Source of the DNA: an uncultured Gammaproteobacteria bacterium
Lineage (GTDB): Bacteria; Patescibacteriota; Patescibacteriia; Magasanikbacterales; UBA10003
Direction of reading: 5' to 3'
NCBI GenBank assembly: GCA_964596405.1
Contig: CAZQSS010000002.1
Coordinates: forward strand, 1-57,830
DNA length: 57,830 nucleotides
In this document: one piece after another, positions 1-57,830 of the stretch
How the letters are laid out: every line of letters begins with the position of its first letter
Position numbering within the stretch: the first letter of the stretch is position 1
Program-made: the position numbers and the translations under genes
The notes under the pieces: generated by a model
The model's database searches: none
The model's input: the letters and a program-made list of their open reading frames with translations, nothing else
What the model was told of the DNA's origin: nothing

Positions 1-59
1 ATTACCCCCGAAATACTTGACAGGTTTGAATAACGGGTATAAGATAACCTATTCTCTTT

Positions 60-1202
60 ATGGCTTATAATCTGAATCAACAGGCATGGGAAGCTCTAAA
101 CCGCGCCCGCCAAATCCTCGTGATTTTCCCCAAAGAAAACGAGGGTGACGGCGCCACGGCCGCTTTGGCGTTGGCCGAAATTCTGAAAAAACTCAACAAG
201 CAGGCCGAGGTCGTCTGTACGGATTTTATCGCGCCGCACAAGTGGTTATTTCTGCCCTCAATCAAAAATATCAAAAGCCAACTCTCGCCGCTCCAAAAAT
301 TCGTGATCAAAGTTGATCTGAAAAAAAATAAACTGGCTTCTTTAAGTTATGATGTTAAAGACAATAATCTCTATATTTATATCTCCCCTAAAGAAGGCGT
401 GATCAACCGCAGCGATGTTCACACCGCTTCCAGTGATTTCAAATTTGATTTGGTAGTGACAGTAGACGCGCCGGATTTAGCCTCGCTGGGGCGTATTTAC
501 GAAAACAACACCGAACTTTTTTCCAAAACTCCCATTATCAATATTGATCACAATCCGGCCAACGAACATTTTGGCAAAATCAATCTGGTGGATATCTCCG
601 CCTCCTCGGCGGCTGAAGTTCTGTTTGAATTTCTAAACCAAATCGCGCCGGAGCAGATTACCGCCGATGTCGCCACTCTCTTGCTCGCCGGTATGATTAT
701 CAAAACCAAAAATTTCCGCGCGGCCAATGTCAGCTCTCGCACCTTGAGCAATGCCGGTAAGCTGGTAGATTTGGGAGCCAAACGCGAAGAAATTGTTCAA
801 CACCTTTACCGCCAACGCTCACTCGCGGCCCTCAAACTCTGGGGCGAGGCTTTGGTGAATTTAAAAAATGATTCTAAAACGGGATTGATCTGGTTGAGTC
901 TCAAACGCGATGATTTTCGCCACGCCAATGCTACCGAATCCGACCTGCCGGAAATTATTGACGAGCTCTTGGCTAATTCGCCCGAGGCCAAAACTATTGT
1001 TTTACTTTATGAAACTGCCGAGGGCAGTGTGGCCGGGTTAGTGGCCACGGAAAAACATTTGGATGCCAAAACCCTTGTTCAGCCGTTCGCGCCCATAGGC
1101 AATCGGTTGAGGGTTAAAATAAATATTGTCGGCAAAGATTTGGCCGCTGCCGAACAGGCCGTCATAGAAACTATAAAAAACCGCCTGCCTGCCTGCCGGT
1201 AG
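60..1202 (+). CDS. DHH-family phosphoesterase (NrnA-like)
   Basis: 380-aa ORF with a DHH-type motif region (INIDHNPANEHFG) and a DHH/DHHA1-like layout. The last codons (NRLPACR) are encoded by a degenerate copy of the dispersed CCTGCC..GGCAGG palindrome. Confidence 0.65.
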   Translation: MAYNLNQQAWEALNRARQILVIFPKENEGDGATAALALAEILKKLNKQAEVVCTDFIAPHKWLFLPSIKNIKSQLSPLQKFVIKVDLKKNKLASLSYDVKDNNLYIYISPKEGVINRSDVHTASSDFKFDLVVTVDAPDLASLGRIYENNTELFSKTPIINIDHNPANEHFGKINLVDISASSAAEVLFEFLNQIAPEQITADVATLLLAGMIIKTKNFRAANVSSRTLSNAGKLVDLGAKREEIVQHLYRQRSLAALKLWGEALVNLKNDSKTGLIWLSLKRDDFRHANATESDLPEIIDELLANSPEAKTIVLLYETAEGSVAGLVATEKHLDAKTLVQPFAPIGNRLRVKINIVGKDLAAAEQAVIETIKNRLPACR

Positions 1203-1262
1203 GCCTGGCCGCAGATTTAAAAAATCGCTCCGATCAAGGGGCGATTTTTTTATTTATTCCAA

Positions 1263-1334
1263 TGCGCCTGGCAGGGATCGAACCTGCGACCCAACGATTA
1301 TAAGTCGTTTGCTCTGCCACTGAGCTACAGGCGC
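1263..1334 (-). tRNA. tRNA-Ile, anticodon UAU (no encoded CCA)
   Basis: Hand-folded 72-nt cloverleaf. Acceptor stem GCGCCTG/CAGGCGC, D stem GCTC/GAGC, anticodon stem AACGA/TCGTT with loop CTTATAA, variable loop GGGTC, T arm GCAGG-TTCGATC-CCTGC, discriminator A. Confidence 0.85.
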
Positions 1335-1997
1335 CTATTTTGGTAACTCCGTTAAAATCTTTAACTGCATCATTATTTTTTCTTTTAATTCTACCTTGTT
1401 AAACATAATTGTGCAAGTACCATGACCAAACGAACCTTTATGATTTATTCTGCAAGAAAGACTCTCTTTAATATATGGCTTTATAAATTGTTTGATTGAA
1501 ATATTTAAAAATTCTGCCCAGTATTTAATTTCTTTTTTAATATCCATATCTTTGTAAAGTTGCAGTGCGACTTTTAGGTCTTTGCTCTGTACTTTATAAA
1601 TTGATTTTAACCAATATATAAAAAATTTCAATACTTGCGGGTCAGTATTTGCCAAAGCCACTCTTGACCAATCTGCTTTACTGCCCTCACCCCAATATAA
1701 AGCTAACCCAGCAACAAACAGTTCTTTTTTCAAAAAGGGTAAAATGCGCTTTTTTTCAAAATTATATAAATTATTTAACCTCTCTTCTCTCTTTTTAAAC
1801 ATTGTCTGTCTAAATTTTTCAATTCTTATCTCACTGTTAGCTCTTAACTGATTAATCCTTTCTCTAGATAATGGATAATCTCTAAGCCAAGAACTTAACG
1901 TGCTTTTAGAGACGCCTGTTTCATTTTTTATTTGTGAATAACTTTTACCTTCTTTGCGCAACTCAAGAGCTCGCTCTCTTAATTTAATTTTGGACAC
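1335..1997 (-). CDS. HTH plus LAGLIDADG-like endonuclease-fold protein (hypothetical)
   Basis: 220-aa ORF. The N-terminus has a resolvase-type HTH (SYSQIKNETGVSKSTLSSWL) and there is a LAGLIDADG-like block FVAGLALYWGEGSK. The stop codon directly abuts the 5' end of the tRNA. Confidence 0.5.
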   Translation of the reverse strand: MSKIKLRERALELRKEGKSYSQIKNETGVSKSTLSSWLRDYPLSRERINQLRANSEIRIEKFRQTMFKKREERLNNLYNFEKKRILPFLKKELFVAGLALYWGEGSKADWSRVALANTDPQVLKFFIYWLKSIYKVQSKDLKVALQLYKDMDIKKEIKYWAEFLNISIKQFIKPYIKESLSCRINHKGSFGHGTCTIMFNKVELKEKIMMQLKILTELPK

Positions 1998-2094
1998 ATG
2001 AGTGAGGTTTATATAACTTACATTCGTAAGTACAATATATCACGCCTCTCTCCTTTTGACAATGGCCTTTCGTCAAAAACGTCTAGATAAACTA

Positions 2095-2285
2095 AACTCA
2101 TCCTTCTCTAATTCCTGCCTGCCGGCAGGCAGGCGCGCGAATTAGAGAAGGTAATCTGTCCTACGATTCCCTCCTCCGCCAAGCCTGCTTGTCGGCAGAC
2201 AGGGCTACGGCGGGCAGGCGCGCGAATTAAACCAAATAATCTATTCTACGATTCCTGCCTGCCGAGGAGGCAGGAATCGTAGAAT
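2095..2285. repeat. Cluster of nested palindromes built around the CCTGCCTGCCGGCAGGCAGG family
   Basis: TTCTCTAATT-CCTGCCTGCCGGCAGGCAGG-cgcgcg-AATTAGAGAA (perfect 20-bp palindrome at 2114-2133), a degenerate copy near 2183-2225, and an 18-bp-stem hairpin ATTCTACGATTCCTGCCT..AGGCAGGAATCGTAGAAT at 2252-2285. Confidence 0.9.
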
Positions 2286-2297
2286 ACTAAAACAAGA

Positions 2298-2334
2298 AAA
2301 AAATAAAAAAGCCCCACAGGTTGTGCTGTGGGGC
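2298..2334 (-). terminator. Rho-independent terminator of the pilin-like operon
   Basis: Hairpin GCCCCACAG-N5-CTGTGGGGC followed by a T-run on the minus strand. Confidence 0.8.
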
Positions 2335-2347
2335 GGGTGAAATTGTT

Positions 2348-2956
2348 TTACTCCGGCTTGGGGGCAATCTCCATGTTGATGATGATGCCCTTGACCGCGA
2401 GAGGCTGATTGGAGACGTGAACGATCTGGCCACCAGAGACGTAGTGCTGATGGTATACACCCTTCGTGTCCCACCAGTACAGATACTCCGCCGATTGGTC
2501 GTAAGTACCGTCGTCCTGAAGGACTTCTGAGGTTCTGTGTTGCCGTCCTCCGATTGCCACGGGTATTCCACTGAGTTCTGCATTGACATACTGCCCGTCT
2601 ACAGCGGCCACCGTTGTGGGAGTGAGACGCTTCCCTCCGCTCGTCACCTTGCCGCGCACCGTTGAGTAGATAATAACCTGCCCGCTGTAGGCGGAGACGA
2701 CGTAGAGGTGCTTGATTGAACCGGGCTTGTTGTCCTCGGTTAGGCGGTCGGCGACATTCTGCTGTTCGGCCGTAAGACCACCAGCATTGGTCTGAACATG
2801 CACCTCGGCCTGTTTCACGCCAGAGGCCGAAGTCGGTTCGTTTTTCGCCGTGCCGCTTACTCTGGAACAAAATGGAATCATAAGCGCGGCGAGAAGGCCT
2901 ATGATTGCGACAATGATCACGACCTCAATGAGAGTGAAACCATGCTGTTTGCGCAT
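2348..2956 (-). CDS. Type IV pilin-like / pseudopilin-like protein (prepilin N-terminal methylation motif)
   Basis: Start trimmed to MRKQHGFTLIEVVIIVAIIGLLAAL, which matches the class III signal G/FTLIE followed by a hydrophobic helix. The C-terminal domain is unassigned. Lies in a G+C-rich island. Confidence 0.7.
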   Translation of the reverse strand: MRKQHGFTLIEVVIIVAIIGLLAALMIPFCSRVSGTAKNEPTSASGVKQAEVHVQTNAGGLTAEQQNVADRLTEDNKPGSIKHLYVVSAYSGQVIIYSTVRGKVTSGGKRLTPTTVAAVDGQYVNAELSGIPVAIGGRQHRTSEVLQDDGTYDQSAEYLYWWDTKGVYHQHYVSGGQIVHVSNQPLAVKGIIINMEIAPKPE

Positions 2957-2984
2957 TGTCTTTCCCCTTTCTTCTGTTTCTTGG

Positions 2985-3446
2985 TTACTGGGTGATGTAG
3001 GGCTTGAACTCGCGCGGGAGCGGTTTGTCCGCGCCCTTGGGCAACTCACCGGCGTTGGCAAACCGCCAATTGAACTTGGCCATCTGCGCGTTGTACTCGG
3101 CGGCGAGCGAGTTGTAGCTGGCCTTGACGCCGGCCACTTCCGAGGCCCAGACGTTGTACTGCTCGCGATCCTCGCGCGGCCACTTGTGGCGCGGCAGGTC
3201 CTTGTAGGCCTCGGCCATCGCCTTCATGCGACCATCGTAGACCGTCACGTCAGCCTGCTTCTTCTCCAGCTGGGCGGCGGCGTCCTTGAACCACATGTAC
3301 TTCTTGAGCAGAGCCTCGGGGCCGAACTCGTCCTTGGCCACCTGGGCGGCCTCGTTACAGACGAAACAGCCCATGACGCTAAAAACGATCCCGAGAGCCA
3401 AAACCGCGAACACGAACTTCACGCACCGATTCACTACCTGTCTCAT
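2985..3446 (-). CDS. Predicted lipoprotein, function unknown
   Basis: 153-aa ORF with a signal peptide and lipobox (FSVMGC), directly upstream of the pilin-like gene. Lies in a G+C-rich island. Confidence 0.6.
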   Translation of the reverse strand: MRQVVNRCVKFVFAVLALGIVFSVMGCFVCNEAAQVAKDEFGPEALLKKYMWFKDAAAQLEKKQADVTVYDGRMKAMAEAYKDLPRHKWPREDREQYNVWASEVAGVKASYNSLAAEYNAQMAKFNWRFANAGELPKGADKPLPREFKPYITQ

Positions 3447-3450
3447 CCTG

Positions 3451-3488
3451 GCCTCCTTGTCCTCCGTAGCTTTAGCGTAGGAGGACTG
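3451..3488 (-). promoter_or_regulatory. Conserved 5' leader with anti-SD/SD hairpin (copy 1)
   Basis: The minus strand reads CAGTCCTCCTaCGCTAAAGCTACGGAGGACAAGGAGGC and ends 5 nt before the ATG. It is identical to 31978-32016 on the plus strand except for one base. Confidence 0.7.
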
Positions 3489-3562
3489 TATTTTCCCCTT
3501 GATTGGGGAGTTGGTGGATAGGGCAAAACGCCCTTATTCCGCTTTAAAAGATCTAATAAGCC

Positions 3563-3591
3563 ATCATAGCACATTTTGGGACTTTTGTCAA
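3563..3591 (-). promoter_or_regulatory. Sigma70-type promoter (TTGACA-17-TATGAT)
   Basis: The minus strand reads TTGACAaaagtcccaaaatgtgcTATGAT. The same architecture recurs in front of the other G+C-rich islands. Confidence 0.65.
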
Positions 3592-3617
3592 GAGGCGGTT
3601 TGTGTTAAGATAAAGAC

Positions 3618-5366
3618 ATGAAAAGTCTAGCCCAAATCCAAAAAAATCTGGCCAAAATTCTAAAGGCTGAAAAAGGCCTGCCTGCCGGTAGGCATGGCCT
3701 AAATTTTATTGCTGTCCTATCAAAAAAATTTCCCCAAGCCAAAATTTACTTGGTCGGCGGGATGGCGCGAGATTTATTTTTGGGACGCGAATCAAAGGAT
3801 TATGATTTTGTGGTCTGCGGCGTGCCGGCCAAAAAACTGGAAACAATTTTAAAAAAACTGGGCGCCACCAACCTGGTGGGAAAACGGTTTGGAGTTTTTA
3901 AATTCGCGCCTACTCTCCCACCCCCTCTTACTCTCCCCCTCGGGCAGGGGGAGAAAACGATAGAAATCGATATTGCCTTGCCCCGCACCGAACACGCCTG
4001 GGGCACCGGCGGCTATCGCGATGTGGAAACCCAATCCGATTGGCGCCTGCCGATTGAAAAAGATCTAGCCCGCCGCGACTTTACAATTAATGCGATGGCG
4101 TTGGAATTGGGAATTAGGAATAAAGAATTAGGAATTATGGACTTGACCGACCCGTTTGACGGTTTAAGTGATCTGAAGAAAAAATTGATCCGAACGGTGG
4201 GCAAACCCGAAGAAAGATTTAAAGAAGACTTTTCTCGCATGTTGCGCGGCCTGCGTTTTGCCTCGCAATTAAACTTTCAGATTGAAAAAAATACATGGGA
4301 TACATTAGTCAAGATGATGAAAAAAATAAACGCGACATTATGTCATTCCCGCCCCCGATCTGTCATCCCCGCGAACGCGGGGATCCAGTCGAGGGCAGGC
4401 TCCCGCGGGAATCCAGCGGCTGGATCCCGCATCAAGTGCGGGATGACAACGAGTGAACGCATTGTGCCTTACGAAGTTATCTCTAAAGAATTTTTAAAAT
4501 CGCTGGTCATCAATCCCTTAAAAACCGTTGACCTGTGGGATGAGGCCGGAGCGCTAAAACAGTTGATGCCGGAATTACTGAAAATGCAGGGCTGTCCCCA
4601 GCCGCCGGAATTTCACAAAGAAGGCGATGTTTGGACCCACACCTACTTGGCGCTGGGTAATCTTTTTGCTCCACATTTTAAAAAATTCGTCCGTTCCCTG
4701 CCTCCGTCTTTCCAAAATGAACCTCTGATTTCGCCGACTTTGGTTTTGGCGGTTTTATTTCACGACCTGGGCAAGCCTTATACCATCAAAACGCCGGAAA
4801 AAGACGGCGTGGACCGCATCCGCACCAACGAACACGATAGTGTGGGCGCCAAACTGGCCAAACAAATCGGCGAACGACTCCGCTTGAGCTCAGTGCCGGA
4901 CATGCATTGCAATTTAGACCATCTGGCCTGGCTTATCCAACACCATTTGCTGACTGTTCACGGCGACCCGATGAAATTTACTAATCGCACCATTGAAAAA
5001 TACTTCTTCAATCCGCTCGTGCCCGGCACTGACCTGTTAAAACTGATTTATTGCGATCAAATGGCCTCTTTTGTTGGTGGCAAACCCCAACTAGGTTCGC
5101 TCCCCCGCCTGGTTAAAAGAATAAAAATGCTTTTAGGCGGATTGCGCCAAACCAAACACCTGCCTACCGGCAAGGCAGGCCATGCCTACCGGCAGGCAGG
5201 TTTGCCGCCGCCGCTTTTAGACGGCCGCGAAATTATGATGGTCTTAAAACTAAAACCCGGTCGCCTCGTCGGCGACCTAAAAGACCGTTTGCGCGAGGCC
5301 CAGTTAGCCGGTAAAGTTAAAAATAAAAAACAAGCTAAAGATTTTTTAATCAAGATCCACTCCTAA
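3618..5366 (+). CDS. cca: tRNA nucleotidyltransferase (CCA-adding enzyme / poly(A) polymerase family) with HD domain
   Basis: Motifs GGMARDLFLGRESKDYDFVV, RRDFTINAMA and HD (LFHDLGKP). It is interrupted in frame by several repeat-derived segments. Confidence 0.85.
   Translation: MKSLAQIQKNLAKILKAEKGLPAGRHGLNFIAVLSKKFPQAKIYLVGGMARDLFLGRESKDYDFVVCGVPAKKLETILKKLGATNLVGKRFGVFKFAPTLPPPLTLPLGQGEKTIEIDIALPRTEHAWGTGGYRDVETQSDWRLPIEKDLARRDFTINAMALELGIRNKELGIMDLTDPFDGLSDLKKKLIRTVGKPEERFKEDFSRMLRGLRFASQLNFQIEKNTWDTLVKMMKKINATLCHSRPRSVIPANAGIQSRAGSRGNPAAGSRIKCGMTTSERIVPYEVISKEFLKSLVINPLKTVDLWDEAGALKQLMPELLKMQGCPQPPEFHKEGDVWTHTYLALGNLFAPHFKKFVRSLPPSFQNEPLISPTLVLAVLFHDLGKPYTIKTPEKDGVDRIRTNEHDSVGAKLAKQIGERLRLSSVPDMHCNLDHLAWLIQHHLLTVHGDPMKFTNRTIEKYFFNPLVPGTDLLKLIYCDQMASFVGGKPQLGSLPRLVKRIKMLLGGLRQTKHLPTGKAGHAYRQAGLPPPLLDGREIMMVLKLKPGRLVGDLKDRLREAQLAGKVKNKKQAKDFLIKIHS
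3677..3697. repeat. 20-bp palindrome family copy, in frame inside cca (encodes GLPAGRHG)
   Basis: CCTGCCTGCCGGTAGGCATGG. Confidence 0.9.
4341..4448. repeat. About 108-nt compound palindromic insertion, in frame inside cca
   Basis: GTCATCCCCGCGAACGCGGGGATCCAG ... CTGGATCCCGCATCAAGTGCGGGATGAC. Translates to CHSRPRSVIPANAGIQSRAGSRGNPAAGSRIKCGMT within an otherwise conserved enzyme. Confidence 0.8.
5159..5200. repeat. Tandem pair of 20-bp palindrome family copies, in frame inside cca
   Basis: CCTGCCTACCGGCAAGGCAGG followed by CATGCCTACCGGCAGGCAGG. Encodes LPTGKAGHAYRQAG. Confidence 0.9.
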
Positions 5367-5368
5367 TA

Positions 5369-5506
5369 TGCCCAGTAATACAACCCCGCAAGTTTCGCTT
5401 CGCGAAACATAAAAGATGCGTTGATATTACTAGGTCATCAAAATTTAAAAAAACATTTAATTTAAATCCCCGAATGATAAAATCATGCGGGGTTGATATA
5501 CTGGGT
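5369..5506 (+). mobile_element. MITE-like 138-nt element with terminal inverted repeats (copy A)
   Basis: TGCCCAGTAATACAACCCCGCAAGTTTCGCTTCGCGAAAC ... AAATCATGCGGGGTTGATATACTGGGT. The ends are inverted repeats and there is an internal hairpin GTTTCGC-TTC-GCGAAAC. A second copy is at 41902-42040. The element ends exactly at the start codon of rluD. Confidence 0.8.
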
Positions 5507-6541
5507 ATGAAAAAGATTATAGTTGAAGAACCGGACAATAAAAAAAGACTGGATAAATTTTTGACAGAACAACTGCCAAATTTTAGCCGTTCCCAAATTC
5601 AAAAATTGGTTAAACTCAAAAAAATCTTGGTTAACCAAAAGCCGGTCACCCCGCATCATTTTTTAAAAACCAATGACGAAATTAATCTGCTGGATCTCAA
5701 ATATACGGTTGCTCCCTACCAAAAATCCGAAGAACAAACCAAGGGTTCTAAAAAAACAAAAGCCGTCGCGCCAAAAATAATCTACGAAGACGATGATCTC
5801 GTGATTATCAACAAACCGGCCGGCCTTTTGGTTCATCCCCGTCTGGATATAGACAAAGAAACCGAACCGACTTTGGTTGATTGGCTTATTAAAAAGTATC
5901 CCAAAATAAAAAAAGTCGGCGACCAACCCGCCTCTCGGTCCGCCGCATCAGCCACCTGCCTGCCGGCAGGCAGGTTCGGTTCTGTGGCACCCGCAAACTC
6001 GGCGGGCAGGCCCAAACTCCGCCCCGGTATTGTGCATCGCCTGGATAAAGACGCCTCGGGCGTTATGGTGGTAGCCAAAAACCAGGCGGCTTTTGAAGCG
6101 CTGAAAAAACAATTTCATGATCGGCAAGTGATAAAAGAATATGTGGCTTTAACTTATGGACAAATTAAAGCTGATTGTGCTAATATAGAATTTCCTATCG
6201 GTCGGGCGCGCGAGGGTGGTAAAATGGCGGCCCGCGCCAAAGAAACCGAAGGCAAACCCTCCATCACCGCTATTGAAGTCACCAACCGTTTTCCTAATTG
6301 CACTTTGATTAAAGCCTTTCCTAAAACCGGCCGCACTCACCAAATCCGCGTTCACCTTTTTGCTTTGGGCAACCCCTTGGTGGGCGACCAACTTTACAAA
6401 AGTAAAAAATTTAAACCCATCCCCACCGGTCGGCTGATGCTGCACTCGCACAAACTGACAATTAAATTATTAGACAGGGAAATTAAAACATTCATCGCCC
6501 CCATTCCGCAAGAGTTTGATAAATATCGCGGATGGAATTAG
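5507..6541 (+). CDS. rluD: 23S rRNA pseudouridine synthase, RluA/RluD family
   Basis: S4-like N-terminus (RLDKFL..SRSQIQKLV), catalytic HRLDKDASGVMVVAKN and KTGRTHQIRVH. Start trimmed to the M at 5507 because the upstream codons belong to the MITE-like element. Confidence 0.85.
   Translation: MKKIIVEEPDNKKRLDKFLTEQLPNFSRSQIQKLVKLKKILVNQKPVTPHHFLKTNDEINLLDLKYTVAPYQKSEEQTKGSKKTKAVAPKIIYEDDDLVIINKPAGLLVHPRLDIDKETEPTLVDWLIKKYPKIKKVGDQPASRSAASATCLPAGRFGSVAPANSAGRPKLRPGIVHRLDKDASGVMVVAKNQAAFEALKKQFHDRQVIKEYVALTYGQIKADCANIEFPIGRAREGGKMAARAKETEGKPSITAIEVTNRFPNCTLIKAFPKTGRTHQIRVHLFALGNPLVGDQLYKSKKFKPIPTGRLMLHSHKLTIKLLDREIKTFIAPIPQEFDKYRGWN
5955..5974. repeat. Perfect 20-bp palindrome, in frame inside rluD (encodes CLPAGRFG)
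   Basis: CCTGCCTGCCGGCAGGCAGG. Confidence 0.9.
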
Positions 6542-6610
6542 GAATCAGGAATCAGGAATTATGCGTGGCGATTTTTATTCCCTAATTCATAATTCTTAAT
6601 TCTTAATTCC
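6534..6610. repeat. GGAATTAGGAAT-type palindromic intergenic repeat / probable terminator
   Basis: GGAATTAGGAATCAGGAATCAGGAATTAT ... ATTCCCTAATTCATAATTCTTAATTCTTAATTCC. A related in-frame copy lies in cca at 4103-4137. Confidence 0.75.
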
Positions 6611-6617
6611 CAACACT

Positions 6618-7163
6618 ATGATTATCACCATCTCCGGTTTGCCCGGCTCGGGTAAAAGCACCGTCGGCAAAATCCTGGCCAAAAAATTGGGTTACGAATT
6701 TTTATCTATGGGCGATTTGCGGGGCAAAATGGCCATCGACCGAGGCCTGACCATTGACGAACTCAATCGCTTGGGTGAAAAAGAAGGTTGGACGGATAAA
6801 GAGGTGGATGACTATCAACGTAAATACGGCCAAGATCACGACCGCTTGGTGGTTGAGGGCCGTTTAAGTTTTTATTTTATCCCCCAATCTTTTAAGATAT
6901 TTCTAACCGTTAATCAAAAAACCGCCGCCGCTCGGACAATGGAAAACCGCAATGAACGTCAGGATGAAAAATCCGCCAAAACCGTGGAAGAAGCTGAGAA
7001 GCTGCTACGCGAAAGAATCGAAAGTGACCGCAAACGCTACTTAAAATATTACAAACTGGATTATACCGACCCCACGCACTATGACGTAGTTTTGGACACC
7101 ACCCTGCCCTCGGTCAAGGAAGTCGTCCAAATCATACTTGACAGATTACCCAAAAAGATGTAG
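6618..7163 (+). CDS. cmk: Cytidylate kinase, short archaeal-type
   Basis: 181 aa with P-loop GLPGSGKST. Length and motif order match type-2 CMP kinases. Confidence 0.7.
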   Translation: MIITISGLPGSGKSTVGKILAKKLGYEFLSMGDLRGKMAIDRGLTIDELNRLGEKEGWTDKEVDDYQRKYGQDHDRLVVEGRLSFYFIPQSFKIFLTVNQKTAAARTMENRNERQDEKSAKTVEEAEKLLRERIESDRKRYLKYYKLDYTDPTHYDVVLDTTLPSVKEVVQIILDRLPKKM

Positions 7164-7197
7164 GATATTATCAATCTTAAACTTCCAAATCCCAAGC

Positions 7198-7217
7198 CCT
7201 GCCTACCGGCAGGCAGG
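7198..7217. repeat. 20-bp palindrome family copy (intergenic)
   Basis: CCTGCCTACCGGCAGGCAGG. Confidence 0.9.
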
Positions 7218-7269
7218 TCTAAAATCTCAAACAAATTTCAAATATCAAATCCTAAATTTCCAAACGTAT

Positions 7270-7620
7270 ATGATGACAAAAACCGAGGAAGCCAAGCAAA
7301 ATTTAGCTGAAATTAGGCCTGGCCAAACAGTTAAGGTTTACCACAAAATTAAGGAAGTAAACCCCAAAGGCGAGCTTAAAGAGCGTCTGCAAATCTTTGA
7401 GGGCGTGGTTCTGTCCCGCCGCCATGGTATGGAACAAGGCGCCACCATTACCGTGCGGAAAATTTCCGAAGGTGTGGGCGTGGAAAAAATCTTCCCCGTT
7501 CATTCGCCGGCCGTGGCCAAAATTGAAGTGACGCGCGAGGGCCGCGTCCGCCGCGCTAAACTGTTTTTCTTGCGCGATCCGAATCAAAAACTGAAAGAAA
7601 AGAAAAAATCATCAAAATAA
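7270..7620 (+). CDS. rplS: 50S ribosomal protein L19
   Basis: Start trimmed to MMTKTEE. Conserved block RLQIFEGVVLSRRHGMEQGATITVRKISEGVGVEKIFPVHSP. Confidence 0.9.
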   Translation: MMTKTEEAKQNLAEIRPGQTVKVYHKIKEVNPKGELKERLQIFEGVVLSRRHGMEQGATITVRKISEGVGVEKIFPVHSPAVAKIEVTREGRVRRAKLFFLRDPNQKLKEKKKSSK

Positions 7621-7624
7621 AAAA

Positions 7625-7661
7625 ATATCCTCCGACATAATATCGGGGGATATTTTTTTAT
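7625..7661. terminator. Bidirectional rho-independent terminator
   Basis: Hairpin ATATCCTCCGAcataatATCGGGGGATAT flanked by A-run and T-run, located between convergent genes. Confidence 0.75.
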
Positions 7662-7665
7662 TTGA

Positions 7666-8049
7666 CTATTTCCCTATCCATTTACCCTTTTCAAGATAAT
7701 CCTCCAACTGATCAAGAATCTCATCGACCGTGCCCAAAAAACTTACTTTATATTTAGGCTTTCCGTCTTTTATCGGCTTCTTATCATCGTGTAAGCCCAA
7801 CTCCCAAACCACATTTCCGTCATCATCTGTCTCCAGATGATTCAGGCTGGTGGTCTGACCCGGATAATATTTTTCAATTAAAGCGTCCAAATCTTCTTTT
7901 TTGACTTCGCCGTCCTCCAATTGGTTGTCTATTCTTTTAGCCGATCTCTTTTTTCTCTTATCCTCGCTTCTGGCATCAACCATAATTCTTTCCTCCGGAG
8001 TTAAAGAGGTGTATTCTTTTCTAATAAAATGAAAACGTCCTTCTGTCAT
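7666..8049 (-). CDS. Hypothetical protein
   Basis: 127-aa ORF with a charged, acidic C-terminus. No motif recognised. Confidence 0.5.
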   Translation of the reverse strand: MTEGRFHFIRKEYTSLTPEERIMVDARSEDKRKKRSAKRIDNQLEDGEVKKEDLDALIEKYYPGQTTSLNHLETDDDGNVVWELGLHDDKKPIKDGKPKYKVSFLGTVDEILDQLEDYLEKGKWIGK

Positions 8050-8143
8050 ATAAGTATGATTCTAATCTACGAATTCTGTGAACGAATCTGCAAATTTGAT
8101 TCGAAACATTCGAAGATTTGTATATTATATCTGTTGATTCGTA
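8050..8143 (-). repeat. About 95-nt intercistronic TACGAATC/TACAAATC repeat family (copy 1)
   Basis: Aligns with 35537-35633, 39557-39656 and 50110-50217. Fills the gap from the uvrA stop to the next start codon. Confidence 0.85.
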
Positions 8144-11005
8144 TCATCTAAAACATTTTTTTAAATATTGTCCGGTATAGCTTCGTTTAATCTTAGAGAC
8201 ATCGCGCGGCGTGCCTTTGGCCACAATCTCGCCGCCCATTTTACCGCCATCCGGCCCCAAATCAATCACCCAATCGGCGCATTTGATCACTTCCAAATTA
8301 TGTTCAATGATCAAAACCGTGTTACCCTTGTCCACTAAACGATTTAATACATTCAGGAGTTGTTTAATGTCTTCAAAATGTAAACCGGTGGTCGGTTCAT
8401 CCAAAATATAAAGAGTCCGGCCGGTGGCGCGGCGGGCTAATTCAGTGGCCAATTTAACGCGCTGAGCTTCACCGCCCGAAAGTTTGGTGGCCGGCTGGCC
8501 CAACTGCAAATAACCCAAACCTACATCGGCTAAAATTCTCAATTTGTCGGCAATAGCCGGCACGTTTCTGAAAAACTCCAAGGCTTCTTCCACGGTCATG
8601 GAAAGAATATCGGCGATGTTCTTACTCTGATAATGAATTTCCAACGCTTCGGCATTATACCGCCGGCCCTGACACTCATCGCATTTAACGTAAACATCGG
8701 CCAAAAACTGCATGGGGATACGCACATAACCTTCGCCGGCGCAGGCTTCGCAACGACCGCCGCCTTTGACATTAAAACTGAACTTGCCGGCTTCGTAACC
8801 GCGCAACTTGGCCTCGGTCACTTCGGTAAAAAGATCGCGGATCAGCGAAAAAACGCCGGTATAAGTCGCCGGATTGGAACGCGGGGTGCGGCCAATCGGC
8901 GCTTGATCAATGCTGATAACTTTGTCAACATTCTCCAGTCCCTTGATGGCTTTATGCTCGGCCGGCAAGGCTTTAGAACGGTAAAAATGCGCGGCCAACG
9001 CTTTGCCCAAAATCTCAACGATCAAAGTGGATTTGCCCGAACCGGAAACTCCGGTCACGCAAACCAATTTGCCCAAAGGAATCTCCACGTCCACGTTTTT
9101 CAAATTAAAAGCCGAGGCTTTTTGAATCTGAATTGTTTTATTATTTCCTTTATGCATTTTCTCCGGTATGGCTATTTCATCGCGTCCGGAAAGATACGCG
9201 CCGGTCAAAGAATTTTTATTTTTTAAAATCTCACTCAGTGTCCCCTGCGCCACAATCTCGCCGCCGTAGACGCCCGCGCCCGGGCCCACATCCATAATAT
9301 AATCGGCGTGGCGCATAATCGTTTCATCGTGTTCTACCACAATCACCGTATTGCCCAAATCGCGCAAGGCTGACAAAGTCTTAATCAATTTTTCCAAATC
9401 GCGGGGATGCAGGCCGATGGACGGTTCATCTAAAATATAAATAACGCCGGTCAGCCCGCTTGAAAGCTGGGTGGAGAGGCGAACGCGCTGGGATTCGCCG
9501 CCGGAGAGGGTAGTGATGGAACGATCCAGCGTCAGATAATCCAAACCGACCTTGGATAAATCATCCAACCTTTTTAAACTTTCTTTGAGAATCGGCGCGG
9601 CAATAGAAGCGTGGGAGGCTATATGAAAATGATCTTTGTGAGAGGATTTTTTGCCCGCTATGGCCTTTAACACCTCGCTGAAAAATTCGCGCGCTTCGGT
9701 GACCGAAAAAGCCGTCATCTCGCTGATATTTTTATCAAAAACCTTAACCGCCAAAGATTCCACTTTTAAACGGCGGCCGCTGCAAAGAGGACAAATCATT
9801 TCCCGCATATACTCCTCAATCTCTTTGCGAACATAATCGGATTGGGTTTCCCGATGTTTGTTTTCCAAATTGGCCATCACGCCCTCAAACTTTACCGACT
9901 TGCCTTCCACCGTATAACAAACATCATTAGTGCCATTGAGGATTAAATCAATTATTTTTTTGGGCAAATCTTTTATGGCCACATCCATGGGGAACTTGTT
10001 GGTATGAGCCGCGGCCTCAAGCAGTTTCAGATACCAATTTTGATTGCCGGTAATGCGCATCCAGGGCTGAATCGCGCCCTCAGCCAAGGTCAAACGCGGG
10101 TTGGGAATAACGAGTGCCGGGTCAACTTTCAGAACAATGCCCAAACCGGTGCATTTGGGGCAAGCGCCATAAGGACTGTTGAAAGAAAAATTATGCGGTT
10201 CCAAATCTTCAAACCGGCGGCCGCACTTCGGACAGCGCCAATGAGTAGAAAAAAGGGTTTCCTTCCTGCCCGCCGAAGAGGCGGGTTTCTTATTCCAGAC
10301 GGCAATCACCAAGCCATTGCCCAATTCCAAAGCATCATCCACCATTTTGGTGACGGCCCCGCTGTTTTTACCGCTCACTTCACCCAAAACAATATCCAAA
10401 TTACAAAGTACTTCTTCTTGATGACGCCTGGCCAAAAACTCATCCGCGGTACAAAACTTGCCTTCAAAACGCAATTCTTTAATTTCCCTGCTTTCCACGA
10501 TTTTTTCCAAATCACCCAAATTCTTTTTTTCAAAACGGCTGAGCGGCGCCAAAATTTTCACCCGCTCTCCGGCCATCACCAAACTTCTGACGGCCTCAAT
10601 AATTTGGCCGGCGGTAAATTTTCGCGTTTCCTCGCCGCAATCCGGACAAGTAATTTTACCGATACGCGCGTAAAGCAAACGGATATGATCGTAGATTTCG
10701 GTAATGGTGCCCACAGTGGAACGCGGATTCTGGCTGACCGAATGCTGATCAATGGCAATGGTCGGCGAAAGCCCCTGCACCTCGTCCACATCCGGCTTAT
10801 CCTGCATTTCCATAAACTGGCGGGCATAAGACGACAATGATTCGGCGTAACGGCGCTGGCCTTCGGCATAAATCGTGTCAAAAGCCAAAGAAGACTTGCC
10901 CGAACCGGACAAACCCGTAATCACCACCAGTTTATTTTTTGGAATAGATAAACTGATGTTTTTTAAATTGTTGACGCGAGCGCCGCGAATGATGATTTTG
11001 TCCAT
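8144..11005 (-). CDS. uvrA: Excinuclease ABC subunit A
   Basis: 953 aa with two ABC ATPase modules ([22 protein letters not shown]), zinc-finger cysteines and LSGGE signatures. Confidence 0.97.
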
Positions 11006-11015
11006 ATTCTAAATT

Positions 11016-12365
11016 TTATAACTCCGGAAAGGCCGTGCGCGAGAGGGGTATATCGCAAACCATTCCATTTTCCAAATCTGAAAATTTAATCAGAAAAGGG
11101 TACAAAGTATCAAATTTTTTAATTGCCTCTGTCCACCACTCAGCTTCCAGAGCAACATCTTTCCAACCCATCAGTTGGTGTAAGTTTTTATTACAAACTG
11201 TCCCGTCTTTACCTATCGCGTAAACATCGTCATTGCCATTATCGTCATTGATCTCCGCCGCCAGAAAAAAACCACAAGGTTTTGGTGTGCCATCCGCGTT
11301 AATCACCTCGGATTTTAATTTTTCAGCCGTTACCGTAAAAACATATGATTGTTGAGTAGCTTTTTTATCCGTATCTAAATCAATACTTTCCGCATAAGGC
11401 GTCCCATCCTTACAAATAGTCATTAACCGAAGATTGTTGTCAATAAATGGCGCAACAATGCCATTGCCGGTAATTGTGCCTGACAAAAGTCCCTTCACGC
11501 ATTTATAATTATCTTTAGTCTCTTCTATACAGGCTTGCGGCTTGCCGTCAGCGTCATTTTTACAAAGATGGCCGGCACATGTGCTGTCACTACTTTTCAA
11601 AGTATAGTAGCTCGCTCCACAAATCGGCATCTTTAAGGCATCAGGCGATCCGGCTTCACTTTTATATTGTTTAACTTTTCCTTCTTCAGGATTGGCTGAG
11701 AGAGTAAAATCTCCGGGCTTATAATCTTTCAGTTCTCTCTGCTTATCTGTGGGTGTGGCCTTGGCCAAAACCAATTTGGCGTCTTCTTGGTCTTTACACC
11801 ATTCTGTGCCCAATGTCAAGGCCCGCACCATAAACACCCGCGGCAGTTTGAGACGGAGGAGGTCGGGATTGATGGTATAGAGGAGCGTGTAAGAACCCAA
11901 AAGTAAAAATAAACCCATCAGCGCGCCGGTAATACTGGATTTGGCCGAAGTGACGCGGGTGGGATTGCCGGCCGAGGTGGTCCACTCAAAACCGCCCTTG
12001 ATGATCAAAACGGTGGCGATCAGGCCGCCAATGCCCACAAGATAAAGATAAATTTTTTTAATATAATCACCCAAATTGGCAATCGGTCCGGCCTGATCGC
12101 CCACAGTGATGGAAAGCTGGGTTTGACCGGCCGGGATACAACCGCCCCAACTGCCGCACTCGCCATCCGACCCCCCGGGAAGAAAATTTAACTGTTCATT
12201 AAAATCCCAGCCATTGGCCTTGATTTGCGCCTCACAATTTGCTTTAGCCCAACACAGCGGATTTTGTTGCGGCGGAATTTCAGCGGCCAAAACAGGAGAG
12301 ACAGAAAACAAAGAAAAAAGAACAAGGAACAAAGAACAACGAGCAAAGAAAAATTTTTGGAACAT
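11016..12365 (-). CDS. Secreted Cys-rich membrane protein with central two-TM hairpin, function unknown
   Basis: Start trimmed to MFQKFFF.. (signal peptide ..SPVLA-AE). Two hydrophobic helices (IYLYLVGIGGLIATVLII; ITGALMGLFLLLGSYTLLY) and many Cys residues. Confidence 0.55.
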   Translation of the reverse strand: MFQKFFFARCSLFLVLFSLFSVSPVLAAEIPPQQNPLCWAKANCEAQIKANGWDFNEQLNFLPGGSDGECGSWGGCIPAGQTQLSITVGDQAGPIANLGDYIKKIYLYLVGIGGLIATVLIIKGGFEWTTSAGNPTRVTSAKSSITGALMGLFLLLGSYTLLYTINPDLLRLKLPRVFMVRALTLGTEWCKDQEDAKLVLAKATPTDKQRELKDYKPGDFTLSANPEEGKVKQYKSEAGSPDALKMPICGASYYTLKSSDSTCAGHLCKNDADGKPQACIEETKDNYKCVKGLLSGTITGNGIVAPFIDNNLRLMTICKDGTPYAESIDLDTDKKATQQSYVFTVTAEKLKSEVINADGTPKPCGFFLAAEINDDNGNDDVYAIGKDGTVCNKNLHQLMGWKDVALEAEWWTEAIKKFDTLYPFLIKFSDLENGMVCDIPLSRTAFPEL

Positions 12366-12502
12366 ACTTTTTATGAAATAAATTCTAAATCCGAAGCACG
12401 AAATCCTAAACAAATTCTAATGTCCAAAATTCGAAATCCAAAACGATTTAGAATTTTAGAAAATTTGAATTTTGATATTGTTTCGGATTTCGGATTTAGA
12501 GT
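12366..12502. repeat. AAATTCTAAATCCGAA.../...TTCGGATTTAGAG palindromic intergenic repeat (family also at 30286-30402)
   Basis: Long low-complexity inverted repeat that shares GAATTTCGGATTTAGAGTTT-type arms with 30286-30402. Confidence 0.75.
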
Positions 12503-13186
12503 TTAGAGTTTTAACCCCAGCACCCTTTCCCACGCTTCAAGCGGTATGGCGCCCTCAACTTTTTCGCCATTGACGAAAAAAGTGGGTGTGCCCTGAACGC
12601 CTAGGGCAATACCGTCAGCCATATCTTTTTCAAACTGTTTTTCATGTTTTTTACCGGTTAGACACTGGTCAAAAACAGCCGTATCCAGCCCCACTTGAGC
12701 CGCATAATTATTTAAATCCCCAAGCTCGAGTTTACCGACGTTTTGAAAAAGCTTATCATAATAAGCCCAGAACTTGCCTTGATCCTGGGCGCAAAAAGAG
12801 GCCAGAGCGGCATTTTTGGCGTTGACATTTTCACTGTGCCCGGGGAAAAATCTAAAAACCAAACTAACTTTATCCGGATACTTAGCCGCGAGTTCACGGA
12901 TGGCCGGAAAAGCCTCGGCTGAAAACTCGCAGGAAAAATCAGCAAATTCCACGATATTAATTTCAGCAGCCGCGCTACCCAGCCGCGGCGAATCCGGAGA
13001 TATCAATTTCTCCAAAGCCGGCGCAACTTTACTCGAAAATTTAAGATAACTCTTTTGAAAATGGACAGCGGACGATGACGCGTCGCCGCTTTTAATCAGC
13101 CGATAAAAATTAAAAACCCGCCAGCCAAAAAATCCCAAAACCAGAACAGTTATCGCCAAAATGATTATCAAAATTGTTTTTTTCAT
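12503..13186 (-). CDS. DsbA-family thioredoxin-fold protein with CxxS active-site variant
   Basis: N-terminal TM anchor and DsbA-like layout. The active-site region EFADFSCEFSAEAF has C-E-F-S instead of CxxC. Confidence 0.7.
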   Translation of the reverse strand: MKKTILIIILAITVLVLGFFGWRVFNFYRLIKSGDASSSAVHFQKSYLKFSSKVAPALEKLISPDSPRLGSAAAEINIVEFADFSCEFSAEAFPAIRELAAKYPDKVSLVFRFFPGHSENVNAKNAALASFCAQDQGKFWAYYDKLFQNVGKLELGDLNNYAAQVGLDTAVFDQCLTGKKHEKQFEKDMADGIALGVQGTPTFFVNGEKVEGAIPLEAWERVLGLKL

Positions 13187-13192
13187 AGTGTT

Positions 13193-14230
13193 TTAGTTTT
13201 CTGTTTCCGGAACAGCGGCAACACCGTAACCGGTGTCGCCCGGCCAAAGATATGATTCATATGTCCAATCGGCCAAGGCTCTAGCCTCATTAAAACGCCC
13301 TTCATTAGAAGTCGCCCCTAAAACCACCACCACGAGTTTGCGGCCGGCCGCGTTTTTTACTTCTACCGCCACGCTGTGCCCCGCCTCATCAATAAAACCG
13401 GTTTTACCGCCCTCAATACCGGCAATGGGACTGTCGGTTAAATTTGAAACCAAAAGCAGGTTGGTGGCGCGAATCTCTTTTTTTACCGACTGCCCGTCGG
13501 CGTCAATTACGGTCAACATATAACTTTTGGCCGTGGTCGCCTTTTTGATCAACGGCTCACGGAGGGCGGCCTTGAGGAGCAAAGCCACTTCTTTGGTTGT
13601 TGATCGATTTTGAGAGTTCAGGCCGGTGGGTTCAACCACTTGAGTATTTTTAAAGCCTAGGGCGGATGCTTCTTCGTTCATTTTAAAAACAAAATCTTCC
13701 AAAGAAAGGCCGGTGGAGCGCGCCAAAGCCATGGCCGCGTTATTGGAAGAACCGACCAAAGTGGCATAAAATAAATCGTAGACCCGCACCCGATCGCCTT
13801 CATTTAAAAATAATCTGCCTTCGCGGCCGTCTTGCGCCTCAATGATCATTTCTTTATCCCAGTCGGGCTGATTTTTTAAAAAAACCAAAACGGTTAGCAA
13901 TTTTGTAATACTGCCGACGGGACGGACAGTATCGGCCTCTTGCGAGACCAGCGGCAGCTCGCTGGCTTCATCTAAAACCAAAAAACTTCTGGCGGACAAT
14001 TTTAAATTAAACTCTGTTTCCGGCTGGCGGCGCGGCGCCAAATCTACTTTTCTTTGGGCCAGGGGCAAACTTTTTTTTGTTTCCGCTTCTTGACGCAAAT
14101 CACCGCCTCTTTGTTCGCTGCTTTGGACGACCCGGTTGTTGAGGGGAAAAGCGGAGAGGGGTAAAAAACTCAAAACACCCAGACTCAAAGCCATTTTCCA
14201 GATAAAAATTTTAAACAAAAAGCTGATCAT
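13193..14230 (-). CDS. D-alanyl-D-alanine carboxypeptidase (S11, PBP5-like)
   Basis: Motifs SITK (SxxK), SSNN (SxN) and KTGF (KTG) in the correct order, with a signal or anchor sequence. Confidence 0.85.
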   Translation of the reverse strand: MISFLFKIFIWKMALSLGVLSFLPLSAFPLNNRVVQSSEQRGGDLRQEAETKKSLPLAQRKVDLAPRRQPETEFNLKLSARSFLVLDEASELPLVSQEADTVRPVGSITKLLTVLVFLKNQPDWDKEMIIEAQDGREGRLFLNEGDRVRVYDLFYATLVGSSNNAAMALARSTGLSLEDFVFKMNEEASALGFKNTQVVEPTGLNSQNRSTTKEVALLLKAALREPLIKKATTAKSYMLTVIDADGQSVKKEIRATNLLLVSNLTDSPIAGIEGGKTGFIDEAGHSVAVEVKNAAGRKLVVVVLGATSNEGRFNEARALADWTYESYLWPGDTGYGVAAVPETEN

Positions 14231-14778
14231 ACCTCAGATTTTTTTGTATCTTCCAGCAATCTCTGCAATAGATCATTGTGATGCAGATGCTCATAATCCG
14301 GTAGTTCGCTGAGTTCGCGCAAACCCAAAAAGCGCATAAAATCCAGAGTCACGGTGTAGACCAACTGGACCCGAGCCTTGTCTTCCTCGGTCTGAATTAA
14401 CCCGCGGATCATTAAATTTCTCAAAATTAAACTGCAATTAACGCCGCGAATTTGTTCCAACTCCAACTTGGTAATTGGCCCGCGATAAGCGACAATCGTC
14501 AAGGCTTCCAAAGACGGACGAGTTAATTCACCTGTGTTTTCATCCTGAACATATTGTTTAACCAGCTTGCTGTTATCGGGATTTGTAATCATTTGCCATT
14601 CTTTGCCGTTATTCATCAGCTGGATGCCGTTCTCTTGATGATTATATTTTTCTTTGAGGACATTAAGAGCTTCGGATATTTCTTTTTCTTCCATCTCGGT
14701 AAATTCCGCCAATTTTTTAACCGTCAGCGGTTTGGCCGCGATAAACAAGACGGATTCAATTTTAGAACTAAGTGCCAT
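14227..14778 (-). CDS. scpB: Segregation and condensation protein B
   Basis: 183 aa with N-terminus IESVLFIAAKPLTVKKLAE and tandem winged-helix layout. Overlaps the downstream gene by 4 nt and lies downstream of scpA. Confidence 0.85.
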   Translation of the reverse strand: MALSSKIESVLFIAAKPLTVKKLAEFTEMEEKEISEALNVLKEKYNHQENGIQLMNNGKEWQMITNPDNSKLVKQYVQDENTGELTRPSLEALTIVAYRGPITKLELEQIRGVNCSLILRNLMIRGLIQTEEDKARVQLVYTVTLDFMRFLGLRELSELPDYEHLHHNDLLQRLLEDTKKSEV

Positions 14779-14872
14779 AAATAAACACAGATAACACAGA
14801 TTTTGACACAGACCGCACAGATCACAGATCTGTGATCTGTGAAATCCGTATTTAATTTATGCAATCTGTGTT
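14779..14872. repeat. CACAGATCACAGATCTGTGATCTGTG palindromic repeat family (copy 1)
   Basis: Shares the core ACACAGATCACAGATCTGTGATCTGTG with 31773-31865. Confidence 0.85.
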
Positions 14873-15565
14873 TTATAATTTTTCAATTGATATTTCTTCG
14901 AAATTATTCTGTTGAACAATAAACAATTCACGCTGTTTGGTCAATTCCAGAATGGCCAAAAAACTGACGATAATTTCGGTGCGACTTTGAGCCACTTCCA
15001 ACAAATGTCTAAAACCGAACTTGCCGCCGTTCGTCAACATGCTTCTGATCTGTTCAATCTTTTCCCGAATGGAAACTGTCTTGGCCATAGACAGCCGGGG
15101 CAGTTCCAAAATCGGTTTTAAGCGGGCCAACACGTCTTCAAACATCTTTTGCATCTTGGAGGCGGTGAGTCCGACCGGCGGATAAAATCCGGCTTCAACC
15201 AATTTAATCGGTGTTTCACGGCAAAACGCAAAACGTTTCTTTTTGATGGCGCCTTCAATTTTTTTGGCCGCTTCCACAAATTCTTTATACATTCTCAACT
15301 GATCCGCCAGGCTGATGCCGTCTTCTTCGCCCACATTCAACTCCGGCAAAAGAGTTTTGGATTTAATGTAAAGCAATTTGGCGGCAATGACCAAAAAATC
15401 CGCCATTTCATCTTCAGAAATCCCCGGATTACTGTTTAAGTAATTCAGGTAACTTTCTGTCACTTGGGCCAGGGCGATTTCGGTAATATCCAGCTTTTCC
15501 GCCTCCACCATTCCCAAGAGCAATGCCAACGGCCCTTCAAATTTTTCTAACTTCAGGGTATGCAC
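14873..15565 (-). CDS. scpA: Segregation and condensation protein A
   Basis: 230 aa with the typical ScpA N-terminus LEKFEGPLALLLGMVEAEKLDITEIALAQVTESYL. Confidence 0.85.
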   Translation of the reverse strand: MHTLKLEKFEGPLALLLGMVEAEKLDITEIALAQVTESYLNYLNSNPGISEDEMADFLVIAAKLLYIKSKTLLPELNVGEEDGISLADQLRMYKEFVEAAKKIEGAIKKKRFAFCRETPIKLVEAGFYPPVGLTASKMQKMFEDVLARLKPILELPRLSMAKTVSIREKIEQIRSMLTNGGKFGFRHLLEVAQSRTEIIVSFLAILELTKQRELFIVQQNNFEEISIEKL

Positions 15566-15583
15566 AAAACTAAATTAGACCTT

Positions 15584-16102
15584 TTACTTCTTTTTCTTTT
15601 TCGCTAAAACTTTTTTGACTTTGGTTTTGGCCGCCTGGCTAATCTCGGCTACGGTCATCTTTTCTAATTTATAGAGATCTTTTACTTTCATCCTTAAGGA
15701 TTCGGTAAAGCTACCGGCGCCAAAAATCGCTTTTTCCGCTTTCAACAAAGCTTTGTCCAAATACGGTTCCACTTTATGCAAGCCGGCAAATGGGGTGAGC
15801 GCACCCGGTTTGACCTTCAGGATTTTTTCCATCGCCTTCTCCGGCGCCAGTTCAATGGCTTTGGCCTTCAAGACTTTTTTGAGCTTGGCCATATCCAACC
15901 GATAGTGGGCCGGTAAAACCACGAGTACATATTTTTTATCGGCCTTAACTAAAAGCGTCTTAGCAATTTTGCTCATCTTTTCTTTTAACGTATTGGCCAA
16001 ATCAAAAGTGGTAAAAACCTGCTTGTGCGGCACTTTTTCGTATTTCACGCCTCGGCTATCTAAATAATTAATGACTTTTTTGGGAATCATAGAGATTGTC
16101 AA
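15584..16102 (-). CDS. YbaK/ProX-family aminoacyl-tRNA deacylase-like protein
   Basis: 172 aa with a YbaK-like pattern (..TLLVKADKKYVLVVLPAHYRLDMAKLKKVL..) and a Lys-rich tail. Confidence 0.55.
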   Translation of the reverse strand: MTISMIPKKVINYLDSRGVKYEKVPHKQVFTTFDLANTLKEKMSKIAKTLLVKADKKYVLVVLPAHYRLDMAKLKKVLKAKAIELAPEKAMEKILKVKPGALTPFAGLHKVEPYLDKALLKAEKAIFGAGSFTESLRMKVKDLYKLEKMTVAEISQAAKTKVKKVLAKKKKK

Positions 16103-16113
16103 TTGTTAATAAG

Positions 16114-17475
16114 TTAATTATTAATTGTTTTCTTGTATTCCGGCGGGGAGATTTGCAAATCAATGCGGTTTAAATCGCGCGGAAAAAGAGTGGCTTGTTT
16201 AACGTTATCAACGCCCAAAAGCTTGGCGGTCAGTCGCTCCAAACCAATCGCCAATCCGCCTTCGGGCGGCATGCCATATTTAAAAGCCTGCAGATAAAAA
16301 GAAAAATTAGCCGGATCCAATCCCCATTTCCTGATATTTTCCACCAACTGATTATAATCGTTGAGACGTTGACCACCGGTGGTAATTTCCACCCCGCGGA
16401 AAAGCAAATCAAAACTCTTGGTATATTCCGGATCGGTTTCATCCGGATATGTATACATGGGACGCTTCTTGGTCGGATAATGCGTGATGAAAATAAAATC
16501 AGAATCGTACTTTCTTTTCGCGTACTCCCCCAGCCAAACCTCATCGGACGGATCCAAATCCGGTTCGGCCGTGTGGTCAATCCCGGCTTCTTTTTTAATT
16601 AGCTCTTGAGCCTCTTTTAATTTTAAAAAAGGAATTTCTTTGGGCACAACCGGCAACTCCGCCCCCAACGTCTGGAGTTCGTCTGAAAAATTTTTCTTCA
16701 GATAATCCATCATGTGGGCCAATAAATCGCGTTCCAGCCGCATTACATCGGTGTGATCTTTGATAAAACCGAATTCCAAATCCAATGAAGTGTATTCGTT
16801 GATGTGACGGGTGGTGGCGTGTTGCTCGGCGCGAAAAACATTACCGACCGTAAAGACGCGCTCAAAAACACCGACCATAATTTGTTTGTAAAATTGCGGG
16901 CTCTGGGCTAAAAACGCCGGATGGCCAAAATAATCCACTTTAAAAACATTGGCGCCACCTTCGGTTGAGGCGCCGACAATTTTGGGACATTGAAATTCCG
17001 TAAAATCCCGACTAATTAAAAAAGACCGAAAAGCTTGCACCAGCGCGGCCTGAATCTTAAAAATCGCGCGGTTTTTTTCGGTCCGCAAGGTCAAGGGCAA
17101 CATATCCAAATAAACATCCAAACCCATTTTCTCGTCCGCCGGATCCAGCGGTAGCGGCTCAGCCTTGGCCAAAATTTTAAAACCCTTGGCCAACACTTCA
17201 ATCGCCCCGGTAACCAAATTGGGATTAACACTCTTTTCGTTACGTTTTTGGACAATACCTGAAATCGACACCACAAATTCCGTTCGTACTTCTTTGGCGG
17301 CGTCATAGTCCGCCCCCATCTCCGACGGCGCGCAAATAACCTGTACCAAACCGCTTCGGTCGCGAATATCCAAAAAAATAATCTTACCTAAATTGCGCCG
17401 GGCGCGCACCCACCCTTCCAACAATACCTCTTGGCCGATTTTTTGAGTTGTTTCCAAGATTAAAGTTCTCTCCAT
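16114..17475 (-). CDS. aspS: Aspartyl-tRNA synthetase, archaeal/eukaryal type
   Basis: 453 aa. Class II motif 2 FRAEQHATTRHINEYTSLDLEF, motif 3 GGLAIGLERL, and an N-terminal OB fold. Confidence 0.9.
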   Translation of the reverse strand: MERTLILETTQKIGQEVLLEGWVRARRNLGKIIFLDIRDRSGLVQVICAPSEMGADYDAAKEVRTEFVVSISGIVQKRNEKSVNPNLVTGAIEVLAKGFKILAKAEPLPLDPADEKMGLDVYLDMLPLTLRTEKNRAIFKIQAALVQAFRSFLISRDFTEFQCPKIVGASTEGGANVFKVDYFGHPAFLAQSPQFYKQIMVGVFERVFTVGNVFRAEQHATTRHINEYTSLDLEFGFIKDHTDVMRLERDLLAHMMDYLKKNFSDELQTLGAELPVVPKEIPFLKLKEAQELIKKEAGIDHTAEPDLDPSDEVWLGEYAKRKYDSDFIFITHYPTKKRPMYTYPDETDPEYTKSFDLLFRGVEITTGGQRLNDYNQLVENIRKWGLDPANFSFYLQAFKYGMPPEGGLAIGLERLTAKLLGVDNVKQATLFPRDLNRIDLQISPPEYKKTINN

Positions 17476-17552
17476 AGTCCGTTATATGATTACTTTAAGC
17501 ATTCATTATTCTACCAATTTTTAAGCCCCTTGGCAATAGTGGGGTTTAGGAT

Positions 17553-17584
17553 AAAAAAAGCCCGCTCGAAAGTTCGAACGGGCT
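17553..17584 (-). terminator. Rho-independent terminator of the lipoprotein gene
   Basis: Hairpin with arms AGCCCG and CGGGCT followed by a T-run on the minus strand. Confidence 0.75.
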
Positions 17585-17608
17585 GTGGGCTCGGCGATGG
17601 TTCTATCG

Positions 17609-18424
17609 TCAGAGCGACTTGGGCGGAATAAGGAGCTGTAAGAGAGCTTCACCGGCTTCCAGGATTTCCTGGGTGTCACCGGCTGGCGCGCAACCTTGCT
17701 TGATCTCCAGGTAACGAACCAACAAGCTGTGAACGGCCGTGACTTGCTGGAGCGTCAGGTAGGGGCTAGGTCCGAGCTGACTGTCAGAGAGGGCACTCGC
17801 CGCCATATCCACGTGATTCAGAAGGTACTGGTTGGTCATGTCCAGGTTGTGGTTCGGCTCACTGCAGACGCCGCCGACAGCTCGGCCGGCCCGCCACTCA
17901 ATCACCCGCTGCACCAGGTTGGTCAGGCCAAAATGAGTAACACTCATCATAGCGACATTGCCGGTGACCGAGGAGGTGCTGGCGGTGAAGAAAAGCGGGT
18001 CTTTGAGATTCAGAGACGGATTGGCCGACGGCAGCAGAGTGACAAGTGCGCTTTCCTCAACTGTCTGGGTGTTGCCGCTCACCGTGCCAATCTTGACCAT
18101 GATCTTGTGATACAAAATCCTGTCACCGACCGGCTTGACTTCCACGCTGCCGACGAAATTATAAAGCTCGCTCGGCATGGCCGGTTTGCCCTTTGCTTCG
18201 AAAGTCACCACCTGCTCGACGAATGCGTCCGGGTAATCCATGCTGTGCATGACGAGCGTCAGCTGCGGATTTTCCTCGGGCCTGGCTGCCTCCGGCGGAT
18301 CAACCTTCGGGGCCGGTTTTTCCACGACCGGCAGAACAGTTTGGGCCGACCGCACGGTCACACAACCGCTGCCGAAAACCGTTATCAAAAGAACCGTCGT
18401 CACCGCCAGCATCATCTTTTTCAT
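17609..18424 (-). CDS. Lipoprotein, paralog family member 1
   Basis: Signal peptide and lipobox (VFGSGC). The C-terminal block ..PYLTLQQVTAVHSLLVRYLEIKQGCAPAGDTQEILEAGEALLQLL aligns with 25301-26062 and 26059-26835. G+C-rich. Confidence 0.75.
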   Translation of the reverse strand: MKKMMLAVTTVLLITVFGSGCVTVRSAQTVLPVVEKPAPKVDPPEAARPEENPQLTLVMHSMDYPDAFVEQVVTFEAKGKPAMPSELYNFVGSVEVKPVGDRILYHKIMVKIGTVSGNTQTVEESALVTLLPSANPSLNLKDPLFFTASTSSVTGNVAMMSVTHFGLTNLVQRVIEWRAGRAVGGVCSEPNHNLDMTNQYLLNHVDMAASALSDSQLGPSPYLTLQQVTAVHSLLVRYLEIKQGCAPAGDTQEILEAGEALLQLLIPPKSL

Positions 18425-18476
18425 GGCTTCTTCTCCTTATTTTAGGCCTGTTAAAGATCTGCTCTCAAAACATTAT

Positions 18477-18505
18477 ATGATAGCACATTTTTAGCCTTTT
18501 GTCAA
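18477..18505 (-). promoter_or_regulatory. Sigma70-type promoter (TTGACA-17-TATCAT)
   Basis: The minus strand reads TTGACAaaaggctaaaaatgtgcTATCAT, near-identical in layout to 3563-3591. Confidence 0.65.
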
Positions 18506-18646
18506 GCATAGAAAGATTTGATATAATACTAGTAGTTTTGATAGCTTTTTGGCTAAACCCACACCGATTTCGTCTGTAGTAATTATTTTGATTCATAAGT
18601 CATTTATGAATTAAAGACGATGACCAAATTTTAGCATATTCACACT

Positions 18647-18832
18647 TAAACAGTCAAAAGTTCGCTTATCAGTAGTTACGCAAAATCGCGCGAGCGCTTT
18701 TGCGTAATGGGCGGCGGTTCCCTCCAGTTCCGCTCGTCGCTCGCGCGACTTCGCGTAACTGTCGGATATCTGTAATTTTGCCTTGCCGAGCGCGAGCTCG
18801 TCGGCAAAACTCCAGATATCCGCCGCCCATTA
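18647..18832 (+). repeat. Inter-cassette structured element, copy 1 (degenerate 5' module plus full core 18675-18832)
   Basis: The core is GTTACGCAAAATCGCGCGAGCGCTTTTGCGTAATGGGCGGCGGTTCCCTCCAGTTCCGCTCGTCGCTCGCGCGACTTCGCGTAACTGTCGGATATCTGTAAT-[variable hairpin]-CTCCAGATATCCGCCGCCCATTA. Confidence 0.9.
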
Positions 18833-18910
18833 TACGCCATACATTTTATCATTTTGATATTTTTTCACTCTGCTTTTTGTGAGTGATTGACGAATAAAAC
18901 AATATTTTTT
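18830..18910. repeat. Cassette 1 private inverted repeat, left arm
   Basis: TTATACGCCATACATTTTATCATTTTGATATTTTTTCACTCTGCTTTTT..TTGACGAATAAAACAATATTTTTT matches the reverse complement of 20153-20229. Confidence 0.85.
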
Positions 18911-18954
18911 AGTAATTTGATTAAGATAAAGGTACAAAGAATTATTCAACATTT

Positions 18955-20148
18955 ATGTCCTTGGAACGCGAGCCACAACAACATAATGAAAATGAGACTC
19001 GTGACAAATTCAATGCAAAATTGTCTGAATTGGCTGTCTATTGGTTAAAACTAAAAAATTTATGGGAACAAACGGCAACATCAAGAGACCCCCTTACTAA
19101 CAATGATCCCGACACAGAAATCGCGGGATTAGAAGAAAAAATTGCACCCATCCTCATCGAACTGCTCAATGCCAGCGGAGCGGAGCGTGAACTGCTGTAT
19201 GAAAAAGCTAGAAAAATTCGCGATGAAAATACTGACAAAAAAATTCAAGTTCGAGGTGTTATAGAGGTTAGCAATATCTGTCGTGCCAATTGTCTATATT
19301 GCCCAATGCGTCGAGATAATTTACCCACTACTGAAAAAATACGAATTACTCCAAAACAGATTTATAATCAGGTTAAGGCGACCAAAAAAGAAGGCATTAC
19401 AAATTTTTTCATGCAAAGTGGCGAGGATCCACAAATAATTCCCGTGGTATTAGAAGCATTATCGCTGATTAAAAATGACCCAGAAACGCGAGATATTAAA
19501 ATTGTCTTAAATTTAGGCGACCATTTGCCGAACACATATTCCAAACTGCACGAGGCTGGCGCTGATGGTTATTTAATAAAACACGAAACCTCAGATAAAG
19601 AATTACACCGTCTGATGCGACCTCATTCTACAGTTGAACAAAGAGTATCTCATTTACTACAAGCGCGCCAAGCTGGCATGCACATTGGTACTGGTGTAAT
19701 TGTCGGGTTGCCCGGTCAAACCGATCAATCATTAGCACAGGATATAATTTTTGCCGGTCGCATCGGATCTGAACAGATGGTTAGTTGCTCACCATTTATA
19801 CCGGGTGAAACCACTCCACTTGCAGGAGAACAAGCAGGAGATTTTTTCAAAACACTAAACATGATCGCAATATACCGCCTTCTCTTTCCAGCCGCCCGCA
19901 TTCCTGCAGTAAGTAATTTAGATTCTGCCAAACTCAGTACACGACCACCGGATTTAAAAATTAGCGGACAATCGGCAGGAATAAATGCCGGAGCAAATGG
20001 AATAACCATCAACGTGACACCACCAGCGATTCGCGATATCTATAGCATATACGATGTTAAAACAAGAGAAATTGTTGATTTTTCAAAAGCTAAAAGGATT
20101 GAAAAAGAAACAGGATTAACGCTTGATTTAGATGACAAAGATACATAG
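18955..20148 (+). CDS. Radical SAM enzyme, HydE/PylB/BioB-like subfamily (orphan)
   Basis: CxxxCxxC motif in VIEVSNICRANCLYCPMRRDN. Also MQSGEDP, EAGADGYLIKHETSD..LHRLMRP, GVIVGLPGQT, SPFIPGETTPLA and AIYRLLFPAARIPA, which are all HydE-like blocks. Has an unassigned N-terminal extension of about 95 aa. Confidence 0.85.
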   Translation: MSLEREPQQHNENETRDKFNAKLSELAVYWLKLKNLWEQTATSRDPLTNNDPDTEIAGLEEKIAPILIELLNASGAERELLYEKARKIRDENTDKKIQVRGVIEVSNICRANCLYCPMRRDNLPTTEKIRITPKQIYNQVKATKKEGITNFFMQSGEDPQIIPVVLEALSLIKNDPETRDIKIVLNLGDHLPNTYSKLHEAGADGYLIKHETSDKELHRLMRPHSTVEQRVSHLLQARQAGMHIGTGVIVGLPGQTDQSLAQDIIFAGRIGSEQMVSCSPFIPGETTPLAGEQAGDFFKTLNMIAIYRLLFPAARIPAVSNLDSAKLSTRPPDLKISGQSAGINAGANGITINVTPPAIRDIYSIYDVKTREIVDFSKAKRIEKETGLTLDLDDKDT

Positions 20149-20152
20149 AGAC

Positions 20153-20229
20153 AAAAAAATATTGTTTTATTGACGAGCGAAAAAAGCAGAGTGAAAAATA
20201 ATAATTAGGAAAAAATGTACAGCGTATAA
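20153..20229. repeat. Cassette 1 private inverted repeat, right arm
   Basis: Reverse complement of the left arm (..AAAAAAATATTGTTTTATTGAC..AAAAAAGCAGAGTGAAAAATA..GTACAGCGTATAA). Confidence 0.85.
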
Positions 20230-20448
20230 CAGCCGATATGCGGTTCCGCTCCGCTACACCCATATGCTGACGCACATCGCATATCGGCGAACGTTACGCA
20301 AAATCGCGCGAGCGCTTTTGCGTAATGGGCGGCGGTTCCCTCCAGTTCCGCTCGTCGCTCGCGCGACTTCGCGTAACTGTCGGATATCTGTAATCCCGCT
20401 CGCCCCCCGCGAGGGGCCGGCGGGACTCCAGATATCCGCCGCCCATTA
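20226..20448 (+). repeat. Inter-cassette structured element, copy 2 (5' hairpin module plus core 20293-20448)
   Basis: ATAACAG-CCGATATGCGG...CGCATATCGGCG-AAC followed by a core almost identical to copy 1. Confidence 0.9.
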
Positions 20449-20468
20449 TCTGAAATTGTAAATGCCCC
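20446..20468. repeat. Cassette 2 private inverted repeat, left arm (contains the ATG at 20462)
   Basis: TTATCTGAAATTGTAAATGCCCC, compared with the reverse complement of 21244-21266. Confidence 0.85.
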
Positions 20469-21238
20469 CTTTATTTATTGAAATTAAAAAATTATATTCG
20501 CTTCTTAATCCAAAAACTATGATACATAATCACGACATCAACAAACTTCCTGCCGATGGATATTTAGTGCTTCCTCTATCCATGAGCCGCTTGGCGAATG
20601 GCAAGGGTCAAAGCCCCGAAGAATGTTATGAGGTAATACAATATTTCGAGAATAAAGTCAGCCAAGTTGGAATAGATTTTTTGTTTATTTATACCAATGG
20701 ATTGTATTACAACAATGACGAATCTGCTTTGTCGGTCAGAAAAAAGACTAATCAAGCTATGATTGATCACAGAAACGCATTATTAAAATTAATGATAAAA
20801 AACAAAAAATATATTCCCCAAGCAGCTCATTTTATTCCGTGGGATTATATAATTTTGAATTCTCCGCAATTTTCTGATTATTATCAAAAATTAATTAAGC
20901 TGAAAGAAAATGACGAACAATTCAAAATTACTTTAGAGGAAGCACTAAATGGAAGAGAAAACACAGAAGCAAATATAAATTTTTTAATAGAGGAAATCGT
21001 TGTCACTTACTTGATTAGGCAAAAGTTAATTGAATTTCCCAAAACTCTCGTCAAAAATGATAAATTTCGCTTAGTGATTTATCCTGGAACATATTTGAAG
21101 GCTGATTGTTATCAATGGCAGAAAAAAGCATTGCCACAATTTGAAACATCAAGCGAAAATAGCAACCCATATTATGCGTCACAGTATGATTTTGCCAAAA
21201 AAATATTAAACAGTTTTGATGAAATTCAATTACAATAA
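20462..21238 (+). CDS. Hypothetical 258-aa protein, possibly cyclodipeptide-synthase-like (tentative)
   Basis: No strong motif. The order and spacing of LVLPLSMSRL (near residue 40), IDFLFIYTNG, WDYIILNSPQFSDYY, INFLIEEIVV (near residue 175) and LVIYPG (near residue 205) resemble the CDPS blocks GISxxNSxFS / YVxxExP / xYH. This is based on recall only. An alternative start is M20 at 20519. Confidence 0.3.
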   Translation: MPPLFIEIKKLYSLLNPKTMIHNHDINKLPADGYLVLPLSMSRLANGKGQSPEECYEVIQYFENKVSQVGIDFLFIYTNGLYYNNDESALSVRKKTNQAMIDHRNALLKLMIKNKKYIPQAAHFIPWDYIILNSPQFSDYYQKLIKLKENDEQFKITLEEALNGRENTEANINFLIEEIVVTYLIRQKLIEFPKTLVKNDKFRLVIYPGTYLKADCYQWQKKALPQFETSSENSNPYYASQYDFAKKILNSFDEIQLQ

Positions 21239-21243
21239 GGAGT

Positions 21244-21266
21244 GGGGCATTTACAACATCAGATAA
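21244..21266. repeat. Cassette 2 private inverted repeat, right arm
   Basis: GGGGCATTTACAACATCAGATAA, 5 nt after the stop codon. Confidence 0.85.
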
Positions 21267-21510
21267 CACGGCATATCTGCAAGGGCTAAAGCCACATTTC
21301 GCCACGAAAATTATATAAATAAAGGAGGTGGCGAAACGTCAGATATGCCGAAACGTTACGCAAAATCGCGCGAGCGTTTTCGCGTAATGGGCGGCGGTTC
21401 CCTCCAGTTCCGCTCGTCGCTCGCGCGACTTCGCGTAACTGTCGGATATCTGTAATCCCGCTCGCCCCCCGCGAGGGGCCGGCGGGACTCCAGATATCCG
21501 CCGCCCATTA
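21263..21510 (+). repeat. Inter-cassette structured element, copy 3 (5' hairpin module plus core 21355-21510)
   Basis: ATAACAC-GGCATATCTG...CAGATATGCC-GAAAC followed by the core. Both stems of the 5' module differ from copies 2 and 4 by compensatory changes. Confidence 0.9.
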
Positions 21511-21575
21511 GCGAAAATAAATTACTTTTTCCCGTCCGATTTTGACGATTTTAATTGTAGGGGGCCGAATTTTTG
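21508..21575. repeat. Cassette 3 private inverted repeat, left arm
   Basis: TTAGCGAAAATAAATTACTTTTTCCCGTCCGATTTT..GGGGGCCGAATTTTT matches the reverse complement of 24046-24110. Confidence 0.85.
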
Positions 21576-21633
21576 TAATTGTTGACGAGGGGAACAAACG
21601 GAATAGCCACCTTTTGTAGGGTGGCTATCATTT

Positions 21634-21662
21634 TTGACTTAAAACTGTAAAAAAGGTAAAAT
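21634..21662 (+). promoter_or_regulatory. Candidate promoter of the R-M operon (TTGACT-17-TAAAAT)
   Basis: TTGACTtaaaactgtaaaaaaggTAAAAT, preceded by the hairpin ATAGCCACC-ttttgtag-GGTGGCTAT at 21603-21628. Confidence 0.5.
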
Positions 21663-21688
21663 TAAACCATAAAAACCATTTATCACTT

Positions 21689-22480
21689 ATGAAATATCCT
21701 AAAGATTTTACCAACAAATTCATTACTGGTGATTGTATTAAAATCATGAAACAAATACCGGACGGCTCGGTTGATTTAGTTGTTACCTCGCCTCCCTACA
21801 ATCTCAAAAACTCCACAGGCAACGGCATGAAAGACGGCCGTGGCGGTAAATGGTCTGGAGCGGCGCTGGTAAATGGCTATGATAACTACGACGACAACAT
21901 GCCGCATGACGAATACGCTAAGTGGCAACGCAATTGTTTAACCGAAATGTTTAGGGTTGTTAATGATAATGGTGCTATTTTTTATAATCACAAATGGCGC
22001 GTCCAAGATGGATTACTCCAAGATCGACAAGATATTGTTAGTGGTTTTCCGGTAAGACAAATTATTATTTGGCGACGCAAAGGCGGAATCAATTTTAACG
22101 CTGGCTATTTTTTGCCAACCTATGAAGTAATTTATCTTATCGCAAAAAATAATTTCAAATTAGTATCAAAAGCCAACGCCCACGGCGATGTGTGGGAATT
22201 TACCCAAGATATGAACAACCCTCACCCCGCCCCATTTCCGGTCGCGCTGATTGAACGAATCGTTTCCTCCACCAACGCCCAAACTATTTTGGACCCATTT
22301 ATGGGTTCAGGTACTACGGCCGTTGTAGCTAAAGCATTGGGACGAAAATTTATTGGCATTGATATTTCACCTAAATATTGCGAAATGGCTGAGGAACGAC
22401 TCGGACGAAATGTAAAACACAACGAAATGGAACTTCTAAAACCTCAAATGAGTATTTTTAAACTACAACGCGCCGTATGA
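21689..22480 (+). CDS. DNA methyltransferase, beta-class N4-cytosine/N6-adenine (SPPY motif)
   Basis: Motif IV VVTSPPYN lies N-terminal and motif I DPFMGSGTTAVVA C-terminal. Overlaps the endonuclease gene through ATGA. Confidence 0.9.
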   Translation: MKYPKDFTNKFITGDCIKIMKQIPDGSVDLVVTSPPYNLKNSTGNGMKDGRGGKWSGAALVNGYDNYDDNMPHDEYAKWQRNCLTEMFRVVNDNGAIFYNHKWRVQDGLLQDRQDIVSGFPVRQIIIWRRKGGINFNAGYFLPTYEVIYLIAKNNFKLVSKANAHGDVWEFTQDMNNPHPAPFPVALIERIVSSTNAQTILDPFMGSGTTAVVAKALGRKFIGIDISPKYCEMAEERLGRNVKHNEMELLKPQMSIFKLQRAV

Positions 22481-23265
22481 AAATTTACACCAAACCACAG
22501 TTAATCACAAAACTAAAAGAAATCTCAAAACAAGGTTGGATACCAAACGGCCGACATGGCAATGCCGGCGGAATTGGTAACACTTTGGAAGACTTGTTGG
22601 GAATCGAAGAAAATAATTTGCCAATTCCAAACGCCGCCGAATGGGAACTTAAAACACAACGGATCGCTACAAGCTCGCTCACTACTCTTTTTCATACTGA
22701 GCCATCACCACGCGCGGTAAAATTTGTACCACAAATATTACTACCACTTTATGGTTGGAAACACGACGGAGCAGGAAAACAATACCCTAAGAACGAGATG
22801 AGTTTCCGACAAACAATTCATGGGCACAGTCCAAGCGACCGTGGCTTTATTGTAAAAATTGACCGCGCAGAACAAAAGGTTTTAATTTCTTTTGACGCCT
22901 CAAAAGTGGCCAAAAAACATAAAATTTGGTTAAAATCCGTCAAAAAGAAAGTCGGCAACTTAAACGAACTCAATCCCCAACCTTATTGGGGTTTTGATGA
23001 TCTGGGACACAAAGCCGGCACCAAACTTCTGAACTGTTTTTATGTCCAAGCCAAAGTGAAAAAAGAAAAAGGCAAAGAATTTTACCATTACACAAAAGTA
23101 ATGATGTTACAAAAATTCAGTTTTGAAAAATTTTTAAACGCTCTTGATGAGGGCAAAATTCTAGTGGACTTTGACGCTCGCACCGGCCATAACCACGGCA
23201 CAAAATTTCGGATGAGACAAGATTGTTTGCCGATGTTGTATGAAAAAACCACCTCAATAATATAA
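22477..23265 (+). CDS. Type II restriction endonuclease, MvaI/BcnI (MutH-like) family
   Basis: N-terminus MKIYTKPQLITKLKEISKQGW and the blocks GNTLEDLLGIEENNLPIPNAAEWELKT and HYTKVMML resemble BcnI/MvaI as I recall them. Translationally coupled to the methyltransferase gene. Confidence 0.75.
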   Translation: MKIYTKPQLITKLKEISKQGWIPNGRHGNAGGIGNTLEDLLGIEENNLPIPNAAEWELKTQRIATSSLTTLFHTEPSPRAVKFVPQILLPLYGWKHDGAGKQYPKNEMSFRQTIHGHSPSDRGFIVKIDRAEQKVLISFDASKVAKKHKIWLKSVKKKVGNLNELNPQPYWGFDDLGHKAGTKLLNCFYVQAKVKKEKGKEFYHYTKVMMLQKFSFEKFLNALDEGKILVDFDARTGHNHGTKFRMRQDCLPMLYEKTTSII

Positions 23266-23274
23266 AACAATAAA

Positions 23275-23985
23275 TTGCTAACCAAATTTATGAAAAAAAT
23301 CATAATTTATTTAAAATTTTTTTGGGTGGCAATACTTTTGTTTATATTATCTATAATTTGCTGGTACTACTTACCAGAAAATTATAACAATTTCAAAGGC
23401 AATTTAATCGCTTCTATTCTCGGCGTTGGAATCGCAATTTTTACTGCTGAGGGTTTTAAAAATATTAACGACCATAGACGAATCAAAAAGAACTTCGGAT
23501 TTTTAAGGCTTATTGTAATCCCTTATCTAAAAAATCAAACACAAAATTTTATAGATACAGCGAATGGTTTCCAAGATATATGTAATAAAGTACAAGCCGT
23601 CAATTTTATCGCAGTCATATCCAGCATAAATGAAATGAGTAATACATTTGATAAAAGCTGGCTTCAATTAATCTTCTCCCAAGATTTTATTGATGCTATA
23701 AAAACAGATGAACACTTCAATAAAATTTCCCACACTATATTGGAATTATTGTTATTCATAAGTTCAACAACAACATTATCCGCAAACGCAAAAACACTCA
23801 TGTTAAACAATGTCGTCCAACTCGACGAAGAAGCGACCAAAATGTTTATAACAAAAGCACGCGAGTTTAGATCGGCCTTAACCAAAAGTGCTCAAGATTT
23901 ACAGAAATACGTTAATTTACTAGACCAAGAAATGGAATTATTTTTTCGAGAGAATAATGTTATTTACCAAGAATTTGAAAGATGA
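23275..23985 (+). CDS. Membrane-anchored (2 TM) helical protein, unknown function, third gene of the R-M cassette
   Basis: Two N-terminal hydrophobic helices followed by an alpha-helical domain of about 170 aa. An alternative start is MKKII at 23290. Confidence 0.55.
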   Translation: MLTKFMKKIIIYLKFFWVAILLFILSIICWYYLPENYNNFKGNLIASILGVGIAIFTAEGFKNINDHRRIKKNFGFLRLIVIPYLKNQTQNFIDTANGFQDICNKVQAVNFIAVISSINEMSNTFDKSWLQLIFSQDFIDAIKTDEHFNKISHTILELLLFISSTTTLSANAKTLMLNNVVQLDEEATKMFITKAREFRSALTKSAQDLQKYVNLLDQEMELFFRENNVIYQEFER

Positions 23986-24045
23986 TTATACATATTTGGT
24001 GAGGGCGCAATTCACCCCTAACCCCTCTTGCGCCCGCCAACGACG

Positions 24046-24110
24046 AAAAAATTCGGCCCCCCATTATATTTAATAAAATCGAACGGAAAAAAGTAATTTA
24101 CATTCGCTAA
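24046..24110. repeat. Cassette 3 private inverted repeat, right arm
   Basis: AAAAAATTCGGCCCCCC..AAAATCGAACGGAAAAAAGTAATTTACATTCGCTAA. Confidence 0.85.
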
Positions 24111-24405
24111 CAGCCGATATGCGGTTCAAGAAAAAGAGTGTAAAATATTTTCAGCGGATACTCTTTTTCTCTCACCCATATTTCGCACAAATTTAATTTT
24201 AATGGAATGTGCGAAACATCGCATATCGGCGTACATTACGCAAAATCGCGCGAGCGCTTTTGCGTAATGGGCGGCGGTTCCCTCCAGTTCCGCTTGTCGC
24301 TCGCGCGACTTCGCGTAACTGTCGGATATGCGGCGCTTCGCTACATCCCGCCCTCGCCTCGAGCCTTGCGGCTCGGACGGGAAGTCGCATATCCGCCGCC
24401 CACTA
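24108..24405 (+). repeat. Inter-cassette structured element, copy 4 (expanded 5' hairpin module plus core 24235-24405)
   Basis: TAACAG-CCGATATGCGG...CGCATATCGGCG-TAC followed by the core. The 3' stem is GGATATGCG/CGCATATCC instead of GGATATCTG/CAGATATCC, which is a compensatory change. Confidence 0.9.
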
Positions 24406-24428
24406 GGCGAAATTTATTTAATTTTTTT
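24404..24428. repeat. Cassette 4 private inverted repeat, left arm
   Basis: TAGGCGAAATTTATTTAATTTTTTT, immediately 5' of the ATG at 24429. Confidence 0.75.
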
Positions 24429-24734
24429 ATGCATAAAGATGTTAGGCCTATTATTAAAGCAACAATATTTATAATTGTTGTGCTGTTAATAGCATGTCCT
24501 TTCTGGTTAAGAATTTTAATTAAAACTGCAGACAAAATGAGCATGAGTATGGGTGACGATAGTATGTTAGAGACTAAGGTCGCTGCCTGGATAATATTAA
24601 TCGGGGTCTTGTTAGTTTGGTTAATTCCTTGGTTGATCCAAATTATCTTATCTGTATACATTTTTAATAAAAATTCTCAACAATCTGATGCAATACTCAA
24701 AACTCTAAAAGATATAAAGAAAAAAATTAAATAA
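24429..24734 (+). CDS. Small (101-aa) two-TM membrane protein
   Basis: Start trimmed to MHKDVRP because the upstream part of the tracked ORF lies in the repeat. Two hydrophobic helices and a Lys-rich tail. Confidence 0.55.
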   Translation: MHKDVRPIIKATIFIIVVLLIACPFWLRILIKTADKMSMSMGDDSMLETKVAAWIILIGVLLVWLIPWLIQIILSVYIFNKNSQQSDAILKTLKDIKKKIK

Positions 24735-24745
24735 ACATCGCATAA
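24720..24745. repeat. Cassette 4 private inverted repeat, right arm (overlaps the last codons and the stop)
   Basis: AAAAAAATTAAATAAACATCGCATAA. Confidence 0.75.
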
Positions 24746-24765
24746 CAGGGGGATATCCGATTCCG
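24742..24765 (+). repeat. Terminal partial copy of the inter-cassette element (first approx 24 nt of the 5' module only)
   Basis: ATAACAGGGGGATATCCGATTCCG, compared with ATAACAGCCGATATGCGGTTCCG in copy 2. Confidence 0.7.
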
Positions 24766-24834
24766 ATACATTGTACGAAATTTTAAAAAACAAATTTTTT
24801 ATTTTTATATAGAGCCCTTTTGAAATTTTTTTTT

Positions 24835-24872
24835 GGAAATAAAGAAGACCCGCCTTTGTAAGCACGGGTCTT
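24835..24872 (-). terminator. Rho-independent terminator of the lipoprotein operon
   Basis: Hairpin AGACCCG..CGGGTCT followed by a T-rich run on the minus strand. Confidence 0.7.
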
Positions 24873-24892
24873 TATGTTTGTGAGCGGATTGT

Positions 24893-25258
24893 TCACCGTA
24901 CCGTCATGGCTCGGTGGGGTGCTCTTCTTCTCGCGAGCTCTTTGCGCTCGTCTTTCGTGAGGGTGTTGGCCTGTTCCTTGGCGTATAATCCCTCAATTCT
25001 GTCCCAATCTATCACTGCATTGTTGCGAGCCCATAACTCCCGATGTTCCTTGTCCTCTTCGCTGGAAATGCTACCAGCGATGGACTTAGAGGTTAGTTCA
25101 TGAAGCCTCTTCATCCATACTTCTCTTTCGCTGATTTTTTTCCACGATCGTATTTGCTTGAGTTTCTCAAGCTCTTTGTTGGTGAGTGTGCCAGCTTGCT
25201 CCTTGCGAAGCAAGTCGTGGAATATTCGCATCACATTCTCTATTCTTAAGGAACTCAT
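24893..25258 (-). CDS. Hypothetical 121-aa protein with internal repeat (KEQAGTLTNKELEKL / KEQANTLTKDERKEL)
   Basis: Good RBS (AGGAGGTGGCG-ATG). Last gene of the operon that starts at 26835. Confidence 0.6.
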   Translation of the reverse strand: MSSLRIENVMRIFHDLLRKEQAGTLTNKELEKLKQIRSWKKISEREVWMKRLHELTSKSIAGSISSEEDKEHRELWARNNAVIDWDRIEGLYAKEQANTLTKDERKELARRRAPHRAMTVR

Positions 25259-25300
25259 TCGCCACCTCCTAATCTTTGTTCAAAGGGAGTCTTTTAAGTT

Positions 25301-26062
25301 TTAGTTTGCCAAAATCTGATAAATCAGGTTCTGACCCTTCTCCAGCGCCTCAACAGCGTTACTGTCTTTCAGGCAGTTGTGCTGAGCCTGCAAATAGTCC
25401 TTGATAACCCGGTTGGCCTCCAGCATCTCGCCGAATTTCAGGTACGGCGCGCCGTCTTTGAGAAAACCGTCGGCCATTCTTTCGGCCGTGCGGAAAACAA
25501 CCAAGCTCACGGTGATGGACGACGGGTCATACCGCTCATCCGTAGCTCTTGTGCCTTCATTGCAGATATCCTCGCGCGGCATCACATAGCCCTCTTCAAT
25601 GGCCACCACGTTTTCCGCCAGGATATTGAGCATCAGCCGCGTCGCTTCCATCATCTTGATCTTGTGTTCAAAACCGATGACGGTGGCGGTAAAATCAGCT
25701 GGACCAATAATCTGCCGCGGCCGGCTCATGGGTTCAAGAAAAATCTCGCCCTGGGTAGCCACCACTTCCATGTGTTTGCTATTGACTCCCACCAAGGCGT
25801 CCATGCGGGTGTAAAGCGCCGCCCGATCATCAGCTGAAATTTCCATAGAATGGTCAGTTCGGTTGGTGAAAATCTTTTCGCCCGGGATGTATTGGCCGCC
25901 GTCGCTGATGATGGAATAAGACGCGTAGTGAACCGTAGCCTCGGGGAAATTGATAATAATGGGATCGGGTTCCGTGATCACCAGCGGCTTTTTGGAACAG
26001 CCGCCGATGGCCAGAGTGAAAACCGCGAATGCGATCAAGAAAAAACACGTCAGCTTTTTCAT
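25301..26062 (-). CDS. Lipoprotein, paralog family member 3
   Basis: Start trimmed to MKKLTCFFLIAFAVFTLAIGGC (lipobox). Its ATG overlaps the upstream stop codon (ATGA). Aligns with 26059-26835 (IKMMEATRLMLNILAENV vs IKMMTVTQLLLVYLADRL). Confidence 0.8.
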   Translation of the reverse strand: MKKLTCFFLIAFAVFTLAIGGCSKKPLVITEPDPIIINFPEATVHYASYSIISDGGQYIPGEKIFTNRTDHSMEISADDRAALYTRMDALVGVNSKHMEVVATQGEIFLEPMSRPRQIIGPADFTATVIGFEHKIKMMEATRLMLNILAENVVAIEEGYVMPREDICNEGTRATDERYDPSSITVSLVVFRTAERMADGFLKDGAPYLKFGEMLEANRVIKDYLQAQHNCLKDSNAVEALEKGQNLIYQILAN

Positions 26063-26835
26063 TTCACCTCTCCTTTGTAAAGAAGGTTGAGGAGTTCCTG
26101 AAACTGAATCAGAGCTTCTTCTGTTTCCGTATCGGACAGACAACCGGCTCGGAGAGCAACTACTCGTCGCGTGACTTCCCAAGCGGCCACCACCTCATCG
26201 TATTTGAGATAACGACTGCCGTCGGCCAAACGCGTTGTCGCCAGCCGATCCGCCAGCAGTTGCACCATGCCATCGCTCGGATTGAGATTGGAATCAAATT
26301 CCACCGTGTCCGGGCTCGGACAAACGTATGGCGCAAATTCATAACGCGCCAAACTTTCCAATCGGTCAGCCAGATAAACCAATAAAAGCTGGGTGACAGT
26401 CATCATCTTGATCCTCTCGCCCGCTTCCACAAAAGCGACAAATCTGGCCGGATTGTTGGTCGGGTCTTCAGACCGCGCCTCAACGATTAGAGCGTGCAGT
26501 TCGCGGCCGGCCTCGGCGCCATTGGGGCACCGGATGACCATCCGCTCATCAAGTTGCGACATTTCTTTTTCAATCTTCAACGTCATTCGCAAGTCAGATT
26601 GGCAATTTTCTGTCATCCGATTATTGTAAAACGTCTTAATAGAATACATGACAATCGCTTCGGGGAAAATCAGCGCTTCTGACTGATAGTCGGACTTTTC
26701 CATATACGGCTCGACCCGCCCGCCTGCTTGCGGAGCTTGCGGCGGGGCCGGTTTTGCCAACGCCGGCACAATCGGCGCGCTCGCGCAACCCAGAACAAAA
26801 AACATCGCCCCAAACAACCACATCAGCTTCTTCAT
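26059..26835 (-). CDS. Lipoprotein, paralog family member 2
   Basis: Signal peptide and lipobox MFFVLGC. The C-terminal block DGSRYLKYDEVVAAWEVTRRVVALRAGCLSDTETEEALIQFQELLNLLY is shared with the paralogs. Confidence 0.8.
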   Translation of the reverse strand: MKKLMWLFGAMFFVLGCASAPIVPALAKPAPPQAPQAGGRVEPYMEKSDYQSEALIFPEAIVMYSIKTFYNNRMTENCQSDLRMTLKIEKEMSQLDERMVIRCPNGAEAGRELHALIVEARSEDPTNNPARFVAFVEAGERIKMMTVTQLLLVYLADRLESLARYEFAPYVCPSPDTVEFDSNLNPSDGMVQLLADRLATTRLADGSRYLKYDEVVAAWEVTRRVVALRAGCLSDTETEEALIQFQELLNLLYKGEVK

Positions 26836-26928
26836 TGGATTCTCCTTTTGCCCCGTTTGCGGGGCTTTTTAGTTGTTAAAGATGCTCCCATTATCCTCAC
26901 ACAAACTGACCAAATTGTCAATCCGCTA

Positions 26929-26958
26929 AATCAAAACCCGATACTGTTAAGTATCGGG
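26929..26958 (-). terminator. Rho-independent terminator after the Cys-rich protein gene
   Basis: Hairpin CCCGATAC-ttaaca-GTATCGGG followed by TTTTGATTT on the minus strand. Confidence 0.75.
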
Positions 26959-26977
26959 CTAGGGATCCAAGCGGTTA

Positions 26978-27439
26978 CTACGGGAACTGGCAGTGCCGAG
27001 CCTGTTTCCAGAACTCTTCATCCACCATCTGGGCGCAGGCTTCGTTCGCATCGTGAGGCAGGGAGTAACAGCTGGGGTCATGATGCGCCGCCTCGTGGAC
27101 CAGAGTGTCGGCTTGGCCGATCGGAAGATTGGTCGGATCGCGAAGCTCGGCCACGCGACAACCGTCCTTGACGTAGGCGCAGCCCACCGCTTCACAGAGT
27201 CCTTCCGGCGTCCGCTTGTTGCACGGGCACTTGTTCCCGCGCACCAGGATGATCGTGTCCACCCGGTCCTTGATGTAGTCCTCGTACTCGGGACCCGCGC
27301 ACTCCAAAATCTCCTTGGTCTTCTCGGGCGCCACCTGGTCGTAACCATCCATGCAGGACGGCTCCACGGCCCAGGGCTCACCGCACGCGTTGCAAATCGT
27401 CGCCACACACACCATCGCCGCCATAAGCATCGTTTTCAT
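26978..27439 (-). CDS. Secreted Cys-rich protein with HExxH motif (putative zinc metallopeptidase-like)
   Basis: Signal peptide, about 16 Cys residues in 153 aa, and the motif LVHEAAHHD. Confidence 0.6.
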   Translation of the reverse strand: MKTMLMAAMVCVATICNACGEPWAVEPSCMDGYDQVAPEKTKEILECAGPEYEDYIKDRVDTIILVRGNKCPCNKRTPEGLCEAVGCAYVKDGCRVAELRDPTNLPIGQADTLVHEAAHHDPSCYSLPHDANEACAQMVDEEFWKQARHCQFP

Positions 27440-27509
27440 GATAAGCCTCCTTTAGGGTTGCTTGCCCCGTTTTGCGGGGAGTTGAACAAATAACTATCTT
27501 GAACAAATA

Positions 27510-27538
27510 AGTATAGCACATCTTTGGGATTTTGTCAA
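27510..27538 (-). promoter_or_regulatory. Sigma70-type promoter (TTGACA-17-TATACT)
   Basis: The minus strand reads TTGACAaaatcccaaagatgtgcTATACT. Confidence 0.65.
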
Positions 27539-27615
27539 GACACTTAACTTGGCTAACATTAGCCAAAAAACCAAAGATTAAGCTTATTTAAGGCTTATTT
27601 TGGGGGCTACTGCCA

Positions 27616-27644
27616 TTGACAAAGATTCAAACACCTGGTAATAT
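27616..27644 (+). promoter_or_regulatory. Sigma70-type promoter (TTGACA-17-TAATAT)
   Basis: TTGACAaagattcaaacacctggTAATAT, 58 nt upstream of the small ORF at 27703. Confidence 0.6.
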
Positions 27645-27702
27645 TCCTTCTTAGTAGTCGTCTGCGCCCTGTTCTTTGAACCCAGACCCAAAAAGGAGAA
27701 AA

Positions 27703-27846
27703 ATGCCGAACCTGAAAATGCCCGTGGACGCGATCGTGAGTGTTCTGGAAGCCGAAATACAGCAGATGACGCCCGAGGAACGTGCGGCCCTGGTCAAAAA
27801 CATGATGCGTCTGAAAAAGCTGGCCGAAAAACTGACCGAGGAATAA
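27703..27846 (+). CDS. Small 47-aa helical protein (absent from the ORF track)
   Basis: AAGGAG RBS 6 nt before the ATG. Translation is MPNLKMPVDAIVSVLEAEIQQMTPEERAALVKNMMRLKKLAEKLTEE. It has its own promoter and terminator. Confidence 0.55.
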   Translation: MPNLKMPVDAIVSVLEAEIQQMTPEERAALVKNMMRLKKLAEKLTEE

Positions 27847-27960
27847 AGCATCCTCAATTATCACGCCAACCACGTCGGTTGCTGACCGAGGGAAAAGGTA
27901 TCCCGACGTCACAGAACGCATCCCCTCTTTTGACTGCTGTTAACAGCGTCTAACTCAAAA

Positions 27961-27996
27961 CCCCTCGGACATAATGTCTCGAGGGGTTTTTATTTT
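27961..27996 (+). terminator. Rho-independent terminator
   Basis: Hairpin CCCCTCGGAC-ataat-GTCTCGAGGGG followed by TTTTTATTTTT. Confidence 0.75.
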
Positions 27997-28134
27997 TGCC
28001 TGTCATGATGCCAATCTCAACACCTCCCTTAATCCCTCCTTCGCAAGGAGGGAAAAACATGTTTCAAGTTTTCCCGCCACAGCGGGATCCCGACTTCATT
28101 ATTATCAAATAAAAAAGGTACGTCGGGACATGCT

Positions 28135-29421
28135 TCAAGGTTTCAGTCTGTTAATCATGCGGGGAAATGGTATGCTCTCTCTTACGTGTGAGAGGCCGCA
28201 GATCCAGGTGACGAGTCGTTCCAGGCCATAGCCAAAACCCGAGTGCGGCACCGAGCCGTAACGGCGTAAATCCAAATACCATTCAAACGGTTCGCGTTTC
28301 AAACCGAATTCTTTTAAACGCCGGAGCAGGGTTTCGTAATCGTCTTCGCGCTGACTGCCACCGATCACTTCGCCATAACCCTCAGGCGCGAGCAAATCCG
28401 CGCAGAGCGCGCGACTTTCATCTTGCGGATCACGTTTCATATAAAAGGCCTTAATTTTGGCCGGATATTTTTCAACAAATACGGGCTTGTCGTATTCTTT
28501 GGTCAGAGTGGTTTCATCATCCCCGCCTAAATCGTCGTCGGCTTTAATATCCGAACCCAATTTGCGCAATTTTTTAACCGCCTCTTCATGGCTTAACCGA
28601 TAAAACGGTGCTTTGACGTTTTCTAAGGGCTTAACATCGCGTTCTAAAATTTTTAATTCCTCCTGATTGATTTCCAAAACTTTATTGACAATAAAACTGA
28701 CGAGATTTTCCTGGATTTCCAAATTGCCAACGTGCTCCACAAAAGCCATCTCCGCGTCCATCATCCAAAACTCGGTTAAGTGCCGGCGAGTTTTGCTTTT
28801 TTCCGCGCGGAAAACCGGCCCAAAATCAAACACGCGGCCGTGCGAAAAAATCGCCGATTCAATATAGAGCTGGCCGGATTGGGTGAGATAAGCGTTGCCC
28901 TCGTCAAAATATTTCATGCCGAAAAGTTCGGTGGTATTTTCGCAGGAAGTCGGAGTCAAAATCGGCGCGTCAATTTTAATAAAATCGTTCTGATTAAAAA
29001 ATTCATAAGTGGCGTTGATAATGGTATTGCGGACACGCTGAATCGCCCACTGCCGCGGCGCACGCAGCCAAAGGTGGCGAATATCCAAAAGAAAATCCGG
29101 CCCGTGCTCTTTTTTGCCAATCGGGAACTCTTCGGCCAGTTGCACAATTTTCAAATCCCCAACCTGAATTTCAAAAACGCCCGGATGCTTGGGGTGGGCG
29201 CTCACCCGGCCATGGACAATCACCGACGTCTCTACGGTGATTTTTTGCGCCGTTTCCCAAACCGCCTCGGGCACGGATTTTTTATCCACGATCGCCTGGA
29301 CAAAACCCGAACCGTCGCGAATTTGCAAAAACGCGATACTGCCCGAAGAGCGCAGATTGTAAACCCAGCCTTTTAGCTCCACCTCTTTTCCAACTGATAA
29401 TGATAAGTTCTTAATAAACAT
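28135..29421 (-). CDS. asnS: Asparaginyl-tRNA synthetase
   Basis: 428 aa with FRAEKSKTRRHLTEFWMMDAEMAF and GGSQRE...YLDLRRYGSVPHSGFGYGLERLV..IPFPR. Confidence 0.9.
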   Translation of the reverse strand: MFIKNLSLSVGKEVELKGWVYNLRSSGSIAFLQIRDGSGFVQAIVDKKSVPEAVWETAQKITVETSVIVHGRVSAHPKHPGVFEIQVGDLKIVQLAEEFPIGKKEHGPDFLLDIRHLWLRAPRQWAIQRVRNTIINATYEFFNQNDFIKIDAPILTPTSCENTTELFGMKYFDEGNAYLTQSGQLYIESAIFSHGRVFDFGPVFRAEKSKTRRHLTEFWMMDAEMAFVEHVGNLEIQENLVSFIVNKVLEINQEELKILERDVKPLENVKAPFYRLSHEEAVKKLRKLGSDIKADDDLGGDDETTLTKEYDKPVFVEKYPAKIKAFYMKRDPQDESRALCADLLAPEGYGEVIGGSQREDDYETLLRRLKEFGLKREPFEWYLDLRRYGSVPHSGFGYGLERLVTWICGLSHVRESIPFPRMINRLKP

Positions 29422-29477
29422 ATTTTTTCAAAGCTACGCTTTTAATTTAAACTCTAATTTGAAACAAACTGTCTTTT

Positions 29478-29631
29478 AAGTTCAAAGTTCAAATGCCAAA
29501 GTTCAAATCAATGCCTAAAGCTCTAAGTTCAAATTTTGGGATATTTGACATTAGGATTTTTACCCGCCCACAGCCTGCCTGCCGGTAGGCAGGGCGGATT
29601 GATTTGACATTTGAACTTGGGATTTTGAAAT
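29478..29631. repeat. GTTCAAATGCCAAAGTTCAAATCAATGC.../...GATTGATTTGACATTTGAAC palindromic element (copy 1), with a nested 20-bp palindrome at 29574-29593
   Basis: Long inverted arms. The second copy is at 30814-30937. Confidence 0.85.
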
Positions 29632-30285
29632 TTAAAATATGCGATATTGTATAAACTCCTCAATCAAACTCAATAATTTTTTACTGACCTCGTCTGATTC
29701 GGTTTTGCCCGCCCTCCACCCCTCCACTATTTCCTGGCTGATTTCTTCCTGTTTTTCTTTGATGGTTTTCTGACCGCAACCGGCGCAAACCAATCCGCCG
29801 CGTTCAAAATTAAAAAAATTATTGGCCGATTCAACTAGTTTTTTGCAAACTAGACATTTTTGCAATTCTGGCTGGTGGCCGGTTAAAGCCAGAAGCCTGA
29901 TGCTGAAAAATAAATAATTTTTCCGGCCGGCTAAAAAATCTTTAAGCAGATCGTAAACCTCGGCTTCTTTTTGATGTTCCGGCATCAGTTTGTCCACCAA
30001 ACCGGTGGCTTTTTGAGCCGAATACAACCTTTCTAACCCTGTCTTAAGATTAAAATTGTCCACTAAAATCGCCTGTCCTATTTTATCAAAAGATTTGCCC
30101 GGCGCCAACATCAGCCGCAATTCCCGGGCCGGCTCCAGTTGCCCCGCCAGCTTGCTCCCGATTTTTTTGGCGCCAATCGCCACCGCCCGAATTTTTCCGT
30201 GTTCCCGACTCAAGAGGCTCACCGACAAATCCGCTTCCCGAAAAGTCTCCCGTCTCAGAATAATCGCCGTAACGTTGTATGTCAT
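29632..30285 (-). CDS. recO: DNA repair protein RecO
   Basis: Start trimmed to MTYNVTAIILRRETFREADL. OB-fold N-terminus and zinc motif CLVC..CAGC. Confidence 0.75.
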   Translation of the reverse strand: MTYNVTAIILRRETFREADLSVSLLSREHGKIRAVAIGAKKIGSKLAGQLEPARELRLMLAPGKSFDKIGQAILVDNFNLKTGLERLYSAQKATGLVDKLMPEHQKEAEVYDLLKDFLAGRKNYLFFSIRLLALTGHQPELQKCLVCKKLVESANNFFNFERGGLVCAGCGQKTIKEKQEEISQEIVEGWRAGKTESDEVSKKLLSLIEEFIQYRIF

Positions 30286-30402
30286 AAAAATTCTAAATTC
30301 GAAATCCCAAATCCGAAACAATATCAAAATTCAAATTTTCTAAACTCTAAACTCTTTTGAATTTCGAATTTTGGACATTTGGATTTGTTTCGAATTTCGG
30401 AT
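30286..30402. repeat. Palindromic intergenic repeat, same family as 12366-12502
   Basis: AAATTCTAAATTCGAAATCCCAAATCCGAAAC ... GTTTCGAATTTCGGATTTAGAGTTTCGGATTT. Confidence 0.75.
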
Positions 30403-30795
30403 TTAGAGTTTCGGATTTCTTTCAATGTAATTTTCTAAAATAACCATCGCGGCGCCGATGTCGCGACTGCCTTTGGTGCCGGCGCCCAAGACATCGGCCG
30501 CGCGGCTCGTCATCCGCTCATCAACTATTTTGACCGGCACGGACACGCTGGCGGCTAAAAAATCTATAAATTTTTGCGTTTCTTGAGCTTTGGGGCCGCG
30601 CTCACCCGTAAGCGACAAGGGCAAACCCACGACTATGGTTTTAACATCCTTTTCTACAATTATTTTTTTAATCTCGGATAAAACAAAATCTTTGTTTTTA
30701 TTTTCTATTTCTTTCAATGGCAAAACCACGCGGCTGCCTTCTTCAACAAAAGCGACGCCGATTCGTTTAGAACCATAATCAATGCCTAATAACAT
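30403..30795 (-). CDS. ruvX: Holliday junction resolvase-like RuvX (YqgF)
   Basis: Start trimmed to MLLGIDYGSKRIGVA. Contains DERMTS. Confidence 0.85.
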   Translation of the reverse strand: MLLGIDYGSKRIGVAFVEEGSRVVLPLKEIENKNKDFVLSEIKKIIVEKDVKTIVVGLPLSLTGERGPKAQETQKFIDFLAASVSVPVKIVDERMTSRAADVLGAGTKGSRDIGAAMVILENYIERNPKL

Positions 30796-30813
30796 AAAAA
30801 TAAAATATAATTC

Positions 30814-30937
30814 CAAAGTTCAAATGCCAAAGTTCAAATCAATGCTTAAAGTTCTAATTTCAAATTTTTGACATTTAAATTTTGTCCCGCCACGGCGGGA
30901 TTGATTTGACATTGGAAATTGGGAATTTGACATTTGA
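30814..30937. repeat. GTTCAAATGCCAAAGTTCAAATCAATGC palindromic element (copy 2)
   Basis: Near-identical left arm to 29478-29631. The centre is CCCGCCACGGCGGG. Confidence 0.85.
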
Positions 30938-30971
30938 GGTGCTTTTTCTTTGGACTAAGAACCGCTTATGC

Positions 30972-31772
30972 TTATGTAACTATTTCATTCCCTCTCTCGG
31001 TTATGATAATTGTGTGTTCAAAATGCGCCGCCCAAGAAGCATCGCAAGTCCGGATGCTAAAACCATCCGGCCCGGTTTCAATGTGGCACTTCCCCAAAGT
31101 CAGCATTGGTTCAATGGCCAAAACCTGCCCGGGCTTGATTTCTACTTTAGACAAAGTCGCGTCAAAATAATTGGGAATACGCGGCGCCTCGTGCACGCCA
31201 TAACCCACGCCATGGCCCACCAAGTCGCGCACGATCCCGATTCGGATGTCTTGTTTTTTAACAAAAGTTTCAATCGCCTTACCAATATCGGCGATGCTAT
31301 TGCCCGGTTTGGCCGCGGCAATTCCGATGGCCAAAGATTTTTGAGTGATTTTAATTAATTTTTCCACTTCTTTAGAAACCTGACCAACTTTGACCGTGGT
31401 GGCCGTATCCGTATAAAAACCATTGGGGTAAGGCCACTCCATACCAATATCAATGCCGATGTTGTCGCCCGCTTTTAAAATGCGGCCCGGCACGGCCGGC
31501 GCGTGCACTACTTCTTCATTGATGGAAGTGCACAGAGCGGTGGGGTAAGGTATTTCGCCGCGCGTCTGATAACCGCGAAAAGACGGCCGGCCGCCGGCTT
31601 CAGTAATCAACTTTTGCGCCACTTCTTCCAGTTCGGCCGTGTTAACACCCGGTTTGACCATCCTGGCAATCTTGCCCAAAATCTGGCCCAGTTGCCGCCC
31701 GCCTTCGCGAATTAAGGCCAACTCCTCGGGTTTTTTAATTGTCACTAATTCTTTAGACATAATTTGAATCAA
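30972..31772 (-). CDS. map: Methionine aminopeptidase type I
   Basis: 266 aa with the metal ligand blocks DIGMEW.., VGHGVG and FEHTIIIT. Confidence 0.9.
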   Translation of the reverse strand: MIQIMSKELVTIKKPEELALIREGGRQLGQILGKIARMVKPGVNTAELEEVAQKLITEAGGRPSFRGYQTRGEIPYPTALCTSINEEVVHAPAVPGRILKAGDNIGIDIGMEWPYPNGFYTDTATTVKVGQVSKEVEKLIKITQKSLAIGIAAAKPGNSIADIGKAIETFVKKQDIRIGIVRDLVGHGVGYGVHEAPRIPNYFDATLSKVEIKPGQVLAIEPMLTLGKCHIETGPDGFSIRTCDASWAAHFEHTIIITERGNEIVT

Positions 31773-31865
31773 ACACAGATATACAGATTTTATACGAATA
31801 CACAGATCACAGATCTGTGATCTGTGCGATCTGTATCGAAATCTGTGATATCTGTGTTATCATTC
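31773..31865. repeat. CACAGATCACAGATCTGTGATCTGTG palindromic repeat family (copy 2)
   Basis: Same core as 14779-14872. Confidence 0.85.
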
Positions 31866-31883
31866 TAGCTTAAATAGCGCCTC

Positions 31884-31912
31884 TTGACAAGTTTGCTGTT
31901 TTGTGCTATACT
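31884..31912 (+). promoter_or_regulatory. Sigma70-type promoter (TTGACA-17-TATACT)
   Basis: TTGACAagtttgctgttttgtgcTATACT, sharing the TGTGCTATA extended -10 with the other islands. Confidence 0.65.
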
Positions 31913-31980
31913 TATTTAAAAGCCTGAAATAGGCTTAAAATAGCTCTTTGACAGTTGAGGCTAAACCCAGCTCTAAAACA

Positions 31981-32016
31981 GTCCTCCTGCGCTAAAGCTA
32001 CGGAGGACAAGGAGGC
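31981..32016 (+). promoter_or_regulatory. Conserved 5' leader with anti-SD/SD hairpin (copy 2)
   Basis: GTCCTCCTGCGCTAAAGCTACGGAGGACAAGGAGGC, ending 5 nt before the ATG at 32022. Confidence 0.7.
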
Positions 32017-32021
32017 TCACA

Positions 32022-32609
32022 ATGAAGCTCTGGACAATGGTGCTGATGGCGGTCGTGGCCCTTTTCTGTTTCACGCTCGCGGCCTATGCCCAGGAGGACA
32101 AGACCGAGGCGGCCAAGATCCAGGCGATCGCCGACGCCGAAGCCATGCTCCAGCCGCTGGAGGATAACGTAAGTATCCTCTGGAAGAAAATGTTCGAGGA
32201 CCGCCAAGTCAAGTGGGAGGAAATGAAGTCTCTCAATGCGGCAATCGAAAAGTATGAGAATGAACTCGAGGCCGCAAACCAACACCTCTCAATCTACGAC
32301 GACGCCAAACTCCCAAACCGGCTCTACCTGTCCACCAGGGAATTCAACAAGTTCTACTTCCAAGGAGCAAAGTACGGCCACCTCGACCAACCCAAAATGC
32401 GACTCATAGCCGCCAAAGAGGGTGTTGACCTGCAAAAGATAGAAAAGCACGTAAATCCGGCGACTCAAGGAGTATCGTGGCTTGGAATACTACTATGCGC
32501 GGGAATCTTACTGCTTGGGCTGATAAAAAAGAGCCCTGTGGTCGCGGCGCTGGGTTTTGGACTAATGGCAGCCACATCTGTTTCCTTCCTGATAATCATA
32601 TCTGCCTGA
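32022..32609 (+). CDS. Secreted coiled-coil protein with C-terminal two-TM anchor, unknown function
   Basis: Signal peptide (..TLAAYA-QE) and two C-terminal hydrophobic helices. G+C-rich island with its own promoter and terminator. Confidence 0.65.
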   Translation: MKLWTMVLMAVVALFCFTLAAYAQEDKTEAAKIQAIADAEAMLQPLEDNVSILWKKMFEDRQVKWEEMKSLNAAIEKYENELEAANQHLSIYDDAKLPNRLYLSTREFNKFYFQGAKYGHLDQPKMRLIAAKEGVDLQKIEKHVNPATQGVSWLGILLCAGILLLGLIKKSPVVAALGFGLMAATSVSFLIIISA

Positions 32610-32635
32610 CCTCTCCTAACAGACCTCACAACCAA

Positions 32636-32671
32636 CACCCCCAATCCTAACGGATTCGGGGGTGTTTTTTT
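32636..32671 (+). terminator. Rho-independent terminator
   Basis: Hairpin CACCCCCAATCC-taac-GGATTCGGGGGTG followed by TTTTTTT. Confidence 0.8.
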
Positions 32672-32712
32672 GACCAACAATAACAGCGATGTTATAATCA
32701 AATCAAACCTTT

Positions 32713-33159
32713 ATGATATTTGACACGACTCAATCCCCCACCACCAAAAATCTAATCGCCGTTATTATTTCGGCGTTTCTAATTACTTTTATTTTGGCGC
32801 GGCTTTTGGTTTATCTGATTCTCGCGGGCTATTTGCCGCCTGAACTTTTTTTGACAGTTAAAGGCGTCCACATTCATCATTTCACCTACGGGGTGATTAT
32901 CTTGAGTATCGTTGGCCTTTATCTGATTTTAAAACGGCCACCGGTTGATTCGCGCCGTTTTAAACTGATCGTTTGGTTTTTTGGCATCGGCCTGGGACTG
33001 ACTTTTGATGAATTTGGCATGTGGGTTCGGCTGGAAGACGACTATTGGATCCGCCAAAGTTATGACGCGATAATTATTGTCGGGCTCCTGCTTTTAAATA
33101 TCGCCTACTACCGGCCGGTCATGAACTGGATGAAAGAGCTGTTTAGAATCAACGACTAA
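32713..33159 (+). CDS. Integral membrane protein (4 TM), unknown function
   Basis: 148-aa hydrophobic ORF. Confidence 0.6.
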   Translation: MIFDTTQSPTTKNLIAVIISAFLITFILARLLVYLILAGYLPPELFLTVKGVHIHHFTYGVIILSIVGLYLILKRPPVDSRRFKLIVWFFGIGLGLTFDEFGMWVRLEDDYWIRQSYDAIIIVGLLLLNIAYYRPVMNWMKELFRIND

Positions 33160-33165
33160 TTTTAA

Positions 33166-33260
33166 GTAAAATACCCCCGAACCTGATCTGTACCCCGTAA
33201 AGTGGACACTTTCGTGTCCACTTTTTGGGGTACAGATCAAACCAATCGGGGGTATTTTAC
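33166..33260. terminator. 95-nt three-tier nested palindrome / bidirectional terminator
   Basis: GTAAAATACCCCCGA..GATCTGTACCCC..AAAGTGGACAC-tttc-GTGTCCACTTT..GGGGTACAGATC..TCGGGGGTATTTTAC, located between convergent genes. Confidence 0.8.
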
Positions 33261-33263
33261 TTA

Positions 33264-33926
33264 TTATTTGAGATGTTTGAGGAGTTCTTGAAAAACCGTC
33301 GGAATGCTTTTCTTGCCATCAACCGTCAAAAGAGCCCGACGATGTCTAAAGTAATCCAAAACCGGCTTTTGGGCTTCATTGCCCTGTTTTCTAAAACGTT
33401 CATGAATAATCGCCGGCGTATCATCGGCGCGATGAACTAATTCACCGCCACATCGATCGCATGCCCTTTTTCTTTTTTTCTCTTTTAAAATAATAGCTGA
33501 ATGACCGCATTGCTTGCAGATCAATCGGAGCGCCGCCCGGCGCAAAGCCTCCGCTTCTTCAAGGTTAATCCAGATGGCTTTGACGCCGCCCCAAAGTTTC
33601 AATTTGGAAAAAAATTCTCCAAAACCCTCAGCCTGCTTCAATGTCCGGACAGCGCCGTCAAGCACAATGCCCTTTTTCTCTTTTAATGCCCACTCAATTG
33701 AAGCAAAAACCAATTCAAAAATTAACCAATCGGCCGCCATGTGGCCTTTTTGTATTTTCATCGCTTCTTCGCGTTCTTTGGGCGAGGCTTTAAAATCTTT
33801 TATCAAATTTCTTAAAAGATGCCCTGTTGAAACATGCTCGTAACCGAAACGCCTGGCCAAAAGTTCCGCTTGGGTGCCCTTGCCCGACCCCGGCGGACCC
33901 ATTAAAATAATAATTTTATACTTCAT
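33264..33926 (-). CDS. adk: Adenylate kinase (zinc-lid type)
   Basis: P-loop GPPGSGKGTQA and lid cysteines CKQCGH..CDRCGG. Confidence 0.9.
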   Translation of the reverse strand: MKYKIIILMGPPGSGKGTQAELLARRFGYEHVSTGHLLRNLIKDFKASPKEREEAMKIQKGHMAADWLIFELVFASIEWALKEKKGIVLDGAVRTLKQAEGFGEFFSKLKLWGGVKAIWINLEEAEALRRAALRLICKQCGHSAIILKEKKRKRACDRCGGELVHRADDTPAIIHERFRKQGNEAQKPVLDYFRHRRALLTVDGKKSIPTVFQELLKHLK

Positions 33927-33928
33927 AA

Positions 33929-34189
33929 TTAAACGCCAAAAAAATCACCAAAAGCATTTTCTATGGCCGACTGATCGTAAGTATTAATTTTGCCGGCGGC
34001 GCGCAAATTTTTTAACAGACGGTGAATTTTATATTGTGATATCTTCCCATCACTCCGAGCCGACTCAAGGGTGGCGCGAATATCCGCACATTGACTATCG
34101 TCTAATGTGTTAATACGAAAATGCGAAATTAATTTTTTTAACTCCTCGTGCGAAATAGGATGAGCTGTTTGATCTAACGGATTAAACAT
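33929..34189 (-). CDS. Hypothetical 86-aa protein between secY and adk
   Basis: Tight operon spacing. No motif recognised. Confidence 0.5.
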   Translation of the reverse strand: MFNPLDQTAHPISHEELKKLISHFRINTLDDSQCADIRATLESARSDGKISQYKIHRLLKNLRAAGKINTYDQSAIENAFGDFFGV

Positions 34190-34261
34190 ATACTTACACT
34201 TAAATAAAATTAAAAAAGACTGCCTTAATAATTATACAACAGTCTTTCAAAAAAATCTATT

Positions 34262-35536
34262 CTAAAACTGCTCGTAATCGCGCATGGTTAACTGTGATTC
34301 AATTTGTTTGACCGTTTCAATCACCACCGAGACCACGATCAGAAGCGAGGTGCCGCCGATTACCATGGCCTGAGTGCTGGTCACTTGTTGTAAAAGAAGC
34401 GGTAAAATAGCAATGGTGCCCAAGAAAATAGAACCGACCAACAAAATGCGATTCATGGTGTATTGCAAATAATCGGCCGTGGCGCGGCCCGGGCGCACAC
34501 CCGGGATAAACCCGCCTTGTTTTTGTAAATTTTCCGCTATCTTTTGCGGATGAAAAATAACCGCGGTATAGAAAAAAGAAAACGCCACCACCAAAACAAA
34601 GTAAATTATGCCATAAACCAACTGATTATTAAAAAGGTTGATGGTGCTTTGGGCCAAATTGGCCAACCACGGGGTGCGCGCATTAAGAAAAAATTGAGCC
34701 ACCATGGAAGGAAATAAAATAATGGAAATGGCAAAAATGATGGGAATAACGCCGGCCATATTTACCCGCAAAGGCAAATGAGTCTGAGCGCCGCCATAAG
34801 TGCGGCCGCCCCTGACTTGACGGGCGTAAGAAACCGGTATGTTGCGCTGACCCTCGGTAATATAAACTACGCTGACAATGGTCACGATGGCCACGGCAAT
34901 AAAGACAATGGTTTGAATCAGCTGATCTCGGTCAAAAGTGACTAAACTTTGTTGAAGTTTTGTGGGTAGGCTGGCCACGATACCGGCAAAAATTAAAAGG
35001 GATATGCCGTTGCCGATATTTTTTTCGGAAATTAATTCACCGATCCACATCACAAAAACCGTGCCAGCGGTAATCGTCAACATGGTGGTGAGTAAACTTA
35101 AAACACTCATTTCACCGACAATGCCCTGAGCCGACTGCTTTAACAACATAATCATGGCGTAAGACTGCATAAAAGCCAAAGGCACGGAGAGAAATCTGGT
35201 ATATTGATTGATGCGGCGCTGGCCGGACTCCCCATCTTTGGATATCTCTTCAAGCTTGGGAATCACCATGGCCAACAACTGAAAGATAATGGAAGCGGTA
35301 ATATAAGGACCAACACCCAACATAACAATGGAAAAATTTTCCATGGTGCCGCCGGAAAAAATATTCATCAAACCCAAAATTTGATTAGACTGAAAAAATT
35401 GGCGCAAAGCCACGATATCAACACCCGGCACCGGAATGTGAGCGGCCACTCTGATAATGGCCAACATAGCCAAAACAAAAAGAATGCTGTTGCGCAGATC
35501 TTTTATTCTCCAAATTTGCTGTATCTTCTCCCACAT
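34262..35536 (-). CDS. secY: Preprotein translocase subunit SecY
   Basis: 424 aa with 10 TM segments, SecY blocks (GGTMENFSIVMLGVGPYITASII.. etc.) and position after rplO. Confidence 0.95.
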   Translation of the reverse strand: MWEKIQQIWRIKDLRNSILFVLAMLAIIRVAAHIPVPGVDIVALRQFFQSNQILGLMNIFSGGTMENFSIVMLGVGPYITASIIFQLLAMVIPKLEEISKDGESGQRRINQYTRFLSVPLAFMQSYAMIMLLKQSAQGIVGEMSVLSLLTTMLTITAGTVFVMWIGELISEKNIGNGISLLIFAGIVASLPTKLQQSLVTFDRDQLIQTIVFIAVAIVTIVSVVYITEGQRNIPVSYARQVRGGRTYGGAQTHLPLRVNMAGVIPIIFAISIILFPSMVAQFFLNARTPWLANLAQSTINLFNNQLVYGIIYFVLVVAFSFFYTAVIFHPQKIAENLQKQGGFIPGVRPGRATADYLQYTMNRILLVGSIFLGTIAILPLLLQQVTSTQAMVIGGTSLLIVVSVVIETVKQIESQLTMRDYEQF

Positions 35537-35633
35537 ATTGAATATGATGCTAATCTACAAATTCTTATATACGAATCTACAAATATAATTTGTAATATTC
35601 GTAGATTTGTATATTATATTCGTTGATTCGTAT
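35537..35633 (-). repeat. About 95-nt intercistronic repeat family (copy 2)
   Basis: The transcribed strand reads GATACGAATCAACGAATATAATATACAAATCTACGAATA..TATTTGTAGATTCGTATA..TAGATTAGCATCATATTCAAT-ATG. It supplies the last codons and stop of rplO and runs to the secY start. Confidence 0.85.
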
Positions 35634-36084
35634 CTTCTATAATTGAGCCGCCGGCTTTTTCTATTTTTTCTTTAGCGCCGGCGGAAACGCGGCAACCGCT
35701 AATTTCCAGTTTCTTGCTTAATTCGCCATTGTTTAATATTTTGACCCCGGCGGTAACATCCGATTGAACTAAAACTCCTTTTTTTATCAATTCCTCCGGT
35801 GTCACTTTTTCTCCATCTTTAAAATGTTTATCCAACTCGCCCAGATTAACCGTGGCGGGTTTAAAATAAATACTTTTAAAACCGCGCGCTTTCGGAATAC
35901 TCAAAAGTAAATGGCGCATGCCTTTTCTTTTCAAGATACCCTTTTTGCTGCCAGTTCTGGCTTTTTGGCCTTTTAAACCGCGGGTACTATAAGTACCGTG
36001 CCCCGAAGCATTGCCGCGACCGAGCAGTTTTCTTTTTTTCTTAGCGCCGAATTTGGGGTTTAAATTGTGTAATCCTATAGTCAT
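35614..36084 (-). CDS. rplO: 50S ribosomal protein L15
   Basis: Sequence match and operon position. It directly follows rpsE with no rpmD between them. Confidence 0.93.
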   Translation of the reverse strand: MTIGLHNLNPKFGAKKKRKLLGRGNASGHGTYSTRGLKGQKARTGSKKGILKRKGMRHLLLSIPKARGFKSIYFKPATVNLGELDKHFKDGEKVTPEELIKKGVLVQSDVTAGVKILNNGELSKKLEISGCRVSAGAKEKIEKAGGSIIEDTNQRI

Positions 36085-36102
36085 ACTTTTAACTTTACAG
36101 CC

Positions 36103-36660
36103 TTACTTTCTGCGGGCTCTTAATTTTTTTATAGCCTCAAAAGTCGCTTTTATATTGTTAATCTTGCTTTTAGACCCTAAACATTTTGAAACAACATCGG
36201 GTACGCCGGCCGCTTCCAGCACCATACGCACCGAACCGCCGGCAATAATACCGGAACCGGGTGGGGCCGGTTTGAGCAACACCTTGGCGGCTTTATACTT
36301 GGCATAAACAACGTGAGGAATGGTCGTGCCTTTTTCTAAAATAATTTTTACCATGTTCTTTTTGGCCTGACGGGCGGCTTTACTGAGAGCCAGCGTCACA
36401 TCCGCGCCTTTGGCTACGCCAAAACCAACGCTACCTTTTTTATCGCCCACCACCACGCAAGCACGGAAGCGCATTCTTTTACCGCCTTTGGTGACACGGG
36501 TAACGCGCGCCAATTCAACAGTCGTCTGAATTAAATCTTTATCAACGCCATCAGAGCCCGCTCTGTCGCGGCCGCGTCTGTCCCGGCGATCGCCGTCTTT
36601 GCTTTTTTCTTTTCCCCCGAATGAGGCTCCGCCTCTACCGGGATTTTTTGCCTGAAACAT
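36103..36660 (-). CDS. rpsE: 30S ribosomal protein S5 (Arg/Gly-rich N-terminal extension)
   Basis: Block RVTRVTKGGKRMRFRACVVVGD. Confidence 0.95.
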   Translation of the reverse strand: MFQAKNPGRGGASFGGKEKSKDGDRRDRRGRDRAGSDGVDKDLIQTTVELARVTRVTKGGKRMRFRACVVVGDKKGSVGFGVAKGADVTLALSKAARQAKKNMVKIILEKGTTIPHVVYAKYKAAKVLLKPAPPGSGIIAGGSVRMVLEAAGVPDVVSKCLGSKSKINNIKATFEAIKKLRARRK

Positions 36661-36663
36661 AAT

Positions 36664-37032
36664 TTAAAATTTTAAACCACCGGCGCGGGCGCCATCGGCT
36701 ACCGCCTTAACCCGGCCATGATATTTATAACCGCCGCGATCGAAACAAACTTTTTCAACGCCTTTTTTTACGGCTTCTTTGGCCAAAACTAAACCGGTTT
36801 CATAAGCCAATCCGGTTTTGCCGGTCAAACCGCTTTCTTTACCAACCTTAAGACCTTGGCTCGAAACAGACACTAAAGTTTTGCTCGATTCATCGTCAAT
36901 CAACTGAGCGTAAATTTGTTTTAAACTGCGGAACACGGAAAGACGGGGCATAACCGCTGTCCCGCTCACCCGGCCACGAACTCTGGCATGACGCAATTTT
37001 CTTTTATCTTTTTTTTGTTTGACTAAATCCAT
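36664..37032 (-). CDS. rplR: 50S ribosomal protein L18
   Basis: Sequence match and operon position. Confidence 0.95.
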
Positions 37033-37045
37033 ATTAATCTTTTAA

Positions 37046-37597
37046 TTAAGAAGCTTTGGCGGCAGTGGCGGCCTTACCGGCCTTACGGCGGATAATTTCA
37101 TCGGCATATTTAATGCCCTTGCCCAAATAAGGCTCCGGTGGTTTAATTGAACGGATATTGGCAGCGACACTGCCCACCAGCTGTTTATCAATGCCCCTGA
37201 TTTTAATAATATTTTTTTCCATGACGATTTCAATTCCGGCCGGAATAGGAAAGTCGACCGAATGAGAAAAACCCACGTCTAAAACCAAATTTTGACCCCG
37301 GACTTCGGCTTTAAAACCAATGCCGTTCATTTCCAGTTTTTTTTCAAAACCCTGAGTCACGCCCGTCACCATGTTTTTAATCAAGCTGGCAAATAATCCC
37401 CACAAAGCCTTATCTTGAAGATTTTCCGGATTAACGACAGTAATAGATAAAGACGAGCCCTCAATATTGACTTTAACTCTTGAGTGAACAGTCACGGTTA
37501 GAGTTCCCTTGGGACCGGTGATGGTTAATTTACCATCCTGCAGAGAACCGGTGACTCCAGCCGGCATGATAATCGGTTTTTTTCCTAATCTGGACAT
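37046..37597 (-). CDS. rplF: 50S ribosomal protein L6
   Basis: N-terminus MSRLGKKPI and operon position. Confidence 0.95.
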   Translation of the reverse strand: MSRLGKKPIIMPAGVTGSLQDGKLTITGPKGTLTVTVHSRVKVNIEGSSLSITVVNPENLQDKALWGLFASLIKNMVTGVTQGFEKKLEMNGIGFKAEVRGQNLVLDVGFSHSVDFPIPAGIEIVMEKNIIKIRGIDKQLVGSVAANIRSIKPPEPYLGKGIKYADEIIRRKAGKAATAAKAS

Positions 37598-37608
37598 ATA
37601 ACAAACAA

Positions 37609-38007
37609 TTAATAGACTTCACAAATAACCTCACCGCCCAACTTTCTCTTACGCGCTTCTTTTTCGGTGACTAAGCCCTGAGAAGTGGAAACAATGGCAA
37701 AACCCATACCGTTTCTAACTTTTGGCAAATTATTTTGATTAACATAAAGGCGACGACCCGGCTTGCTGACTCTGTCTAAACCATTAATGACCGGCGTTCG
37801 GCCGCTATATTTTAAATGAATGCGGATATCTTTGCGCGCGGTTACGCCCTCTTCTTCGTTTTCAATTTTTTCCACAAAACCTTCCTGCTCTAAAATCTTG
37901 GCAATAGCCAATTTAATTTTGGAAAACGGAATAACCACCTCAGCTTTTCTCACAGCTGAAGCGTTTCTAATTCTTGTTAACATGTCTGAAATTGGATCAG
38001 TAAACAT
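37609..38007 (-). CDS. rpsH: 30S ribosomal protein S8
   Basis: Block DPISDMLTRIRNA. Confidence 0.95.
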   Translation of the reverse strand: MFTDPISDMLTRIRNASAVRKAEVVIPFSKIKLAIAKILEQEGFVEKIENEEEGVTARKDIRIHLKYSGRTPVINGLDRVSKPGRRLYVNQNNLPKVRNGMGFAIVSTSQGLVTEKEARKRKLGGEVICEVY

Positions 38008-38021
38008 AATTTTATATTTGA

Positions 38022-38204
38022 TTACCAGCTGGCTTTTTTAATGCCGGGCATTTCGCCCCGATTGGCTAATTCGCGAAAACAAATACGGCACAACTCAAAA
38101 TCCCTCATATACCCATGACGGCGGCCGCAGCGCCAGCAACGGTTGACTTTGCGGGTGCTGAATTTCGGCGTCCTCTTTGATTTATTTCTTTGCGCTAGTG
38201 TCAT
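38022..38204 (-). CDS. rpsN: 30S ribosomal protein S14, type Z (zinc-binding)
   Basis: 60 aa with CWRCGR..CRICFRE. Confidence 0.93.
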
Positions 38205-38206
38205 AA

Positions 38207-38746
38207 TTATTTTTCTTGTAAGGGTAAACCTAAATACTTAAAAAGATTTTTACCTTCTTCTTTGGTTTTAGCGGTCGTCACTATTGAAACTTCCAAACCA
38301 TGAACCCGCTCTACTTCGTCGGAACGAATCTCCGGAAAAGCGATGTTTTCTCTAAAACCAATAGTCAAACAATTGCCCCGACCCAACGATTTTAACGGTA
38401 AACCGCGAAAATCACGCACCCGGGGCAAGGTCACGTTAATTAATTTTTCTAAAAAATCAAACATCCGATGGCCGCGTAAAGTCACCATGGCGCCAATAAC
38501 CTCGCCTTTACGTATTTTAAAAGCGGAAATTGATTTTTTAGCCTTGGTCCAAACCGGTTTTTGGCTTGTCACTCGTTTTAAAGTATCCTCAATCATGTCC
38601 TGAATCTTGGGTTCTTTGCGGATCTTGCCAAAACTGGCGTTAACCACAACCTTGACCAAACGAGGCACTTGGTTGACATTTCTATAATTAAAATCCTTCT
38701 GCATTTTGGGAGCGACTGATTTTTTGTAGAATTCCTGTAAAGACAT
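38207..38746 (-). CDS. rplE: 50S ribosomal protein L5
   Basis: Sequence match and operon position. Confidence 0.95.
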
Positions 38747-38747
38747 A

Positions 38748-38873
38748 CCCCGTTAGAAGTTAGATAAATCAAGTTAAATAATTTTTTGATGTAATGATAG
38801 ATTGCTGAATACCACCGCCAGTGTTCAAACAAAAATTTTTCTAAAATTTTTGTTTTGAGAACTTCTAACGGGG
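38748..38873. repeat. Intercistronic palindromic element between rplX and rplE
   Basis: 14-bp arms CCCCGTTAGAAGTT / AACTTCTAACGGGG enclosing about 98 nt. Confidence 0.75.
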
Positions 38874-38879
38874 CATATT

Positions 38880-39191
38880 TTAGATTACTTCGTTACATTT
38901 TTTACAAAAACGAACTTTATTTTCGGCTTCTTGCCTAAAACCCGATCTGACCCCGCGAGCGCAACGTTCACAGTATAACGCCGCTTTAGATATATAAAAA
39001 GGCGCCGGCAATTCAATAATTTGCCCTTTTTGTCCGGCCTTGCGGGTCTTTAAGTGTTTCTTTACAATATTCACACCCTCAACCACCAGCTTGCCGCTTT
39101 CCGAAAAAACCTGAATGATTTTGCCGATTTTTCCTTTATTTTTACCGGCCAAAACAATCACCTTGTCGCCGGTTTTAAACTTCTTAATCAT
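38880..39191 (-). CDS. rplX: 50S ribosomal protein L24 with C-terminal zinc-ribbon extension
   Basis: KOW motif [15 protein letters not shown]-terminus [15 protein letters not shown]. Confidence 0.9.
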
Positions 39192-39556
39192 AATACTTCT
39201 GGCGCTAAAGAAATAATTTTAATATAATTTTCGCGCAATTCTCTGGCCACCGGCCCAAAAATACGCGTGCCTTTGGGCTCGCGGCTTTCTTTGTCAATAA
39301 TAACAGCGGCATTATCGTCAAAACGGACATAAGTGCCGTCTTTACGCTTGATTTCTTTGGTCGAACGCACTAAAACCGCCATGACTATTTCACCTTTTTT
39401 AATGACACCGTGCGGATCCGCTTTTTTAACTACGGCATTAAAAATCTCGCCAATTCTGGCATAGCGTTTACGATAACCGCCCAACACACCAATACACTGA
39501 ATGATTTTGGGTCCGGTATTGTCGGCGACATTGACCATTGTTCTTAATTGCACCAT
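39188..39556 (-). CDS. rplN: 50S ribosomal protein L14
   Basis: N-terminus [15 protein letters not shown]. Confidence 0.95.
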
Positions 39557-39656
39557 ATAAAATATGATTCTAATCTACAAATCTTGTGAACGAATCTACG
39601 AATATGATTTGTAGCATTTGTGGATTTGTATATTAAATTTGTTGATTCGTATCGTC
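39557..39656 (-). repeat. About 95-nt intercistronic repeat family (copy 3)
   Basis: Between the rpsQ stop and the rplN start. Aligns with copies 1, 2 and 4. Confidence 0.85.
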
Positions 39657-39905
39657 TTAATAGATGACTCTCCATTTTTTATCTTTGGAGATGGGGCGGC
39701 AAGGCTCAAACTTAACCAAATCACCTTCTTTATATTGCCCCTTGGGGTCATGCACTTTATACTTTTTACTGACAGTGTATTGCTTTAAATACTTTTCATT
39801 TTTCTTAACCCGGTCAACATTAACCACAATAGTTTTGGCCATTTTGGCCGATACTACCAATCCGCTAAAAACTTTTTTTACTTTAGTTTGTTGCATACCG
39901 TACAC
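39657..39905 (-). CDS. rpsQ: 30S ribosomal protein S17
   Basis: Sequence match and operon position. Confidence 0.93.
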   Translation of the reverse strand: MYGMQQTKVKKVFSGLVVSAKMAKTIVVNVDRVKKNEKYLKQYTVSKKYKVHDPKGQYKEGDLVKFEPCRPISKDKKWRVIY

Positions 39906-39914
39906 TTAAGATAT

Positions 39915-40109
39915 TTAAGCTTTCTTAATATTTTTTAAAATGGTCAAAACCCTGGCGACCTTCTTTTTCAATTTGGTAATCTCCGACCAATTTTTTAGCT
40001 CGCGGCTATGGGCTTTAAAACGCAAACCGGTTAGGCCGTCTCGGCCTTCTTCCAGGAGGATATTAAGCTCTTCAACGGTTTTTTGTTTTAATTCTTCAAA
40101 TTCTTTCAT
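39915..40109 (-). CDS. rpmC: 50S ribosomal protein L29
   Basis: Sequence match and operon position. Confidence 0.9.
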   Translation of the reverse strand: MKEFEELKQKTVEELNILLEEGRDGLTGLRFKAHSRELKNWSEITKLKKKVARVLTILKNIKKA

Positions 40110-40111
40110 AT

Positions 40112-40525
40112 TTAAACTTTTTTCACCACTATGGTGGTAACCGGTAATTTATATCCGGCCAGCTTCAAAGCTTTTTTGGCAGTCGCTTCGTCCACGCCGT
40201 CAATTTCAAACATAATTGTGCCCGGTTTAACCGGAGCCACAAAGTAATCTACGGCGCCCTTACCGCCACCCATGGTGCTTTCATTGCCGTGATTGGTCAC
40301 CGGTTTATCCGGAAAAATTCTAATCCAGACCTTGCCGCCTTTTTTAAGAAAACGCGTGATGGTGCGGCGGGCGGCTTCAATTTGACGCGCGGTAATCCAG
40401 CAACATTCCAAGGACTTCAAACCATGGCTGCCAAAAGCAACAAAATTTTTGGCGGTCGCGATACCGGTGCGACGGCGACGCCCCTTGTGCCATTTTCTGT
40501 GTTTTACTTTCTTGGGAAACAACAT
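40112..40525 (-). CDS. rplP: 50S ribosomal protein L16
   Basis: N-terminus [16 protein letters not shown]. Confidence 0.95.
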
Positions 40526-40531
40526 ATTATC

Positions 40532-41206
40532 TTAATTTTTATTTCCGCCAGAGGCGGATCCGCTTTTAGCGGAAAAAACCTCACCCTTGTAAATCCAGAC
40601 CTTGATGCCGATAGCGCCATAAATAGTGTGGGCCGTGTCGCCAAAATAATCAATCTCAGCGCGTAAATTCTGCAAAGGGATGGTGCCGGAACTCAATTTT
40701 TCGGTGCGAGCGATCTCCGCGCCGTTTAAACGTCCCGCCACGCAGACCTTAACACCCAAACCGCCGGCGCGGCGCACTTTTTCAATCGCCTGCTTTAAAA
40801 CCCGACGAAAAGGCATGCGTTTTTCAATCTCATCAATCATCCCCTGAAGAATTATCGGGGCGGAAAGATTGGGTTGGGCGACTTCTTGAATATTTAATTT
40901 TACGTTGATTTTGTCTTTAGTAAAAAACTGTTTTAGGACTTTTTTTCTTAAATCTTCGGCGCCGGCTCCCCCGCGGCCGATAATCACGCCCGGCCTGGCC
41001 ACGAGCAGTGTAATCGTCACTTCTTTAATATTTCTTTCAATTTGAATAGCGCCAATACCGGCCTCTTTACAAATCTTTTTCAAGAACTCTTTAATTAAAA
41101 TATCCTGACGCAAAAATTCCGGATATTTTTTTTGCGAAATCCATTTGGAATCCCAGCCATAAACAGTGCCGATACGAAATATTTTTGGATGTACTTTATG
41201 TCCCAT
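40532..41206 (-). CDS. rpsC: 30S ribosomal protein S3
   Basis: N-terminus MGHKVHPKIFRIG and a KH domain. Confidence 0.95.
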   Translation of the reverse strand: MGHKVHPKIFRIGTVYGWDSKWISQKKYPEFLRQDILIKEFLKKICKEAGIGAIQIERNIKEVTITLLVARPGVIIGRGGAGAEDLRKKVLKQFFTKDKINVKLNIQEVAQPNLSAPIILQGMIDEIEKRMPFRRVLKQAIEKVRRAGGLGVKVCVAGRLNGAEIARTEKLSSGTIPLQNLRAEIDYFGDTAHTIYGAIGIKVWIYKGEVFSAKSGSASGGNKN

Positions 41207-41210
41207 AAAA

Positions 41211-41552
41211 TTATTTCTTAGTCTGATCAGCCAAAACCAAATTTATATGACAGCTGTGCTTCTTAATGGTATAGCCGCGGCCAAAGGCTCTGGGTCTCAT
41301 TCTTTTAAGTGGTGAACCCTGGTTAACCGTAATGGCCTTAACATATAAATTGCCGGCAGTCATATTGGTGTTGTGCGTAGCGTTGGCCACGGCCGACTTT
41401 AATAATTTGCGCAAAGGAGTGGCCGCGCCTTTTTGGGTGAAAGCCAAAACCGTTTCCGCCTGAACCGCTGACTTACCCCGAATCAAATCTGCCACTAAAC
41501 GCACCTTGCGGCTGGACATTCTGATAGATTTTATTGAAGCTTTTACTTCCAT
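41211..41552 (-). CDS. rplV: 50S ribosomal protein L22
   Basis: Sequence match and operon position. Confidence 0.93.
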   Translation of the reverse strand: MEVKASIKSIRMSSRKVRLVADLIRGKSAVQAETVLAFTQKGAATPLRKLLKSAVANATHNTNMTAGNLYVKAITVNQGSPLKRMRPRAFGRGYTIKKHSCHINLVLADQTKK

Positions 41553-41562
41553 ACATTAATAA

Positions 41563-41901
41563 TTACTTTTTCTTGTCGTCAGTTTTAGTGGCGCTGCTGG
41601 CGGCCTTTTCCGAATCAGCTTGTTTTGTTTCCAAATCTTTCTGCATCTTACCGCCGTGTTTAACAAATTTCCGCGTTAAAGAAAATTCGCCCAAATGATG
41701 GCCCACCATGTTTTCAACGATGTTCACCGATACATGGTCGCGGCCATTATGAACGCCAATAGTAAAACCAACCATCTCCGGAGTAACAGCGGAATCACGA
41801 GACCAGGTTTTGATAATAGTTTTATCGCCGGGTCTCAGCTTGGAAATCTTCTTTAGTAATTTCGGATCGGTGAAAAAACCTTTTTTTAAACTACGGCTCA
41901 T
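41563..41901 (-). CDS. rpsS: 30S ribosomal protein S19
   Basis: Start trimmed to [12 protein letters not shown] because the 11 upstream in-frame codons belong to the MITE-like element. Confidence 0.93.
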
Positions 41902-42040
41902 ACCCAGTATATCAACCCCGCATGATTTCATCACTTGGGGATTTTAAGTTAATTTATTATTTAATCTTGATAACCCAGTAAAAACGACTGTCCCCTTGTG
42001 TTTCGCGAAGCGAAACTTGCGGGGTTGTATTACTGGGCAT
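41902..42040 (-). mobile_element. MITE-like element with terminal inverted repeats (copy B), inside the S10 operon
   Basis: The reverse complement aligns end to end with 5369-5506. It fills the rplB-rpsS intergenic space and ends at the rpsS start codon. Confidence 0.8.
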
Positions 42041-42043
42041 AGG

Positions 42044-42874
42044 TTATTTTGATCTTTGAATTATAAGCTTGTTGGTCCACTTGTTCTTTTTTCTGGTCTT
42101 CATGCCCAGGGCCGGTTTGCCCCAAGGCGTTTCCGGGCGGCGCATACCAATGGGATTGTGGCCTTCACCGCCACCGTGCGGATGGTCAATCGGATTCATG
42201 GCCTTACCTCTAACTTCCGGTCTCCAACCCAGGTGGCGCATGCGACCGGCTTTGCCCCAGCGAACCAAATTGTGATCGGGGTTGCTTAACTGACCAATAG
42301 ATGCCCGACAATTTTTAATAAAATGACGAACCTCGCCCGAAGGCATCTTTAAACTGGCAAAATCGCCTTCAACAGCCAAAAGTTGGGATCCGGCGCCGGC
42401 GCCGCGGACCATTTGTCCGCCCTTGCCCGGCTGTAATTCCACATTGTGAACCACAAAACCAATCGGGATGAATTCTAGTGGCATGCGGTTGCCCAAACCG
42501 GCTTCAATTTTATTTTTTGAAGATAAAACCTTATCACCAACTTTGATATTGAGCGGAGCCAAAATGTAACTCTTGACGCCGTCCGCGTATTTAATCAAAG
42601 CAATGCGGGCGCCGCGATTCGGATCATATTCAATCGCCAACACCTCGGCCGGCATATCCAATTTATTAACTTGCTTGAAATCAACCAGCCGATAATAACG
42701 GCGATTGCCACCGCCCCGATGACGCACGGTAATGGTACCATGGGATCGGCCATTGCGACGGGTCGGTTTGGTGATCAATGACTTTTCCGGTTCAAACTTA
42801 GTAATATCTTCAAACGTATCCACGCTAGAAAACCGACGGCCACCTAAATTTTTCTTGTATACTCTAACTGGCAT
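42044..42874 (-). CDS. rplB: 50S ribosomal protein L2
   Basis: 276 aa with GRNxxGxITxRHRGGG-type blocks. Confidence 0.96.
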   Translation of the reverse strand: MPVRVYKKNLGGRRFSSVDTFEDITKFEPEKSLITKPTRRNGRSHGTITVRHRGGGNRRYYRLVDFKQVNKLDMPAEVLAIEYDPNRGARIALIKYADGVKSYILAPLNIKVGDKVLSSKNKIEAGLGNRMPLEFIPIGFVVHNVELQPGKGGQMVRGAGAGSQLLAVEGDFASLKMPSGEVRHFIKNCRASIGQLSNPDHNLVRWGKAGRMRHLGWRPEVRGKAMNPIDHPHGGGEGHNPIGMRRPETPWGKPALGMKTRKKNKWTNKLIIQRSK

Positions 42875-42879
42875 AAATA

Positions 42880-43311
42880 TTAAACTTGTTTGTGAAGTTC
42901 TATTCTCTCGCCTTTTTTAACAGTGACAATGGCTTTTTTGCGATTTTTACGGCTACCTGACACGCGGCCATAACGCACCTGCTTACCTTTGGAATTGACA
43001 ATCCTTACGCTCTCAACATGAACGCCAAAGGTTCCCTCAATCGCTTTTCTAATTTCAATTTTATTCGCGCGAGGCGACACTTCAAAACAATACTGGCTGT
43101 CACCTTCCAGATAAGTGGTTTTCTCAGTGACAATCGGATGTAATAAGATTTTAAAAGCATTGTGATTCTTTTTAGACGCTGTCGGCTGACTTTCAGAAAC
43201 TATTGGCTCAACCGTTACCGGCTTGACTTTTTCTTTTTTGGCAACCTTAACAACCGGCGCTTTAGCCTTTTGGTTTGCTTCTTCTTGTTTTTTAAACCAA
43301 TTGAATGCCAT
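42880..43311 (-). CDS. rplW: 50S ribosomal protein L23 (N-terminal extension of about 50 aa)
   Basis: The C-terminal approx 90 aa match L23. Operon position agrees. Confidence 0.88.
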   Translation of the reverse strand: MAFNWFKKQEEANQKAKAPVVKVAKKEKVKPVTVEPIVSESQPTASKKNHNAFKILLHPIVTEKTTYLEGDSQYCFEVSPRANKIEIRKAIEGTFGVHVESVRIVNSKGKQVRYGRVSGSRKNRKKAIVTVKKGERIELHKQV

Positions 43312-43313
43312 AT

Positions 43314-43952
43314 TTATTTTTTATATGTCTCTTGCCAATAATCAACAGTGTCTTTAACCGTCAAAATCGTGTGACTCTTCAGTAAATCTATCAAATTAAG
43401 TGAACCCAAATCGGCCTGGCTAATATTAGGGATGTTGCGTGAAGCTAAACCCATATTTTCCGCATCTTGACGTTTGGGGAAAACCAGTAAAACTCTTTTG
43501 CCCTTGATTGGCAACTTTTTCAATAAACTGCCGACCAATTTGGTTTTTGGTGTTTCCAAATTGAAATTCTCTAAAAGAAGCAAGGCGCCATCTTTAACCT
43601 TTTCTGATAAAGCCATAAGGAAAGCCAGCTTCTTGGTTTTTTTGTTGATTTTAACTTTAAAATTACGGTCTTTGCGCGGACCAAAAGTGACACCGCCACC
43701 GCGCCAAATTGGCGAACGGATGGAACCATGACGAGCGCGGCCGGTGCCTTTTTGTTTCCACGGCTTCTTACCGCCGCCGGAAACCTCACCCTTGGTTTTT
43801 GTGTGGGCCAAAACCTGACGATCGTTGGCGGTCATGCCTCTGACGACTTCATGTAATAAACCGATTTTTGCCTTAACACCAAAAACTTCCGGCATCAATT
43901 CTACCGATCCCACTTCTTTTCCTTCCCAATTGTAGACACTTACTTTAGACAT
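43314..43952 (-). CDS. rplD: 50S ribosomal protein L4
   Basis: Sequence match and operon position. Confidence 0.95.
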   Translation of the reverse strand: MSKVSVYNWEGKEVGSVELMPEVFGVKAKIGLLHEVVRGMTANDRQVLAHTKTKGEVSGGGKKPWKQKGTGRARHGSIRSPIWRGGGVTFGPRKDRNFKVKINKKTKKLAFLMALSEKVKDGALLLLENFNLETPKTKLVGSLLKKLPIKGKRVLLVFPKRQDAENMGLASRNIPNISQADLGSLNLIDLLKSHTILTVKDTVDYWQETYKK

Positions 43953-43958
43953 AAATGA

Positions 43959-44591
43959 TTATTCCCTGACGGTCTTAATAACCACGACCGCGTTCCGACT
44001 GCCGGGTAAAGCACCCTTGATTTTTAAAAGATTGTTTGCCTCGTCTATTTCCACTATTTCTAAATTTTTAATCGTGGTGAGCGTATCGCCCATATGTCCG
44101 GCCATGCGTTTACCCTTGGCCACCGGGCCTTGACGTTTTGAACCAATGGAGCCGGGCATGCGCAAGTTATCTTTTTGGCCGTGTGAACCGGGGCCGCCAT
44201 GAAAACCGTGACGTCTGACCACACCTTGGAAGCCCTTACCTTTAGAAACGCCGGTCACATCAACTCTATCCCCGGTTTTAAAACTTTCAACGGTAATTTT
44301 GGCGCCGCGTTCTAATGGCGGAGTGGTCGCATCTTTAAAATAGAATTCCCGCAAGTGCCGGACTATTGGTAAATCTTTCAAATGGCCGACTTGGGGTTTG
44401 CTTAACTTCTTTTGATCCACCTCATCAAAACCGATTTGAATGGCTATGCCACCCAACGGCATTTTAGTTTTTACCTCGGTAACATAACAAGGGCCGGCTT
44501 GAACTTCGGTCACGGGCACTTCTTCGCCGTCGGCCCTGAAAACTTGCGACATCTGAATTTTTTTACCAAGAATGAATCTCATATTATACAA
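43959..44591 (-). CDS. rplC: 50S ribosomal protein L3
   Basis: Sequence match and operon position. An alternative start is at 44582. Confidence 0.95.
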   Translation of the reverse strand: MYNMRFILGKKIQMSQVFRADGEEVPVTEVQAGPCYVTEVKTKMPLGGIAIQIGFDEVDQKKLSKPQVGHLKDLPIVRHLREFYFKDATTPPLERGAKITVESFKTGDRVDVTGVSKGKGFQGVVRRHGFHGGPGSHGQKDNLRMPGSIGSKRQGPVAKGKRMAGHMGDTLTTIKNLEIVEIDEANNLLKIKGALPGSRNAVVVIKTVRE

Positions 44592-44594
44592 AAA

Positions 44595-44648
44595 GTCACC
44601 AACTCAACATGGCTTTTTATCAGTAAAAAAGCCGGGTTGAGTTGGCGA
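44595..44648 (-). other. Long hairpin in the unusually long (192-nt) rpsJ-rplC intercistronic spacer
   Basis: GTCACCAACTCAAC..GGCTTTTT-atcagt-AAAAAGCC..GTTGAGTTGGCGAC. Confidence 0.5.
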
Positions 44649-44783
44649 CCTTATAAATCTCTAAGGTCTTTTTTTATACTTTAGCTTGTCAATTTTCTCC
44701 TTGAAGCTCACCGTCAGTTGGTAGAAGTTTTCTTGCCCCGGGTGGGCGAAGATCCTCTCTACTGGCCAACAACAAGCATTTAA

Positions 44784-45134
44784 TTACATTTTAATTTCCA
44801 CCTCTACGCCAGCCGGTAAATTCAAGTGTTGCAGGGCGTCGATTAATTTTGGATTCGGGTCAATAATATCAATTAATCTTTTGTGAACCCGCATCTCATA
44901 TTGTTCGCGCGCGTCTTTGTGGACAAAAGTGGAACGATTGACCGTATAAATCTTCTTTTCAGTCGGTAACGGTACTGGCCCCAGGAGCGTAGCGTTATTG
45001 CGTCGGCTGGTTTCCATAATAGTCTGGGCGGCCTGATCAATGATCCGGTGATCATAAGCGCAAATCTTAACCCTCAGACGTAAATGGACCTCTTCGGCTT
45101 TTTCAGTTTTTTTCACAGACTTAACGTCGCTCAT
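44784..45134 (-). CDS. rpsJ: 30S ribosomal protein S10
   Basis: Block LRLRVKICAYDHRIIDQ...GPVPLPT, with a short N-terminal extension. Confidence 0.95.
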   Translation of the reverse strand: MSDVKSVKKTEKAEEVHLRLRVKICAYDHRIIDQAAQTIMETSRRNNATLLGPVPLPTEKKIYTVNRSTFVHKDAREQYEMRVHKRLIDIIDPNPKLIDALQHLNLPAGVEVEIKM

Positions 45135-45192
45135 GTGTTTTAATTTAAGAATTTACTAAAATCCCGCCCCCTTTTGGGACAGGATTTTTATT

Positions 45193-46383
45193 TTACTTGG
45201 TAATTTTGGTGACCGCGCCGGCGCCAACGGTTTTACCGCCTTCGCGGATAGCAAAACGTTGTGATTCTTCCAAAGCCACCGGTACGATTAATTTAATCTT
45301 TAATTCCACGGTATCGCCGGGCATAACCATTTCAGTTCCAGCCGGTAATTCAACCTCGCCGGTTACATCGGTAGTGCGGATATAAAACTGGGGTTTGTAG
45401 CCTTTAAAGAATGGTTTATGACGGCCGCCTTCTTCTTTGCTTAATATGTAAACCTTGCCTTCAAATTCGGTATGAGGAGTGACTGAACCCGGTTTGACTA
45501 AAACCATACCGCGTTGCACTTCGTCTTTTTTAGTACCGCGCAAGAGCAAGCCGGCATTGTCGCCAGCCAGGCCTTCGTCTAATGATTTGTTGAACATTTC
45601 AATACCGGTCACAACGGTCTTTTTGGTTTCACCCAAACCGACCAGTTCCATTTCATCATTTAAATGAATGGTGCCTCTTTCAATTCTGCCGGTGGCGACT
45701 GTGCCACGGCCTTCAATTGAAAAGACATCTTCAACCGGCATTAAGAACGGTTTATCGGTGGCGCGAACCGGATTCGGAATATATTCATCTAAGGCTTTTA
45801 ACAAATCAAAAATGGGTTTAGCCGCCGCCTCATCTTTAGGATTCTGCACGGCCTTGAGCGCGCTACCGCGGATAACCGGGGTAGTATCGCCGGGAAATTC
45901 ATATTTCTTTAACAAATCGCGAACTTCTTCTTCAACTAAATCAATCAATTCCGGATCACTCACCTGATCAACTTTGTTTAAAAAGACAACTATATAAGGC
46001 ACACCGACTTGGCGGGCCAAAAGAATGTGTTCACGAGTCTGAGGCATGGGGCCGTCAGTGGCCGAAACAACCAAAATCGCGCCATCCATCTGAGCGGCGC
46101 CGGTAATCATGTTTTTAATGTAATCGGCGTGCCCCGGACAGTCAACGTGAGCATAGTGACGAACGTCACTTTCGTACTCCACGTGAGCGGTGGCAATGGT
46201 AATACCGCGAGCCTTTTCTTCCGGCGCGGCATCAATCTGATCAACGCCTTTATTTTGAGCCTTTTTGCCATGAGCTAAAAGCACCTGCAAAATAGCGGCG
46301 GTCAAAGTTGTTTTACCATGGTCAACGTGACCGATAGTGCCCACATTAACGTGGGTTTTTGAACGTTCAAATTTTTCTGCCAT
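45193..46383 (-). CDS. tuf: Elongation factor Tu
   Basis: 396 aa with [14 protein letters not shown] and NKVD. Confidence 0.98.
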
Positions 46384-46490
46384 ACGATTTTTTATTTAGA
46401 TTCTAATTAAATTTAAGATTTTAATTAGTTAGTTATTATACGCAGAAAACATTATAGCACACCTGCCATAAAAAGGCAAGTGGCGCGGGA

Positions 46491-46877
46491 TTAGGACTCA
46501 ACCGGCTCAAAATTATACTGATCTTTGTCATCTTCTTTGGCGGTTTCCGCTTCGGCGACTGCCGGCGCTTCTTCGGTCAAAAAAACCTCTTCTTTTGCTG
46601 TTGACTGACTCAAGGGCGGCGCGAGAGGAACAACCGGAGGCGCTTTTTGCGCCACTGCCATCTCTTGCTTGGCCCGCCACAGGGCGATATCGCTGTTGAT
46701 CTTTTCTAAAAGCTGGGATTCACTGTGGGCCTTGGGTTTTTCCGGCTTGGCCAATAATTTTTCATAATCGGCCAGCGACATCACCACGTACGGCGTGTTA
46801 CTGTCGGTTTCCCAAATAATAAAACGATCCCCCGTCTTTTGAATCAACTCTATAATTTTTTTTATACTCGCGTCCAT
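46491..46877 (-). CDS. Hypothetical protein with Phd/YefM-like N-terminal segment, between fusA and tuf
   Basis: 128 aa. The N-terminus ..DRFIIWETDSNTPYVVMSLADYEKLL resembles the antitoxin-type fold. The C-terminus is acidic and low-complexity. Confidence 0.45.
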   Translation of the reverse strand: MDASIKKIIELIQKTGDRFIIWETDSNTPYVVMSLADYEKLLAKPEKPKAHSESQLLEKINSDIALWRAKQEMAVAQKAPPVVPLAPPLSQSTAKEEVFLTEEAPAVAEAETAKEDDKDQYNFEPVES

Positions 46878-46989
46878 ACTCTAATACTAATTACTAATTT
46901 TCACATGGCTACGAATTACTAATTTTTACCAATATACAAATCCAATTTGTATATTTGTATCCATTTGTAATTTGTAGAGTATTGTTATT

Positions 46990-49065
46990 TTATTTCTTCT
47001 TGCCCTCAATAATTTCTTGAGCTTTGTTGGCCGGCACCTCGGCGTAATGAGAAAATTCCATAGTATAAGAAGCGCGGCCCTGAGTCATGGAACGCAAATC
47101 CGTGGCATAACCGAACATTTCGGCCAAAGGCACATCCGCGTCAATCACTTTAATACCCGAGCGATCACGCATTTCTTTAATCTGGCCGCGTTTGGAGCTT
47201 AAATTGCCAATGACATCACCCATAAATTGTTCCGGAGTGATTACTTCAATTTTCATGACCGGCTCAAGCAAAATCAAACCGGCTTTCCTGACGGCCGCCT
47301 GCAAAGCAAACGAACCGGCCAATTTGAAAGCCGCTTCAGAAGAATCTACATCGTGATAGGAACCGTCAAAAACCGCCACCTTAATATCAATCAAAGGATA
47401 ACCGGCCAAAACGCCTCTTTCCAGCGCTTCTTTAACGCCTTTTTGAATTGGCGGAATAAATTCTTTGGGGACCACGCCGCCTTTTAATTCATTGATAAAC
47501 TCATAACCCTTGCCTTTTTCATTCGGCTCAACCCGCAACCAGCAATGGCCATATTGACCGCGGCCACCCGATTGGTGAATGTATTTACCTTCGGCTTCGG
47601 CGCTACCCTTGATGGTTTCTTTGAAGGCGACCTGCGGCCGACCCACATTAGCTTCTACTTTAAATTCGCGTTTCATGCGGTCAACCAAAATTTCCAAATG
47701 CAATTCGCCCATGCCCCACATAATGGTCTGGGAAGTTTCTTCGTCATTTTTAACTTTGAAAGTCGGATCTTCTTCCGTCAATTTCTGAAGCGCCACACCC
47801 ATCTTTTCTTGGTCAGCCTTGGTTTTGGGTTCCACGGCGATGGAGATAACCGGCTCCGGAAAAGTAATGGTTTCCAGCGCGACCGGACGGTTAGGATCGC
47901 AAAGAGTGTGACCGGTAAAAGTATTTTTAAGACCAACGGTGGCGGCAATTTCACCGGCAAAAACTTCTTCAATATCTTCACGGTGATTGGCATACATGCG
48001 CAAAATACGGCCGATGCGTTCTTTCTCGCCGGTGGCGGCATTTAACACATAACTGCCGGCTTTGAGGGCGCCGGAATAAACACGAAAATAAGCGATTTTA
48101 CCCACAAACGGGTCGGTGGCAATCTTAAAAGCCAGGGCCACAAACGGCTCAGCATCAGAGGCGTGACATTCAATAATTTTTTCCGGATCGCGGACATCAT
48201 GAGCCTTAGCTGGTGGAATATCCATCGGGCTCGGCAAATAATCAGCCACCGCGTCCAACATAAATTGCACGCCTTTATTCTTCAGGGCGCTGCCGCAAAG
48301 AATCGGCACAATATCAAAATTAATTACCGCCTGACGCAACACTCTTTTTAAATCCGGGATGGGAATTTCCTCACCGGCCACAAATTTATTTAAAAGGACC
48401 TCGTCGTTTTCCGCGATTTTTTCAATCAACCTGGCCCGATACTCCTCAACCATTTCTTTCATCTCAGCCGGCACTTCTTCTTCTTTGATGTCTTTGCCCA
48501 GATCATCCATAAACATAAAAACCTTGCGCGTAAAGAGATCAATAATGCCTTTAAAATTAGCTTCGACGCCGACGGGCAACTGGAGCGGAATAGCGTCTTT
48601 AGTTAAACGCTCGTTGATAGATTTAACATCAGCAAAAAAATCCGCGCCCATGCGATCCAATTTATTGACAAAACAGATGCGTGGCACGCGATACTCATCG
48701 GCATAACGCCAGTTGGTTTCCGATTGCGGTTCCACGCCGGCCACGCCATCAAAAATGACCACGGCGCCGTCTAAAACGCGCAAAGAACGCTTGACTTCCA
48801 CGGTAAAATCAATATGCCCGGGAGTATCAATAATGTTTAAACGACAATCTTTCCAAAAACAGGTGGTGGCGGCGGAAGTGATGGTAATGCCGCGTTCGCG
48901 CTCCTGTTCCATCCAATCCATCTCGGCCGCCCCTTCATGCACTTCACCGATTTTATGTTTCTTGCCGGTATAAAAAAGCACCCGTTCAGTCACGGTGGTT
49001 TTGCCCGCGTCAATGTGGGCAATAATGCCGATATTACGGGTTTTCTCTATTGGATACTCACGCAT
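46990..49065 (-). CDS. fusA: Elongation factor G
   Basis: 691 aa with [17 protein letters not shown] and NKLD. Confidence 0.98.
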
Positions 49066-49112
49066 AATGTCTACAAATTACAAATGAATACAAATATACA
49101 AATTGACTTGAC

Positions 49113-49529
49113 TTAATTTAGATTAAGGATTCTTTTAAAACGAATGCCTCTGCTTGTAAAGTGTACAATTATACCAAGTTTTAAATCGGTGGCTTTTAAA
49201 TAACTGTAAATTTGTTTAATATCTTGCTGAGAAAAAAATTCCCGCTTCTTAATCTCTAAAACAATTTTGTCCTCTACTAAAAAATCCAGAAAATAAACAC
49301 CTATTTTATCACCGTGATACTTCAAATCTGTCTTAACTTCTTTTTTAAAACGAATGCCATGATTATTAAATGCCAGGGCGATTGCTTTTTGAATATATTT
49401 TTCTTTATGACTCCAGCCAATCTCGTCCCAGACTTCGAATAATAGACCGACAATTTTATAACTCAATTCCGGGTAGACTACTTTATTCTTACTTCCCCGC
49501 TCATCACTTTTCTCATCGCTCTCTTCCAT
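49113..49529 (-). CDS. GxxExxY-family protein (PD-(D/E)XK nuclease superfamily)
   Basis: Start trimmed to MEESDEK to remove the overlap with rpsG. Blocks LSYKIVGLLFEVWDEIG.., DFLVEDKIVLEIKK and YLKATDLKLGIIVHF. Confidence 0.75.
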   Translation of the reverse strand: MEESDEKSDERGSKNKVVYPELSYKIVGLLFEVWDEIGWSHKEKYIQKAIALAFNNHGIRFKKEVKTDLKYHGDKIGVYFLDFLVEDKIVLEIKKREFFSQQDIKQIYSYLKATDLKLGIIVHFTSRGIRFKRILNLN

Positions 49530-49632
49530 AGTTTCAATTTGTATGTCTGTGCTTATTGGTAATTCGTGGCCTACTGGTTTGTAGCCACTTTGACTCAATT
49601 TGTATATTTGTATAAATTCGTAATCTTGTAGC

Positions 49633-50109
49633 CTATCTGGAGAACTTGGCGAAGTGAGCAAAGGCGCGGTTAGCTTCGGCCATACGCAACACATCCATCT
49701 TTTTCTTCACCGCATCGCCTTGATTCTGGGAGGCGCCCAAAAGCTCCTCAGCTAATTTTTCCGCCATGGGCTTGCCTTTGCGGCTACGAGCCGCGCCAAT
49801 AATCCAGCGGAAAGCCAAGGCGTTTTTACGTTCCGGTGCCACCGGCATGGGCACCTGATAGTTGGCGCCGCCCACGCGACGAGAACGGGTTTCCACCGTC
49901 GGACCGACATTTTTCATGGCCTCTTCAAAAATTTCTACCGGATTCTTTTTGGATTTTTCTTTCATTATATCAAAAGCCGTGTAGACTATCTTGCGCGCCA
50001 CATTTTTTTTGCCGCGCTCCATAATACAATTAATCAATTTGGCCACGACCAAATCGTTGTACATCATATCCGGCAAAATTTTTCTTTTAGATGCTTTCTT
50101 TCCTCTCAT
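49633..50109 (-). CDS. rpsG: 30S ribosomal protein S7
   Basis: Sequence match and str-operon position. Confidence 0.96.
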   Translation of the reverse strand: MRGKKASKRKILPDMMYNDLVVAKLINCIMERGKKNVARKIVYTAFDIMKEKSKKNPVEIFEEAMKNVGPTVETRSRRVGGANYQVPMPVAPERKNALAFRWIIGAARSRKGKPMAEKLAEELLGASQNQGDAVKKKMDVLRMAEANRAFAHFAKFSR

Positions 50110-50217
50110 AAATGTAAGTATGATACGAATTTACAAATTTTTTATACGAATCTACAAATTATTCGAATTATTCGTAGATTTGTATACTATATTCGTTGAT
50201 TCGTATCTTAAAATAAA
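50110..50217 (-). repeat. About 95-nt intercistronic repeat family (copy 4)
   Basis: Between the rpsL stop and the rpsG start. Shares ..ATTCGTAGATTTGTATACTATATTCGTTGATTCGTATC. Confidence 0.85.
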
Positions 50218-50634
50218 TTATTTCGGTTTTTTATTGCCATAAACTGAGCGGCCCCGACGACGTTCGGCCACGCCTTGAGTATCATAAACACCGCGAACAA
50301 TGTGATAGCGGACGCCCGGCAAATCTTTCACGCGGCCGCCGCGAATCATCACAATTGAATGTTCCTGCAAATTATGACCAATACCCGGAATATAAGCGGT
50401 CACTTCCATCCCATTGGAAAGACGCACCCTGGCAATTTTACGCAAGGCCGAGTTTGGTTTCTTTGGGGTCATGGTGGTTACTTTAACACAAACGCCGCGG
50501 ACAAACGGCCGGCCGCCCGCGATTTTAGTGCGGCGGCGGTGTAAAACATCCAAACCCCAATGCATGGCCGGAGCCTTGCTTTTCTTTTTGATACTTTTGC
50601 GTCCTTTTCTGATCAATTGATGAATCGTTGGCAT
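50218..50634 (-). CDS. rpsL: 30S ribosomal protein S12
   Basis: N-terminus [12 protein letters not shown] and block KKPNSALRK. Confidence 0.97.
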
Positions 50635-50785
50635 ATTTCAAACTAAAATTTAAAATCTCAAATCTTAAAATTAAATTAAAAAACAAAAGAATATTTACAA
50701 CTCTTTTGTGGATCAGCTATTGACTCCACAATACTGGAAAATAGTATACAAAAAAACCGTAAATAAGTCAAGACCTGGCGGGAGG

Positions 50786-50838
50786 ATAAAAAAAGACACT
50801 GGAATGTTTGCGTGTTGACGCAAAATTTTCCAGTGTCT
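50786..50838 (-). terminator. Rho-independent terminator of the gene at 50851-51468
   Basis: Hairpin AGACACTGGAA..TTCCAGTGTCT followed by TTTTTTT on the minus strand. Confidence 0.8.
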
Positions 50839-50850
50839 TGTTTGGTTAGA

Positions 50851-51468
50851 TTACAAAGTGGCGGGCGGCAGGGGGCGGGCGAGAAAATAGTAATAATCGC
50901 TCCACCGGCTGACATACCCGCGCAGGGAGATAACGCGCGCCTTGCCCCGGCGACGGATCTCAACCACAAAACGGTTGGTGTCCGGCGCCACATAAACAGC
51001 GCCCAAGGCTACAATCGGATGATCTCTCTGTTCCTCGGGATTGTTGGCTCCGTAGTTCATGAGCTCGATGGGGTCCGCCAACTCATAACCCTTGGTGGCC
51101 AGCAATACCGGAATCTCTGAAAGATCAACATCGCGGCCGAAATTAAAAGTCCGGAGTTCGCTGAAAGGTGTGCCACGCGAAGGCTGAGGAAACTTGTCGG
51201 CGGTAATGGGAATGTCACGCAAGTCATAGTGACCGGCTTTGATCTGATCTTCAAAAAGCAGAAGATAAAAAGGGTCGGCCACTTTCCGAGCGACACCGAC
51301 AATGAGGACGGCAATCTGTTTGGCCAGCTCGGGATCGGCGCGCAGACGGTTCAGTTCCGCGTCTCCCCCGCCCAAGGCCAGCACGGCATCAGCCACGGCC
51401 TTGTAATTAAGTGATGCGCCGCAAAAAGCCCTGATGGACTCACAGCCGGCTCCTCTTTTTTTTGCCAT
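50851..51468 (-). CDS. Hypothetical cytoplasmic 205-aa protein (G+C-rich island)
   Basis: Start trimmed to MAKKRGAG. No signal peptide and no motif recognised. Confidence 0.55.
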   Translation of the reverse strand: MAKKRGAGCESIRAFCGASLNYKAVADAVLALGGGDAELNRLRADPELAKQIAVLIVGVARKVADPFYLLLFEDQIKAGHYDLRDIPITADKFPQPSRGTPFSELRTFNFGRDVDLSEIPVLLATKGYELADPIELMNYGANNPEEQRDHPIVALGAVYVAPDTNRFVVEIRRRGKARVISLRGYVSRWSDYYYFLARPLPPATL

Positions 51469-51517
51469 TAAGTTTCCTTTCTCCGGTTTAGTTGGTTTTT
51501 GAAGGAACACTCCTTAC

Positions 51518-51578
51518 TTCTTAATCTATTCTGAATAATTTGTCAACCTCTTGACATTTGTCTAAAAAAGACTAAGAT
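51518..51578. promoter_or_regulatory. Divergent back-to-back promoters sharing TTGTCAAcctcTTGACA
   Basis: The minus strand has TTGACA-17-TAAGAA and the plus strand has TTGACA-16-TAAGAT. The two -35 boxes are separated by 4 nt. Confidence 0.55.
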
Positions 51579-51637
51579 GAAACCAGTACTTTCCAAATCT
51601 AACCCCCGCAAGGCGGGGCAGGCAAAAAGGAGGTAAG

Positions 51638-51904
51638 GTGAGTATGATGGTCACCGTTTGGCTGATTAGCGCCCTTGTCTTTGTCGTTTCGACGTTTATT
51701 GAAGCTGTCCTCAACGCTCAGCACAATCGAACCATGTGGCAGGCGATTGCCGCGGAAAAGAATGCCAACGAAATTATCGCCTCGCTAAAACCCTATCTTC
51801 TGCCCGGCCGCATCTTTCGCGCTCTTAGTTTGAGCGCCTGTGTAATCGCCATTATCACCACTTTTATCATCGTGGGCTTCTGGATCGCAAACCTAAAACC
51901 GTAA
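51638..51904 (+). CDS. Small two-TM membrane protein (88 aa)
   Basis: AGGAGG RBS and a GTG/ATG start cluster, preceded by the CCCCGC..GGGG leader hairpin. Confidence 0.6.
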   Translation: MSMMVTVWLISALVFVVSTFIEAVLNAQHNRTMWQAIAAEKNANEIIASLKPYLLPGRIFRALSLSACVIAIITTFIIVGFWIANLKP

Positions 51905-51946
51905 ACAAACCCCGCCCTTACGGAACGGGGCAAGAAGGAGAAACCA

Positions 51947-52240
51947 ATGGAAACGGAAACAGTGATGCTTACTTGCGCTGTGATAGCCGCCATCTGTGGA
52001 CTGGTGATGTATTGCATTGTGAAAAGAAAGAATGAACTGTTTGAACAAGCAATCACGGCGGAAGACATTGATACCGAAGCCATAACCAAGGCCTACTCTT
52101 ATGGAAAAATTCCGTTCATCATCGCCCTGGTCATCGGCGCTATTGCCGTGTTTATAATTTTTATTTTGACAGCCAGCCTTTTCTTCAGCGGCCCCACCAC
52201 AAAACTCCTGCTCCCCCATATAAAACTCTTCATCGGCTAA
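51947..52240 (+). CDS. Small three-helix membrane protein (97 aa)
   Basis: GAAGGAG RBS, preceded by the CCCCGC..GGGG-type hairpin. Confidence 0.6.
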   Translation: METETVMLTCAVIAAICGLVMYCIVKRKNELFEQAITAEDIDTEAITKAYSYGKIPFIIALVIGAIAVFIIFILTASLFFSGPTTKLLLPHIKLFIG

Positions 52241-52248
52241 ACTAACCA

Positions 52249-52284
52249 ATAAAAACCCGTCTGTCAACACAGGCGGGTTTTTTC
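52249..52284. terminator. Bidirectional rho-independent terminator
   Basis: Hairpin ACCCGTCTGT-caac-ACAGGCGGGT flanked by A-run and T-run. Confidence 0.8.
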
Positions 52285-52293
52285 TAATATGCG

Positions 52294-52947
52294 TTATAAA
52301 ACGCCGCCGATAAATAATTGATAAAGCCGGTTGATAATCGGTGAAATCAAATCAAAAACGAAAAAAATCAAAACCAACAAAATCATAAAGCCGTATCGCG
52401 CAAAAAAATCATGCAGTTTGTCGGAGAGCGGCGCGGGCAAAATCGCGTAGAGAATATGCGAACCGTCCAAAGGCGGCACCGGCAAAAGATTAAAAACGGC
52501 GAGCATAATGTTGGCGTAGACAATCAGCGACAAAAAGCCCGTCAGGTTGCCCAAAAAAGAATCCAGACCGGCCGCCGGAGAAATAACGCCACTGGCCAAA
52601 ATCCGGACAAACAGGGCAAAAACCGCCGCCACCAAAAAATTGGAAAGCGGACCGGCCACGGCCACCAAAGCCGGGCCCAATTTTTGATCCCGGAGGTTAT
52701 ACGGATTAAACGGCACGGGCTTGGCGTAGGCAAACATAAAAGTGCCGCCGGATATAAAATACAAAACAACAGGCATTAAAATTGTGCCCCACCGGTCAAT
52801 GTGGACGAGCGGATTTAAGGTCAACCGACCGGCATATTTGGCCGTCTGGTCGCCCTGCATATACGCCGCCCAACCGTGCGCGTACTCGTGAATGATGGCC
52901 GACGGCACGATGATTATAAAATAGAATAAAAGTGTGGCAATACTCAT
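52294..52947 (-). CDS. Site-2 protease family (M50) zinc metalloprotease
   Basis: HEYAH (HExxH) in TM1 and NLLPVPPLDGSHIL. Polytopic membrane protein. Confidence 0.8.
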   Translation of the reverse strand: MSIATLLFYFIIIVPSAIIHEYAHGWAAYMQGDQTAKYAGRLTLNPLVHIDRWGTILMPVVLYFISGGTFMFAYAKPVPFNPYNLRDQKLGPALVAVAGPLSNFLVAAVFALFVRILASGVISPAAGLDSFLGNLTGFLSLIVYANIMLAVFNLLPVPPLDGSHILYAILPAPLSDKLHDFFARYGFMILLVLIFFVFDLISPIINRLYQLFIGGVL

Positions 52948-53089
52948 AAAATCTATAGAATTTTCATAATTACAGCGTTATCATAACAAAAAACCGGCTT
53001 TTAAGCAATCTTCTGCGCGGTGTTAACTATACCCCCAGATTTGACTTATTTTTTTTTTGATGATATTATGTAAGCATAATCAATCCAAT

Positions 53090-53308
53090 ATGCGCAAAAT
53101 AGACCTAAAATCCGTAGTTTGGAAAGAAGGCAAGTATTACATCTCTCAATGTTTAGAGGTAGATGTTTCTAGCTGTGGAAAAACCAAAAAAGAAGCGCTA
53201 GTGATGCTCCAAGACGCATTGGGGTTATACTTTGAAGATAAGCCTATTCCCAAAAAATCAGAAATAAAACATCCTTTTCTGGCCTCTGTCACCCTTCAAC
53301 ATGCCTAA
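53090..53308 (+). CDS. hicB: HicB-family antitoxin (short form)
   Basis: Start trimmed to MRKIDLK. The block WKEGKYYISQCLEVDVSSCGKTKKEALVMLQDAL is HicB-like. Overlaps hicA by 8 nt. Confidence 0.7.
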   Translation: MRKIDLKSVVWKEGKYYISQCLEVDVSSCGKTKKEALVMLQDALGLYFEDKPIPKKSEIKHPFLASVTLQHA

Positions 53309-53516
53309 GCCCTTTCCACTTCGACTTGTGCTAAAAGTCCTAAAAGAAAAGGGCTTCTTTTTTGTTTCACAGACAGGTTCGCATGTTAAATACAGAAAAG
53401 ATGGCAATCCGATACTTACAGTCATCGTGCCAATACACGGTAATGAAATCCAATTTGGAACTTTTAGGTCTATCTTGCGCCAAGCGAAATTACAGCAGAG
53501 CGATTTTGAAAAGTAA
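53301..53516 (+). CDS. hicA: HicA-family mRNA interferase toxin
   Basis: 71 aa with the block VLKVLKEKGFFFVSQTGSHVKYR, typical of HicA/YcfA. Confidence 0.75.
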   Translation: MPKPFPLRLVLKVLKEKGFFFVSQTGSHVKYRKDGNPILTVIVPIHGNEIQFGTFRSILRQAKLQQSDFEK

Positions 53517-53613
53517 GTCAAACTTCGTATGTCCTTGGGACATTATGCGCCACAGCAGAAAGACAAAATGCTGACGCATTTTGAAATTTCTGGGCTTCTT
53601 AAATTCCTGACTC

Positions 53614-53642
53614 TTGCTATTTCTCAAATTATCTGCTATCAT
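53614..53642 (+). promoter_or_regulatory. Candidate rpmB promoter (TTGCTA-17-TATCAT)
   Basis: TTGCTAtttctcaaattatctgcTATCAT. Confidence 0.5.
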
Positions 53643-53706
53643 CTTAACATCGTCATGAGCATTGAACAAAAACCAAATCGAGTTTAAAAATTAAAAATTC
53701 TTTTAT

Positions 53707-53883
53707 ATGTCTAGACGTTGTGAAAAATGCGGCCGTGGCCCTCGGGCTGGCGCCACTCGGAGCCATTCCAATATTCAATCCAAACGCCGTGTCTACGTTA
53801 ACCTGCAATCAAAAGTGGTCAACGGCAAAAGGATTAAAATCTGCACCAAGTGCATCAAGACCATGGCTAAAAAAAGTAAATAA
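53707..53883 (+). CDS. rpmB: 50S ribosomal protein L28 (absent from the ORF track, 58 aa)
   Basis: Hand translation: MSRRCEKCGRGPRAGATRSHSNIQSKRRVYVNLQSKVVNGKRIKICTKCIKTMAKKSK. Confidence 0.85.
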   Translation: MSRRCEKCGRGPRAGATRSHSNIQSKRRVYVNLQSKVVNGKRIKICTKCIKTMAKKSK

Positions 53884-53893
53884 ACAAATAAAA

Positions 53894-53927
53894 AAACTGG
53901 TCGCCTTGGGTGACCAGTTTTTTTATT
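53894..53927. terminator. Bidirectional rho-independent terminator
   Basis: Hairpin AAACTGGTC-gccttgggt-GACCAGTTT followed by a T-run. Confidence 0.8.
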
Positions 53928-56057
53928 TCATTGATTACTGTCAGCGGCTAAATTTCCAGGAGAAATCAACCGACTAATTAAAATTTTAGGATTGGTATTG
54001 TCTTTACTAAGACTGGGATCGTTTAGACTGATAAAATAATACTGCCGGCCGTCTTTTTCAATGACCATGGCCAAACATTTTTGCGCTTCGTCCAGATAAC
54101 CGGTTTTAGACGCCAAAATTGTAAAGGCCGGCTTTTGAAGCAATAATGAATTGGTGTGATTAAAACTGTGTCTAACGATTTTACCGCGATTGTTTACTCG
54201 GTTAAATTCATAATGAGGTGTGCCCAAAGCTTGGCTAATTTCCGGATTTTTGTAAGCCGCCATCAAAACTTTGAGCTGATCGGCGGCCGTCGTGATATTT
54301 TCCGTAGAAAATCCGCTGGGCTCAACATAACGCGTGCCGGCCAGGCCCAATTCCTGGGCTTTTTGATTCATGGCCAGAATAAAATCAACGCGGCTTAAAT
54401 TGGTCGCCTCTACCAACATCTCGGCCGGCTCGTTGACCGACCCCACCAGGAGCGAAAAAAATAAATCCTTGACTGTCACCGCGTCGTTGTTTTGCAAACG
54501 CAAATAATTACCGTAAACAAAATGTTTTTTGGAGTCGTAAACAATTTTTTCGGTCCAATCTTTATTGCGATGTTCCACAAAAACCAAAGCGGCTGTCATT
54601 TTGGTGAGCGACGCCAGGGGTAGCTGCCGCGTTAAATTTTTCCCAGCCACGATTGTGCCGGCCGCATCGGCAATCACATAACTGCCCACCGCCGTGGTAA
54701 TTTTCGGCCCGACAAATTCATCGGGCACCAAATTAACCCCGGTCAAAGGCGCCTTGAGCGGCGCGCCCGCCTCCGGCTTGATATGCACTTTGCCGGATTT
54801 AAATTGCAGTGAAATCAGCTGTTTTTTTATCAAATCGTAAATCTTGATGGCGACGCCGTCATTTTGGATTTGCAACTCGCCGTCGTCAGTGTAATTTAAG
54901 GGATTCTGTAAAGCCGTCGCTTTGGGATTGTCTGTATTTAATTTTAACGCCGCGGCCAACCCCAGTTCAGCCGCGTCAATAAAAGCGTAATCATCGTGAT
55001 AATTGGCGCGCGCTGGAAGCGGTGTCCACTTTACTCTAGTCACTAATTTTTTGCGAACCCAAACTTTATACGTCTGCCTTTTGTATTCCACCGAGGTGCG
55101 GTGATATTCCAGCCGGTTGGGATAACGGGCATCAGAGAAAAACCGATTGATGCCTGCATAATTAAAATAAACTGCCGCGTCCGTGTCAGCGGCGGCCTCG
55201 CCCAGCGCCCCCATCATCAAATAAAACTGGGCGCCCAAACCTACCGGCCGCGGCCCCGCTTGCGCTTCCACCAAACCGCTGCTAAAAGTTATTTTTTTCA
55301 AATTCTGATACAACCGCTCGGCCAAATCCAGATATTCTTTTTGATTGGTCAACTGGCCGTAGGCCAAAAGCATAAACGCCGAAACGGCCTGATAGTGCGG
55401 CACAATCTCTCCCCCTTCGCGATACCAACCGGCCGGGCTGATGCTCTCTTTCACGGCGGCGGCGATTTTATTTTTGATAGCCGCGTCGTTGGCGGATTTT
55501 TCTTCGGCTGTAATTAAACTTTTTTCCAACAAATAATTATTTAGATACTGCCAATGAGCGCCGGCAATGAGCGCCCGATTTTCCGTATCCGCGATTGCAA
55601 TACCGGGCTGGAGAGAATCCTTCATCGCCTTGAACAGATCGGCTGTTTCTTTTTGATTTAATAAATCCGGCACTTCTTCGGCCAAGCGGACGGCTAAAAA
55701 TAACGCTTCGGCGTCATTAAAAGATAAAGTTTTGGCCGGGCGGCCGGAGATTTCTTTGATTGCTTTTAAGATACTGCTACGCAAAATTTGCCGCGGTTTT
55801 TTTTCCCCCGCGATGGCCCGATACTTGTAATAGCCGGCCAAGCTGATAATTTCGCGGCCGCTTTTGGGCGCGCTGAAATTTTTAACGCCATAATCCGGCG
55901 CGGCGTATTTTAGGCCGATTTTATCAAACTGTTTACTGTAACGATTGTAAAAATATTTTAAATAGGCCTCATTGCCGCTCTCGGCCGACGCCAAACCCAC
56001 CCCAAAAATTTGGACTATCAGACTAACCAAAAAAATCACCACCCATTTCTTCATCAT
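53928..56057 (-). CDS. Secreted two-domain protein: unknown N-terminal domain of about 430 aa fused to an S11 D-Ala-D-Ala carboxypeptidase domain
   Basis: Signal peptide. The C-terminal half carries SLTK (SxxK), SVNE (SxN) and KTGY (KTG). Confidence 0.75.
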   Translation of the reverse strand: MMKKWVVIFLVSLIVQIFGVGLASAESGNEAYLKYFYNRYSKQFDKIGLKYAAPDYGVKNFSAPKSGREIISLAGYYKYRAIAGEKKPRQILRSSILKAIKEISGRPAKTLSFNDAEALFLAVRLAEEVPDLLNQKETADLFKAMKDSLQPGIAIADTENRALIAGAHWQYLNNYLLEKSLITAEEKSANDAAIKNKIAAAVKESISPAGWYREGGEIVPHYQAVSAFMLLAYGQLTNQKEYLDLAERLYQNLKKITFSSGLVEAQAGPRPVGLGAQFYLMMGALGEAAADTDAAVYFNYAGINRFFSDARYPNRLEYHRTSVEYKRQTYKVWVRKKLVTRVKWTPLPARANYHDDYAFIDAAELGLAAALKLNTDNPKATALQNPLNYTDDGELQIQNDGVAIKIYDLIKKQLISLQFKSGKVHIKPEAGAPLKAPLTGVNLVPDEFVGPKITTAVGSYVIADAAGTIVAGKNLTRQLPLASLTKMTAALVFVEHRNKDWTEKIVYDSKKHFVYGNYLRLQNNDAVTVKDLFFSLLVGSVNEPAEMLVEATNLSRVDFILAMNQKAQELGLAGTRYVEPSGFSTENITTAADQLKVLMAAYKNPEISQALGTPHYEFNRVNNRGKIVRHSFNHTNSLLLQKPAFTILASKTGYLDEAQKCLAMVIEKDGRQYYFISLNDPSLSKDNTNPKILISRLISPGNLAADSNQ

Positions 56058-56114
56058 ATATTCTTTTATTCTATTCTTATTTTCTACATTCTACTCTACA
56101 ACTTCCTTTAATCC

Positions 56115-56136
56115 TATGTTAAATATTTCTAACATA
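56115..56136. promoter_or_regulatory. Putative XRE operator (copy downstream of the regulator gene, upstream of 53928-56057)
   Basis: TATGTTAAATATTTCTAACATA, with inverted arms TATGTTA/TAACATA. Confidence 0.5.
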
Positions 56137-56149
56137 GCGCCGGAGTAAA

Positions 56150-56338
56150 TCAGAACGTAAATAAATCATCTATGCCAACCTTAAAAACTCTGGCAATCTT
56201 GTGCGCCAGCCGCAGTGAGGGACTGTATTTGAATTGTTCCAAAAATACAATTGTTTCGCGCCGCACGCCCACCGCGTAAGACAACTTCTGTTGAGTCAAC
56301 CCGCGCTTGGTTCTGTATTCTCTAATCTTATTACGCAT
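56150..56338 (-). CDS. XRE/Cro-type helix-turn-helix transcriptional regulator (62 aa)
   Basis: RGLTQQKLSYAVGVRRETIVFLEQ matches the short YozG-like HTH family. Confidence 0.8.
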   Translation of the reverse strand: MRNKIREYRTKRGLTQQKLSYAVGVRRETIVFLEQFKYSPSLRLAHKIARVFKVGIDDLFTF

Positions 56339-56382
56339 AAACGAATAAAGACATAAAAAATAAATAAAACCCTGATAAATCC

Positions 56383-56402
56383 ATGTTAACTATTTCTAAC
56401 AC
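56383..56402. promoter_or_regulatory. Putative XRE operator (copy upstream of the regulator gene)
   Basis: ATGTTAACTATTTCTAACAC matches 56116-56135 at 18 of 20 positions. Confidence 0.5.
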
Positions 56403-56489
56403 GAAGGTCAAGAGACGTTTTTGTGGATAAATGCAAACAAAACAAATAATAAATAAAACCCCCAACCGTTAGATTGGGAGTTTCAAGAT

Positions 56490-56909
56490 TTACTTGGGCA
56501 TGGCGCCAAAATTGGCGCCAGCCGGCCACTTGAATTCTGGGTCGCAGTCTATCTTGATGACTATACCCATCACCGGATCGCGATCCGAGCAGCCGGGTAC
56601 CATATAACAAACGCGGGTGTTGAGGGAAATAGTGCCGGCCGAACCGAGGGCATAGATCAGCCCGCCATCGGCCGTGGCCCGCTTGGGCTCTTTCATGATC
56701 TCTTCAAGGGCCGCTGGCTCAAGCATGGCCGCATCCATCTTCTGGAGCACCTCAAGGGTCGTCAGATCCTGATTGAAAGAGACAATCTGCAGACCGGAGC
56801 CGGTCTTCATAACGTTTGTTTCCAGACGATGCGTTGAGCAACCGCCTGCCATCACCGCGCTCACCACGAGGGCCACCACCATCATTACGAGCGCTGTTCT
56901 CTTGGTCAC
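56490..56909 (-). CDS. Lipoprotein (139 aa, GTG start), unknown function
   Basis: GAGGAG RBS 6 nt before the GTG. Signal peptide and lipobox VMAGGC. G+C-rich island. Confidence 0.65.
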   Translation of the reverse strand: MTKRTALVMMVVALVVSAVMAGGCSTHRLETNVMKTGSGLQIVSFNQDLTTLEVLQKMDAAMLEPAALEEIMKEPKRATADGGLIYALGSAGTISLNTRVCYMVPGCSDRDPVMGIVIKIDCDPEFKWPAGANFGAMPK

Positions 56910-56992
56910 GTTTTTCTCCTCGCCCCGCTTTGCGGCGGCTTGCCACGCCTTGCGGGACTTTTGGTGTTTGTTGAAAGACCGCTGATAAAACC

Positions 56993-57340
56993 CTACTTTT
57001 CCGGTTTGGCTGATGCCTTCTCTTCTAAACCATCGCTCAACGCGCCCATCATGAAGACAATGGCCACAAGCGCAAAGAGAGCGCCGACAATCCCGGCGGT
57101 AATCAAGCCCGGCAGAATTGTCGATTCCCAACCGACAAAGATGCGGGCGATGAGCATGGCCGCGCCGCCAAAAATGGCGCTGACCAACGCTCCCACAAAA
57201 AGCACCACCATGGCCGTGCCAAAAGCATAGACCAGACAGGCGCCGAAGATTGCCCCAATCAGCCAATCCGGCAGACCCAAAATCTGTACTGCCAGTATGC
57301 CCAAAAAGATCCCCGCCGCCAACACTTCTTTCCTGTTCAT
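56993..57340 (-). CDS. Gly/Ala-rich four-TM membrane protein (115 aa)
   Basis: Clear hydrophobic helices. Its start overlaps the stop of the upstream zinc-ribbon gene (ATGA). Confidence 0.65.
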   Translation of the reverse strand: MNRKEVLAAGIFLGILAVQILGLPDWLIGAIFGACLVYAFGTAMVVLFVGALVSAIFGGAAMLIARIFVGWESTILPGLITAGIVGALFALVAIVFMMGALSDGLEEKASAKPEK

Positions 57341-57522
57341 CGCTTACTCCTCTTTCTCGTTTTTTGACGGACTCGCACAACTCTCCAATAAACCATCTCA
57401 TGAACAATGTAACGGTTGTCGTCGCAGACCGGACAGACCTGGGCGATATCGTGACCTCCATAGCCCCGGCATTCCGGGCAAACAACCTGCCGATAAGCCA
57501 CTACCTTTTTTCTCTTGCTCAC
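57337..57522 (-). CDS. Small zinc-ribbon protein (CPEC..CPVC)
   Basis: GGAGG RBS 5 nt before the GTG at 57522. The tracked ORF begins at an upstream TTG at 57534. Confidence 0.55.
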   Translation of the reverse strand: MSKRKKVVAYRQVVCPECRGYGGHDIAQVCPVCDDNRYIVHEMVYWRVVRVRQKTRKRSKR

Positions 57523-57622
57523 TGGCACCTCCAATTGAAGTTTAAAGAACTTTACCCTGTTAAATGCCGCGGGGCGGCAATCCCGTTCATAGCGGGATTA
57601 TTTAACAGGGTGAACTACCTTA

Positions 57623-57651
57623 ACCTAACCATTTTTTGGGAGTTTTGTCAA
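57623..57651 (-). promoter_or_regulatory. Candidate promoter (TTGACA-17-TTAGGT) of the zinc-ribbon/membrane/lipoprotein operon
   Basis: TTGACAaaactcccaaaaaatggTTAGGT, followed by a long leader hairpin CCCTGTTAAAT..ATTTAACAGGG at 57554-57610. Confidence 0.45.
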
Positions 57652-57830
57652 CCCCAGCCGCCTGCAGCGGTTCTTTGTTTGGGAAGCCTTGGATTATATT
57701 TTTATCTTGGTTGCGCGGCTGGGGAGCGATAATTATACCTGAACAGGCGGCGGGGTCAATATCCGCAACCAAGGGCCAAATCATCATCTTGCCATTTTCG
57801 TTTATTCGTGATACTGTAATTTGAAAGCTG

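Follow-up and report, generated by a model that had tools for sequence, protein, structure and literature searches.

The window, by which we mean the whole 57.8-kb stretch of DNA analyzed here, from an ultra-small groundwater member of the Patescibacteria (CPR), contains between positions 18676 and 24781 an array in which four ORF-less mini-cassettes, hereafter called cores, alternate with four gene cassettes. The gene blocks are unrelated to one another, all are encoded on the + strand, and each has its own inverted repeats at its ends. The array and its boundaries consist of the following features.

18592-18675, + strand: attI-like remnant, left array boundary, recognized by alignment to the recombinase-attI intergenic region of five complete elements
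18676-18829, + strand: core copy 1, ORF-less, with its own attC-like site (the "3′ module") at 18753-18832
18830-20293, + strand: cassette A, with a HydE/BioB-like radical SAM gene at 18955-20148
20224-20296, + strand: attC-like site of cassette A (the "5′ module" of copy 2), from half-site HMM matches
20294-20445, + strand: core copy 2
20371-20448, + strand: attC-like site of core copy 2, consisting of R″ GCGTAAC, L″ CGGATATCTG, one hairpin, L′ CAGATATCCG, CCGCCC and, across the junction, A followed by TTA
20446-21355, + strand: cassette B, with a gene without assigned function at 20462/20519-21238
21261-21358, + strand: attC-like site of cassette B (the "5′ module" of copy 3), from half-site HMMs
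21356-21507, + strand: core copy 3, with its own site at 21433-21510
21508-24235, + strand: cassette C, with a type II restriction-modification system and one gene without assigned function
21689-22480, + strand: N4/N6 methyltransferase of cassette C
22477-23265, + strand: MvaI/BcnI endonuclease of cassette C
23275-23985, + strand: 236-aa protein of cassette C, without assigned function
24105-24238, + strand: attC-like site of cassette C (the "5′ module" of copy 4), from the 5′-half HMM
24236-24402, + strand: core copy 4, with its own site at 24313-24405
24403-24781, + strand: cassette D and right array boundary, with a 100-aa membrane-type ORF at 24432-24734
24736-24781, + strand: collapsed terminal site after cassette D, reading CATCGCATAAC AG GGGGATATCCG ATTCC GATAC ATTGTACGAAAT

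The preliminary description had treated the hairpin-rich sequence whose bulk is core copy 2 as a single conserved element made up of a 5′ module, a core and a 3′ module. The element is two integron-type recombination sites around a tiny gene-less cassette, not one structured RNA. What had been called the 5′ module (20224-20296) is the attC-like site that closes the upstream radical-SAM cassette and does not belong with the core; the core and 3′ module together (20294-20448) form an ORF-less mini-cassette of 152 nt, whose own attC-like site is of a simpler kind. We consider it likely that the locus is the junction region of an integron-type gene-cassette array on a Patescibacteria (CPR) chromosome, and we infer how such an array would work from the features described below.

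Half-site HMMs built from non-Hainich sites only matched the window at the 5′ modules and the terminal site and nowhere else. In the site of cassette A, the 5′-half model matched 20218-20244 (E 7.9e-5) and the 3′-half model 20272-20296 (E 0.0065); the 5′-half model also matched 24733-24748, at a right boundary that is the same in the sister contig L003. Together, seven full attC-like sites and one collapsed site lie within 18753-24781, an arrangement of the CALIN type (at least two attC sites with no integrase nearby). Core copy 1 has no 5′ module, and the site of core copy 4 has a covaried L box and a longer variable hairpin. The terminal inverted repeats lie at 18830-18878 and 20181-20229 in cassette A, at 21508-21543 and 24075-24110 in cassette C, where by eye they reach ~70 nt, and at 24404-24435 and 24713-24744 in cassette D; those of cassette B are TTATCTGAAATTGTAAATGCCCC and GGGGCATTTACAACATCAGATAA.

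At the left boundary, the attI-like remnant consists of TTCATA, located where complete elements have the start codon of the recombinase, followed by GTCAAAAGTTCG and a junction of GTA with GTT, with no recombinase gene after it. Its alignment with the recombinase-attI intergenic regions of the related loci L066, L074, L071, L043 and L034 has 28 invariant columns. The window's ORFs of 120 aa or more yielded no tyrosine recombinase, and searches of the flanking and cassette proteins with Pfam, NCBIfam and PADLOC revealed neither a recombinase nor a transposase. A 271-aa ORF upstream of the array was considered as a recombinase candidate and rejected, as its product is lipoprotein-like. Since the recombinase gene has been lost from the window, any recombination would need a copy elsewhere.

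Helices, cassette ends and the predicted crossover point

All ten arm pairs listed in the preliminary description are exact reverse complements, at the positions given there. Within core copy 2 these are the local hairpin TTACGCAAAA/TTTTGCGTAA (20294/20316), GTTACGC/GCGTAAC (20293/20371), TCGCGCGAGCG/CGCTCGCGCGA (20304/20356) and TAATGGGCGGCGG/CCGCCGCCCATTA (20323/20436). In the core's own site, copies 1-3 share the stem GGATATCTG/CAGATATCC, whereas copy 4 has GGATATGCG/CGCATATCC (24324/24386), with both halves altered, as had been reported. In the 5′ modules, copies 2 and 4 have the outer stem CCGATATGCG/CGCATATCGG and copy 3 has GGCATATCTG/CAGATATGCC; for the inner stem, copy 3 has TTTCGCCAC/GTGGCGAAA and copy 4 has TTTCGCACA/TGTGCGAAA. 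The two similar CGGATATSYG hairpins, for which a role as paired protein-binding sites had been proposed, are indeed best read as binding sites for a protein, namely as the putative L boxes of two attC-like sites.

Two longer helices involve the core. In helix H2, the start of core copy 2, TTACGCAAAATCGCGCGAGCG, pairs with its end, CGCTCGCGCGACTTCGCGTAA. In helix H1, the internal sequence TTTTGCGTAATGGGCGGCGG pairs perfectly over 20 bp with the cassette end joined to the start (CCGCCGCCCA followed by TTACGCAAAA); once the core's end meets its start, the local hairpin forms one half of H1 and the TAATGGGCGGCGG/CCGCCGCCCATTA helix the other. Two helices draw on TTACGCAAAA and so exclude one another, as had been recognized; one of them is the terminal inverted repeat found in every cassette of this family. 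An 18-bp helix with a 4x4 internal loop had also been described. Its arms are present, but in the supposed loop, where AAAA lies opposite CTTC, the + strand has A.C, A-T, A-T and A.C; on the − strand H2 is continuous with two G.T pairs, forming a 21-pair stem when the helix is enforced, and it is uninterrupted on the bottom strand only. A 251-nt region folds with −66.1 kcal/mol on the + strand (z −6.3) and −79.6 kcal/mol on the − strand (z −8.05), and on neither strand was any of 200 dinucleotide shuffles as stable. The sense (mRNA) strand thus has the weaker fold.

The ends of gene cassettes and cores are built alike: the start is TT-N4 followed by AAAT, and the end is ACTTC-N4-AAC followed by the L-box hairpin. 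For 40 cassettes we compared the start with the cassette's own end and with that of the cassette upstream. Complementarity of a start to its own end is 68-100% over positions 1-9 and 78-98% over positions 12-22, but complementarity to the upstream cassette's end is only 17-34% over positions 13-22. The TT at positions 2-3 is complementary to either end; beyond it, from position 4, the partner switches. In integrons, crossover takes place between G and TT of R′, and a cassette starts with the TTRRRY of its own attC. Since the complementarity partner switches after TT, the crossover is predicted to fall at GTT or directly beside it, as it does in integrons, and alternative junctions (...GTTA joined to TACGCC and ...GTTA joined to CGCAAAA) agree with this computed position. 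Cassette ends are complementary over ~22 nt (in the window, over as many as ~85 nt), with a conserved 2-nt mismatch inside. Cassette B reads TTATCTG...CAGATAA in the window and its ortholog at the locus L013 reads TTAGGTG...CACCTAA, with two further matched changes, indicating that both ends changed together.

Sister contigs from the same aquifer contain the same cassettes in different orders. On L001, 5′-module-type sites run straight into the next cassette without a core (...AAACGTTA followed by TACGCC), whereas on L003 the same upstream site is joined to a core (...AAACGTTA followed by CGCAAAA). Filled sites read AACGTTA, core, TTATACGCC, and empty sites AACGTTATACGCC. In our reading of the window and the sister contigs, the core's own site adjoins six different cassettes. 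The parts of the supposed single element therefore recombine independently, although the differing cassette orders could reflect old strain differences instead of ongoing recombination. L001 also carries a diverged core in which the local hairpin is TTCGGCAAAA/TTTTGCCGAA, differing from TTACGCAAAA/TTTTGCGTAA by two compensatory pairs. Exact-protein look-ups with the window's cassettes returned short, repeat-broken contigs only. Homologs of the cassette B protein occur outside arrays in Kerfeldbacteria and Pacearchaeota genomes, and the family member in a Pacearchaeota genome is 74% identical.

Core copies are 152-167 nt long and 97-100% identical. The core is private to the Hainich population and absent from every other Patescibacteria array examined. 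It was not found by blastn against phage and plasmid collections or by an exact-pattern scan of viral contigs, and a GTDB scan with a core 22-mer gave no match. Most likely, the core is a self-propagating mini-cassette specific to this population.

Related sites and recombinases in other Patescibacteria

The same site architecture is present at 19 or more further loci from Patescibacteria MAGs, and the lineages with this site family include Kaiser-, Komeili-, Morani-, Pace- and Saccharibacteria. Read from 5′ to 3′, every site has R″ (N4-AAC) and a 10-bp L″ arm separated by 2-3 nt, then a variable region of 35-401 nt, and finally L′, complementary to L″, and R′ ((G/A)TT-N4), separated by 5-7 nt. 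Sites are 73 to ~450 nt long, and long sites contain the conserved internal motifs CACC(C/T)A(A/C)AT and ATTATA and two or more hairpins; only the core's own site, at 75-93 nt, is inside the usual attC size range. L013 and other loci have the canonical integron core sites ACCTAAC/GTTAGGT, and the window sites read TAAC...(G/A)TTA.

We listed 68 junctions, one of which was excluded as a chance match. Across 53 sites, 92.5% of L-box cells are paired and 7 of the 10 pairs show double-sided changes; the covariation score was reached by none of 500 shuffles. RNAalifold recovered the L-box helix unprompted, and when candidates were detected from the R flanks only, 50 of 68 had at least 8 of 10 Watson-Crick pairs, with 13 distinct L″ sequences. 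The covariation had been offered as evidence for a selected fold rather than a coding sequence. The compensatory changes are real and the pairing is selected, but the comparison is between different cassettes' own sites, not between orthologous copies of one fold: the helices covary because each cassette holds both of its own L-box arms and has a start complementary to its own end. The covariation is thus probably that of recombination hairpins, probably of bottom-strand DNA, rather than of an RNA switch.

In 57 of 62 sites the more stable fold is that of the bottom strand, with a mean advantage of 3.8 kcal/mol (Wilcoxon p 6.5e-10), although this strand is G-rich, which alone favors folding. 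L-box wobbles are ambiguous as an indicator of strand, with five A.C against one G.T at positions 2-10 and position 1 mostly unpaired, and one top-strand G.T that is conserved in the L box complicates strand inference.

Complete elements, with recombinase, attI-like site and cassettes, were found at L066/L083/L084, L071, L043, L034 and L074, which represent at least five different elements. The attI-like site is conserved (TGTCAATAGGTTCG... up to a junction with GTT) and lies beside a divergently encoded tyrosine recombinase; we found no conserved accessory gene beside the recombinase. Compared with IntI1, the recombinase has 25- and 11-residue gaps at the IntI-specific additional domain, as does XerD, and so lacks the feature that defines an integron integrase in the strict sense. 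Related recombinases score 206-227 bits against TIGR02249, in two stretches and below the cut-off of 265, and exceed the cut-off of NCBIfam NF040815 (XerA_Arch, "site-specific tyrosine recombinase/integron integrase"). The recombinase aligns with archaeal XerA of P. abyssi (4A8E) in one stretch at 151 bits and with VchIntIA (2A3V) in two stretches at 150.7 bits, leaving VchIntIA residues 183-244 unaligned; a C-terminal RSPL motif is common to the recombinase, IntI1 and VchIntIA. By these scores, it is about equally close to archaeal XerA and IntI.

If these arrays operate as integrons do, each site would act as a hairpin, folded most likely from the bottom strand of the DNA; the tyrosine recombinase would bind the R and L boxes and cut at or next to the conserved (G/A)TT; and cassettes would exit as circles and re-enter at attI or another site. 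The IntI-specific domain contacts extrahelical bases of folded attC. As the recombinase has no such domain, recognition of folded single-stranded DNA is an assumption here.

Alternative readings and relation to known systems

Could an Xer-type recombinase instead act on ordinary duplex sites, as it does at dif or in pdif modules on Acinetobacter plasmids, without any hairpin folding, which would make the array a Xer-module system and not an integron-like one? The recombinase is as close to XerA as to VchIntIA and is without the IntI-specific domain, and cassette starts such as TTATGTGAAAT presumably resemble the XerD arm of E. coli dif (TTATGTTAAAT), a resemblance that we regard as a lead only. 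However, Xer/dif sites, including pdif, are compact duplexes of ~28 bp with two 11-bp arms and a 6-8-bp center, whereas the paired arms of the Patescibacteria sites are 35-400 nt apart on one strand. Since duplex recombination would also need neither L″/L′ covariation nor a cassette start complementary to its own end, and one strand consistently folds better, we regard duplex sites as distinctly unlikely. It is quite improbable that the core is a MITE-like or IS-derived non-autonomous transposable element with TTA at the ends of recombination sites as its target, in the way that canonical attC sites are targeted by IS1111-attC elements and group IIC-attC introns. Its discrete length, the near identity of its copies, the TTA at both ends and the existence of both filled and empty sites would all fit such an element, but its boundaries coincide exactly with the cassette crossover point and its ends are built like those of every gene cassette. 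Moreover, all copies in the window are at array junctions, Pfam found no transposase in about half of the window's long ORFs, and the apparent target duplication is the TTA shared at the crossover; a MITE would have terminal inverted repeats with a target-site duplication and copies scattered over unrelated places in the genome, and would not be confined, as the core is in one array and same-population sister contigs, to cassette junctions.

Other alternatives concern what the core does. It precedes every gene cassette in the window, a pattern that counts against the cassette-array reading, which leaves it unaccounted for, and that would be expected if the core were retained for a service in cis to neighboring genes, whether by insulating them, by providing a hairpin for processing or termination, or by carrying a signal for expression between cassettes. 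Its hairpins are also very stable on either strand. Such a role, which would be compatible with the array, is nonetheless unlikely, as no promoter-like or terminator-like consensus was found within any core copy, sister contigs have core-free cassettes, and the core is missing from the other arrays. It is very improbable that all 223 nt of the element form a single structured non-coding RNA that switches conformation, as had been suggested. Although the fold is strong, two helices are mutually exclusive and the diverged core on L001 preserves the local hairpin through compensatory pairs, the modules occur independently, the differences between copies track cassette identity, the element is limited to one population and the sense strand folds less well. 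Rfam found only tRNA in the whole window at the gathering threshold and only chance-level matches in the array at E up to 5, and L013 gave no match. Finally, we find it scarcely credible that the conserved frame (RKIARALLRNGRRFPPVPLVARATSRNCRI) encodes a small protein, in keeping with the earlier view that a coding role is disfavored. The frame is open for 65 codons in copy 2 (20264-20461). There, however, it starts within the variable 5′ module, and in copy 1 the only ORF, of 60 codons (18700-18882), begins with a TTG inside the core; no start is conserved. By eye, three of four differences between copies are non-synonymous, and there is no Pfam match.

Many features are shared with integrons, including chromosomal integrons and CALINs. 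As in those systems, arrays have one orientation and mostly single-gene cassettes, cassettes end in imperfect inverted repeats of the form R″-L″...L′-R′ with a predicted crossover between G and TT, and cassette order varies between strains while the same cassettes occur in different genomes. Cargo is mostly of unassigned function, plus a restriction-modification system. A divergent tyrosine recombinase adjoins an attI-like site in the related elements, with a remnant only in the window. Canonical attC sites have the order R″(RYYYAAC)-L″...L′-R′(GTTRRRY) with conserved AAC/GTT triplets, and the Patescibacteria sites are likewise imperfect inverted repeats with these triplets. However, canonical sites are ~57-141 nt long with extrahelical bases and a roughly symmetric unpaired central spacer, whereas the Patescibacteria sites reach ~450 nt, have asymmetric R-L spacers (2-3 versus 5-7 nt) and a variable region of up to 401 nt, and, when long, contain conserved internal motifs and several hairpins. 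Similarly, canonical cassettes share only the 7-bp R box, while Patescibacteria cassette ends are complementary over ~22 nt, with the conserved 2-nt mismatch falling in the extended R stem. In being a recognizable, sequence-conserved attC family repeated along an array, the sites resemble Vibrio cholerae repeats (VCRs), but they are longer and more structured, and the family spans several CPR lineages rather than one genus.

The recombinase marks a further difference from integrons. According to a passage of PMC9668308 that cites Messier & Roy (2001), an IntI-specific additional domain around patch III defines integron integrases. Archaeal integrons, found in uncultured small-genome lineages including DPANN and proposed to be platforms for cross-domain transfer, have IntIs that keep this domain and attCs that fold canonically (Ghaly et al., 2022, PMC9668308). 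The Patescibacteria arrays also occur in uncultured small-genome lineages, and the cassette B family reaches Pacearchaeota, but their recombinases are without the domain. A Xer-related "Cand" subgroup of candidate phyla has been described (Smyshlyaev et al., 2021, PMC8138268). The Patescibacteria recombinase aligns in one piece with P. abyssi XerA, yet it is encoded beside an attI-like site and a cassette array, not with a single chromosomal dif. A precedent may be the integration of CTX-phi by XerCD, which reportedly uses a folded single strand that forms a dif-like site. There, too, a Xer-type enzyme would act on an ssDNA hairpin in which paired arms recreate the binding sites and the center is imperfectly paired, but CTX-phi has a single phage attachment site rather than a multi-cassette platform with attI. 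Our search of the literature on integrons, cassettes and tyrosine recombinases in Patescibacteria/CPR lineages found no description of such arrays.

A broader interpretation, to which we give slightly less than an even chance, is that these elements form a phylum-wide, undescribed integron lineage of Patescibacteria (CPR). Such a lineage would combine a Xer/XerA-like recombinase without the defining domain with long, multi-hairpin, sequence-conserved attC-like sites that have a dif-arm-like R box, and could represent either an intermediate between Xer/dif systems and integrons or an independent reinvention. The core would be a self-propagating gene-less mini-cassette, with a private 20-bp helix that competes with the recombination fold and possibly controls its own mobility.

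If the arrays work in this way, integron-type capture and shuffling of cassettes would be possible without the IntI-specific domain. As this domain is now used to define and find integrons, standard searches probably miss these elements. The origin of integrons from Xer-like recombinases would become directly testable in a natural system that combines hairpin sites with an attI-like site and a Xer-like enzyme. Intergenic repeats of CPR genomes that are GC-rich and covary should not, by default, be annotated as RNA genes. Finally, ultra-small, host-dependent CPR bacteria would own a dedicated platform for exchanging accessory and defense genes; the window itself holds a restriction-modification cassette, and one of its cassette protein families has a close DPANN relative.

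The repeated element and its separable parts

The element is GC-rich, lies in an AT-rich gene region, and occurs in four copies in the window. Every helix listed in the preliminary description proved to be an exact reverse-complement pair at the coordinates given there. Around copy 2, a 251-nt stretch is far more stable when folded than its dinucleotide-shuffled versions, on either strand (-66.1 kcal/mol, z -6.3 on the + strand; -79.6 kcal/mol, z -8.05 on the - strand). The original observation is thereby confirmed. No Rfam family matches the element, and it is absent from phage, plasmid, and viral collections. The gene blocks between copies each carry their own inverted repeats at their edges, adjoining the copies.

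Starts of the element's core and terminal repeats of the gene cassettes
18676 (+), core copy start
18830-18878 with 20181-20229, terminal repeats of cassette A, enclosing a radical SAM gene
20294 (+), core copy start
TTATCTGAAATTGTAAATGCCCC with its complement, terminal repeats of cassette B, enclosing a gene of unknown function
21356 (+), core copy start
21508-21543 with 24075-24110, terminal repeats of cassette C, enclosing a type II restriction-modification pair and an unknown gene
24236 (+), core copy start
24404-24435 with 24713-24744, terminal repeats of cassette D, enclosing a small membrane-type ORF

One metagenome scan recovered three contigs, L001-L003, from groundwater wells at Hainich, and these contain the window's cassettes in different arrangements. 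In L001, two junctions have no core, and a site of the 5′-module type directly joins the next cassette (...AAACGTTA|TACGCC); in L003, the core comes after this same upstream site (...AAACGTTA|CGCAAAA). Taking these contigs together with the window, we counted six distinct sequences upstream of the core and six distinct cassettes attached to its 3′ module. These rearranged junctions show that the element consists of two parts; the earlier view of it as one unit is wrong, as the parts separate in the sister contigs. One part, the 5′ module (20224-20296), terminates the cassette upstream. The other, core plus 3′ module (20294-20448), forms a 152-nt cassette in its own right; it has no ORF, starts with TTACGC, ends with ...CCCA, and has ends of the same form as those of gene cassettes. 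In order, an attC-like site, then a mini-cassette, then another attC-like site make up the whole element, which lies within an integrase-less array.

Several other features of the window were noted. Past the collapsed terminal site, at 24770-24890, lies another cassette-type start (ATTGTACGAAAT), and after it come just AT-rich sequence and, adjoining a convergent 121-aa gene, a hairpin (AAGACCCGCC...GGGTCTT); this region may be a cassette remnant. Paralogues of class II Asp/Asn-type tRNA synthetases, one annotated as aspartate--tRNA(Asn) ligase, flank the array 11 kb apart (16114-17475 and 28135-29421, both -). Lipoprotein-like genes without a family match also surround it (17609-18424, 25301-26182, and 26059-26835, all -), the first and last having a repeated N-terminal-region sequence in common. 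Between genes, a repeat family rich in AT, ATTCG.A..ATTCGTAGATTTGTATATTATAT..GTTGATTCGTATC, has 3-4 copies (8052-8161, 35541-35650, 39560-39669, and 50161-50223) and may have a promoter or regulatory role. Units of AGTTCAAA and TTTCGGATTT are abundant in short intergenic repeats at 29477-29537/30808-30868 and 12455-12511/30362-30418. The tRNA-Ile gene at 1263-1334 (-) has anticodon TAT (74.2 bits), which is unusual, since AUA is normally read in bacteria by a modified CAT anticodon.

Pairing and folding of the attC-like sites

When partners were mapped for 40 cassettes, complementarity between a cassette's start and its own end ran at 68-100% over positions 1-9 and 78-98% over positions 12-22, with a conserved mismatch at positions 10-11 (position 11 is never complementary); with the upstream cassette's end it was only 17-34% at positions 13-22. 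The TT at positions 2-3 is complementary to both ends, and the switch of partner begins at position 4, which puts the crossover at GTT or directly beside it. Circular cassettes cut at G|TT would be expected to give this pattern.

The helix formed by the L boxes, two of the four boxes of these sites (R′′, L′′, L′, and R′), was paired in 92.5% of cells across 53 sites, with both-sided changes in seven of ten pairs and a covariation score that no shuffle reached; RNAalifold, unaided, returned the same helix. Because this set had been picked for complementarity, detection was redone from the R flanks alone, and in 50 of 68 candidates Watson-Crick pairing at fixed offsets held for eight or more of the ten pairs; 13 distinct L′′ sequences were represented. 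In an orthologous cassette shared with another array, L013, both ends have changed together (TTATCTG/CAGATAA in the window versus TTAGGTG/CACCTAA), as have two further matched positions. With HMMs built from non-Hainich sites only, matches in the 57.8-kb window were confined to the 5′ modules and the terminal site.

Long sites also share a motif, CACC(C/T)A(A/C)AT, that hardly varies and lies unpaired between two inner hairpins (loci L013, L023, L056, L062, and others; window 20258-20266 and 24171-24179), and an ATTATA element in the second of these hairpins. We know of no such conserved interior in canonical attC sites.

Within the core, the long-range helix GTTACGC-AAAA-TCGCGCGAGCG with CGCTCGCGCGA-CTTC-GCGTAAC (H2) is the core's own terminal inverted repeat, which on the bottom strand has no internal loop, just two G·T pairs. 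If the core's end is joined to its start, CCGCCGCCCA|TTACGCAAAA is a perfect complement of the internal TTTTGCGTAATGGGCGGCGG, so that what were previously described as a local hairpin and a 3′ helix together make up a single 20-bp helix (H1), each contributing half. H1 and H2 are mutually exclusive; in a circular fold, enforcing H2 costs 11-12 kcal/mol of stability relative to structures that contain H1. The core was found only in the Hainich population, and in a diverged variant on L001 two compensatory pairs preserve the local hairpin. A scan of the core for promoter and terminator consensus sequences found none, and the reading frame quoted in the preliminary description lacks a conserved start and matches no Pfam family. 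Of the interpretation given there, selected pairing, a non-coding region, and two similar hairpins as predicted protein-binding sites still stand; the single unit and, most probably, the molecule involved do not. We lean slightly toward the core being a self-propagating mini-cassette. Cores alternate with gene cassettes in the window, and this reading explains neither the alternation nor the role of H1.

Folded as DNA, the bottom strand was more stable in 57 of 62 sites (mean 3.8 kcal/mol, p 6.5e-10), and both the H2 wobbles and the conserved position-11 pair are G·T on the bottom strand and A·C on the top. The argument is weakened by the G-richness of the bottom strand, which by itself favors folding, and by L-box wobble counts that are ambiguous for strand. 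On balance, the bottom strand is probably the one that folds. GC skew of the + strand is negative over the whole window, and the - strand carries most long ORFs scanned with Pfam and an unscanned block taken as a ribosomal-protein/EF-Tu/EF-G cluster; together these hint, weakly, that the sites' bottom strand would be the lagging-strand template and thus more often single-stranded.

Recombinases of complete elements

A phmmer search with IntI1 and XerD sequences identified tyrosine recombinases adjoining arrays at L066, L071, L043, and L034, with L074 and L083/L084 added later. In every such element the recombinase gene is divergent from the cassettes, and a conserved attI-like sequence (TGTCAATAGGTTCG...|GTT) lies between them. 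The recombinases are mutually 54-61% identical, score above the cut-off of NCBIfam NF040815 ("site-specific tyrosine recombinase/integron integrase") and under that of the integron-integrase model TIGR02249, and score equally against P. abyssi XerA and VchIntIA. Unlike IntI, they lack, as does XerD, the insertion forming the IntI-specific additional domain, although they have a C-terminal RSPL motif in common with IntI1. A protein search gave many close Patescibacteria relatives among the matches listed; general Xer proteins are certainly included in the 5,764 proteins counted at E <= 1e-40. No tyrosine recombinase was found among window ORFs of at least 120 aa. At the left edge of the array, 18592-18675 can be aligned with the stretch between recombinase and attI in complete elements, including TTCATA at the start-codon position; the recombinase gene has therefore been deleted here.

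Cassette starts such as TTATGTGAAAT (L001) and TTATCTGAAAT (window 20446) resemble TTATGTTAAAT, the XerD-binding arm of E. coli dif, and L′ (CGCATA...) resembles its XerC arm (...CGCATAA). This likeness is a lead that would fit an Xer-like recombinase.

Judged from its sequences, the system would work like an integron. It departs from the integron family in two defining features, the IntI-specific domain and canonical attC geometry, both of which archaeal integrons keep (PMC9668308). Xer-related recombinases of candidate phyla form the "Cand" subgroup of a published classification, with no link made to cassettes (PMC8138268). The literature covered, which was incomplete, contained no account of Patescibacteria integrons or attC sites; an earlier description may exist elsewhere.

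Related arrays in Patescibacteria

A homologue of the cassette-B protein (85% identity) is encoded in L013, at the end of a 633-kb MAG contig. This locus is an array of 19 junctions with the same design as the window sites (...ACATCACCTAAC | AC | CGCGTATGCGG ... ~150 nt ... CGCATACGCG | TATAC | GTTAGGTGAAAT...); it carries ACCTAAC and GTTAGGT, the textbook inverse-core and core sites of integrons. Scanning GTDB with the L′′ motif gave 55 loci. Patescibacteria-type MAGs, recognized by naming or a multi-site array, account for 25 (three on the L013 contig), among them Kaiser-, Komeili-, Morani-, Pace-, and Saccharibacteria; the others look like chance single matches. A structural detector gave 68 distinct junctions, one afterwards excluded as a chance match. 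The window, itself a contig of a Patescibacteria MAG, thus holds a member of an integron-like family widespread in Patescibacteria.

The cassette-B protein family (window 20462-21238 +; L016:10001-10726) has 149 matches at E <= 0.001. Its named members include proteins of CPR bacteria and a 74%-identical protein, outside any array, in a genome of Pacearchaeota (a DPANN archaeon), which suggests cross-domain transfer. Cassettes with matching terminal repeats occur in different MAGs from different studies (L066:5823-6388 and L013:4695-5394; L001 (-) about 2010-1540 and L013:4123-4530), suggesting that cassettes are exchanged between Patescibacteria.
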